Part shown: positions 1-64,000 of the stretch, piece after piece
Layout of the letters: each line of letters starts with the position of its first letter
Position numbering within the stretch: position 1 is the stretch's first letter
DNA from: Alphaproteobacteria bacterium
GTDB taxonomy: Bacteria; Pseudomonadota; Alphaproteobacteria; RF32; CAG-239
Direction: 5' to 3'
DNA length: 64,000 nt
Assembly (NCBI GenBank): GCA_017444525.1
Contig: JAFSWL010000022.1
Location: forward strand, 6,646-70,645
Notes under the pieces: model-generated
Databases searched by the model: none
Seen by the model: the letters and a program-made list of their open reading frames with translations, nothing else
What the model was told of the DNA's origin: nothing
Program-made: the position numbers and the translations under genes

Positions 1-9864: not shown

Positions 9865-12387
9865 CTACGAGCGGACTTTGTTTATAAGCTGCGCCTGTAT
9901 TTTTTGTTGCAATAATTTGCTCTTAGCGTATATCTGACGGTATTCCTCAATGTGCGGCACATTTTTGCTGTCGGCTTTTTCAAGCAAAGCCTCGCGATTA
10001 TCTTTAACACCTAAATAATCATAAAATCGATGCAAATTCTGTGAAGAATCCGGCGTGTAGTCACGCCAAGCCTCAACAAACTGGCTAAATATTTTATTGT
10101 GAGGATATGGTAAATTCAGGGCTTCTTTTTCTATGGCGGATAAAAATTCTTCTTTATTATCCGGATGCTTGGCTTTGATTTCTTTCAGCATTTTAGCCGT
10201 ATTAAGCGATTCATTCATATCTTCTTTGCTATACCCCATCTCTGCAACTTTATCTTTGGTATATTTGTAAAGCTCCGGCCAGTTTAATAAGCCGTCTTCG
10301 TTTAATAAGTGCGTACATTTACCTTGTTTAACTTCTTCAATAATCTTTTTTGTTGCCGGATACTCAAAATAAGCTAAACCGAGACGTTCATTCATTAAAG
10401 CACCGGACATAGAGGCCGATTCATTAAGCAAACGTTTTTCAACTTTGGCTATCAAATCTTTATCACCGGTTTCCACCGCTTTAAGCATCATATAAGTCGT
10501 TGCGGCCGAATTTGCCTGCATTTCCCCAACGCACCGTCCGTAATGCGTATCTTTTTTTAAGTGCGGATTTTTGGCCGCCTGAATTTCCTTAGCCTCATCT
10601 CGTGATTTGCCCTGATACAAAAGCTCATAATGCTCTTTGAGATATTCGTCTTCCTTTTGGGCATCATCATATTTAGCTTGCATACCATGCATGAGTTCGT
10701 GAATTTCGGTATAAACGCTGTAGAAAGCATCTCTCGATAAGCCAAACGGATACATAATCAATTTTTTATCGCCGTTCTGCAAAATTGATAAAGGCGGTGT
10801 TTTTTGCCGACCAAATTTCGGATGCACAAAGTAATCATACCAAAATTTCCGCTTATCTTCTGAAAATCCAAGCCAATCCAATTCCGGATTGATTTCTTCC
10901 GGTGTACGGGTTAAAGCATCTTCGCACATCGGACCATGAATATGCACTTGCAGATGGTGAGTGTTATCATCAACGGACTTTTTACAATTTGCAATTTCCG
11001 GAGCTAAAAATTCTCGCACTACATCGGCGTAAGCCGGATGAAATTCGCCAGTTTCAAGCATTTGTTTTATGTCTTTGTCGACCTCCGGCTCGTTATACTT
11101 AAAATTAACTATATCTGTAAAATTAACCATTCTGGAATCCTTATTATGCTGTTTGATATATTCATTGTGCCGGCGAAGTGCTTCTTTATCTTTATACAAA
11201 TAACCGTTTTCTTCATTATAGAGCCATCCGATTTTAGCGGCAACCTCACGCATATCGTCGGCAGAAAGACCGGTTTCTTGTTTGTATTTCATCATAATTT
11301 TAATTGATGTTAATACCGCTTCTCGATCCGGTTTAGTTTCTTCATCTTTTTCACCACAAATTGCTGTTTTGAGACTTGGAAACGCAAACGATTTATTGCC
11401 GCCGCTCGCAAAATAATTTTCCAACAAATACTGCGGCGTATAAACATTGTATTTTATGTCTTGCGGTGCAAATTCAGCGGCAATCTTGCATAATTTTTCC
11501 GAGATTTCCGCTACCTCCATATCGGGATTTGTATCTATCCCCAAATATAAGGCTTTACCGTATTCTTGAGCGGCATTAAATGAATCAAATTGATAACGCG
11601 GTTCATCACTCAAAATACCCTTAGCAATCATATCATCGGCAATTTTTTTGTTGTTATCGTCCAGACTTTCATAGCGTATCAACACATACGCTCTGTCCGG
11701 CGCATTTTTATTGGCAGAACTCCAATAAGTTAAGATATTTTTATCGTACAAATCTTCACATACGGCTAAACACGGTTCTTCAACAATCTTGGCTAAATCG
11801 GCTTTGCTTTCAACCTGCGTATTTCCTGCCAAAAAGATTTGTTCTACATCACGCAAACGTTTTATCGGTTGTTTTACTTCAGCTTCAGCTAACAAAGCAT
11901 CTATATCAATATCGCCAAAATCCATCGGCTTGGCAGTTTGCAAACGCAAATTTTCACGTTTGCCGCCTTCATACAAATCCGCAACATTTTTCTCTGTAGG
12001 CTCAAAATATTTTATTCCCGGCTGTCCTTTATTTTTGCCGACAAATCCGCAATGCTCGTAAAACTTACCGGCTCCCCAAGTAGCATGAACTTCAACGCGA
12101 CCATCGCAACCTTTTTCAATGCTCATTTCATAAGCGCGCTGCAAACCGGCACGACCATAACCTTTACCTTGATTTTCAATTGTACCGAAACCGTCAATTT
12201 CCAAGACAGGCTTTAATTGTTCCGAATAACCGATAAACCATGAATCCGGATAAATCTGGTTTTCTCCGCGATAAGACGTTTTTTGTTTATGCACGCTGAC
12301 ATTCATCTGGCCGACAGTTTTATCGCCGTCCACCATATCAAAAGCATACATCTCGCCAAAATCAATATTTAATCCGTCATCTGCCAT
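9865..12387 (-). CDS. 840-aa chimeric protein: N-terminal GNAT-like acetyltransferase module plus HExxH zinc-metallopeptidase-like motif
   Basis: aa 45-120 has the GNAT-like motif A QGKGYG followed by KFYEHCGF. HELMH lies at aa 563-567 (nt 10687-10701). The rest is unassigned. Last gene of a 7-gene operon. Confidence 0.5.
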   Translation of the reverse strand: MADDGLNIDFGEMYAFDMVDGDKTVGQMNVSVHKQKTSYRGENQIYPDSWFIGYSEQLKPVLEIDGFGTIENQGKGYGRAGLQRAYEMSIEKGCDGRVEVHATWGAGKFYEHCGFVGKNKGQPGIKYFEPTEKNVADLYEGGKRENLRLQTAKPMDFGDIDIDALLAEAEVKQPIKRLRDVEQIFLAGNTQVESKADLAKIVEEPCLAVCEDLYDKNILTYWSSANKNAPDRAYVLIRYESLDDNNKKIADDMIAKGILSDEPRYQFDSFNAAQEYGKALYLGIDTNPDMEVAEISEKLCKIAAEFAPQDIKYNVYTPQYLLENYFASGGNKSFAFPSLKTAICGEKDEETKPDREAVLTSIKIMMKYKQETGLSADDMREVAAKIGWLYNEENGYLYKDKEALRRHNEYIKQHNKDSRMVNFTDIVNFKYNEPEVDKDIKQMLETGEFHPAYADVVREFLAPEIANCKKSVDDNTHHLQVHIHGPMCEDALTRTPEEINPELDWLGFSEDKRKFWYDYFVHPKFGRQKTPPLSILQNGDKKLIMYPFGLSRDAFYSVYTEIHELMHGMQAKYDDAQKEDEYLKEHYELLYQGKSRDEAKEIQAAKNPHLKKDTHYGRCVGEMQANSAATTYMMLKAVETGDKDLIAKVEKRLLNESASMSGALMNERLGLAYFEYPATKKIIEEVKQGKCTHLLNEDGLLNWPELYKYTKDKVAEMGYSKEDMNESLNTAKMLKEIKAKHPDNKEEFLSAIEKEALNLPYPHNKIFSQFVEAWRDYTPDSSQNLHRFYDYLGVKDNREALLEKADSKNVPHIEEYRQIYAKSKLLQQKIQAQLINKVRS

Positions 12388-12389
12388 AT

Positions 12390-13949
12390 TTATTCCCTAT
12401 ATTTTTTCGACAACAATTTATAAACACCGGTCTTTGGGGCTTCAATGCTAGGATTTTTAAACTTATTCCAAGCACTTTTCAAAATATGATGATTGATAAG
12501 CGCATTTTTCTTTTCTGCCTTTAATTTTTTGCCGAACGATAAGGCTTTCGTTACAAAAGGATGTAATGTGCTTTTATCGGTGATTTTTTGTAAAAAAGTA
12601 ACAATATCCGACATTTCGGATTTATTATCATACCAAGCTTGTCCGATTTTTGCCATTAAGCGTGCTTGCAATTTACCAACTTGCGATAAATTCTTTTCGT
12701 CAGTAGTATAAAATGCTTCGTTATGTTCCCTCATCTGATCATCATCTGTCAAAATACTATCATATACCATAATCATTTCATTTGGCCGTGTTGTAATAAA
12801 TGCCGCTTTATTACCTTTTTTATCGGAAAAATCTTGATAATCTTGTACAAACACCGGATATTCCGCAGAATAATTTTGGTCATATGTGGGTTTAATTTGT
12901 CCGTCTTTAACCGAATAACGATGAATGGTAGTAAATCCGAAATCGTCCGTCAAATCACGTTGACTGTTGTCGGTAATACAAATAACTTGTTTTAACGCTT
13001 TACTTTGCAGTTCTTTCGGGTATCCCAACTCTGTCATTTTTTCTTTAAAAACTATACTGAAACCAACCAAATCATCTACACCGAGACAATGAGACTGTAT
13101 AATTATGTTACCGAAGTTTTCGATGAGTTCTTTATCCGGAAGTTTTACTAAATTGCCATCAACATTGCGTGCCATAAACGGCGTAAATTTTTGCAAAATT
13201 TCGCGTCGATAATCATCTTCAACTTGGGTACTCCATTCTGTTACTTTGAGCCAAGCATGCTCTATTTGTCTGCTATAAGGTCGATAACAGGCAAGCATTT
13301 GCATATTGTCCTTCTGTTCCGGCGTCAGCCCCAAGGAATCAGCAAATTTATTTATATTTCCATTTGCTATGCGTGCTGTTTTTGTTTGATTACCGCCTAA
13401 ACAAAGCAGTGTTTTTTTCTTGGGATCAAGTATAACTTTTTCTTCCCAATGTATATCATTATTTTTAGATTTGAGGCCTAAACGATAATAGGAAAAATAA
13501 TCAGGATTTATGGTCATTTTGCCGTCTTTTACTTCATAATTGGTGTTGCCGTCAATATCTTTACATATTTCATAGTCAGGCTCTTCACGTCTTTCCAAAT
13601 TGCCGTTCTCGTAATAAGAAGTGTATATACCGTTTTCCATATCGCTTATCGATTTAATATTACCGTTATCGTAAAATTCGGTAACAATATCGTCAGGTGT
13701 TGTCTCTTGTTCCAATTTTTGTGTTTCCGGATTATATTTTCTTAAATAGCCATCGCCGGTCAATTCTTCAATTTTTACATTACTGTCATTTAAAAGAATA
13801 TAAGATCCATCTTTCTGTATGGTCTTGGTATTTGTGATTTTATCATCGCGTTTTGAAATTTTACGCGTACTGCCATCAGATAATTCTTGTGTTATGACAC
13901 AAAAATTACCGTCAAATGCTTGCTTTTTTTCACTTATAACTTCAACCAT
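12390..13949 (-). CDS. 519-aa orphan protein with N-terminal MORN-variant/YwqK-like repeats
   Basis: EFYDNGNIKSISDMENGIYTSYYENGNLERRE resembles MORN-variant repeats. The C-terminal ~330 aa are unassigned. There is a 2-nt gap to the next gene. Confidence 0.4.
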   Translation of the reverse strand: MVEVISEKKQAFDGNFCVITQELSDGSTRKISKRDDKITNTKTIQKDGSYILLNDSNVKIEELTGDGYLRKYNPETQKLEQETTPDDIVTEFYDNGNIKSISDMENGIYTSYYENGNLERREEPDYEICKDIDGNTNYEVKDGKMTINPDYFSYYRLGLKSKNNDIHWEEKVILDPKKKTLLCLGGNQTKTARIANGNINKFADSLGLTPEQKDNMQMLACYRPYSRQIEHAWLKVTEWSTQVEDDYRREILQKFTPFMARNVDGNLVKLPDKELIENFGNIIIQSHCLGVDDLVGFSIVFKEKMTELGYPKELQSKALKQVICITDNSQRDLTDDFGFTTIHRYSVKDGQIKPTYDQNYSAEYPVFVQDYQDFSDKKGNKAAFITTRPNEMIMVYDSILTDDDQMREHNEAFYTTDEKNLSQVGKLQARLMAKIGQAWYDNKSEMSDIVTFLQKITDKSTLHPFVTKALSFGKKLKAEKKNALINHHILKSAWNKFKNPSIEAPKTGVYKLLSKKYRE

Positions 13950-13963
13950 CTTCTTGTCCTTCT

Positions 13964-14905
13964 TTATAACTGCTTGCTTATTTTTTCTCTGAAATCTGAT
14001 TTTATCATTACTTTAGAATTTGCGCGAATATAATTATTTACGGCTTCTTTGATAACATAATGCTGACCAGCGCTGATTCGATACAGTGTTGTATATTTAT
14101 CACCTTCAACAAGTCGTATTTTTCTATGATGAGAATCCGTAACCGCCTTGCCGCATGAATTTAAGAAACCATAAATTGCATCTGCAAGTTCCGGATTCAA
14201 TTTTTCGATTTTTTTCATCAATCTTACTTCATCTTCCGGCTGATTTTCAGGTAAATGAGACATCCATTCAGCCCCTTTTACCAGACCCTCGGCAAAAACC
14301 AAATCGTTTACGGCTAACTTCTGCGGATTTTGATATGGCGCGGTTATTTTTTTCACATCTTCTAATGTTTGTTTATCTATCGGATTCATAAAATAAAGCG
14401 TTATCGGGTCAGAGCGTGTTAACCACATATTATTATCATCAAAACGAGGTGTTTTATAATAGCCATTGACGGGAGCCGAACGAACAACTTTACCATCAAT
14501 TATACCTGCAGAAAAATATTTATCTAATGCAGTGATTAACCTTCCGTCGGCAACGCAGTTTAATGATATTCTTTCTCTTGGAAAAACTTTATAATCAAGA
14601 ATTTTATGCTTTATAGCGGCTGATTTGCGATAATTCCAATTAGCCTGTTCTTTTACACCACCATCTATACTATAATTTTCTACTTCCATACCATAAGCAG
14701 AAATTTCCGCTTTTTTTGCCCAATCATTATCCACTATTCGGCTTGGAGTATAGTTGGCTTGACGCAACTCATCATAACGCCGATTTAAGGCATTATAATA
14801 ATCAAGACGTTTCTGTGCATCAAATTTGCGTTTTTCTGGCATATCATCAGCCATTATTGTTTTCCTTTCTGCCTCTTTTTTCTTTTTTACACTATTTTTT
14901 GTCAA
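13964..14905 (-). CDS. hypothetical protein (313 aa)
   Basis: Long ORF in operon context with 13-14 nt gaps on both sides. An alternative start at 14854 (MADDMPEK) is possible. No family recognised. Confidence 0.6.
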   Translation of the reverse strand: MTKNSVKKKKEAERKTIMADDMPEKRKFDAQKRLDYYNALNRRYDELRQANYTPSRIVDNDWAKKAEISAYGMEVENYSIDGGVKEQANWNYRKSAAIKHKILDYKVFPRERISLNCVADGRLITALDKYFSAGIIDGKVVRSAPVNGYYKTPRFDDNNMWLTRSDPITLYFMNPIDKQTLEDVKKITAPYQNPQKLAVNDLVFAEGLVKGAEWMSHLPENQPEDEVRLMKKIEKLNPELADAIYGFLNSCGKAVTDSHHRKIRLVEGDKYTTLYRISAGQHYVIKEAVNNYIRANSKVMIKSDFREKISKQL

Positions 14906-14918
14906 AAATCAATTAAAA

Positions 14919-15416
14919 TTAACTTTCTTCGCGCAAATATTGAGGTGGAATGCAGCCGTCTTTAAGCACAATCAGATAGTGCCGCACCACTGCATAGAGC
15001 AAATCTTTGGCGGCATCTACTTTTTCCCAAGTTAAAGGCGACAAGTCAATATCTTCCGGCTTAACCTCAAAGAATTTTTCATTATAACCGCCGGCCTCCG
15101 AGCCGTTTTTGCACCAAATTGATTTAACCAAACCGGCTTTCAACAAATCTTCCAATTCAAATGAAAACAATGCTGAGCGATCAACAATCGCTTTTAACAC
15201 GGCATCGTTTCCCTGCCATTTTATCGGTTCGGTTAAGCATGAAATCGCCCGACTTCTGCCGGCAAAAGTTCTATCAAGCCAAGCCATTATCTCATCACGA
15301 TTTTCCGAACCGGCACGATGGGCATAAGCACGCAAATCCCGCGAGCCTTTGGATATTGAAAGCAGTCCTTTTTCTTTCACGGTATTAACTTTTGGTGCAT
15401 AATGATATAGGCGCAT
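14919..15416 (-). CDS. hypothetical protein (165 aa)
   Basis: ORF in operon context. The N-terminal RLYHYAPKVNTVKEKGLLS is faintly reminiscent of ART-fold starts, which is unproven. Confidence 0.55.
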   Translation of the reverse strand: MRLYHYAPKVNTVKEKGLLSISKGSRDLRAYAHRAGSENRDEIMAWLDRTFAGRSRAISCLTEPIKWQGNDAVLKAIVDRSALFSFELEDLLKAGLVKSIWCKNGSEAGGYNEKFFEVKPEDIDLSPLTWEKVDAAKDLLYAVVRHYLIVLKDGCIPPQYLREES

Positions 15417-15431
15417 TTTTATTTTCCTTTT

Positions 15432-17201
15432 TTATTGTTGAATTTCCCACAAATGTTGGAATTGTCCGCCGGATTTCAATAAATCTTCAATTTTGCCTTG
15501 CTCGATGATTTTTCCCTTATCCAAAACAATAATTCTATCCATCTCTTTAAGCGTTGACAAGCGGTGTGCAATCGCAATAACCGTCTTGCCTTTCATCAGC
15601 TTTTTCATGGCTTTTTGAATGTAATTTTCCGACTCACTGTCAAGAGCCGAAGTTGCCTCGTCCAAAATCAATATCGGCGAATTTTTTAAGATAGCGCGAG
15701 CTATTGCAACGCGTTGTCTCTGTCCGCCGGAAAGTTTCACTCCTTTTTCACCGACTTTTGTTTGATAGCCTTTCGGCAATTCTTTGATGAAATCATCGGC
15801 ATAGGCTTGTTTTGCTGCCTGTTCAATTTCACTTTGCTTGGCTTTCAAATGTCCGTAGGCGATATTTTGACTGACTGTGCGATGAAACAGCGAAGTATCT
15901 TGCGGAATAAGCGCAATCGCCTCATGCAAGCTATTTTGTTTTACTCTAGTAACGTTTTGCCCATCTATTAAAATCTCGCCGGATTGAATATCATAAGCCC
16001 GTTGTAACAGATTTATAAGCGTTGATTTACCGCTACCGGATGCGCCTACAATCCCGATTTTCTCGCCGGCTTTAATCTTAAATGACAATTTATTAAACAC
16101 TTTTTTATTGTCATAACCGAATTTTACATTCTTAAATTCTATCTCTCCGCCGCTGATTTTGAGTACTTTGGCGTGTGGCGCGTCGACAATCTCATGCTTA
16201 ACCACAAACGGCATCATTGCCGCCTGCAATGCACCCAAGAGCGTATTAAGCGTGCTGATATTACCCAATATGGCGGTGAAACAATCCATAATCATCCCCA
16301 TCAACATCAGCACCAAAGTTACATCACCGATACTCACTTTTTCGTGATACCACAGATAAATCAACAAAAATAAGGCGCACACTTCAAACAAACACACCAT
16401 TGCCCGCTGAAAGCAAATGCTGTTTTGAAACTGCTCTATGGCCTCAAAACGCGCCATTTTGCACCGATTGAAGATTTTTTTCACAAACGAAATTTCATAT
16501 TCTTCGCTGCCGCTGGCCTTCACATTCAGGGCGTTACCGATACTGTCGGCCACCACACCGTGAAAATCGTCAAACATATCGTCGGTTTTTTTATTCAGTT
16601 CACGTAATTTAAAGCTTGATTTATACGAAACGTACGCCGAGATTGAGCCGAAAATCACTACAAGCAATAAAAACCATAAACTGACGCAACCGATGTAAAA
16701 AAAGTTAATCAGAACGTTGAAAATATTACTGTAAAGACGCGAAATATAACCACGAGCCGCGGCTGCTTTTTCGGCGCAGTTTACTGCTTTTTGCGAGAGC
16801 TGACCGGTTTTTTGCGACGAAAAATAATTTTCCGAATGTTTGGAAAGGTAATCCACCGCAAACAGCATGATTTTGGCACTCATAAAATTCTCGACATTGT
16901 TTAATTCTATCAATTCGCGAACCATTCTAAACAATGATTGCCCGATATACGCGGCAAAAATAGCCGCCAGAAACCACCACATTTTTTCCCACGCAAATTC
17001 CTCCGGCGTTATTTTGGTAAAATAATCAATCATCCGCGAAAAATACACCGGCACATAAATTTTCATCAACTGCAAACCAAAGGCCAATGCCATACCGATA
17101 AAGGCCCATTTGCGTGCGCCGTATATTGCTTCCCACATAAACAACAGCGGATTTGACGGTACCTTACGCATATTCGGTATATTTTCAAATAACTTCATCA
17201 T
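15432..17201 (-). CDS. ABC exporter, fused permease/ATPase half-transporter
   Basis: 589 aa: six-TM exporter domain plus an NBD with Walker A GASGSGKST, signature LSGGQRQR, Walker B ILILDEATSALD and H-loop IAHRLST. Confidence 0.9.
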   Translation of the reverse strand: MMKLFENIPNMRKVPSNPLLFMWEAIYGARKWAFIGMALAFGLQLMKIYVPVYFSRMIDYFTKITPEEFAWEKMWWFLAAIFAAYIGQSLFRMVRELIELNNVENFMSAKIMLFAVDYLSKHSENYFSSQKTGQLSQKAVNCAEKAAAARGYISRLYSNIFNVLINFFYIGCVSLWFLLLVVIFGSISAYVSYKSSFKLRELNKKTDDMFDDFHGVVADSIGNALNVKASGSEEYEISFVKKIFNRCKMARFEAIEQFQNSICFQRAMVCLFEVCALFLLIYLWYHEKVSIGDVTLVLMLMGMIMDCFTAILGNISTLNTLLGALQAAMMPFVVKHEIVDAPHAKVLKISGGEIEFKNVKFGYDNKKVFNKLSFKIKAGEKIGIVGASGSGKSTLINLLQRAYDIQSGEILIDGQNVTRVKQNSLHEAIALIPQDTSLFHRTVSQNIAYGHLKAKQSEIEQAAKQAYADDFIKELPKGYQTKVGEKGVKLSGGQRQRVAIARAILKNSPILILDEATSALDSESENYIQKAMKKLMKGKTVIAIAHRLSTLKEMDRIIVLDKGKIIEQGKIEDLLKSGGQFQHLWEIQQ

Positions 17202-18966
17202 CCGCCTCCTTTTTTGCTAACTGTTGCATTTTCCATAGTTTGGCAAATTTTCCGTTTTTCTTTTTAGCCAACTCATCAAAAGTGCCGACTTCCGCCACGG
17301 TTCCCTGCTCCAAATAGATAATTCTATCCATTTTTCGCAAAGTTGAAAGACGGTGGGCAATGGCAATAACCGTTTGCTTGCCGAGTAAGTTATTTATAGC
17401 TTCGGCGACAATGCTTTCGGACTCGCTGTCCAGCGATGACGTTGCCTCGTCTAAAATTAGTATTGGGCTGTTTCTGAGCACGGCTCTGGCAATAGCAATT
17501 CGTTGACGTTCGCCGCCGGAGAGCTTGCAACCTCTGTCACCGACCATTGAATCATAGCCATCAGGCAAAGCACGGATAAATTCATCGGCACAAGCGATTT
17601 TTGCCGCTTGCCTGATTTTCTTATCGGTTGCTTTGACACCGTAACCGATATTATCTTTTAAGCTGCGATGGAACAACACAGTTTCTTGCGGAATAATCGC
17701 CAGATTTTGGTGCAGACTTGATTGCGTAACGGTTTTAATATCCTGCCCGTCAATAAAAATCTGCCCTTCTTCTATATCATAAGCACGTTGTAATAAGTTA
17801 ATAAGTGTCGTTTTACCATTGCCGGATAAGCCGACAATACCGACTTTCTCGCCACTTTTTATTTCCAGATTAAAGCCGTCGAATATTCTTTTTTGCTCCG
17901 GATAGGCAAACCCGACATTCTTAAATTCTATCTTTCCCTTTTTTACTTTCAGCTCTTTTGCATTCGCTACATCTTCAATTTCGTGTTTATCAATAAACGG
18001 CTCTAAACCGGCTTGAATGTAGGCAAGATTATTCATAAGACGTCGATAATGGATACATAATTCCATCAGCCACATAAAGCCGCTATTCAAGGTTAATAAC
18101 ACAAACACGATATCGCCGACATTGATACGCGATTTGCTCCATAAATATACGGCAAAGGTCAACATTATAAGCGAACATAAATGCACAAAACAGCCGGAGC
18201 CGGTATATGAACCAAACCATACCAATGTGGTTTGTGTTTTGAGCTTTATATATTGACGCAATAGCGTTGATAAGCGTTTTTTCTCGTATTCTGCCCGATT
18301 AAACTGCTTAACCAAACGGATATTGGAAATGGCATCAACCAACCAACCGGAATATAAAGATTCCGCCTTACCCTGCATTTCGTGTAGGCGATCGCTGGTT
18401 TTGTTGGCATAATAATTGACTATTGCCACCACCGCGGAACATAACACAAACAACACACCGAGCCAAATGTTTATCAGTGATAATAATACTATTTTCAAGA
18501 CTATATCACAAATCTGCCACCAAAAACTCGTGATAATTATTGAAAATGTCGGTTGCAGGGAATTAATCTGATTGGTTTTGGCCAGTAAGGTACCGGTCTG
18601 TTTGTTGACGATATAATTTACCGAATGACCGAAAATATATGACAATGCACGCCCGTAAATACTCTCCTGCACCGGAAAATACAGATGTTTTTGCCGATAC
18701 ACCAAAACATATTTGGGTAAAAATATATTGATGATGTCGCTTATCACCAGCGCTCCGATTATCCATACCGCACGACGCAAAGTTTCCGGTGAAGCCCCCG
18801 ATTTAATACTGTCCACCAAACGAGCTATCAACCAAGTAACCAAATTATGAATGCCGGTTTCAGCAAAAACTAACAATAAACACATCAAAAATGCCCACTT
18901 ATATGGCATTATACACTCTTGTAGTAAATATCTGAAAGCTGTTTTCGGAAATGGTTTAATTGTCAC
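17185..18966 (-). CDS. ABC exporter, fused permease/ATPase half-transporter (partner)
   Basis: 593 aa with Walker A GLSGNGKTT, LSGGERQR, ILILDEATSSLD and IAHRLST. Overlaps the downstream half-transporter by 17 nt, which suggests a heterodimer. Confidence 0.9.
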   Translation of the reverse strand: MTIKPFPKTAFRYLLQECIMPYKWAFLMCLLLVFAETGIHNLVTWLIARLVDSIKSGASPETLRRAVWIIGALVISDIINIFLPKYVLVYRQKHLYFPVQESIYGRALSYIFGHSVNYIVNKQTGTLLAKTNQINSLQPTFSIIITSFWWQICDIVLKIVLLSLINIWLGVLFVLCSAVVAIVNYYANKTSDRLHEMQGKAESLYSGWLVDAISNIRLVKQFNRAEYEKKRLSTLLRQYIKLKTQTTLVWFGSYTGSGCFVHLCSLIMLTFAVYLWSKSRINVGDIVFVLLTLNSGFMWLMELCIHYRRLMNNLAYIQAGLEPFIDKHEIEDVANAKELKVKKGKIEFKNVGFAYPEQKRIFDGFNLEIKSGEKVGIVGLSGNGKTTLINLLQRAYDIEEGQIFIDGQDIKTVTQSSLHQNLAIIPQETVLFHRSLKDNIGYGVKATDKKIRQAAKIACADEFIRALPDGYDSMVGDRGCKLSGGERQRIAIARAVLRNSPILILDEATSSLDSESESIVAEAINNLLGKQTVIAIAHRLSTLRKMDRIIYLEQGTVAEVGTFDELAKKKNGKFAKLWKMQQLAKKEADDEVI

Positions 18967-18980
18967 TGGTTTTTAGTCCT

Positions 18981-20090
18981 TTATTTACTTCTTCTTTGTT
19001 CTAAATAATTTTTGATAAACGGATTAAATTTCTCTTTTGCGATTTCGGTATTCTTTTCGGATTCCGGATTTAGAATATGCGCTTTCATGGCTGCAAATTT
19101 TTGTTTTCTTACATCTGATTCCTGTCTACGCTCTGCTAATTCTTTCGAGGTGAACGGAATTTTTAGTTGTTGAGATTTATTAGTCCGATTAATATTTTCT
19201 TGTGATGTTTGAAGTGAGGCAATTTTAGGATTAAATCCGCGCTCCGAAGCATTGATAAATGTCGCGTGACCGGCAGTAATTTCTTCTTTTAATAATTTTA
19301 TCATTATATCATCAGATGATATAAATGTATCAAATTTACTCCTTTTATTTCTTACTTCTGCCGCCCATCTATCATAATTTTCTTCTGTATCAAACATTAC
19401 AAGCTGAACATTATGCTCCATTGCATCTTTAGGCGTGGTTTCATAATGGTGTGATACAACCATTTCTTTATCAGAAGTATATTCGGTTATATTGCCGTTA
19501 TCATCATATTCTGCTTTAAAATTATCACCTCTGCCGATATAAATATGACCGGTTTTCTTACCGCTTTCAAAATCCGCATATTTATCTTCAAATCCAATCA
19601 ATAAAGGAGTTTCAGCATCAACCACATTTATAGAGGCACAACATTTTTTCAAAGAATAAGCATAACTCCCGTCTTCCGGTACCGGTCGCCCTTTATCATC
19701 AAATATCGGATTACCGTTATCATCCTGTTTGGTGGCAATGGCAAAAACACGCTCCGGATATTTTGGCGCAAACTGCATTAAAGTTTCTAATTTATCGTCA
19801 TCAAAACTTCTTTTTACGCTTCTTTCGGCATTAAATTCATTTTGCGTACCTTTGCTGAATGCCGGTACTAAATCGGTATTTTCCGGATATCTTGCAAATA
19901 TTTCGCCTGCCGATGACATAAATTCTGCTTGTGAAACGTGGGTAGCATGTGCAACAAATTGCGGCGGGGCAAAGTTATATTTTACACGAAGTTCAGCTTG
20001 TTTTTTATTTTCTTCATCTCGTGCCTGAATTATTTGTTGTCTGTATTCTTCAATTTCGGCTTTATTCAAAACCTCCGATACATTGGGCAT
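18981..20090 (-). CDS. hypothetical protein (369 aa), first gene of the operon
   Basis: Long ORF with a GAAGAGGA RBS and a consensus-like promoter upstream. No family recognised. Confidence 0.6.
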   Translation of the reverse strand: MPNVSEVLNKAEIEEYRQQIIQARDEENKKQAELRVKYNFAPPQFVAHATHVSQAEFMSSAGEIFARYPENTDLVPAFSKGTQNEFNAERSVKRSFDDDKLETLMQFAPKYPERVFAIATKQDDNGNPIFDDKGRPVPEDGSYAYSLKKCCASINVVDAETPLLIGFEDKYADFESGKKTGHIYIGRGDNFKAEYDDNGNITEYTSDKEMVVSHHYETTPKDAMEHNVQLVMFDTEENYDRWAAEVRNKRSKFDTFISSDDIMIKLLKEEITAGHATFINASERGFNPKIASLQTSQENINRTNKSQQLKIPFTSKELAERRQESDVRKQKFAAMKAHILNPESEKNTEIAKEKFNPFIKNYLEQRRSK

Positions 20091-20124
20091 TGAGTTTTCC
20101 TCTTCAATATCTTATCTTTCGTTT

Positions 20125-37642: not shown

Positions 37643-39331
37643 TTATTGCACCCTGACTACACTGCAGAAAACTCCGTTACGTCCTAACTGACTGCAGACG
37701 GAATCACCGCTATCCAAACTCTTTATAGGCCCTACACGCAGATGGAATAGCTCTTTTCCTTGTCCATCTGCCGGTGTATCAACCGAATAGAACGGCTCAT
37801 ATCCACTCAATAATGAGGAATAGCGACCAGACAAATCCTGCCATAAAGCTTCCAAATTATTGACATTGGAATCCGTCCCCAATTCTATCGATAAACTGTC
37901 TGAGGTTTGTCCCTCAAAACCGCTGCCATACTTATATTGCGGGAAATTCTTGCCGATAACGGCACCATCTGCGGTTTTCAATTGCGACATACCGCTGTAA
38001 TCCATATCTCCTGCACATCCATTATTCGGGGCACAAACCGCTCCCATAAGACCATTCATTGAGCTGTTTGAACCGCTGATAGCACCGTTAGGAACATAAA
38101 CACCCCCGCCGGAATTATTTCCGAAACCAGTTCTACCGTCAGTCCCGCTGCTCCCCTTATCTGTACCGGATGCAGCACTTGATGTACTGCTGACTGCTCC
38201 AGCTCCCATACCGGCAGAGCTGCTTCCACCGCTTTGCGAGCCTTGTCCCGGTATTGCCGGAGCAATATCCCACTCATTACTGGTGTCGGCATAGCTTACA
38301 TATTGTGTTCCTTCATCATCAGATCTACGCATCTTTAAGCAAACCATACGCTTACCGCTACGCATAACCATATCGCCTACACCCTCAACGATAATCAATC
38401 TGTTATTTGGTCCTTTGGTTCTAAATCCGACCGGAGTTTCCGAACGTTCGATAATCATCGTCACAATTGGACGCTGTACCATATTTATTGCTTTTTCACC
38501 TAAATCAATATATGTAAATATATCATCATGCCATACACGTTCCGGTGCAATAATCACGTCATCTGGATTAGGTACATAAATTTCAATATCAAAACGAAAC
38601 TTTGACGGATCCATAGGAATACTCTTTAACCAATCTTCTTTTAAGAAGCGACGGGTGAATGTGGCATCAACCGTTTTATCCATTCCAGCCCCGAATCCAG
38701 CAGCGTTTACATGGCCACTGCTACCGCCGGCTATCTCACCGCCGCTCCTGGGACTACCTCCCGATGCGCCGTTTTTACCGACAACATCAATATCTATGAT
38801 GGAGTTTGTTATTCTTTCGGTATTAATACCTTCACTTCTGGCGTAAAATACATATTTATTTCCGGAACGTCCGAGAACGATGACATTAGTATCATTTCCG
38901 ACGGTTGCTCCCGGTTGCGGATATAACATCACGGTATTAGGCGGCATAATCTGCCCCGTAAAAGTACCGGTATCACCGACAAACACATGTTCAACCAACT
39001 CCCATTCCGGAAAATTAATCATTGTAATCATACCTTCACGCAATCTGACCGGCAATACCAGATCAGGTGTCCAATAATATTTAGAATAAGCCGGCTTACT
39101 TTGCCCCTCACCCAAATTCTGTAACGGATCCTGCCATGCTTCCTGAAACATTCCGATAGAACCGAAACCGGCATATCCGAGATTCATTGATTGATAGTTT
39201 CCCTGCGACTGATCCGCCGATTGATCATAACTACTGTTGCTATTATCATCGGTAACCAAACCGGCAGCATAAAGATTGTGCGTAAACAGCATTCCAATCA
39301 TTAATACCAATGTTTTAAAGCTCATTCTCAT
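37643..39331 (-). CDS. virB9: VirB9/CagX-family protein with Gly/Ser-rich linkers and C-terminal SPOR-like domain
   Basis: 562 aa with a signal peptide. VirB9 N-domain-like block (LVLPVRLREGMITMINFP...VIVLGRSGNKYVFYARS) and C-domain-like block (PERVWHDDIFTYIDLG...MVCLKMR). The last 84 aa (nt 37646-37897) resemble SPOR. Confidence 0.8.
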   Translation of the reverse strand: MRMSFKTLVLMIGMLFTHNLYAAGLVTDDNSNSSYDQSADQSQGNYQSMNLGYAGFGSIGMFQEAWQDPLQNLGEGQSKPAYSKYYWTPDLVLPVRLREGMITMINFPEWELVEHVFVGDTGTFTGQIMPPNTVMLYPQPGATVGNDTNVIVLGRSGNKYVFYARSEGINTERITNSIIDIDVVGKNGASGGSPRSGGEIAGGSSGHVNAAGFGAGMDKTVDATFTRRFLKEDWLKSIPMDPSKFRFDIEIYVPNPDDVIIAPERVWHDDIFTYIDLGEKAINMVQRPIVTMIIERSETPVGFRTKGPNNRLIIVEGVGDMVMRSGKRMVCLKMRRSDDEGTQYVSYADTSNEWDIAPAIPGQGSQSGGSSSAGMGAGAVSSTSSAASGTDKGSSGTDGRTGFGNNSGGGVYVPNGAISGSNSSMNGLMGAVCAPNNGCAGDMDYSGMSQLKTADGAVIGKNFPQYKYGSGFEGQTSDSLSIELGTDSNVNNLEALWQDLSGRYSSLLSGYEPFYSVDTPADGQGKELFHLRVGPIKSLDSGDSVCSQLGRNGVFCSVVRVQ

Positions 39332-39346
39332 TTCTTTATCCTAACT

Positions 39347-40099
39347 TTATTCTCTGATTTGTTTGGTTGTATAAGACAGAACCGTAAATCCTACCGGATT
39401 TTTCAGTCTCTCTTTATAAGAAACTCTCTGCGGCACATATTGTACACGCAAACTAGCACGATATTTCAGTTTTTTAGGCGTGTATGATGTCGGCAAATAG
39501 TAATCGGCGCTGTATTCAACCTGCCAATATGATTCGGAAATCTCATTGACGGTAATAATCGAAACATTACTGGTTAAACCGTCTTCTTTCATTCGCTTCA
39601 TCAACTTCGGAGCCGTATTGCTCATAAAATCCTGATAAACAATCGGAGATGACATTTTTTGTAAATCTCCGCCGTTTTGCCAACGTGCCTCCATTTCTTC
39701 AACATCGGAAAGCAACGTTGTTCTTAATAATACATATTGGCGAATAAAAGTCTCGGTTATTGATTTTTTAGCTTCCATATCCCGACTGTACGGAATTATA
39801 TTGTATACTTGCTCATCTTTGCCGGCCAGTGTCAATAAATAAGGTTCTACTCGATATAACGGCAAAATATTGGCAATCGTCAACAACAAAATCAAATTGC
39901 AACACAAGCTTATAGCCGTAACCACCGCAAAAGCGCGAGCCGTCCATAAATATCTTTTTTCGCTTGCATTGACAACCAAATTATCTTCATCTTGCTCTAT
40001 CTCGCGTCTTACGTTCGTACGAGCATTTTGAACCGAACGTTTTTGTCCGGAAGCTATCAAACGTTGCTGTGTGTTATTTACTCCTAACTGAGCTGCCAT
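39347..40099 (-). CDS. virB8: VirB8 family protein (paralog 1)
   Basis: 250 aa, bitopic (TM AFAVVTAISLCCNLILLLTIANIL), with FIRQYVLLRTT and the C-terminal NPVGFTVLSY motif typical of VirB8. Confidence 0.85.
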   Translation of the reverse strand: MAAQLGVNNTQQRLIASGQKRSVQNARTNVRREIEQDEDNLVVNASEKRYLWTARAFAVVTAISLCCNLILLLTIANILPLYRVEPYLLTLAGKDEQVYNIIPYSRDMEAKKSITETFIRQYVLLRTTLLSDVEEMEARWQNGGDLQKMSSPIVYQDFMSNTAPKLMKRMKEDGLTSNVSIITVNEISESYWQVEYSADYYLPTSYTPKKLKYRASLRVQYVPQRVSYKERLKNPVGFTVLSYTTKQIRE

Positions 40100-40114
40100 T
40101 TATCAACACCCCGT

Positions 40115-40303
40115 TTAAATCGTTTCCCAAAACCAATCCGGCACATTTTTAATCACGTCAAGTTGCATGCAAGCGCACGGCGACAACTTGAGCTCGTTGA
40201 CATCTTTACCGATACCGACGGCTTCCGGTTCATAATACGAACCAAACAAACTGCATGCCGACAGAACTAAAAATATAGCAAAAATCAAAAGTTTTTTATA
40301 CAT
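40115..40303 (-). CDS. small lipoprotein, VirB7-like by position
   Basis: 62 aa with signal peptide and lipobox LSAC. Located between two virB8 paralogs and upstream of virB9. Assigned by size, lipobox and position only. Confidence 0.5.
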   Translation of the reverse strand: MYKKLLIFAIFLVLSACSLFGSYYEPEAVGIGKDVNELKLSPCACMQLDVIKNVPDWFWETI

Positions 40304-40334
40304 TTTTATCTCTCTTATTTTGTTTTAGACTCCT

Positions 40335-40396
40335 ATTGAGAATCCTCTCAATTGCCGAGAATACCTGCATTTCGGTGCATTATCCGAAAAATGCAG
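40335..40396 (-). promoter_or_regulatory. two intercistronic stem-loops between virB8 paralog 2 and the lipoprotein gene
   Basis: ATTGAGA (40335-40341) / TCTCAAT (40346-40352), and CTGCATTTCGG (40365-40375) / CCGAAAAATGCAG (40384-40396, with a 2-nt bulge). They lie in an unusually long 146-nt gap for this operon. Confidence 0.4.
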
Positions 40397-40449
40397 ATAC
40401 TCCTCTGTCGATTATATTAAAATAAAAAGATTAAAATAAATTAAACAAA

Positions 40450-41202
40450 TTATTCTCTTATTTCGCTTTGGCTGTATTTTATCACCGTAAACCCTATCGG
40501 ATTAAGTAACCTAGCCTTCAAAAGGCGGCGTTCTTCTAAATATACCGGTGTTACCGAGGCATTATAACGCACTGATTTCAATGTCAATGCTCCGGTATCA
40601 TTACGAGCGCGAGAGAGATTGTAAACGGTGAATTTTACCGACCAAACCGGAGAATTTTCACTCTCTTTTCCAATTTTATCGATATAAACCTCACTCGAAT
40701 ATCCGTTATCAAACATTTTTTCGATAGAGGCTGCATTCATTCCGACAAATTCCTTATATACGTCAGGCGCAGACATATATTGCACAATTCCGCCAGGTCC
40801 CCAGCGTGTCCGCATTTCTTGTTCATCATTAATCACGGTATTGCGCATGATAATATACTGACGCACATACATTTCGGTCAATTGCTTTTCCGACGACATT
40901 TTTTTATCAATAGGCTCATAGCGAACAGTAGTCTCCGAATCCTTTTGATTTATTATCAGCAGTGGTTCTACAACAATTTCGCGAGCCAAACGAAAAATGA
41001 CCAAAGTTGAACACAAGAAAAACGTCAGAGAAACAATAGTGCAAAAGATAACCAATCGTGAAAGCCAACGGAAATATATTTCTTTATTTGAAGTCTTTTC
41101 CTGTCTGACATCTTTAATAAAGTGCGGCTGATAACCGACATCTACTTTCCGCTTTGTATCAGTTATCAATATTTTTTTTGTTCCGTTTCCGAGCTGAACC
41201 AC
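40450..41202 (-). CDS. virB8: VirB8 family protein (paralog 2)
   Basis: Shares VEP, [FY]VRQY, EM..RW..GG, MS.P.VY and NP[VI]GFTV..Y....IRE with paralog 1. GTG start at 41202 (AGGAAAGGG RBS) avoids overlap with the upstream gene and gives 250 aa, identical in length to paralog 1. The ORF-track start is 41292. Confidence 0.8.
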   Translation of the reverse strand: MVQLGNGTKKILITDTKRKVDVGYQPHFIKDVRQEKTSNKEIYFRWLSRLVIFCTIVSLTFFLCSTLVIFRLAREIVVEPLLIINQKDSETTVRYEPIDKKMSSEKQLTEMYVRQYIIMRNTVINDEQEMRTRWGPGGIVQYMSAPDVYKEFVGMNAASIEKMFDNGYSSEVYIDKIGKESENSPVWSVKFTVYNLSRARNDTGALTLKSVRYNASVTPVYLEERRLLKARLLNPIGFTVIKYSQSEIRE

Positions 41203-41227
41203 TTTTTTTCCCTTTCCTACAAAAATA

Positions 41228-44200
41228 TTAATGAGGATATACCGCGCAATACGGACGTGCAAACTGTTGTAAGCGACGTTCACGTTCTTCATCTTGTCTT
41301 TCAGCGGTCTTTTGAGCTATATCCCAATCGGCTTTTGCCGTTTGCATTTCTTCGAGCATATCGGTTTGTGGATCCCAAGAACCGTCAATTGTAACCAGAT
41401 CGCCAGGATAATCCGGAATCAACTCATTTCCCTCGCTATCCATCTGGTATAACAAAGCACGTCTGGTGATATCGGCCACACGCTCTTTGATGGCATTGAC
41501 TTCATCGCCGTCACTAAAAGTACCGTCAGGATTCTCAATGGTCGTAGTCATTTTGACTTCACTTAATTTATTTAATGCTGCAGTAATGGCTTTTTCTTTT
41601 TCCTCAGTCAATTTATCACGAAGCCGTTTATAGTCTTGTTCATTAGCCAAATCAAATTCCTCACCGAACACAAAATCAGTCTCTATCAGAGTTTCCGCAA
41701 GTTCCAATTGAGTGCGCTTAAGATCTTTTTCAGAATTAAGAAGATTATCGGCGGTAACCCTCATAGTTTCTATTTGGTTTAAATAATCTCCCAACTGATT
41801 ATTTTGTAATAACACGCGCGAGGCTAAATTTTGCCGTGAAGTACCTTCTTCATTTCCTTTTTGGCCGTAATCTTCATCATATGCAGACAGGGCATGCACC
41901 AATTCATTATTATAGGTTAGTCGTAAAATTTCAATTTTCTGCGATTTACAGGCCTTTTCTTCACATGACAGATTGCCGCCGCAGCTTTTTTTAGCCGCGT
42001 TGCAAACACTTTTATTAACTTCATACTTTGTCTCCGTATAATATGTCAGAATATTACCGATTTCACTGGCTCTACGCGGACTAACCCAGTCTGAAGCATG
42101 TTTTCCATGCAAAGCAGAAGTTTCTTTATCAAACACTCTCTCGCTGACATGGCGCAAAGCCTGACACTCAGGCACCCCCATAATAACATCTGTTATAGGT
42201 GTCGCAGCATTATACGGCACAGTAGAATATTCCATCCAATCAGGAGGAACCAATGACGGAATATACGTCTGTTTCGGCTCATTCGGATTAGCCGAGCCTA
42301 AATTCTCCGGCTTTTGCGGCTGCTGCAAATCAGCAATTTTACCGGTTGTGTACTGTAAATCACTGTTAACATCAATAAATTGCTGGGCAGGTATTCCCGA
42401 AGATTTACCGTTTTCGTCATAAATAGTCCGCCCGCTGAGGTTTCCTGCCGAATTATATTCAGGCGAACGGCACGGATAAAGACCAGAACGACGAATCGAT
42501 TGCCTTGCACTTAGTGTGCGCATCTGTTCTTCTGAAGTACCGTCTTGCCTGCCTATAAGTTTTTTCAAGTCAAATGAACGTTGAACATAGGTATGCGGTT
42601 TCAATATCCATTTCCATACTTCAGGCACCGTAGATTGTTTAATGCTGTCTTCACCTCTTATATAGTCTTCCGGTGATTTTATCTGCGTATTAGGAGCACC
42701 TCTTAAAAGATCTTCTAAAAACAGTCTTTGACTCAAAAACATTTTGGTATTTTCATTAATACTTTCTTCATCTCCTTTATAATATTTCGAGATTGAAGAA
42801 AAATCGTAATGATCAAAGTAAAATACCTCTCGCATAGGAGCCGAAGTAAACCAATCCGGCGCGCGCGGTGCGGCAAAGTCGTGCGGTAATCCAACAATGC
42901 CGACGAAAAATGCGTCATCTTCGTTTACGCAGAAATCATTGGCACAAATACCGGCAAGAAAGTTCAATGACACGAAAGAATTGCCTTCACTATCGGTAGT
43001 TTCCCCACAAGATGCAATATCCGACGGCGACACACTGCTGATTTTATTTATTAAATCAGCATGAATTGCTTTAAGTTTACCATAATTGCCGGGCATGTAT
43101 ATCTTGCCGGTATCTTGTAACTCAGTCTTAATCTTTTCTTGTGCTTTTTCAATTTGTTCCACAATATATTGACGAGCGCAGCTCATTACCGTAGAAGCAA
43201 TTTCAGCAGGTACAATTTTTGTAATGGCTTCTTCCGGAGTAATAAAACTTCGGCGAGCTGCACGAATCGAAGCAATCAATGCCGCTGTTTCTCGCATTTC
43301 TTGAGCTTCGGCATCACTCATTTGTTTAACATATTCACGCCGAGCCTGATCCAATCTGGCATCAATTTCCTCTATCAATTCTTCCCTTTCTTTTATATAT
43401 TCTTCTATATCCGATGTCTCCAACAACACTTCATCCTTGGTAGAATTTGCTTTTTCCTGCTTAGCTTCTGCTTCCTCTTGCAAATTCTTGTAATTCTGCG
43501 TTTGCGGCATTTCATCAATATCGACATCATCTCTGTTGGCTTTATCGTATAAATCTGCATTATAATCAAGCCCTTTTTGGGAAACATCTATTTCTAAAAT
43601 AGCTTCATTAATATCGCGATTAGCTCGATTATATTTGGCATTTAATTTACTTAATTTCTGGCCTGCTTCGTCTTTTTCAGCAACACGTATTTCCCTTTCC
43701 GTCTCATCTTTCTTGATTTTTGCCTCGTATTGCGCCTTTATTTGTTTAAATATTTTCTCATAATTTTCAATCATCTGATTAATTTGGCCTTCTTCGTTCT
43801 TGAAATAGTCTTGCACTACGGAAGCACTATCTTGTCCGTTTCCGGTACTACTGCCACTGCCAGACAGTCCACTGACCACACCAGCAGCAAAATTCGATAA
43901 CAACATTTGAGTCGGAGCCGTCATAATGTAGTCTTTCATGTTTTCATATTTGCCGTTTATATATTGGTCATAAAACGCCATTTGATCATTCCATAGCGGG
44001 AATTTACGCTTTCTTTTACCAAAATGAACTGTGCCACTGTCATCCAAACCAAAATCCAAATCTCTGGCCACATCTTTCATAACTTCGGCACCTACAGCCC
44101 AACGCATAATACTTTCTTCCTGTGTATCGCTCAACTGTCCTTTTTCTGATTTTTCATCTTTAACTGTGGGCTGATTGCTTTTATCTTCCGGATCTCCCTC

Positions 44201-46351
44201 ATAATCTTCTGGGTTGGCTTCCATATCACTTTTTTTATTGCGGTAATTGTCATCAACACTTTCGATACTGTCGCGCTCAGTTACATAAACGCGTGAAGAT
44301 TGCTCTTCTTCGTCATCTTCATCCTGTTGTGTATCGAAAGTTTGCTCTTCATCATCCGTCCTGCCGGTTTCAGATTTATAAAATTCCCTATATTTGGCTG
44401 CTTTAGTTTTATCAGTATTATAGTCCAAATCCTCCGCATCTGAAGATATAACAACATGGGATGAGTAATCGGCACCCTCGCTGGCATCGGCTTGGATAGT
44501 GATAACAGGCTCTTCATCATACTCATATAAAGCATTGCCGTCAATAGCAGCACGGTATAAATCAACCAAATACTGCATTATACCGCCCTTAGACGAAGTT
44601 TCTACAGCATCAGGACGCTCCGGAAGCGGTTTATCTTTCGATTTACCTGTGCTGTTTTCCTCATCTTCTTCGGTTATTTCCTCCTCGTTTAATAAATCAA
44701 TAAATTCATCAATGTTGATGACATAGCATTTTTCAGAAGAATTATCCGGACATGCCACATCCATTAAACCGATAGATTCCGATGTATCCGTAAAGTCTTT
44801 GTTTTTGGTATAATGGCAAATAACTCTGCCGGACGGAGTGGTTTTAGCCGCATCTTCAAATTCGGTCATACAATCATTGGGGCCGTACCACACTTTATCA
44901 GTTTCATAGTAATAAGGTTTAAGCATATTCATTGCGCATTCACCCGAACGAACAACCATTTGTCTGCTGATGTTATGCAATCTCTCAATATAATGATGCG
45001 TTTTATATAAATCCAAATATCCGGGTAAACGCATCAAGGCATTGTGCATCATCTCGGCGCGTTGCAAATCTTCTTCGGCAGCGGCAATACTTACCAAATC
45101 ATCAAAATTATCTCCTCTGGTGCCAAGCACGTGTTTATAATCTTTAGCACCGTTGCTCAACTCAAAATCACCGCTTAACAAATCATTTTCATCGTCGAAA
45201 ATTGCCTGATATTTTTGTATTTCTTCCTCGGCATCACGTTCTTCTGCCGACATATCTGCAAACATTACGTCAGCCGTAATTTTTACCGAAACAACCTCAT
45301 TAATCCGATTCAACGGCTGATTTAAGGAAGAAGTTTTGTCCCCACCGTTTTCTATTTTTTCTTTGTCCTCGTTATATTCTTTAATTTTAGCAATATTGGA
45401 AATACTGTTTACAGAACGATATTGCGCCAACATAGCCACCAAAAATTCATTATAGCGCATAATGGTATCATATAATGTTTCCGCCTTAATCGCACTATTC
45501 CAAAAGCATACCATATCTTCATTTTTCTTGTTGTTTCCAAAACCAATATCCGTATTTTGAATACTTTCACCACGGTCGCCGCCTTCGTCCGTACTGCCAT
45601 TACATGAAGTTACCTTAATATAATCGCAGAATTGATTTGCAACCAAGCATCTTTCATAGAGTTTTAGTTGTGTAACAATTCCCAAATCTTCCATAGGAAC
45701 ACCTTTTAATTTAGATTCTACCGCGGCTATATTCTCGGTATCGTCTCCTTCCGGTATAACTAACGGTTCTCCAAACAATTCAATTTCTTTGCCTGCAAGT
45801 TCCTTTTGCATTTCCTTGGCTATTATATACATTTCCAGAGTTGTATCAAGTTTAAGCTCTTCCCCCTTCTGAGCATATTCGTACTTGGTCTTGTTATTCT
45901 CGGAAGGATATTGAAAAAACAACTTAATAAAAGCTTTTTTAACCATATCTTCTTTATTGACATCAACTACTCTTTTAACACCTTTAGAATCGGTAACAGT
46001 CGTTTTCTTACAATCTTCGATGGTACGGGAATAAGAAATGATCTTTTGTTTTTTCTTTTCTGGTTGCTTTAACATGTTCAAAGAACTTTTACCCATCATA
46101 ACACCATATTCTTTAGCCAATTGTTTCATTCGGGTTATATCGGTAAAAGAATCAAGCATTGTCTTATTTACAATAACTTCCTTAATTGAGCTGGTCAAAA
46201 TCGCCGCTTCCGACGGACCGCCGGTCAGATTGGCCTGAGGCACAGGTCCAGGAACGGCCGGTGCCGTATCAGGTATAAAAGCTGATGCGGTACTGCTGAT
46301 GAAAGAACTGATAAATAAAATTAATAAACTTTTTTGCAACATGTTCATCAT
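41228..46351 (-). CDS. 1707-aa secreted T4SS-locus protein of unknown function
   Basis: Signal peptide (LLILFISSFISSTASA), no further TM helices, strongly acidic low-complexity region (aa ~555-730), long coiled-coil region (aa ~840-1000) and many Cys. Sits between the virB4 and virB8 blocks. Confidence 0.7.
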   Translation of the reverse strand: MMNMLQKSLLILFISSFISSTASAFIPDTAPAVPGPVPQANLTGGPSEAAILTSSIKEVIVNKTMLDSFTDITRMKQLAKEYGVMMGKSSLNMLKQPEKKKQKIISYSRTIEDCKKTTVTDSKGVKRVVDVNKEDMVKKAFIKLFFQYPSENNKTKYEYAQKGEELKLDTTLEMYIIAKEMQKELAGKEIELFGEPLVIPEGDDTENIAAVESKLKGVPMEDLGIVTQLKLYERCLVANQFCDYIKVTSCNGSTDEGGDRGESIQNTDIGFGNNKKNEDMVCFWNSAIKAETLYDTIMRYNEFLVAMLAQYRSVNSISNIAKIKEYNEDKEKIENGGDKTSSLNQPLNRINEVVSVKITADVMFADMSAEERDAEEEIQKYQAIFDDENDLLSGDFELSNGAKDYKHVLGTRGDNFDDLVSIAAAEEDLQRAEMMHNALMRLPGYLDLYKTHHYIERLHNISRQMVVRSGECAMNMLKPYYYETDKVWYGPNDCMTEFEDAAKTTPSGRVICHYTKNKDFTDTSESIGLMDVACPDNSSEKCYVINIDEFIDLLNEEEITEEDEENSTGKSKDKPLPERPDAVETSSKGGIMQYLVDLYRAAIDGNALYEYDEEPVITIQADASEGADYSSHVVISSDAEDLDYNTDKTKAAKYREFYKSETGRTDDEEQTFDTQQDEDDEEEQSSRVYVTERDSIESVDDNYRNKKSDMEANPEDYEGDPEDKSNQPTVKDEKSEKGQLSDTQEESIMRWAVGAEVMKDVARDLDFGLDDSGTVHFGKRKRKFPLWNDQMAFYDQYINGKYENMKDYIMTAPTQMLLSNFAAGVVSGLSGSGSSTGNGQDSASVVQDYFKNEEGQINQMIENYEKIFKQIKAQYEAKIKKDETEREIRVAEKDEAGQKLSKLNAKYNRANRDINEAILEIDVSQKGLDYNADLYDKANRDDVDIDEMPQTQNYKNLQEEAEAKQEKANSTKDEVLLETSDIEEYIKEREELIEEIDARLDQARREYVKQMSDAEAQEMRETAALIASIRAARRSFITPEEAITKIVPAEIASTVMSCARQYIVEQIEKAQEKIKTELQDTGKIYMPGNYGKLKAIHADLINKISSVSPSDIASCGETTDSEGNSFVSLNFLAGICANDFCVNEDDAFFVGIVGLPHDFAAPRAPDWFTSAPMREVFYFDHYDFSSISKYYKGDEESINENTKMFLSQRLFLEDLLRGAPNTQIKSPEDYIRGEDSIKQSTVPEVWKWILKPHTYVQRSFDLKKLIGRQDGTSEEQMRTLSARQSIRRSGLYPCRSPEYNSAGNLSGRTIYDENGKSSGIPAQQFIDVNSDLQYTTGKIADLQQPQKPENLGSANPNEPKQTYIPSLVPPDWMEYSTVPYNAATPITDVIMGVPECQALRHVSERVFDKETSALHGKHASDWVSPRRASEIGNILTYYTETKYEVNKSVCNAAKKSCGGNLSCEEKACKSQKIEILRLTYNNELVHALSAYDEDYGQKGNEEGTSRQNLASRVLLQNNQLGDYLNQIETMRVTADNLLNSEKDLKRTQLELAETLIETDFVFGEEFDLANEQDYKRLRDKLTEEKEKAITAALNKLSEVKMTTTIENPDGTFSDGDEVNAIKERVADITRRALLYQMDSEGNELIPDYPGDLVTIDGSWDPQTDMLEEMQTAKADWDIAQKTAERQDEERERRLQQFARPYCAVYPH

Positions 46352-46364
46352 TCCCTCCTAGTCC

Positions 46365-47648
46365 TTAAAAGAAGCCTTTTATTTTGTTTTTAAGACCATC
46401 CTTAAATTTATCTTTGGTCTGATTTTTAAGTTTTGCCAGTAAATCTTCTTTAGTCAGCAAATAATCGTCGAGGTTAAACTTGGTAAAATCTTTGTCATAA
46501 TCGCGAAGTCTGTATTTGTTTTTCCACTTTATCATTTCGCTTGTGGTTTGCAATTGCATCATTGCCAGCATAATTTCCAAATATCCGGCGGCGGCAATGG
46601 AATTTTGCAATTCAACACACTGACGCAAGCCTAATGCTCCGAATACACCATCTGCTTCCTTTGTAGAAGCGTCTGCGCAGGCAACGCTGTGTTCATTGGT
46701 GGTTGTTATACTATCCCTAGTAACTACAACTGTTTCCAAAGCATTTTTTATTGCGTCATAATATTCACGATTGCGTTCATCCACAACACGTTGCACATTT
46801 TGTGGGTTATCAGTCTCATCTTCGCGCAAAAAGAGTTTGCTGATGGCTGTTTCATATATTTCGTCTTCTTCTTTATTTGGATCAATACCGAACAACTCCA
46901 TTAATTCTGTTTGCATCAGCGCTTGAACTTTATCTTCTGATAATTCAGCTGATGCTTCCTCTATTTTCTTTTTCAATTTATTCATTTTACGTTTGGTTTT
47001 TCTCACTTTACTTGTTGTCATAACATCTTTTTCATCGTTTTGTTTGATTTGCAAGGCCATATCGGCAATAGCTAAATCCAATGCATCCAATTGCGCCACT
47101 CTTTCCGGTGTAGATTCCTGTTCAATTAAGGAATCAAGAGCACTCCGCTGTGATTGCAAAAGTACCATTTGCTTCTGCATGGCCATTTTCTTATTCAATT
47201 TTTCTTTTTCTTCGGCCTCGATTGCATCATTCATTTTCTTTTCCCACTCATTATATTCTTGAGTTAGTTCTCCCAGTTGACCTGTCAATGCCTCCATCAA
47301 ACCCTTTGTAGAGTAATCACTGGCAGCATATTGACCTTTCGCTACATCTACAGCAACGTCCGCCGATTTTTTCAAGATTTTTACATACAACTTTTCACTT
47401 TCATTATCTTTCGGTTGCAAAGTTTTTCCATTCAGCTTTTCCATAATCGTTGCCGTCATACCTTCGTCATTTTGCATATCTTTCAGGATTTTGGTACCGA
47501 TATCGGTTATGATTCCGGAAATGGAATCCAAATAAGCCAGTGCATACACCTGCGGTGTATATAAACTCAAGGCACAGCAAATATATATAACAAACAGAAA
47601 TATTGATATTCCGCTATTTTTGATTATTGTTCTCGTCGGCTTTCTCAT
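46365..47648 (-). CDS. secreted or anchored coiled-coil protein (427 aa from the chosen start)
   Basis: Start placed at ATG 47648 (AAGGAG 5 nt upstream), overlapping the upstream gene by 35 nt. One N-terminal hydrophobic segment, and the rest is helical and charged. The ORF-track start is 47732. Confidence 0.6.
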   Translation of the reverse strand: MRKPTRTIIKNSGISIFLFVIYICCALSLYTPQVYALAYLDSISGIITDIGTKILKDMQNDEGMTATIMEKLNGKTLQPKDNESEKLYVKILKKSADVAVDVAKGQYAASDYSTKGLMEALTGQLGELTQEYNEWEKKMNDAIEAEEKEKLNKKMAMQKQMVLLQSQRSALDSLIEQESTPERVAQLDALDLAIADMALQIKQNDEKDVMTTSKVRKTKRKMNKLKKKIEEASAELSEDKVQALMQTELMELFGIDPNKEEDEIYETAISKLFLREDETDNPQNVQRVVDERNREYYDAIKNALETVVVTRDSITTTNEHSVACADASTKEADGVFGALGLRQCVELQNSIAAAGYLEIMLAMMQLQTTSEMIKWKNKYRLRDYDKDFTKFNLDDYLLTKEDLLAKLKNQTKDKFKDGLKNKIKGFF

Positions 47649-48759
47649 CTGCGTTCTCCTTGTTGTTTTTCTCTTTTTGCTGTTTATAATACTTTTGACC
47701 TTCGGCGAATGCCTGTTCCGAGAGGGCATCATAATTCCTATTATTGGCGTTATCGTATGCGTTTTGTCCGGCTTCTACTTTGCTTGATACTTTGCTGATT
47801 GTTTTGGCAACTTCCGGATTATATTCCGGACTTCCTGAATAAATATCCGCCATGGAATTAAAGGCTGAAGAGAAATCTTTGCGTTTAATGGCATCGATGC
47901 CTTTATTAACCAAATTTGTTACATCGCCTAAAGTTATACCGTTTGAACCGTATTGCGGTGTTCTGACACCATGTTCTTTCAATTTTTTAACAGTTTCTTC
48001 TGTTTTTTCACCGAGAACATCGGCTGTATCGTCAAGACGAACCCTATTCGCGCGCTCTTTCAAAATATTGGAAATATGAGAGGATTCAAACAATAACACA
48101 TTCAACCAACGATTATTGGCACGCCGCATTACCACACCGTAGTTCCATTCTAATTCCATAATATCTTTACTTGAGTTTTTAGCTTCTTTAGGTCCCCTTT
48201 CGGCATCTGACTTAGAAAGCTTTTTTGATTCATCTTGTAGCTGTTTGCGCGTAACCAAAGCATTCGCGTAATCAATTGCCAAATTTTCAATCGTCAGATT
48301 ATTCATAGACACATCCTTAGCTACTGATACTTGAACATCGTTATCAATGTGTTTTTTCTTAAAATAGGACATAAGCACCTGACGCTTGGTCATCGGCGAA
48401 GTATATTCACCGCAATCGGTCGCAGCATCAATCCCCGGCCATTGCAAGTTGCTTATCTTTGTATTAAAAAATTCAGAATAATCTCCGGTGTCAATAAATT
48501 TACGAGCTTTTTGAGCGCCGTTTAGAACTTTTATTGCCGTACGTGCTAAACCTTTGGCCTTTTTTTGATTTTTGGTATCGGTGGTTTTTTCCTGCAAATT
48601 GACTTGTCCCTTAACATTGTCATTAACATATAAAGATACGTCTTCTTCGCCGATTTCCACACCTCCGATAAAATCCTTAATAAAATCAAGCTCTGCAGCC
48701 GCGTATTTCGGTAACAGAAGTCCGATGACAATTATAAATGTCGCTATATATTTTTTCAT
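47614..48759 (-). CDS. secreted protein (381 aa)
   Basis: Signal peptide MKKYIATFIIVIGLLLPKYAAA and GGAAGGAGG RBS. No family recognised. Confidence 0.65.
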   Translation of the reverse strand: MKKYIATFIIVIGLLLPKYAAAELDFIKDFIGGVEIGEEDVSLYVNDNVKGQVNLQEKTTDTKNQKKAKGLARTAIKVLNGAQKARKFIDTGDYSEFFNTKISNLQWPGIDAATDCGEYTSPMTKRQVLMSYFKKKHIDNDVQVSVAKDVSMNNLTIENLAIDYANALVTRKQLQDESKKLSKSDAERGPKEAKNSSKDIMELEWNYGVVMRRANNRWLNVLLFESSHISNILKERANRVRLDDTADVLGEKTEETVKKLKEHGVRTPQYGSNGITLGDVTNLVNKGIDAIKRKDFSSAFNSMADIYSGSPEYNPEVAKTISKVSSKVEAGQNAYDNANNRNYDALSEQAFAEGQKYYKQQKEKNNKENADEKADENNNQK

Positions 48760-48789
48760 CCTATCCTCCTTCCGTTGCCGTCCTATATA

Positions 48790-50346
48790 TTAGTTCCAAT
48801 CATTGCAACTAACAGATAAACCGTAGTCTCGTTTTACTTGAGCGCAAGCTTGTCCAGAAAATACGGTTGATGCTGCTTGATTCAATATATTAAGGTAATA
48901 CTGTGCATCCTCTTTGATACCAGCCGCAGTGTCAGGATCGTTTATTAATGATGAATAGCGATTATAAGCTTCAACATAAGTTTCTTGCGACATACCTTTA
49001 GCCGTAGCCAAATAGTTATCGTCGCGGCTGCTTTGCTGTTCTTTCTTCTTGACTTGTTCAACTTCAGTCAAGCGATCAAGAGCTTTTTGTGCATTGGAGA
49101 TTTCTTTGTCTGTTGCATCGGGTGCATTCATCGCTGCCGTCAAATCTTGGCGCAATTGTTCAACCTCATCCTGATGCGCTGCGAAATCCTCGGCACTCAT
49201 TTTTTCATACGCATCTATTTTGCTTGAGCCATTGACTATAACCTCTTTCAAAACCGTACCGCCATTCTTCTCAACCAAATCGCAGGCACCCTCGTAACAC
49301 TCAAAAGTTTCGCCTGTCTTGGCACGATATACTCCATCAGGGCAAGCGCCGGTTTTACCGTTGATTTCACACTGATTGCTGCCAAGGAATGTGCCGGCAA
49401 CCGTACCCTCATCTCCGTAATCGCCTTCTTCAGAAGTGCCTAATTGTCCTTCTTCATTTGATTCTTCTGCTTCGTCTTTCTCAGCTTTGTCTTTTGCAGA
49501 AGCATCCGGGCTTTCCGGTGTAATACTGGTTTCGTTGCTGATAACACCGGAATCCGTCTCGGTTGAAGCAGAACCTTTTACCGTGGTTTTACTGGTAGCA
49601 TATTCAACATCGCTTAATATTGCCGAAGGATCTATGTCCCTGATAGCATCAATTGCCGTATATTTGAGATTCTCTGCATATAATTCCCGCAAATTATTTA
49701 TTATATCCGTAGCAAACGCATGTGCATTGGTAAGTGCCCCCTCAGTATCACGCTGAGTGTTGGATTTTGCCGTAGCGGTGGAATAAGCATTTTGCGTTTC
49801 GTTGTAATTAATCACACTTTTTAATTTATCGGTTGCTACCGTAAGCGTATCATTAAGTGCCTGATAACGCATTTCATCATAATCTTTCAACCCTTGTTCT
49901 CTAATGGCGGAGTTGTCGTTATTCATAGCTTTAACGTATTTTTTGATACATTCCTCAATTTTACTTAAATCTTTGGCAATGTCTTCGGCATTTACTTTGC
50001 AATACATCATCATTTTTTGCGGAAATAGCGGACGATCATGATATAAATTGCTGTATTTCACATCTTCGGCTTCTTTTTTGGCCTCTTCATCAGCTTTTGC
50101 CGTTGCATCTGCTTCTGCCGGATTTGTCTTTGAAGCATCGGCGGAAACACTGGCGGAACCGCCTGAAGATTTGCCGTTTGAGCCGTTTGCAGCATAACCA
50201 AATGTTGTTTCCTTGGATGCTTGCCCGTTATTATAAGTTATCGTATCATTTTTAACTTCATCGCCGGAAAAGGCCGCCGATGCATTATATAACATTATAA
50301 AAGCACTCAGTATAAATATTTTCAGTAAACTATTTTCTTTTATCAT
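48790..50346 (-). CDS. secreted protein (518 aa) with helical N-half, acidic linker and 4-Cys module
   Basis: Signal peptide; Cys326/335/350/355 cluster (nt 49282-49371). No TM helices and no family recognised. Confidence 0.65.
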   Translation of the reverse strand: MIKENSLLKIFILSAFIMLYNASAAFSGDEVKNDTITYNNGQASKETTFGYAANGSNGKSSGGSASVSADASKTNPAEADATAKADEEAKKEAEDVKYSNLYHDRPLFPQKMMMYCKVNAEDIAKDLSKIEECIKKYVKAMNNDNSAIREQGLKDYDEMRYQALNDTLTVATDKLKSVINYNETQNAYSTATAKSNTQRDTEGALTNAHAFATDIINNLRELYAENLKYTAIDAIRDIDPSAILSDVEYATSKTTVKGSASTETDSGVISNETSITPESPDASAKDKAEKDEAEESNEEGQLGTSEEGDYGDEGTVAGTFLGSNQCEINGKTGACPDGVYRAKTGETFECYEGACDLVEKNGGTVLKEVIVNGSSKIDAYEKMSAEDFAAHQDEVEQLRQDLTAAMNAPDATDKEISNAQKALDRLTEVEQVKKKEQQSSRDDNYLATAKGMSQETYVEAYNRYSSLINDPDTAAGIKEDAQYYLNILNQAASTVFSGQACAQVKRDYGLSVSCNDWN

Positions 50347-50374
50347 TGTACATTTCCTTTTCCACTATGTAATT

Positions 50375-51163
50375 TTATTGATACGTAGGTGTCTGAGTTC
50401 CGGCAGGCTGCTTTTGCTGCTCCAATTTTTGTTCCAATTTTTGCTGTCCTGATGCCGCAATATCTTCTATCGTATCTGCAGCCATCTTATCGATTATGTT
50501 ACCGACATCATCTCCGGAAACCGCAGCTTTTGCGGCATTTTGCACGCCTGAACGATTTTTCTTGAGCCAATTAAACACTTGTGCTTTGTATTTTTGATGT
50601 TTTACGCTGTTGTTTTGTTGTGAAGATGCATTATTCTCCGTACCTGAACCGGAAGCCGCTCCCAAAGATGTACCGGAAGAACCGTCGCCGGCGGCATTGG
50701 CTTTGTCCTCTTCTTCCCATGCTTTATCTTCTTGCTGTTCTTTCAGCTCTTCATCAAGTTTTTTTTGCAAATATTCTCTACCCTTGCGTTTTTGTTCGGC
50801 AACAAATTCTTGTGATTGGGTTTCGACAGTTTTTTCACCGGCAGCATATACCGTTCCGAACGGATCATCTCCGAAACGTCCCCAATTCATATTATTTATA
50901 AATTTATTAAACATTTTATTATACGTCGATCGTACTTCCGGACTGTTGCCGCGTTCGGCATTTTCTTCTACCAGCTTGCGATTGTTATGTGCTTTTGTAC
51001 TTTGATTTTTTTCAATGGTACTCAAAGTCCATGAGCGCATATAGTCGGCCATATATGTTTTAAAAAATATCGGAATGCCCTGTGCTTTGGCATTGCATGC
51101 ACAGAGAGTTATCGCCACAACAAGGACAACCGTTTGAATTATTTTTTGCGCTTTTCCAGTCAT
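50375..51163 (-). CDS. secreted protein or lipoprotein (262 aa), possible paralog of the adjacent 234-aa protein
   Basis: Signal peptide with possible lipobox (ITLCAC). Has a central K/E coil and a C-terminal FNWLKKN...GNIIDKMAAD block. Confidence 0.6.
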   Translation of the reverse strand: MTGKAQKIIQTVVLVVAITLCACNAKAQGIPIFFKTYMADYMRSWTLSTIEKNQSTKAHNNRKLVEENAERGNSPEVRSTYNKMFNKFINNMNWGRFGDDPFGTVYAAGEKTVETQSQEFVAEQKRKGREYLQKKLDEELKEQQEDKAWEEEDKANAAGDGSSGTSLGAASGSGTENNASSQQNNSVKHQKYKAQVFNWLKKNRSGVQNAAKAAVSGDDVGNIIDKMAADTIEDIAASGQQKLEQKLEQQKQPAGTQTPTYQ

Positions 51164-51186
51164 CAGTCCCGTCTCCCGTTATTCTA

Positions 51187-51891
51187 TTATCTTGTCGGGG
51201 TTTCCGTGTTACCCGACTTTGTCGCCTCGTTATTCTCGTATTTTTTAACTTGCGCATCTATAGCCGCACTGCCGACGTCATTAACCAAACGATCAACTGC
51301 ACCTTCATAATTATTGTTTGCAACCGAATTGACAATTCCCTCAACTGTCGACTGCGCTTGCGAATTACTTTTGTACCAATTATATGATTTGCTTAGCAAT
51401 GACGATCTTTTCTTATCCTTTTCCTGACGCTCGCTTTTTATATTTTTTACCGCTTCATCTCTTGCTTCTTTTTCTTCGCGCAGCCGCTTATCTGCTGCTT
51501 TTTGCCGCTCATATTTTTCCATTCTCTTGGCGGTCAGCATAGCTTGTTCACTAGCTACAACCGCGCCGTATTTTTTGAGCATTTTTTCTAAACTTTCGCC
51601 GAATCTGTCGCCGGTTATAGCACCTTCCACCGTATTGATTACATTCATGTATAAATCAAGCGAATTAAGCGGGCCATAACCACGATCTTTCTGTGCTTTA
51701 TCAAGTTTTTCTTTTTTATCTTCTTCTATTTTCTCGTCGTGCTTTTCCGTACTATCCTGTTCGCTATTTTCGGAATTTTTCAACGAATCATCGGTAGGCA
51801 TTTCAGCATAAACACAAGTGATACCTACACCGAACAGCATCATAACAGCTAAGAGAGCAAAATATCTTATCCTCTTTAATTTATCCATCAT
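51187..51891 (-). CDS. secreted protein (234 aa)
   Basis: Signal peptide, central K/E coil and a C-terminal YNWYKSN...GAVDRLVND block resembling the 262-aa neighbour. Confidence 0.6.
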   Translation of the reverse strand: MMDKLKRIRYFALLAVMMLFGVGITCVYAEMPTDDSLKNSENSEQDSTEKHDEKIEEDKKEKLDKAQKDRGYGPLNSLDLYMNVINTVEGAITGDRFGESLEKMLKKYGAVVASEQAMLTAKRMEKYERQKAADKRLREEKEARDEAVKNIKSERQEKDKKRSSLLSKSYNWYKSNSQAQSTVEGIVNSVANNNYEGAVDRLVNDVGSAAIDAQVKKYENNEATKSGNTETPTR

Positions 51892-51972
51892 GATTGCCTC
51901 CTATAATTCCTATTGCTTTATCTTACCATATTTTTTCGCCGCTTTGTATGACATTTTTGTTAAATTTAAGTT

Positions 51973-54402
51973 TTATGAAATATCCAGATATTTGGTTAAG
52001 AAACCGTCTTCGCCGTATTCTTTGATCAACTGTTGGACAAGTAGCACGTTTTTGCGACCGGAATTATAAATACGCAGATATTTACCCAAACCACTCAAGT
52101 TAACATCCAAAATAACCGATTCACCGGTTACAGGCCGCGACAACAAAATAGCATAAGGGAAATCACGATAGCTTTTACCGAAAATAAAGTCCATTTCACT
52201 TTGCGTCAGGTTCCAGTTGGCATAATCTTCCGGCTGCGCCTGCGGGTTGCGGAAAAAGATTACGGTTTGGCATTGACCGCGAATCACTTCGCCCACACCC
52301 AACTTATCCACAATATTCGGCTGTTGGAAGGCACAAAGATAAGCCTGACGCTTTTTGCGGCCTTCCTGCAAACCGATAATAAAATAGTCTCTAAACATCG
52401 GGTGCTTTAACATCGGTGCGGTTTCATCAATCATAATCAATGACGGAACGCCGGTTTCTCCGGTTTCAGATTGAATACGGTGCATAATATAACTGATTAC
52501 CGCCGGTGCCAGATTTTCATCTTCAAAAATGTGCGTAAAATCAAATGCCATAAAACGACGACTTTTCAAGTCCAAGCTATCATTCTGTCCGTTGAATATT
52601 GCTCCGTACTGGTCCGGATTTACCCAGCGATACAGCTCGCGGCGCATATTTCCGGTCGGAGAAAAACAACTTTTATATAAATTTGATAAAAGACGCTCTT
52701 CCGGCCGCAGATAATCAAATGCCGTTGTTACGGCTCGCGCCACTTCACGATCGGCCAAAGCATCGTCAACCATGGTAATTGATTTCAACCAACGCCGTAA
52801 AAATGCACGATTTTCAGAAGTGTTGGCACAATCAAAAGGATTAAGTGACACGTTTTTCTCATCGCCATCAAAGCCGACATAAGCCCCCTTAATTGCGCGG
52901 GTAAAAATCTGCGCGCCGAGATGGCGATCGAAGAAAAATACACGCAAATCGGCATGCCGCATGGCTTGTCCGGCCAAAAATGTAAGTAATGTCGTTTTAC
53001 CTTGTCCGGTAGGTCCGATAATGCAGCAGTGGGCCACCGCAGATTCTTCGCTGCTGACATGAAATTGAAAACGATAAGCCGATCCCGACATTGTGCGAAA
53101 AACGGTTATGGCTCCGTTACCCCAGTCGCTTTTATTAAAGCCTTCCGCCGGTTTATCAAGAGTTATACCCATAGCAATAGCCCGCGACAAGAACATATAC
53201 GTACGCGGATATGTGTCGTAAGTCGGGAATTGTGTAAAGAACACTGCCTGTGTTACCCAACCCTCACGCACCGGAGTTACGCCGAATGCACGGCAGATAC
53301 GTTGAATTTCAGACTCGGCAAAATCCAATTCTTCTTTGGAACGTCCTTTGGCGATAATAGTCATCGCGTATTCTGACAGCGATTGATAGTCATTATCGCT
53401 GTCATCAATTGAAGCCAGCGCCGTAGCATATTGATCTACAACTCCGGCCGAAAAACTGGTGGTCATAGCCATACGCTGTTGTTGCATCAGCAAACCTCTG
53501 GCCTGTGCTCTGAACATCGGACGAATGTTGTGAACTATAACAAGCTCACTATCAATAGCGTTTAAGGAATAAATCATACTCTCATCCCATGCTTCACCGC
53601 AAGAACGAATACCAAAAGCAATTTCATACAAATCATTATCGCCGGAAAAAAAGTGAATTATCCCCTCTTCTTGAGTAAAGTGGATATGATCTCCGGTCAA
53701 TAGTTCACATAATCGAGCCCCCTCGGCACTGTTGATTTTCGGAGTTGGTTTGGAAACCGGACTGCATAACCTTGAAAACAAATAAAACGGGCTGTCAATC
53801 GGATTACTGCCTTCAGTCTCATACATCGGACTGACACCGTATTCCCCCAAAGTAGACATCAAGCTTTGCGAAGCATAGTTCAAATCTTTTAATGCATCTT
53901 TACGGTCGATAACCGACAATATAATATAGTGTTTATTGGTATAAATTCTATCCATTTGGTTAAACCAAACCTGCGAAATCGCATCCAATAACTTATTATT
54001 AAAGTCTCGTTTTTCACTTTCCAGCGCATCATGATCGCGAGTGGTGATTACTCGAGCAATTACCTGCATGTTCGATAAATCATCAAGCCATGATTTACGT
54101 GCTTCCATCATGGAATAGACTTTTTCGTCGGTGGCAGAAGATAAATCAACACCTTCCAGACGGAAAACACGAGCATACGAATTGTTGCGGCACTGAATGG
54201 TAACACCGTCAGACATAAGTTTTTGAAACGGCAGAAAGTCAGAAACTCGTGATTCTCGCGGCTGCGGCAAAACCCAATTACCGAATTTTGTTGCCAGCAA
54301 AACGGCAAACGAGGCTGCTGCTAAAATACCAATAAGAGCAACCACAATTTCGAAATTGCTCAATCCGCGCACAAACAGGTTGAAAAAATCGTATTCATTC
54401 AT
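51973..54402 (-). CDS. virB4: type IV secretion ATPase VirB4
   Basis: 809 aa with Walker A GPTGQGKTT, Walker B-like SLIMIDE, and the N-terminal membrane-associated region typical of VirB4/TrbE. Has a 4-nt overlap with virB3. Confidence 0.9.
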   Translation of the reverse strand: MNEYDFFNLFVRGLSNFEIVVALIGILAAASFAVLLATKFGNWVLPQPRESRVSDFLPFQKLMSDGVTIQCRNNSYARVFRLEGVDLSSATDEKVYSMMEARKSWLDDLSNMQVIARVITTRDHDALESEKRDFNNKLLDAISQVWFNQMDRIYTNKHYIILSVIDRKDALKDLNYASQSLMSTLGEYGVSPMYETEGSNPIDSPFYLFSRLCSPVSKPTPKINSAEGARLCELLTGDHIHFTQEEGIIHFFSGDNDLYEIAFGIRSCGEAWDESMIYSLNAIDSELVIVHNIRPMFRAQARGLLMQQQRMAMTTSFSAGVVDQYATALASIDDSDNDYQSLSEYAMTIIAKGRSKEELDFAESEIQRICRAFGVTPVREGWVTQAVFFTQFPTYDTYPRTYMFLSRAIAMGITLDKPAEGFNKSDWGNGAITVFRTMSGSAYRFQFHVSSEESAVAHCCIIGPTGQGKTTLLTFLAGQAMRHADLRVFFFDRHLGAQIFTRAIKGAYVGFDGDEKNVSLNPFDCANTSENRAFLRRWLKSITMVDDALADREVARAVTTAFDYLRPEERLLSNLYKSCFSPTGNMRRELYRWVNPDQYGAIFNGQNDSLDLKSRRFMAFDFTHIFEDENLAPAVISYIMHRIQSETGETGVPSLIMIDETAPMLKHPMFRDYFIIGLQEGRKKRQAYLCAFQQPNIVDKLGVGEVIRGQCQTVIFFRNPQAQPEDYANWNLTQSEMDFIFGKSYRDFPYAILLSRPVTGESVILDVNLSGLGKYLRIYNSGRKNVLLVQQLIKEYGEDGFLTKYLDIS

Positions 54403-54689
54403 GGTTCAAACTTACTCCCTTTGACCGGATACAAATTTGTGGTTTTTATATATGTTTGGCCGTAGCCGCGAAGCATTTGCGACAGGTGAGGCTCTTTCAA
54501 ACCTGCAAAAACCAAAGCGATATGTCCCGCCAAAATCAAAAATATAAAAAACAACGGATTTACATCGGCAACGCCCATTGCCATAAACATCATCGGAAAC
54601 TGTATACCTAAATTGATAATGGCCGGCACCATCGGAGCCCACAATACTTTTGGCGGCTGAGCCACGGCTTTTAAGATTTCTTCTCTCAT
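54399..54689 (-). CDS. virB3: VirB3 family protein
   Basis: 96 aa with two TM helices and the N-terminal block LKAVAQPPKVLWAP, in the usual position upstream of virB4. Confidence 0.75.
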   Translation of the reverse strand: MREEILKAVAQPPKVLWAPMVPAIINLGIQFPMMFMAMGVADVNPLFFIFLILAGHIALVFAGLKEPHLSQMLRGYGQTYIKTTNLYPVKGSKFEP

Positions 54690-55129
54690 CTTATCCTCCG
54701 TTTCAAATCGGCAACAAGCTGATGTGCTGTCTCGCGATCTCTTTGCTGCTCGTTACCGAGTTTAACAAATAGTGTAAACAATTCGTTTTCGGGAGATACT
54801 TTTAAGTGCGACGGATCTGCAGTCTGTTTTTTAACGGTTGCCGCAAATCTTTCCATTTCCTGTTCTGCCTTATCTTTTTGGTCTGAATTCAGCAAATCTT
54901 CCAATGCAGAGGCATTAACCCGTTTTCCGGCAGCTTGTGCCCGTTCAACATACGCATCTGCTTGTTTCAGTTTTTTCAATATTTCGTTGCCGCGACTGCT
55001 GAGTTTATGCAAATTGCTGTTTTGTTCGCCGGCGGTGAGTTGAGTTTCTCCGGCACGATTATCTTCCATATATGCCTGTGCCGGCATAATTATAAAACCG
55101 AAAAGAAAGGTAAGGATAATAATTTTCAT
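54686..55129 (-). CDS. small secreted helical protein (147 aa)
   Basis: Signal peptide FLFGFIIMPAQA and a charged helical body. Has a 4-nt overlap with virB3. No family recognised. Confidence 0.55.
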   Translation of the reverse strand: MKIIILTFLFGFIIMPAQAYMEDNRAGETQLTAGEQNSNLHKLSSRGNEILKKLKQADAYVERAQAAGKRVNASALEDLLNSDQKDKAEQEMERFAATVKKQTADPSHLKVSPENELFTLFVKLGNEQQRDRETAHQLVADLKRRIR

Positions 55130-55179
55130 TCAGCAATATCTCCGATTGTTATTTCTCAGCTTGAACTTCTATTTTTTGC

Positions 55180-55563
55180 CTAACTTTTATTTACTTGCAC
55201 TTTAGTGGCGTCCCCCGGCACACTACCGGCTTCGGAACCCGAGCTGTCATATTTCAGTTCAGGAATGCTTTTTCCTCCCTCGGCAACATAGTTAACGGCC
55301 GCAAACATAATACTGAGCAAAAAGCAGCTCAACATAATATATGCCAGATTTTTCCACGATATTTTGTTAAAAATGGCCATAACAGAAAATACAACCAAGC
55401 CCATTCCGGCAATCATATATCCGCTGTTGCGCAGCCCTAAACCGATAGTGGTGGCTTTATCGGCCAATTGCACAAATATATCGCTGTCGGCAAAGGCATC
55501 GGAAACGCCACCGCAAACCACTAAGAAAAGTAAAGCAAAAAAACGCATCTGCAACATTTTCAT
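55180..55563 (-). CDS. virB2: VirB2/TrbC-type pilin (paralog 1)
   Basis: Long signal peptide plus two hydrophobic helices separated by a short loop (MIAGMGLVVFSVMAIFNKISWKNLAYIMLSCFLL). The start could be ATG 55557. Confidence 0.7.
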   Translation of the reverse strand: MKMLQMRFFALLFLVVCGGVSDAFADSDIFVQLADKATTIGLGLRNSGYMIAGMGLVVFSVMAIFNKISWKNLAYIMLSCFLLSIMFAAVNYVAEGGKSIPELKYDSSGSEAGSVPGDATKVQVNKS

Positions 55564-55566
55564 CTC

Positions 55567-55923
55567 CTAACCGTTACCATTCATATTGGCTTCCATGTCC
55601 ATTTCAGAACCGGTGGCGAGTGCACCCACCTGCTCGGCAAAAGCAATAACAAAAACTCCGAGCATGATTGCAATCAGCCACTTCCAGTTAAAACTGCCAA
55701 ACATACCACCGATGCAAACACTGGCTATACCGATGGTAGCCGCCGGATAAATAACCTTGCGTAAACCGGAGAACATCGTTTTACCTGATGTAATCAAAGC
55801 GCTGAAGGTGCCGGTATCGCCGGTAGCGGCAAGTGCTTCCGTTGTATACAAAAATAAAGAAAGCACCATAGCTATCGTATAGCGGTTTTTATAAAGAAAT
55901 TCCTTTATTTTTCTGTACAACAT
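55567..55923 (-). CDS. virB2: VirB2/TrbC-type pilin (paralog 2)
   Basis: Same architecture (ATIGIASVCIGGMFGSFNWKWLIAIMLGVFVIAF). Start placed at ATG 55923 after AGGAGG; the ORF-track start at 55941 is a TTG. Confidence 0.7.
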   Translation of the reverse strand: MLYRKIKEFLYKNRYTIAMVLSLFLYTTEALAATGDTGTFSALITSGKTMFSGLRKVIYPAATIGIASVCIGGMFGSFNWKWLIAIMLGVFVIAFAEQVGALATGSEMDMEANMNGNG

Positions 55924-55946
55924 AACTCCTCCTTTCTTCAACCTGA

Positions 55947-55970
55947 GGGAGAAAGAAAATTCTCTCTCCC
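55947..55970 (-). promoter_or_regulatory. stem-loop immediately downstream of the first-transcribed pilin gene
   Basis: GGGAGAAAG (55947-55955) / CTCTCTCCC (55962-55970), 9-bp stem with one mismatch and no T-tract. Possible attenuator or mRNA-stabilising element. Confidence 0.35.
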
Positions 55971-56003
55971 TTGCGATTGAATTATACTTTTGGCAGCAAT
56001 ATA

Positions 56004-56345
56004 TTACAATGAGTCGTCGTAGTTAGTACTGGTAACTGTGCCACCGTCGTTGGAAGAAACCGCATAGTCAACAACTTTACCGGCTGCAGCCACAACTGCC
56101 AAACCCAGAGCCAAAGCGGCAAACCATGCCCATTTCAGTTTGCCGAAAATAGCTTGGAAGGCTAGTGCCACCAAACCAAAACCGCCGATTACGAACAAAA
56201 CACTTTTCGTATCCTTAAACAACTTAGATAATTTACTGATAGCGGTATCGAACACCGTAGCTGCCGAAGCATCACCTATCATAGCCACTGAAAAAATAAA
56301 AGTCATTGCCAAGATGGTGCAAATATTATTTTTCAAGAATTTCAT
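56004..56345 (-). CDS. virB2: VirB2/TrbC-type pilin (paralog 3, promoter-proximal)
   Basis: 113 aa from ATG 56345 (MKFLKNN). Signal peptide ending DASA, then FVIGGFGLVALAFQAIFGKLKWAWFAALALGLAVVAAA. The ORF-track start is 56390. Confidence 0.7.
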   Translation of the reverse strand: MKFLKNNICTILAMTFIFSVAMIGDASAATVFDTAISKLSKLFKDTKSVLFVIGGFGLVALAFQAIFGKLKWAWFAALALGLAVVAAAGKVVDYAVSSNDGGTVTSTNYDDSL

Positions 56346-56723
56346 GTTTTTTCTCCTATTTCTATTATCCACACTTTTATAATAACACACTTTTTTTCAA
56401 AATCGTACAAGTTTTTTATGAATTTTTTGTTACAATCTTTAAGTCGGCAATCGACCTTTATTCTGCATCTGCATCATGTGTGTATTATAAATATACATCG
56501 TTATGATATTCTATATTTGTAAATAAATCGTAAAGACTGATTTTTATAAACCAATGCCGTCATTTGCGATTTTATTTAGCTCTGATAAACAGCTTTGCTG
56601 AAATTTTTTGTGTGTTGCCATTCTCGCGCAGATGATAACATTGCTCATCTCCATGCGTCATTGCGGCAAAATAATGCTAATTATTATTTATTTTGCGCAT
56701 TAACTGTATTTTAACGTTATTTG

Positions 56724-56753
56724 TTGTATCTTCAACCAAAAGAGTGGGATAAT
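56724..56753 (+). promoter_or_regulatory. promoter candidate for the pilus operon
   Basis: TTGTAT (56724-56729), 18-nt spacer, extended -10 TGgGATAAT (56745-56753). Followed at once by the hairpin GCCGT-CTGAAA-ACGGC (56755-56770). Confidence 0.3.
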
Positions 56754-56799
56754 TGCCGTCTGAAAACGGCTTTATTCACTGATTCTACAGGATTTTAAA

Positions 56800-64000: not shown

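Follow-up and report, generated by a model that had tools for sequence, protein, structure and literature searches.

We found that the C-terminal tail of a VirB9 protein encoded in the 64,000-nucleotide stretch of DNA analyzed here (the window) is a SPOR homolog with a SPOR fold. The protein belongs, as the VirB9 subunit of the outer-membrane core, to a divergent P-type T4SS encoded on the chromosome, and the fusion consists of known parts that are newly combined. As the most likely function of the tail we propose wall tethering or positioning through an altered (E-type) SPOR groove, a reading to which we give about as much belief as doubt.

The virB9-SPOR gene spans 37643..39331 on the minus strand, where all features described below also lie. 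It encodes 562 aa (stop codon 37643-37645) and was identified from the ORF list and its translation together with Pfam matches to CagX and SPOR. The CagX match (PF03524; 44.1 bits, cut-off 34.2, E 2.8e-11) extends over aa 83-333 and profile positions 4-196 of 198, covering both beta domains. In NCBIfam the protein reached 30.2 bits, far below the equivalog cut-off of 217.7 for TIGR02781; judged by its sequence, it is a divergent VirB9 and not a close ortholog of Agrobacterium VirB9. More than 1500 homologs were retrieved at E <= 1e-3, the best 120 of which are full length with identities of 61-78%.

The protein begins with a signal peptide (aa 1-23, MRMSFKTLVLMIGMLFTHNLYAA; 39263..39331), read from a hydrophobic core followed by YAA with putative cleavage, which is the least conserved region among near homologs (23% identity). 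Within the CagX match lie the VirB9 N-terminal beta-sandwich domain (aa 81-183; 38783..39091) and the VirB9 C-terminal domain (aa 246-335; 38327..38596), whose beta strands were modeled by AF2 with pLDDT values of 84-93 and about 50-72, respectively. A tether rich in Gly, Ser, Ala and Asn follows (aa 340-478; 37898..38314), with pLDDT 32-50, secondary structure nearly absent and 28 Gly plus 23 Ser among 133 residues. In the full-length AF2 model, the N-terminal, C-terminal and SPOR domains are folded and the segment between the last two stays below pLDDT 50. Across 119 near homologs, identity is 88% in the SPOR domain, 90% in the C-domain (aa 229-345), 70% in the N-domain and 28% in the linker, which also varies in length from 65 to 200 aa across homologs. 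The linker is thus disordered and unconstrained in sequence, and the pattern of identities indicates that the SPOR tail and the VirB9 C-domain are under equally strong selection. In metatranscriptomes, one 260-nt sheep-gut contig, about 98.5% identical, was found over the virB9 linker, which is too little for a claim about expression.

The assignment of aa 479-562 (37646..37897) to the SPOR family draws on Pfam, phmmer, AF2 and Foldseek. Scanned alone, the tail matched SPOR PF05036 with 26.9 bits (E 6e-6; gathering cut-off 21), and within the full-length protein the score is marginal (21.2 bits against the cut-off of 21). When 1.8 billion representatives were searched by phmmer, the last 95 aa reached true multi-SPOR proteins at whole-library E values of 3e-12 to 1e-5, and these proteins themselves score as Pfam SPOR at 1e-18 to 1e-34. 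The same tail is present in nine distant VirB9 homologs, seven of which give weak SPOR matches. Modeled alone by AF2, the tail folds as beta-alpha-beta-beta-alpha-beta with pLDDT 86.9 (89-96 in the full-length model), the elements being beta1 479-487, alpha1 490-508, beta2 512-518, beta3 528-536, alpha2 539-551 and beta4 557-561 (E9-17, H20-38, E42-48, E58-66, H69-81 and E87-91 in the model's own numbering). Solved SPOR domains occupy ranks 1-3 and 5 of the Foldseek search, headed by the RlpA SPOR domain (6i09/6i05; TM 0.78, rmsd 2.3 A) and followed by CwlC (1x60) and DedD (6ztg). When PDB chains were searched by sequence, neither the single tail sequence nor a 33-member profile matched a SPOR structure, and the failure of the profile shows that the VirB9 tail is divergent. 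Membership in the secretin-N0 or ring-building-motif families was considered and rejected, as both homology and the best fold matches point to SPOR.

The Cys pair C546 and C556 is invariant in VirB9 tails and is shared by 250-252 of the 253 domains of the related SPOR subfamily. In the domain tree, the VirB9-type tails form one clade (support 0.87), and next to it stand short proteins that are not VirB9 but carry SPOR-like tails of the acidic type as its sisters; resolution does not extend to the deeper branches, which point to no particular donor family. A six-frame profile search revealed no second SPOR-like domain in the 64-kb window. An earlier note on this DNA had already described a SPOR-like pattern with a paired Cys in the last 84 aa of VirB9, behind a long Gly/Ser linker. 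The residues that it quoted are exactly the translation of 37646-37897, the linker at aa 340-478 is real (pLDDT <50), the Cys pair is the invariant one common to the related SPOR subfamily, and both the profile score of the isolated tail and the fold similarity (TM up to 0.78) agree with its proposal. No paper in the literature that we searched pairs SPOR with VirB9, TrbG or CagX.

The fusion sits in a conserved T4SS locus. Immediately upstream, virB9-SPOR adjoins a virB8 paralog (39347..40099; Pfam VirB8 7.4e-22), beyond which lies a 62-aa lipoprotein (40115..40303) with a lipobox LSAC read from the sequence. This lipoprotein has no family match in profile scans, and it is a candidate VirB7 by virtue of its size and of its position, which is kept in relatives. 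Downstream, the virB9 stop codon abuts the start of the next gene at 37642, that of a split giant VirB10 (29241..37642; N-half 33401-37642, C-half 29241-33398); the C-half carries TrbI (5.5e-32), and Pfam beta-flower repeats occur in both halves. Altogether, the T4SS genes of the window comprise VirB8 twice, the 62-aa lipoprotein, VirB10 with its TrbI domain, VirB11, VirB4 and VirB2-like pilins. Among 57 loci that measure 12 kb or more, 54 keep the order VirB8b, lipoprotein, VirB8a, VirB9-SPOR, VirB10, and the other three have neighboring matches in swapped order. Relatives were found in at least 259 species-level genomes, and the 80 listed are all gut or rumen MAGs of uncultured Alphaproteobacteria; more than 100 full-length homologs from independent assemblies have the same architecture. 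Genome comparison thus indicates that, throughout hundreds of alphaproteobacterial species from the gut and rumen, both the fusion and its place in the operon are fixed.

The glycan-binding groove of the tail retains some of the canonical SPOR residues and has changed others. With the register set by the Pfam alignment (G485 at HMM position 10), Glu483 (codon GAA, 37883..37885) falls at HMM position 8, the site of the glycan-contact Gln of SPOR domains (RlpA Q270, FtsN Q251, DamX Q351), which is the only side chain of the glycan groove with high conservation. Glu is found there in 31 of 33 VirB9-type domains, whereas the related non-VirB9 SPOR domains mostly carry Gln (140 of 173 aligned, with Glu in 17). 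HMM position 12 is Asp487 here and Asp, Asn, Gly or His in the VirB9-type family (D18, N6, G4, H2), in contrast to related SPOR domains, where Phe (69) and Tyr (51) account for most of the 185; the aromatic at this position (RlpA F274) stacks on the glycan and is preferred, albeit not universal. On beta3, His530-Leu531-Arg532 (37736..37744) fits the R-x-R-x-G-P register, with R62 invariant and position 60 being His (19) or Arg (13) in alignment A1. By sequence alignment rather than superposed coordinates, Arg532 corresponds to RlpA R311 and position 530 to R309 (PMC6895207). In RlpA, R302, R309 and R311 form a beta2/beta3 basic patch that takes the NAM carboxylate (PMC6895207); two of these positions appear to be kept in the tail, and the sequence mapping gives no clear equivalent of R302.

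[quoted passage not shown] The majority of SPOR-glycan contacts are made through main-chain atoms of the fold, and the FtsN Q251E substitution lowers denuded-glycan binding and septal localization about two-fold (PMC6895207). The carboxylate of Glu483 should repel the NAM lactyl carboxylate. With Glu for Gln, no aromatic at position 12 and an invariant Arg532, the tail probably does not recognize ordinary denuded glycan in the usual manner. E-type domains are also found in ordinary SPOR proteins of 400-480 aa that have two SPOR domains, of which the N-terminal one is E-type, so Glu is no mark of a dead domain; such occurrences are easier to reconcile with a real second specificity than with decay.

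These changes bear on two functional claims of the earlier note. Its description of the tail as a peptidoglycan-binding SPOR domain holds for the family, by profile, homology and fold, but binding is an unsafe inference given the Gln to Glu change and the lost aromatic: the "x" of its I-x-L-G pattern is precisely the glycan-contact Gln position, a point which it missed. It had further proposed that, in a locus lacking a VirB1-type lytic transglycosylase, a murein-binding module could replace that cell-wall interface. Within the window, our scans agree with the premise: no SLT/VirB1 match was obtained with Pfam in the scanned ORFs of at least 120 aa, which include the T4SS locus and the larger part of the window; a GLMQ-encoding motif is absent from the whole 64 kb; and exported proteins that lack annotation and lie downstream of VirB4, screened for a hidden VirB1, gave no notable PDB sequence match. 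SPOR is, however, a binding module without lytic activity, so an enzymatic replacement of VirB1 is impossible. By analogy, the tail could spare a lytic transglycosylase only indirectly, if the machine were installed where the wall is already open, as in the model proposed for PilQ AMIN domains (PMC5285504).

In the mechanism that we prefer, a SPOR-family domain has been added to the C-terminus of VirB9 through a disordered linker of 65-200 aa. In the solved core complexes of pKM101 and R388, the VirB9 C-domain lies in the O-layer below the outer membrane in about 14 copies, so the tails, present in multiple copies, would form a fringe that hangs down into the periplasm. Extrapolating the geometry from these other T4SSs, the fringe may be long enough to reach the peptidoglycan layer, where the tails might tether or position the machine, as Legionella DotK and PilQ AMIN do elsewhere. 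The groove involved would be the non-canonical one, with Glu at the glycan-contact site, a non-aromatic position 12 and Arg532. It is tempting to speculate further, at a probability that we put quite low, that the tail represents an "E-type" SPOR specificity class, in which an invariant Glu paired with an invariant Arg takes the place of the glycan-contact Gln, the aromatic clamp is missing and the domain recognizes a mark in the wall to which classical SPOR domains do not bind, and that some 14 such readers per machine would place a T4SS without VirB1 at a defined site and keep it there. The mark would be, for instance, de-N-acetylated (positively charged) or otherwise locally edited glycan, and the site would be, for instance, the new pole.

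Two other functions of the tail have to be weighed against wall tethering through an altered groove. The tail may still bind denuded glycan at the division site in the canonical way, in which case VirB9 and the core complex would already be in place at mid-cell and would pass to the new poles, making a dedicated VirB1 unnecessary; this is the most favorable form of the earlier note's proposal. The SPOR fold and homology, the predominance of backbone-mediated glycan contacts, the partly kept basic patch, the modest effect, about two-fold, of Q251E on FtsN localization and the lack of an SLT/VirB1 match in the window scans all speak for such septal targeting, and precedents exist: PilQ AMIN does the same for type IVa pili with no dedicated hydrolases (PMC5285504), and the Dot/Icm machine, which is built at mid-cell, has DotK as its anchor (PMC10266036). 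We nevertheless regard it as unlikely, for the Gln to Glu change and the aromatic loss are nearly fixed and look like a selected, different groove, not like drift. The fold may, on the other hand, have been re-used for protein binding without any contact to the wall, either in self-association into a collar or in docking on the giant, repeat-rich split VirB10 or another periplasmic T4SS part. Acidic residues have replaced those that contact glycan, the whole domain is 88% conserved, including the beta2-beta3 loop PADGQGKE, as would suit a protein interface, and the unusually large periplasmic parts of this T4SS need partners. However, an unconserved tether of such variable length suits the search for a distant and extended target such as the wall better than a fixed interface, and the invariant Arg532 with His/Arg530 keeps the sugar-acid-binding register, which makes this option doubtful as well.

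It could finally be argued that there is no real domain at all, and that a low-complexity C-terminus resembles the motif by chance or an annotation or assembly artefact has attached a separate gene. The marginal Pfam score of the full-length protein and the empty PDB sequence search are the points in its favor. Notwithstanding, the reading frame is single and uninterrupted, the architecture recurs in the full-length homologs from independent assemblies, 57 related loci are known with the order kept in 54, the confidently predicted fold resembles solved SPOR domains, and strong sequence links lead to true SPOR proteins. Chance or artefact is thus refuted as the origin of the SPOR tail by the ORF, the homologs, the fold and the sequence links, and we give it next to no credence.

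How the core complexes of P-type T4SSs pass through the peptidoglycan, whether they have an anchor in it and what determines their position is poorly understood. If the VirB9 tail does bind the wall, the fused domain would give VirB-type core subunits their first device of this kind. The tail offers a compact, expressible probe of 90 aa, and its natural Gln to Glu groove provides a ready test of whether there is more than one ligand specificity among SPOR domains.

Compared with known systems, the tail shares its fold and its size of about 80 aa with the SPOR domains of RlpA (P. aeruginosa, 6i05/6i09), FtsN, DamX and DedD (E. coli) and CwlC (B. subtilis), and like them it has the x-L-G motif on beta1, a Trp in alpha1 and R-x-R-x-G-P on beta3; attachment by a disordered low-complexity linker is likewise a trait of known SPOR proteins. 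Its nearest relatives in sequence are the multi-SPOR proteins with the Cys pair. It differs from known SPOR domains in carrying Glu for Gln and Asp or Asn for the position-12 aromatic, in a longer, conserved beta2-beta3 loop, and in being fused to a subunit of a secretion machine instead of a divisome protein, an amidase or a lytic transglycosylase. With canonical VirB9/TrbG/TraO/TrwF/CagX the protein has in common the signal peptide and two beta-rich domains, and, as for canonical VirB9, its gene is flanked by virB8 and virB10 and has a small lipoprotein gene close by; unlike canonical VirB9, it is about double in length, owing to a conserved N-terminal extension of 60 aa and a C-terminal extension of about 220 aa (tether plus SPOR).

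Among machines that hold on to the wall, Legionella Dot/Icm contains DotK, a part of the outer-membrane core complex that binds peptidoglycan and is needed for polar retention (PMC10266036). The VirB9 tail would resemble DotK as a wall-binding part of a core complex, a role established by experiment for DotK and proposed here for VirB9, whereas DotK belongs to a type IVB system and is a lipoprotein in its own right, OmpA-like in fold. The AMIN domain of PilQ in P. aeruginosa and M. xanthus is a peptidoglycan-binding domain fused to a subunit of a multimeric outer-membrane channel (PMC5285504, PMC10653833), and by recruiting its machine to the site of division it removes the need for a dedicated wall hydrolase (PMC5285504). 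In contrast to the VirB9 tail, however, the fold in PilQ is AMIN, the machine is a secretin, the domain is N-terminal and its role has been demonstrated experimentally.

The earlier note had taken the last 84 residues of a VirB9 homologue for a SPOR-like module. The segment 37646-37897 (-) encodes exactly these residues, which form the C-terminus (aa 479-562) of a 562-aa ORF located by translation at 37643-39331 (-). Residues 83-333 of this ORF match the Pfam CagX/VirB9 family (PF03524) with 44.1 bits (cut-off 34.2), bearing out its VirB9 identity, and because its 30 bits stay far under the 218 bits that NCBIfam requires of a VirB9 equivalog we consider it a divergent member. Four independent lines (Pfam, phmmer, AlphaFold2 and Foldseek) support the tail being a SPOR domain. 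Against the Pfam SPOR profile (PF05036, cut-off 21 bits), the tail alone scored 26.9 bits (E 6e-6) and the full protein 21.2 bits. A phmmer search of 1.84 billion representative proteins with the last 95 aa of VirB9-SPOR returned 219 matches at E <= 1e-3, about 30 of which are VirB9-like and end in this tail (35-94% identity); further down the list come proteins with two or three repeats (E 3e-12 to 1e-5), and of ten of these that were sampled, Pfam confirms eight as genuine SPOR proteins (1e-18 to 1e-34). The AlphaFold2 model of the tail, based on an alignment of 33 VirB9-type tails, had a pLDDT of 86.9 and a beta-alpha-beta-beta-alpha-beta topology. Foldseek placed this predicted fold on solved SPOR domains, with P. 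aeruginosa RlpA (6i09 and 6i05; TM 0.78, rmsd 2.3-2.4 A) at ranks 1 and 3 among PDB entries, B. subtilis CwlC at rank 2 and E. coli DedD at rank 5. Sequence-only PDB searches with the tail gave no match, which argues for a divergent SPOR member. Both the profile and the fold comparison thus came out in favor of the SPOR assignment; we regard the fusion of a SPOR-family, SPOR-fold domain to VirB9 as nearly certain, and a chance or artefactual resemblance as effectively excluded.

In the full-length AlphaFold2 model, VirB9-SPOR consists of an N-terminal beta-sandwich (aa 81-183, pLDDT 84-93), a Gly-rich insert of low confidence (aa 187-245), the VirB9 C-domain (aa 246-332), a Gly/Ser tether of about 135 aa devoid of secondary structure (aa 340-473, pLDDT 32-50) and the SPOR domain (aa 479-561, pLDDT 89-96). 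Averaged over 119 near homologues, identity to this protein was 0.90 for the VirB9 C-domain, 0.88 for the SPOR domain, 0.70 for the N-domain and 0.28 for the tether, whose length varies from 65 to 200 aa across homologues. The SPOR domain is folded, and the leash that carries it is flexible and unconstrained. At the other end of the protein, a conserved extension of about 60 aa (aa 24-82; 39085-39262 (-)) precedes the N-domain; it had no family match and low AlphaFold2 confidence, and is 71% identical among near homologues, with G60, Q63, W66 and P69 invariant. A sheep-gut metatranscriptome contig of 260 nt maps with 4 mismatches to the linker-coding part of virB9 (38052-38311), a weak hint that the gene of a close relative is transcribed in vivo.

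In RlpA-glycan crystal structures, few side chains touch the glycan and the remaining contacts come from the backbone; Gln270 on beta1 (Pfam HMM position 8) is the only highly conserved contacting side chain, the others being a basic patch (R302/R309/R311) and Phe274 (HMM position 12) (PMC6895207). The Pfam register sets G485 of the tail at HMM position 10, so that Glu483 falls on position 8 and Asp487 on position 12. When 253 related non-VirB9 SPOR domains aligned to the family profile were compared with the VirB9-type tails, position 8 was Gln in 140/173 and Glu in 17/173 of the former, vs Glu in 31/33 and Gln in 1/33 of the latter; position 12 was Phe in 69/185 and Tyr in 51/185 of the related domains, vs D (18), N (6), G (4) or H (2) in the tails. 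All VirB9-type tails have Arg532, and either His or Arg occupies position 530; by the R-x-R-x-G-P register, these two positions align with RlpA R311 and R309. The paired Cys described in the earlier note (C546/C556) is also invariant in these tails and probably forms a stabilising disulfide; as an equivalent pair occurs in 250-252 of the 253 related domains, it is a hallmark of the SPOR subfamily that gave rise to the tail. Glu at HMM position 8 also occurs outside VirB9: fifteen two-SPOR proteins of 390-480 aa carry, beside a second SPOR domain, an N-terminal domain with this Glu and without the aromatic, which argues that such E-type domains are functional variants and not wrecks. The motif of this N-terminal domain reads [FY]Y[VI]E[LI]G; its position 12 is non-aromatic and its residue equivalent to Arg532 is usually Gln. 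These proteins (P0154, P0201, P0161, P0169, P0180, P0193 and others) come from the phmmer list and lie outside the window.

Full-length VirB9-SPOR has over 1500 protein matches at E <= 1e-3, the top 120 all with the tail, and more distant VirB9 homologues (tails 35-52% identical) likewise join CagX to it. Among GTDB representatives (one genome per species), 259 stretches encode a tail relative; the 80 loci listed belong to MAGs from rumen, gut or faeces; Alphaproteobacteria or uncultured proteobacterium is the label of nearly all of them, and a handful bear other phylum labels. Since the VirB9-type tails make one clade in the domain tree (support 0.87), VirB9-SPOR fits a single old fusion. Its setting is a chromosomal T4SS locus, near yidC and housekeeping genes, comprising three VirB2-like pilin genes, VirB4, six unannotated exported proteins, two VirB8 paralogues on either side of a 62-aa lipoprotein, then VirB9-SPOR, a giant VirB10 as two split genes, VirB11 and an autotransporter. 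The same set of genes surrounds VirB9-SPOR in each of the 57 loci spanning 12 kb or more; 54 keep the order VirB8b, lipoprotein, VirB8a, VirB9-SPOR, VirB10, and three have adjacent matches in swapped order. The lipoprotein (40115-40303 (-), lipobox LSAC) had no match in a family search, its position is kept in the 57 related loci, and it is likely the VirB7 equivalent. The tandem VirB2/TrbC-like pilin genes (55180-56390 (-); Pfam TrbC 9e-9, 5e-9 and 2e-3) stand at the head of the locus. Within the operon, residues 126-174 of a 262-aa exported protein of unassigned family (50375-51163 (-)) weakly match colicin E5 chains in the PDB by sequence (E 0.035); this may be chance, but a piece resembling a nuclease toxin within a T4SS operon is possibly worth attention. 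Elsewhere in the window, Pfam places a HepT-like ribonuclease domain (3.7e-7) at about aa 446-505 of a 753-aa ORF (7404-9665 (-)); HepT toxins are seldom so large.

In line with the lack of VirB1 in the locus noted earlier, neither an SLT-type domain (scanned window ORFs of at least 120 aa) nor a GLMQ-coding motif (whole 64 kb window) was found; PDB matches of two small exported proteins after VirB4 were uninformative. A SPOR domain is a binding module devoid of cutting activity. The overall interpretation put forward earlier is partly supported: the SPOR fusion stands, and the tail could stand in for VirB1 only indirectly, via pre-installation, i.e. placement of the core complex at mid-cell, where the wall is already open, and its inheritance at new poles. 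We give the replacement a low likelihood.

Solved P-type core complexes (pKM101 TraN/O/F, R388) have about 14 copies of the VirB9 C-domain, which build the outer shell of the O-layer just beneath the outer membrane. From there, a disordered C-terminal leash of 65-200 residues would be long enough to bring about 14 SPOR-type domains to the peptidoglycan layer. We therefore favor, at roughly an even chance, a device present in multiple copies that tethers the machine to the wall or positions it there, by way of a non-canonical groove. Canonical targeting to septal denuded glycan, coupled to pre-installation, appears unlikely; together with the favored tether, it makes wall binding in some form rather probable. 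A re-purposing of the tail for protein binding or self-association is also doubtful; it gains some weight from the SPOR-SPOR self-interaction proposed in the literature for FtsN and from the unusual giant periplasmic parts of this T4SS.

No paper bringing SPOR together with VirB9, TrbG or CagX was found in the literature searched, in line with the earlier claim of an undescribed fusion; the component families are known and their combination is new. Its layout of a folded domain on a leash is common to classical SPOR proteins (PMC6895207), and the wall-tethering function proposed here has two precedents, the AMIN domains of the PilQ secretin in type IVa pili (PMC5285504) and the Dot/Icm system, where DotK, an OmpA-like subunit of the core complex, binds peptidoglycan and is required for polar placement (PMC10266036).

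Follow-up and report, generated by a model that had tools for sequence, protein, structure and literature searches.

Described T4SSs and the plasmid relatives of the locus

The rvh T4SS of Rickettsiales is chromosomal and vertically inherited. Some of its components, VirB8 for example, are duplicated, and virB4 is followed immediately by an enlarged array of genes for extended, polytopic VirB6 paralogs; the system lacks VirB5 and keeps VirD4. In the Cag system of Helicobacter pylori, CagL, CagI and CagH are consecutive exported, pilus-associated proteins of VirB5-like or accessory type, and the VirB10 homolog CagY contains a huge repeat region. The Ptl system of Bordetella pertussis keeps VirB6 (PtlD). 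It has neither VirD4 nor VirB1, and the Sec-exported proteins encoded with the machine exit from the periplasm, two-step secretion being the accepted model (PMC12857230). Bartonella Trw is likewise devoid of a coupling protein and carries multiple variable VirB2 and VirB5-type copies between virB4 and virB8, with a proposed role in forming variable pili for host-specific adhesion (PMC12857230). According to a 2025 review (PMC12857230), VirB6 is conserved in all T4SSs and forms, for the most part, a pentamer in the periplasm with just two helices holding it in the membrane.

We analyzed a 64,000-nt stretch (the window) of contig JAFSWL010000022.1 from an alphaproteobacterium of the RF32 lineage, whose T4SS has its closest annotated relatives on Microvirga sp. 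VF16 pMVF16-3, Sphingosinicella sp. BN140058 p1 and an Erythrobacter aureus YH-07 plasmid. The window VirB4 is 34–38% identical to those of the three plasmids and approximately 25% identical to classical VirB4, and VirB3, VirB7, VirB8, VirB9, VirB10 and VirB11 are orthologous between the window and the plasmids (BLASTP). The plasmid gene order, virB2-B3-B4-(VirB5 + exported helical protein X)-B7-B8-B9-B10-B11-T4CP, is the same as that of the window, and both have a virB4–virB7 slot filled by exported hydrophilic helical proteins rather than VirB6, as well as a VirB7-position lipoprotein with a PCAC motif. Each plasmid slot holds VirB5 and a hydrophilic exported X without a polytopic protein, the exception being a 228-aa Microvirga protein with 3–4 TM segments. 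The plasmids differ from the window in having one VirB2, one VirB8, a normal-sized VirB10, two slot proteins (plus the Microvirga membrane protein), a MobA/MobL relaxase and a coupling protein (T4CP), whereas the window locus is chromosomal, lacks relaxase and T4CP, and has three VirB2 paralogs, two VirB8 paralogs, six slot proteins and a giant VirB10 region with beta-flower repeats.

The window resembles Bartonella Trw in its three VirB2 paralogs, the lack of a T4CP at the locus and its variable slot proteins, although the VirB5 identity of these proteins is weak. Trw has amplified trwJ-trwI-trwH (VirB5-VirB6-VirB7) units with VirB6 in the slot, whereas the window slot is without VirB6 and contains far larger proteins whose likeness to VirB5 is marginal; the two systems are not closely related, classical VirB4 being only about 25% identical. 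Unlike the rvh array, that of the window has no membrane spans, and VirD4 is missing from the locus. Cag differs in possessing a VirB6 homolog (CagW) and a coupling protein, with no sequence relationship detected, and Ptl differs in having no VirB5 and in carrying its toxin genes upstream of the operon, outside the B4–B8 slot.

Gene content of the locus

Components of a VirB/VirD4-type (MPF-T-like) T4SS were found for VirB2, VirB3, VirB4, the VirB7 lipoprotein, VirB8, VirB9, VirB10 and VirB11. Around the slot, Pfam recognized VirB4, two VirB8, VirB9, VirB10 (TrbI) and VirB11, together with TrbC in two VirB2-like proteins. The genes outside the slot, in window coordinates, are as follows:

56800..63825, plus strand: divergent type IVb-pilus-like cluster (545 aa, TcpQ, secretin, PilO, 580 aa; precomputed Pfam)
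56004..56390, minus strand: virB2-like pilin paralog a; signal peptide plus two hydrophobic helices, precomputed Pfam TrbC match, BLASTP against Microvirga plasmid VirB2 at E 3e-17
55567..55941, minus strand: virB2-like pilin paralog b; precomputed Pfam TrbC match, BLASTP against plasmid VirB2 at E 3e-6
55180..55563, minus strand: virB2-like pilin paralog c; three hydrophobic segments, BLASTP against plasmid VirB2 at E 2e-5
54686..55129, minus strand: 147-aa signal-peptide protein between virB2c and virB3; one N-terminal hydrophobic segment, without Pfam match
54399..54689, minus strand: virB3, 96 aa; two hydrophobic helices, BLASTP against annotated Microvirga plasmid VirB3 at E 2e-8
51973..54402, minus strand: virB4 ATPase; Pfam CagE_TrbE_VirB (PF03135) and NCBIfam VirB4_CagE (TIGR00929), E 2.5e-115
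40450..41202, minus strand: virB8 paralog a, a diverged duplicate; Pfam VirB8 at E 1.6e-11, plasmid VirB8 match at 2e-16, weaker than that of paralog b
40115..40303, minus strand: 62-aa lipoprotein, VirB7-position candidate; lipobox VLSAC, called as a gene in strain variant L091
39347..40099, minus strand: virB8 paralog b, ortholog of plasmid VirB8; Pfam VirB8 at E 7e-22, BLASTP at E 6e-33
37643..39331, minus strand: virB9 with C-terminal SPOR domain; Pfam CagX and SPOR, BLASTP against plasmid VirB9 at E 1.5e-62
33401..37642, minus strand: 1413-aa protein; N-terminal TM segment (residues 19–37), then beta-flower/RHS/DUF3659 repeats (Pfam)
29241..33398, minus strand: VirB10, 1385 aa, with beta-flower repeats and C-terminal TrbI; Pfam TrbI at E 5.5e-32, NCBIfam ComB10 at E 2.4e-33
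28256..29404, minus strand: virB11 ATPase; NCBIfam VirB11 at E 4e-43
24069..28136, minus strand: 1355-aa autotransporter at the position of the coupling protein in the plasmid relatives; Pfam Autotransporter beta-domain at E 1.2e-39

In distant relatives the gene at the virB2c position is lengthened to 342–1170 aa, and orthologs of the 147-aa protein are confined to closer relatives. The virB8 paralog a is called as 250 aa in strain variant L091. BLASTP matched the 62-aa lipoprotein to small lipoproteins of the Erythrobacter (7e-12) and Microvirga (4e-9) plasmids whose genes immediately precede virB8, the motif LK.SPCAC being common to them and the window protein. The lipoprotein gene of the window showed 0 nonsynonymous versus 4 synonymous changes. 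The N-terminus of the 1413-aa protein is, by eye, like the TM end of plasmid VirB10. The type IVb-pilus-like cluster runs on past the window end with T2SSE and T2SSF.

The six exported slot proteins and their possible relationship to VirB5

Six co-oriented genes, encoding proteins of 234, 262, 518, 381, 427 and 1707 aa (S1–S6), occupy the interval between virB4 and virB8:

51187..51891, minus strand: S1, exported helical protein; degenerate VirB5-type N-terminus A|EMPTDD, dN/dS 0.12
50375..51163, minus strand: S2, exported helical protein; VirB5-type N-terminus A|QGIPIFF (compare TrwJ QGIPVFD), dN/dS 0.33
48790..50346, minus strand: S3, exported, related to the C-terminal part of slot family A; family A HMM at E 2e-15 over residues 108–244, dN/dS 0.11
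47614..48759, minus strand: S4, exported helical protein of slot family B; family B HMM at E 6.5e-14, dS 0.63
46365..47648, minus strand: S5, exported or anchored helical protein of slot family C; family C HMM at E 8e-35, dS 0.66
41228..46351, minus strand: S6, giant exported protein of slot family D; family D HMM at E 1e-133

For S5 the start used by gene callers (427 aa) was taken, the longest ORF extending to 47732 (455 aa). The six genes are separated by gaps of 13–81 nt or overlap by 35 nt, which makes a single operon plausible, and no terminator signal rose above chance. Kyte-Doolittle hydropathy gave exactly one hydrophobic stretch per protein, always N-terminal, confirming the preliminary description of six hydrophilic signal-peptide proteins in the virB5/virB6 slot. 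AXA-like cleavage sites could be read from S1 to S6 as VYA|E, AKA|Q, AFS|G, AAA|E, VYA|L and ASA|F, and the combined K, E, Q and D content was 0.29–0.33, compared with 0.16–0.22 in the core VirB proteins. S1–S6 returned no credible Pfam match and no PDB match, S6 included, and these searches detected no toxin or enzyme domain. The AF2 model of S5 was all-helical (pLDDT 51, pTM 0.31) and that of an S6 ortholog consisted mostly of long helices (pLDDT 62); Foldseek on these low- to moderate-confidence slot-protein models returned nothing at E<=1e-3. S5 was found in only 84 clusters among 1.84 billion representatives.

The slot arrangement is not a product of chance, since it recurs in related species: in loci from gut and rumen MAGs, all 49 complete slots contained four to six signal-peptide proteins and never a polytopic one, with more than two hydrophobic segments in 0 of 222 slot proteins. 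Across 80 species-level genomes the T4SS is chromosomal and its gene order is conserved. The window slot proteins were assigned to families A–D by HMM at E values from 2e-15 to 1e-133, and the order of these families is kept across the whole related group. In S6, 70 positions are invariant, Cys among them, and the C-terminus (...PYCAVY) is conserved. S1 orthologs were found in the three closest species only, where the N-terminus reads AEAPTVD or AEIPTSD. Between the window and its nearest species, slot proteins are 33–57% identical and VirB4 is 94% identical; dN/dS is 0.09–0.33 for S1–S6 versus 0.02 for virB4, and the slot proteins change 10–25 times faster than the nearly frozen ATPase. The slot genes are thus real, constrained and fast-evolving, and the raised dS of S4 (0.63) and S5 (0.66) suggests exchanged alleles. 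Such a contrast between slot and ATPase would be expected if the slot products were the part of the machine in contact with phage, the immune system, a host or a partner cell.

VirB5 is probably not missing from the window, because the first slot proteins bear a VirB5-type mature N-terminus. They show the layout of a Sec signal peptide, then a hydrophobic-P-x-x-D motif and a long helix, encoded by the first gene after virB4. First-slot proteins of RF32 begin FPLPTxD, IPTVD or IPSID, comparable to GIPVFD in TrwJ, IPVID in Erythrobacter and IPTID in Sphingosinicella, and the window versions are EMPTDD (S1) and GIPIFF (S2). The family A HMM matched Erythrobacter VirB5 collinearly at both ends (E 7e-8). 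Pfam PF07996 (VirB5/TrbJ) matched none of S1–S6, of 30 family A members or of 29 family C members, the Erythrobacter slot VirB5 serving as positive control at 30.3 bits, above cut-off. By hhalign, plasmid X reached a probability of 90–96% against VirB5 references. Family B reached 62% with its signal peptide and less than 25% without it, the RF32 families as a whole gave 10–52% once signal peptides were removed, and VirB5-sized first-slot proteins aligned with VirB5 only at the N-terminal motif (50%), so that the link of the RF32 slot families to VirB5 is weak once the signal peptide is set aside.

VirB6, the coupling protein and the possible role of the slot

VirB6/TrbL was absent from the window and from 10 kb on its right (L095) and left (L096) sides in hydropathy, Pfam, tblastn and HMM searches with VirB6 references, no ORF between 28 and 56.4 kb had four or more hydrophobic segments, and VirB6 was not found in 79 of 80 related loci. 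An SLT transglycosylase (VirB1) gave no Pfam match in the window or flanks. T4CP/VirD4 gave no Pfam match in the window, was not found in the 10 kb on either side, and was not retrieved by tblastn with the T4CPs of the clade in the window and 86 related loci. The proposed lack of VirB6, VirB1 and VirD4 at the locus is therefore upheld over a wider region, neither virB6 nor virD4 lying just outside the window and no slot protein being polytopic or VirB6-like. The accompanying statement that no ORF exceeds two TM helices needs amendment: none reaches four segments, but the VirB2-like proteins score three (signal peptide plus two). The gene after virB11 is a T4CP in the plasmids and an autotransporter in the window. 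Since T4CP and relaxase are absent from the locus, we do not expect the machine to deliver classical cytoplasmic substrates or DNA, unless some other part of the genome supplies a T4CP.

The slot proteins were also considered as VirB6/TrbL (PF04610) themselves and rejected: each has a single N-terminal hydrophobic segment, no similarity emerged from hhalign, HMM or tblastn, and hhalign of TrwI, A. tumefaciens VirB6 and Paracaedimonas VirB6 against families A–D and X gave less than 1%.

In relatives, VirB6 is encoded in trans. Sphingosinicella p1 carries a 441-aa TrbL-like protein with six TM segments at 88.6–89.9 kb, approximately 17 kb from the cluster and adjoining an SLT gene; its 436-aa ortholog in Erythrobacter, 19 kb away, matches Pfam TrbL at 28.6 bits, above cut-off. 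One related MAG lineage (L079) encodes a 715-aa TrbL-like protein with seven TM segments between the pilus cluster (TcpQ) and virB2, 3.5 kb upstream of virB2, with a TrbL match of 17.5–17.9 bits (E 0.003) that lies under the Pfam cut-off, and its slot still holds six signal-peptide proteins. Slot proteins and VirB6 therefore coexist in relatives, which indicates that the former are no substitute for the latter. The preliminary description had left undecided whether genes outside the locus supply the missing functions or the machine follows another design; judging from the relatives, VirB6 of the window lineage is most likely encoded elsewhere, the gap being one of gene order rather than a sign of a VirB6-less machine, and the idea of slot proteins replacing VirB6 is not sustained. 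The interval that houses VirB6 in L079 measures only 410 bp in the window and no VirB6 was found, which makes loss possible.

The reading we favor, to which we give slightly better than even confidence, is a vertically inherited chromosomal VirB-type T4SS in which the slot is an expanded VirB5/X-type exported set, VirB6 acts in trans and the slot proteins have a tip or surface role. The window T4SS descends from a distinct alphaproteobacterial clade with plasmid members, in which the virB4–virB7 interval encodes only Sec-exported hydrophilic helical proteins and TrbL (in Sphingosinicella also SLT) has its gene at another place on the replicon. S1–S6 would represent a lineage-specific, fast-diverging expansion of the VirB5/X set, with S1 and S2 as short VirB5-type paralogs, S3, S4 and S5 as members of helical families A, B and C, and S6 as a member of giant family D in the position of X. 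After crossing the inner membrane via Sec, these proteins may dock at the stalk in the periplasm or at the site of pilus assembly, in the way that VirB5 sits on the VirB6 pentamer. The three VirB2 paralogs would form a filament, and the slot proteins may end up at its tip or on its surface, there to mediate variable contact or adhesion, or to be released. Rapid divergence of the slot, the presence of three VirB2 copies and the lack of a coupling protein agree with the earlier suggestion of a surface or pilus-decorating apparatus, a role that we infer.

A Ptl-like machine, in which the six proteins are cargo pushed from the periplasm by a coupling-protein-less T4SS and S6 is a large secreted effector or adhesin, is unlikely. 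Sec signal peptides, gene positions inside the operon, the lack of a T4CP at the locus and the accepted two-step model for Ptl (PMC12857230) are consistent with it, as are the fast divergence and the suggested allele exchange in S4 and S5, expected of exposed or secreted proteins. However, equivalent VirB5 and X genes fill the same slot in plasmids with relaxase and T4CP, which points to a structural role, and four families keep their order group-wide with no toxin or enzyme domain detected. The cargo reading overlaps with the favored one, VirB5-type tip proteins also being exported and exposed.

Quite unlikely, in our assessment, is a truly VirB6-less machine, in which a VirB6 gene between the pilus cluster and virB2 was deleted and VirB5-like paralogs, possibly a long-anchored S5 or S6, form the stalk or platform. 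It would account for the negative searches in the window, its flanks and 79 related loci and for the 410-bp interval where L079 has VirB6; strong purifying selection on the core genes indicates a machine in use, and a soluble substitute is conceivable given the largely periplasmic pentamer on two membrane helices (PMC12857230). Against this stand the described conservation of VirB6 in all T4SSs (PMC12857230), the TrbL/VirB6 kept in trans by both sphingomonad plasmids and one related MAG lineage with a similar slot, the hhalign values below 1% between slot families and VirB6, and the extent of the search, which covered only about 84 kb of the genome. Its fuller form, in which VirB6 was lost, exported VirB5-like paralogs (S5, S6 and others) build the stalk or platform, and the coupling-protein-less machine serves contact or two-step export, we regard as very unlikely. 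Decaying, non-functional filler left over from VirB5/VirB6 would suit the absence of family matches, the low-complexity acidic, coiled stretches and the very fast divergence, but its probability is close to nil: the reading frames are intact, identical copies occur in 12 independent assemblies, and the reading is effectively refuted by the dN/dS of all six genes, well below 1, by the gene order conserved across dozens of species and by the invariant positions of S6.

A full-text search found no paper on T4SSs in these uncultured gut and rumen alphaproteobacteria. The comparison with the plasmids defines a T4SS clade that has both plasmid-borne and chromosomal members and whose VirB6 and VirB1 are separated from the core operon. 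Automated T4SS annotation that looks for VirB6 within the operon could wrongly score such systems as incomplete. Families D (1,250–1,700 aa) and C (400 aa), which are without known relatives, could represent new effectors, tip proteins or adhesins.

Organization of the locus and its slot proteins

The window comes from a chromosome, with rnpA, yidC and yihA at 20.4-23.4 kb and hflK/C plus a DegP-type protease gene at 0.6-3.9 kb. Its T4SS genes form a single operon, flanked by the following features.

56390 to 28256, minus strand: T4SS operon, in the order three VirB2-like genes, a 147-aa signal-peptide protein, virB3, virB4, six slot genes (S1-S6), virB8a, a 62-aa lipoprotein, virB8b, virB9 (SPOR domain), a 1413-aa beta-flower/RHS-repeat protein, a 1385-aa VirB10 and virB11
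24069-28136, minus strand: autotransporter of 1355 aa, after virB11 in the same orientation
56800-63825, plus strand, continuing at 11777-15222 of L095, the contig stretch to the right: divergent type IVb-pilus-like cluster, beginning 410 bp upstream of the T4SS operon and encoding a 545-aa protein, TcpQ, a secretin, PilO, a 580-aa protein, T2SSE (ATPase), T2SSF (platform protein) and a 183-aa protein

A promoter and terminator scan of the locus remained at chance level. The slot, the interval between virB4 and virB8, encodes proteins of 234, 262, 518, 381, 427 and 1707 aa. The preliminary description had reported six exported proteins here in place of VirB5 and VirB6, and as an observation it was accurate. 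All six ORFs were recovered where it had placed them, each with a single, N-terminal hydrophobic stretch and an AXA-type cleavage site behind it, and the remainder is hydrophilic (K+E+Q+D 0.29-0.33 vs 0.16-0.22 in core proteins). No VirB6, lytic transglycosylase (SLT, VirB1) or coupling protein (T4CP, VirD4) was detected by Pfam, tblastn or HMM in the window and 10 kb on each side, and no ORF at the T4SS locus has four or more hydrophobic segments.

The window VirB4 recurs unchanged on 12 metagenome contigs, and it is 74-94% identical to that of 80 species-representative MAGs from rumen and from human and animal gut, a set drawn from about 227 related genomes. These MAGs are labeled Alphaproteobacteria, CAG:495 or Ca. 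Scatocola, the last placed under Rhodospirillales by NCBI; we take the group to be GTDB order RF32. Across 49 related loci with a complete slot, which comprises 4-6 genes, all 222 slot proteins have two hydrophobic segments at most.

Plasmid relatives and the position of virB6

A PLSDB search with the window VirB4 gave its best matches on plasmids of Microvirga sp. VF16 (pMVF16-3, 38% identity), Sphingosinicella sp. BN140058 (p1, 34%), Erythrobacter aureus (34%) and Ca. Paracaedimonas (30%); identity to classical VirB4 is about 25%. The first three plasmids carry genes in the order MobA/MobL relaxase ... virB2-B3-B4-slot-B7-B8-B9-B10-B11-T4CP, and their proteins are orthologous to the window VirB3, lipoprotein, VirB8b, VirB9, VirB10 C-terminus and VirB11. 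The Paracaedimonas slot is canonical, with a 251-aa VirB5-like protein and a 352-aa TrbL-matching (VirB6-type) protein with six TM segments. The Erythrobacter and Sphingosinicella slots encode VirB5 together with X, our name for a signal-peptide protein that is hydrophilic and about 430-490 aa long, and neither T4SS cluster contains a polytopic protein; the Microvirga slot has an extra 228-aa protein, which has 3-4 TM segments. With 30.3 bits, Erythrobacter VirB5 passes the Pfam PF07996 cut-off; its mature N-terminus reads IPVID, and that of Sphingosinicella VirB5 IPTID. In hhalign, the probability of X matching VirB5 references such as TrwJ and A. tumefaciens VirB5 is 90-96%.

Because a VirB6-less clade was suspected, the entire 347-kb Sphingosinicella plasmid was examined. 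At 88560-89885 it encodes a 441-aa TrbL-like protein with six TM segments (Pfam TrbL 23.8 bits) that matches the Paracaedimonas VirB6. The gene is the last of a three-gene module adjoining an SLT transglycosylase gene, about 17 kb from the T4SS cluster. The same module lies 19 kb from the T4SS cluster on the Erythrobacter plasmid, where the 436-aa ortholog (46% identity) scores 28.6 bits on Pfam TrbL, above the cut-off, and is annotated in the record as a T4SS protein. The idea of a machine lacking VirB6 throughout the clade was rejected on the trans-encoded TrbL of Sphingosinicella.

A VirB6 HMM also hit an ORF located at the edge of MAG locus L079, and the full gene was obtained from metagenome contigs L106 and L107. 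At 3182-5329 of L106 it encodes a 715-aa protein (Pfam TrbL E 0.003) with a signal peptide, a Cys-rich N-domain, seven hydrophobic segments and a Gly/Ala/Lys-rich tail; a CFFC motif ahead of the first helix is the counterpart of CWGC in the plasmid proteins. With the divergent pilus cluster (TcpQ) on one side and virB2 on the other, the gene lies 3.5 kb upstream of virB2, from which genes for a XerD-type recombinase, a ROK kinase and a nucleosidase separate it. Six signal-peptide proteins nevertheless fill the slot of this lineage, so slot proteins and VirB6 coexist.

Taken together, these gene predictions place VirB6 outside the operon in this clade, and VirB1 likewise in Sphingosinicella. 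The preliminary description had left two alternatives, namely that the missing functions are encoded elsewhere or that the machine is built differently. In the window's own lineage the corresponding interval measures 410 bp, and the window with 10 kb on each side holds no VirB6; the trans-encoded VirB6 of the relatives weakens the reading of a T4SS built without VirB6, and relocation is likelier than loss.

The T4SS megaplasmids (Sphingosinicella p1, L097-L104; Erythrobacter, L088/L105) carry many replication and repair genes, including dnaE, dnaN, ligA, ribonucleotide reductase, recA and a Rad52-like protein. MOB-suite classes them as non-mobilizable or mobilizable, perhaps because VirB6 sits in the separate conserved module.

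Evolution and identity of the slot proteins

Distant relatives encode four slot families in fixed order, and S3-S6 each match one of them; orthologs of S1 and S2 were found in the three closest species only.

Slot families and their window counterparts
Family; length; counterpart; HMM E
A; about 370-800 aa; S3 (C-terminal part of A); 2e-15
B; about 220-280 aa; S4; 6.5e-14
C; about 400-490 aa; S5; 8e-35
D; about 1250-1650 aa; S6; 1e-133

Compared with the strain-level variant L091, dN/dS is 0.09-0.33 for S1-S6 and 0.02 for virB4, and dN of S1-S6 is 10-25 times that of virB4. Identity in the nearest other species is 94% for VirB4 and 33-57% for the six slot proteins. These values describe genes that evolve very fast but under constraint. 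Synonymous divergence from L091 rises to 0.63-0.66 in S4 and S5 (46365-48759), against 0.10-0.25 in most neighbors, which suggests that recombination brought in divergent alleles.

Pfam gave no credible match for S1-S6, and searches of Pfam, NCBIfam and PDB sequences with the six proteins and the family alignments returned coiled-coil noise only. In the related MAGs the product of the first slot gene begins FPLPTxD, IPTVD or IPSID directly after the signal peptide, the VirB5 signature seen also in GIPVFD of TrwJ; in the window's subgroup the gene is duplicated and degenerate, with EMPTDD in S1 and GIPIFF in S2. When VirB5-sized first-slot proteins were trimmed and compared with VirB5, this N-terminal motif alone aligned.

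The family A HMM matches Erythrobacter VirB5 collinearly at both ends (E 7e-8 and 1.6e-3). After signal-peptide trimming, hhalign of A, B and C against VirB5 gave only 10-52%. Paralogy of A, B and C had at first appeared well supported (92-97%); its signal came mostly from the signal peptides. The only links that hold after trimming are A-B (80%) and plasmid VirB5-X (96%). No slot family resembles VirB6, with hhalign probabilities below 1%. Family C comprises 84 clusters among 1.84 billion representatives, none with a Pfam VirB5 or VirB6 domain. The S5 profile matched its own narrow family only, and a second homolog search from the S5 alignment added one sequence.

In family D, Cys and aromatic positions are conserved over the full length and the ...PYCAVY end is invariant; the family has no match in Pfam or by PDB sequence search. 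The AF2 model of a family D ortholog (P0017 residues 19-1218, 19-sequence alignment; pLDDT 62) shows mostly long helices with small beta elements and leaves the conserved N-terminal 290 residues unmodelled; the S5 model was poor (pLDDT 51). Foldseek gave no significant match for either. Its PDB hits for the D model were long-helix proteins only (dynein, SMC, chemoreceptors and XaxB/MakA-type toxins; TM <0.4, E >1e-3), from which no inference was drawn. The idea that D is an enlarged X, for which only position and a loose resemblance of the Pro/Cys-rich N-termini spoke, was dropped at an hhalign probability below 1%.

By position and motif, S1 and S2 are predicted VirB5-type proteins. S3-S5 are helical relatives, the depth of the relationship being uncertain, and S6 represents a new family at the X position. 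As judged by these searches, two protein families of the array lack known relatives.

Possible function and neighboring genes

In the model we propose, Sec would export the six slot proteins. In the way that VirB5 acts on the VirB6 pentamer (model reviewed in PMC12857230), they would then dock at the stalk or at the site of pilus assembly, and they would end up on the tip or surface of a filament of the three VirB2 paralogs or be released. A contact, adhesion or two-step export device is favored over a conjugation machine by several features: T4CP and relaxase are absent at the locus; pilin and VirB8 are duplicated; the VirB10 region is giant and repeat-rich; an autotransporter gene is adjacent; and the slot genes are hypervariable, with apparent recombination. 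Bartonella Trw and, for two-step export, Ptl are the nearest functional analogies (PMC12857230). What remains is a chromosomal T4SS that is conserved in this gut-bacterial group, with VirB6 seemingly uncoupled from the operon and a diversifying array of putatively exported VirB5/X-type proteins.

Directly after virB11 the plasmid relatives encode T4CP, whereas the window encodes the autotransporter, whose passenger domain Pfam does not recognize; a tblastn search with T4CPs of this clade found none in the window or 86 related loci. VirB10 function appears split or enlarged (29241-37642, minus strand). In the 1413-aa protein a VirB10-like TM segment at the N-terminus is combined with beta-flower, RHS and DUF3659 repeats, and two nucleotides later, in another frame, the 1385-aa protein begins with a signal-peptide-like start followed by more beta-flower repeats and a TrbI domain; the plasmid relatives have one VirB10 of 530-590 aa.

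The 62-aa ORF between the virB8 genes (40115-40303, minus strand) has a lipobox, VLSAC, and shares an ELKLSPCAC motif with lipoproteins just upstream of virB8 in related plasmids, the Sphingosinicella counterpart being unannotated; it is likely the VirB7 equivalent. VirB9 (37643-39331, minus strand) carries a C-terminal SPOR (peptidoglycan-binding) domain behind a Gly/Ser-rich linker, in a locus without a VirB1 transglycosylase. The third VirB2-like gene encodes 127 aa in the window, followed by the separate 147-aa exported protein, and is longer in distant relatives (342-1170 aa; L079 6039-9545, L044 8344-9585, L060 6453-9518); in L079 a Pfam TrbC pilin segment occupies residues 378-449 of a 1168-aa protein.

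The pilus cluster also adjoins the T4SS in the L079 lineage, where the TcpQ gene lies upstream of the VirB6-like gene on L106, and the combination resembles a conjugation system paired with a thin pilus. A common origin with plasmid T2SS/T4P genes was rejected, the match being limited to the ATPase domain. Consecutive genes at 7404-13949 (minus strand), upstream of two ABC exporters, encode proteins of 753, 840 and 519 aa with only sub-threshold HepT-like and MORN matches. About 7 kb to the right of the window, near secretion loci, a 306-aa protein (L095 21108-21743) has a weak match to ankyrin repeats (Ank_4), which often mark effectors against eukaryotic cells.

Follow-up and report, generated by a model that had tools for sequence, protein, structure and literature searches.

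Most of what is known about type IV secretion systems (T4SSs) comes from a small number of plasmids and pathogens. In Helicobacter pylori, Cag3, CagM and CagT are Sec-exported core-complex subunits that are encoded in the Cag locus and have no known homologues in other T4SSs, and the VirB10 homologue CagY is several times the normal size and filled with repeats. Rickettsia rvh systems are missing only VirB5 (Gillespie et al. 2009, PMC2653234). Here, we analysed a T4SS locus within a 64,000-nt window from contig JAFSWL010000022.1 of an alphaproteobacterium of the order RF32, focusing on a gene that encodes an exported protein of 1707 residues—hereafter the giant.

Gene structure and genomic setting

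The open reading frame (ORF) of the giant (41228..46351, minus strand; 1707 aa, stop codon included) is the largest of the T4SS locus, as the initial annotation had noted, the next in size measuring 1413, 1385 and 1355 aa. The mature protein is predicted to comprise ~1683 aa and ~191 kDa, with a pI of 4.6. Upstream, an AGGAGG ribosome-binding site (46354..46359, minus strand) is separated by 2 nt from the first ATG and by 5 nt from a second one, which follows one codon later. Given that the first spacing is just 2 nt, translation may in fact start at the second ATG, where a 95% orthologue begins. Between the stop codon of the upstream gene (46365-46367) and the first ATG lie 13 nt. At the other end, exactly 25 nt—the distance originally reported—separate the TAA stop (41228-41230) from the GTG (41200-41202) of a virB8 paralogue (40450..41202, minus strand), with GGAAAGGGA upstream of this GTG. 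Starting there yields a 250-aa VirB8, homologues of which measure 251-258 aa. Promoter or terminator signals above chance were not detected around the giant, including in the 13-nt and 25-nt gaps.

The ORF is intact in four independent assemblies: Logan contigs from four runs were colinear with the gene, with 0 indels and one substitution, and a single 45.6-kb Logan contig covered it entirely. Moreover, the homologue forms one uninterrupted ORF in 19 of 21 related loci. Together, the colinear contigs and single-ORF loci exclude gene fusion or mis-assembly as the origin of the giant, a possibility raised at the outset. The gene is present in one copy per genome. The only sequencing runs not labelled as DNA, of unspecified type, contributed short, low-depth contigs of related strains.

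The 21 related loci share one gene order: three VirB2 genes, o147, VirB3, VirB4, variable exported proteins, the giant, VirB8a, VirB8b, VirB9 and VirB10. Five exported proteins without a known family are encoded between virB4 and the giant, the first two after virB4 being 234 and 262 aa long; also among them is o455, the upstream neighbour of the giant (46365..47732, minus strand), which is N-terminally anchored or exported. Paralogy of the giant with these five neighbours was not found. Between the two virB8 genes lies an unannotated gene for a 62-aa VirB7-like lipoprotein (40115..40303, minus strand) with the lipobox LSA↓C and an invariant ELKxSPCAC, and the window’s VirB10 is giant, split and full of beta-flower repeats. 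On another contig, an M23-peptidase membrane protein adjoins VirB6-like genes; VirB6-like polytopic genes were located on contig C41 of the genome, and VirD4 is also present, apart. With VirB6, VirB7 and VirD4 all present, the giant replaces none of them, and the impression of operons devoid of VirB6 and VirB7 is corrected: VirB6-like genes reside elsewhere, and the VirB7-like gene is present but unannotated. A genome-wide search for VirB5 (PF07996) came up empty at E ≤ 1, and no VirB1 is encoded in the operon.

Two canonical identities were considered for the giant itself and rejected. VirB6/TrbL (PF04610) is incompatible with the lack of a transmembrane span beyond the signal peptide, and VirB6-like genes lie on C41. 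As for VirB7, the signal peptide of the giant ends without a cysteine, and the 62-aa lipoprotein takes that role.

Domain organization and structure models

The giant starts with a Sec signal peptide, already recognized in the initial annotation (residues 1-24; 46280..46351, minus strand), which consists of a K-containing n-region, a hydrophobic core and the cleavage site ASA↓F. By sequence prediction this is the sole hydrophobic segment of the protein, which has neither a lipobox nor a transmembrane span; a signal peptide was predicted in all 19 intact homologues from related loci. The adjacent N-terminal extension (residues 25-400; 45152..46279, minus strand) is mostly helical, specific to the order and missing from relatives of 527-630 aa; it was delineated from alignment A5, HMM blocks and an AlphaFold2 (AF2) model with pLDDT mostly <50. 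Since the N-domain model reached a pLDDT of only 52, the Foldseek result obtained with it is meaningless. Stand-alone proteins matching the N-domain were not found.

Core block A (residues ~401-540; 44732..45151, minus strand) is common to all short relatives (domain E 1e-7 to 1e-16) and contains a conserved helix with H436-N437, the invariant C472 and W488. It is followed by an acidic linker (residues 541-750; 44102..44731, minus strand) that varies from 79 to 210 residues among homologues. Here lies the extremely acidic stretch of the initial annotation, at matching coordinates: residues 551-750 (44102-44701) hold 60 D/E versus 22 K/R, amounting to a net charge of -38. Core block B (residues 751-840; 43832..44101, minus strand) carries the best-conserved motif of the family, W751..G754..G778..FPLW787-x-D789-Q..Y794..Y797..GK801-Y802-x-N804.

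A long heptad-like coiled coil had been proposed for the region that follows. AF2 indeed modelled an inserted antiparallel two-helix hairpin (residues 841-1035; 43247..43831, minus strand) that is not found in short relatives, with helices at residues 839-937 and 949-1035 (pLDDT ~75-93) of ~95 residues each—~14 nm if straight—and a charged tip, KANRDDVDIDEMPQ. The family-averaged hydrophobicity profile had its best period at 3.55 in both arms, a signal reached by 0 of 500 shuffles for arm 2 and by 11% for arm 1. Heptad periodicity was not significant on the single sequence, so the heptad-like character proposed at first is borne out only in part.

The middle region (residues 1036-1500; 41852..43246, minus strand) is helical and alpha/beta, with several order-specific insertions and conserved H1097, F1149-V-G, D1158, R1174-E1175, D1180, P1243/W1246, C1294 and C1396. 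Core block C (residues 1501-1707; 41231..41851, minus strand) is composed of a helical domain, with the motifs N1518-Q-x-G-D-x-L, F-D-L-x-N-x-x-D1573-Y1574 and D1638, and then a C-terminal tail, P-Y-C1702-x-x-Y. The cysteines described as scattered through the protein number 21; five are (near-)invariant within the order (C472, C512 in 28/29, C1294, C1396 and C1702), and C472 and C1702 are the only ones invariant family-wide. An internal duplication of the N- and C-terminal halves was rejected (hhalign probability 4%).

AF2 modelled the C-terminal 968 residues with a pLDDT of 72 and a pTM of 0.67. Foldseek comparison of this part to the PDB and BFVD returned nothing at E < 0.01, the matches being generic long helical hairpins (SH3BP5, SMC, AhlB, colicin E9). 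Searching the PDB by sequence and with four profiles gave only coiled-coil noise, for example tropomyosin, SMC and apolipoprotein. Pfam and NCBIfam had no match for the giant or for 14 close, 33 diverse and 6 short members, with the sole exception of sub-threshold beta-flower repeats in two family members. In agreement with the initial annotation, Pfam, NCBIfam, PDB and Foldseek thus revealed no recognisable catalytic or known domain, nor any homology to a characterised non-T4SS family, and literature searches turned up neither this T4SS nor the protein. Two specific candidates were dismissed. Matches to ClyA-family alpha-pore-forming toxins (AhlB, SmhB, MakA) were confined to the hairpin, at Foldseek E 0.2-1 and TM 0.11-0.15 by query length, and the hairpin tip is charged, where these toxins have a hydrophobic head or beta-tongue. 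As to an autotransporter or outer-membrane beta-barrel adhesin, the C-terminal 200 residues are predicted to be helical, and there was no Pfam autotransporter match.

Family membership, distribution and evolution

In the order, whose genomes are gut and rumen MAGs, homologues of the giant were identified in 273 of 283 genomes, covering 215/219 high-quality genomes and 23/24 genera, and their place in the operon was the same throughout. Ten genomes were without it, and VirB9 was also missing in nine of these. Outside the order, homologues occurred in 16 small-genome alphaproteobacterial genomes from 10 other families, as ORFs of about 440-1020 aa, those examined being mostly about 527-630 aa. 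The T4SS context was the same for 11 of 13 such loci examined, with the gene either directly before VirB8a-VirB8b-VirB9-VirB10(beta-flower) or ending a VirB2-B3-B4 islet.

An HMM of 29 giants matched five short or mid-size relatives with full-sequence E-values of 4e-21 to 5e-27 and three domains each; hhalign of giants versus short relatives over block C gave 99.0% (E 4e-18), and reciprocal genome searches agreed. Three colinear blocks define the family: an HN helix with Cys and Trp; W..G..WG..FPLW-x-DQ..Y..KY; and NRIS-x-YL ... FDL-x-K-x-x-DY. Every member examined has a Sec signal and no transmembrane span. An invariant cysteine lies 4-9 residues from the C-terminus, except in one member with a long tail past it and in P0010, which also extends beyond; several short relatives end in CaaX-like C-P-V-L or C-P-I-Y. 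In two family members the linker contains VirB10-type beta-flower repeats (blastp E 3e-17 versus the N-half of the window’s VirB10), which suggests that the linker and the VirB10 repeats share a compartment.

Given that the three colinear blocks and the C-terminal Cys motif are shared with the short forms, the giant is, on sequence grounds, an enlarged conserved core: a greatly enlarged member of an undescribed exported ‘pre-VirB8’ T4SS family whose usual size is about 527-630 aa. Read in this way, its size is a lineage-specific elaboration made up of the N-extension, the acidic loop, the inserted hairpin and mid-region insertions. The search for remote homology turned up the short-form family, without matching a characterised fold. 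The sequence, initially described as otherwise novel, is thus not unique but belongs to a wider family that accompanies virB8 across this T4SS clade.

The dN/dS of the giant was 0.11 overall and 0.04-0.23 by segment, indicating that it is under purifying selection. Across 29 homologues the hairpin is only ~25% identical, yet its length stays within 185-208 residues, while the linker spans the 79-210 residues given above. Tree lengths of 7.8-11.7 for the giant, compared with 2.9-4.1 for VirB8/9/10, put its evolutionary rate at 2-3 times theirs, and pairwise identities also show its faster change. In two 95%-identical strains, a recombination tract replaced the first ~270 residues together with two upstream genes; a general N-terminal ‘hypervariable’ region was rejected, the divergence occurring in this one strain pair only. 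Across 16 taxa, rates of the N-domain covaried with those of VirB4 (rho 0.48, p 0.009, uncorrected), which is at most suggestive and was not counted as evidence in favour, and covariation of the C-part with VirB9 was not significant.

Possible roles and comparison with known systems

The connection to the T4SS, originally proposed from gene position, was corroborated: the giant is a Sec-exported obligate companion, in strict synteny at 21 loci, present order-wide and lost together with VirB9. We see about an even chance that it forms an integral structural part of a distinct, rvh-like T4SS of the VirB type, as a subunit specific to this lineage. The protein would be exported by Sec and remain in the cell envelope. 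Its conserved core (residues about 401-540, 751-840 and 1501-1707) would answer a need of every T4SS in the clade, and its most likely docking site would be the portion made up of VirB7, VirB8, VirB9 and VirB10. The tail cysteine C1702 would probably be tied to C472 or a partner, a disulfide made uncertain by the failure to find DsbB or VKOR in the 86%-complete genome, which has only two DsbA-like genes. The order-specific enlargement—an N-extension of ~375 residues, a floppy acidic tether, a rigid ~14-nm hairpin after block B and mid insertions—might extend outward from where the core docks, serving as a strut or spacer beside the oversized, repeat-filled VirB10.

A structural subunit is supported by the fixed operon slot, the order-wide presence, the wider family in the same context, purifying selection, hairpin length, the AF2 model, the VirB10 module and the universal export signal. 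Counting against it are the fast evolution, also typical of surface or host-facing proteins, the weak rate covariation, the poor N-domain model and the absence of similarity, by sequence or structure, to any solved T4SS component.

Possible, though short of probable, is a distal, surface-exposed element, one of the options named in the initial annotation: an adhesin or a VirB5 substitute at a stalk or pilus tip, with the core bound to VirB2/VirB6 and the hairpin and N-domain reaching the target cell. The genome has no VirB5, as in Rickettsia rvh systems (PMC2653234), and VirB6, VirB7 and VirD4 are accounted for elsewhere. The exported, largely helical giant is encoded between virB4 and virB8 and evolves faster than the core subunits; the recombination tract over its N-terminus and two upstream genes would also suit such a position, and three VirB2 paralogues suggest a pilus. 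However, likeness to VirB5, TraC or CagL was not found (the best CagL Foldseek match had an E of 4.4 on a low-confidence model, and PDB profile searches were empty), the core is more than twice the size of VirB5, and the 234- and 262-aa exported proteins make better candidates for VirB5 as judged by their size and position. Nor does dN/dS reveal diversifying selection, and the N-terminal divergence hotspot is limited to one strain pair.

It is also conceivable, but unlikely, that the family supplies the distal module that alphaproteobacterial T4SSs without VirB5 lack, with the core replacing VirB5 atop VirB6 and, in this gut and rumen order, the 14-nm hairpins of many copies forming a long helical tube or stalk. 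Were this true, such a structure would amount to a T4SS conduit or tip of a new kind, acting together with the giant beta-flower VirB10.

We find it quite unlikely that the giant is a secreted substrate, delivered by Sec to the periplasm, then expelled by the T4SS and possibly acting on a eukaryotic or bacterial target. Pertussis toxin takes such a path, being Sec-exported and then expelled by the Ptl T4SS. The giant resembles many effectors in being large, acidic, coiled-coil-rich and of no known family; it is encoded within the T4SS operon, and its C-terminal tail is conserved, the cysteine near the end being CaaX-like in several short relatives. Yet a CaaX box is not a general feature, given the variable distance of this cysteine from the end and the long tail that follows it in one member. 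To our knowledge, VirD4-recruited T4SS substrates are cytoplasmic and devoid of Sec signals, unlike every member of this family, and a near-universal fixed position across the order and ten further families is atypical of effector repertoires. This conservation, together with the constrained hairpin length and the dN/dS of 0.11, is more in keeping with a built-in part of the machine than with a substrate encoded in cis.

For a T4SS assembly factor or VirB1-like cell-wall-remodelling enzyme that is not a permanent part, which appears very unlikely, one may cite the operon’s lack of VirB1 and conserved blocks with many aromatic and acidic residues (W787, D789, Y794, Y797, K801, Y802, R1174, E1175, D1180), as in some glycan-binding sites; Pfam, NCBIfam, PDB and Foldseek, though, revealed no lysozyme, transglycosylase (SLT) or peptidase fold or motif, and the M23-peptidase membrane protein near the VirB6-like genes is a better candidate. 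Scarcely credible is a periplasmic protein unrelated to secretion and merely travelling with the operon: its tie to secretion comes from genomic context, in which synteny held across ten or more families at a VirB4 identity of only ~60%, the gene was co-lost with VirB9 in nine genomes, and it is single-copy per genome.

Whether as a structural subunit or otherwise, the giant belongs to a T4SS clade that is core equipment of an abundant uncultured gut and rumen alphaproteobacterial order and at least ten further small-genome families, and that carries an obligatory exported component without a recognisable relative among solved T4SS structures. The short, ancestral-like form (527-630 aa) offers structural biologists a tractable target, and the family is a candidate for the VirB5 function that is apparently missing here and from rvh systems generally.

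Among described systems, Ptl shares with this locus a Sec-signal-bearing protein encoded inside the T4SS operon, but AB5 subunits, or similarity to them, are absent here, and the giant is conserved in the manner of a machine part. The minor pilins VirB5, TraC (pKM101), TrwJ and CagL resemble the giant in having a signal peptide, a helical make-up and a gene between virB4 and virB8, and VirB5 is the only canonical VirB function without a gene in this genome; the giant differs by its lack of a PF07996, PDB or Foldseek match, by a core of 500-600 aa versus ~220 aa, and by the five genes that separate it from virB4.

At the level of the whole system, the rvh T4SS is similar: it, too, has a duplicated virB8, with the gene for a VirB7 lipoprotein immediately preceding virB8b, multiple VirB2 genes, VirB6-like genes in tandem at another place in the genome and a separate VirD4, and it lacks VirB5. 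None of the 18 Rvh components listed by Gillespie et al. 2009 (PMC2653234) is like the giant, however, and VirB10 here is giant, split and beta-flower-filled. With the Cag T4SS, the present system has in common an exported, lineage-specific protein encoded in an expanded locus alongside a giant VirB10. Unlike any Cag chain in the PDB, to which it shows no sequence or fold similarity, the giant is far larger (1707 aa), with a 14-nm hairpin and an acidic tether, and its relatives, not confined to a single genus, occur in many alphaproteobacterial families.

A giant gene within a T4SS operon

The giant, a 1707-residue protein encoded on the minus strand (41228..46351), is the product of the largest gene of a VirB-type type IV secretion system (T4SS) operon, as initially annotated. 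Read from 56390 down to 28256, this operon starts with three VirB2 genes and goes on with a protein of 147 aa, a VirB3-like protein and VirB4; next come five proteins of 234, 262, 518, 381 and 455 aa, exported or anchored and of unknown family. Downstream of the giant, a pair of VirB8 genes is followed by VirB9, which has a SPOR domain, by a beta-flower repeat protein of 1413 aa and by a VirB10 of 1385 aa carrying the same repeats; VirB11 closes the operon. The spacing of 25 nt between the giant's stop codon and the GTG start of the adjacent virB8 proved exact: while the mechanical ORF call for virB8a (40450-41292, minus strand) begins at an ATG within the giant's 3′ end and yields 280 aa, starting at the GTG at 41202, which has a GGAAAGGGA of its own, gives 250 aa, in line with the 251-258-aa homologues.

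Contigs from four public sequencing runs covered the giant gene colinearly and without indels, with a single 45.6-kb contig spanning it, arguing against a mis-assembled ORF. In two MAGs the homologue occupies two ORFs (L009:10001-15054 and L021:10001-14270; 719 + 976 aa in G007, apparently the genome of L009, and 352 + 1100 aa in G020, apparently that of L021), reflecting either assembly frameshift errors or genuine splits.

The predicted N-terminal signal peptide, ending in ASA|F, is the giant's sole hydrophobic segment, and the sequence lacks both a lipobox and a membrane span. Likewise, the extremely acidic stretch was borne out, with 60 acidic versus 22 basic residues at positions 551-750. 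In domain-wise AF2 prediction, the model of residues 25-560 is poor (pLDDT 52) and that of residues 740-1707 usable (pLDDT 72, pTM 0.67); the latter has a base and a C-terminal domain that are both helical, an alpha/beta middle and a long hairpin. The initial description is thereby confirmed, with one qualification: the heptad-like coiled coil is better described as two antiparallel helices of ~95 residues each, as predicted (839-937 and 949-1035; pLDDT ~75-93), and their 3.55-residue hydrophobic period emerges clearly only when the profile is averaged over the family.

A new family with a conserved core

Searches of Pfam, NCBIfam and PDB sequences with the giant, 14 close relatives, 33 diverse relatives and profiles of the giant's parts returned no match, to characterised non-T4SS families or otherwise, and no Foldseek hit in PDB or BFVD fell below E 0.01, those returned being long helical hairpins of a generic kind. 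The giant is a member of a new protein family inside a known kind of system; it is not described in the literature searched and has no curated model in Pfam or NCBIfam. The sequence is novel in resembling nothing characterised, but far from unique. A word-based search recovered 13, later 18, relatives, and an HMM scan of 1.84 billion representatives matched 308 clusters (175 with E below 1e-30); among the full-length matches listed, the architecture is shared at about 1050-1855 aa. The family is present in 273/283 genomes of the order RF32 (genome sizes 1.0-2.0 Mb), or 215 of 219 when only high-quality genomes are counted, and reaches 23 of the 24 genera; gene order around the giant is identical in 21 fetched loci. 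Those loci whose records carry names belong to rumen and gut MAGs. Nine of the ten giant-less genomes of the order (one of these nine 100% complete) also lack VirB9, implying that the giant comes and goes with the machine. Neither gene was found in the genomes G210, G056 and G194 of the order (100%, 95% and 92% complete), so that in a few lineages the T4SS is dispensable.

A whole-class search with a profile of the giant's C-terminal part matched six genomes outside the order, and a second profile built from these matches located the family in 16 outside genomes (0.9-2.5 Mb) from ten families. The outside relatives examined are usually 527-630 aa long (two reach 811 and 973 aa); they carry a signal peptide, and membrane spans are absent. 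Their genes lie directly upstream of VirB8a-VirB8b-VirB9-VirB10(beta-flower) or end a VirB2-VirB3-VirB4 islet. By hhalign, giant and short forms matched across 171 columns at the C-terminus, the terminal Cys motif among them (99.0%, E 4e-18). With an HMM of 29 giants, every short protein was matched in three blocks arranged colinearly—about residues 410-500 (A), 715-810 (B) and 1520-1700 (C) of the giant—with full-sequence E-values of 4e-21 to 5e-27. On these alignments, homology is secure. Giant residues 25-400, the acidic linker between A and B, the hairpin and most mid-region insertions are absent from the short forms; the giant is therefore a conserved ~500-residue core enlarged in this order, and we reject a fusion of separate genes. 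Neither stand-alone N-domain proteins, within reach of the search, nor internal duplication in the giant were detected. Beyond the conserved SGCPLY motif, the 973-aa member (L051, G441:C90) has an acidic stretch as well as a tail of Gly-Thr repeats, (GTT/GST)n, which gives a weak collagen match in Pfam; the Cys motif therefore need not end the protein.

Selection, cysteines and module exchange

Against a 95%-identical orthologue, dN/dS of the giant was 0.11 overall and 0.04-0.23 by segment. The giant evolves 2-3 times faster than VirB8/9/10, and its rate covariation with other subunits was too weak to be used as evidence. Hairpin length stays at 185-208 residues across 29 homologues of ~25% identity, while that of the linker varies between 79 and 210. 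Compared with the 95%-identical locus L009, the stretch ~45540-48759 (o381, o455 and the giant's first ~270 codons) shows merely 83-87% DNA identity and dS of 0.6-1.4, versus 93-97.5% and 0.07-0.26 for the rest of the operon; its dN/dS is still 0.04-0.11. This divergence looks like a recombination tract. It was absent in other strain pairs, and related strains in three other runs yielded no contigs at ≥90% identity across 45751-48885.

In two family members, the linker between N-domain and block B contains VirB10-type beta-flower repeats (P0035, residues ~612-858; P0125, ~470-536; blastp E 3e-17 against the N-half of the window's VirB10), which we take to show module exchange between the giant's family and the giant VirB10. 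Only C472 and C1702 are invariant across the whole family, for which the simplest reading would be a disulfide joining the C-terminal tail to block A. The giant's own genome (86% complete), that of an anaerobe whose exported T4SS proteins contain many conserved cysteines, encodes two DsbA-like proteins (PF13462); neither DsbB nor VKOR was found there, which makes this bond uncertain.

Place in the secretion machine

Several canonical identities could be rejected for the giant. It is not VirB7: an unlisted gene between the two virB8 genes (40115-40303, minus strand) encodes a 62-aa lipoprotein with lipobox LSA|C (MYKKLLIFAIFLVLSA|C...) and an invariant ELKxSPCAC...PDWF, VirB7-like by size, lipobox and position. 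It occurs in all 21 related loci (55-100% identity) and in seven distant ones, and RvhB7 of Rickettsia is reported at the same position (PMC2653234). VirB9 has one conserved unpaired cysteine, C334, which could pair with this lipoprotein. Nor is the giant VirB6, given three tandem polytopic proteins (829, 853 and 482 aa; two with weak TrbL/VirB6 matches, 17-28 bits) on another contig (C41:1403-15161, L034). These are followed by a 701-aa protein and a 1317-aa M23-peptidase membrane protein, a possible VirB1 substitute; the locus looks like an rvh-style VirB6 array apart from the operon. Finally, the giant is not VirD4, since this coupling protein is encoded by a 739-aa ORF ~75 kb past the operon on the same contig (C49:145175-146788, L035; PF02534, E 5e-41).

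The giant's slot in the operon is fixed, its family accompanies the machine in >10 families of bacteria, selection is purifying, hairpin length is constrained and Sec export universal. Together these lead us to favour, at about an even chance, a structural subunit built into the machine, whose conserved core would dock onto the envelope-spanning complex and whose order-specific additions would project as a strut beside the oversized VirB10. The adhesin or tip of the initial annotation, here a distal VirB5-like one, is a tentative second choice; VirB5 (PF07996) is the sole canonical part without a match anywhere in the genome, yet fold or sequence similarity to it is absent and two smaller exported proteins beside virB4 fit VirB5 better in size and position. 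A secreted substrate, also raised initially and here taken as Sec-dependent, seems improbable, an assembly or wall-remodelling factor still more so, and a passenger unrelated to the machine very improbable indeed.

With a VirB7-like gene between the virB8 genes, VirB6 and VirD4 encoded elsewhere and no VirB5, the system resembles the Rickettsiales vir homologue (rvh) layout. Both have their genes scattered, VirB8 duplicated and more than one copy of VirB2 and of VirB6, and both lack VirB5; to this layout the present T4SS adds a giant split VirB10 and the giant's extra protein family.
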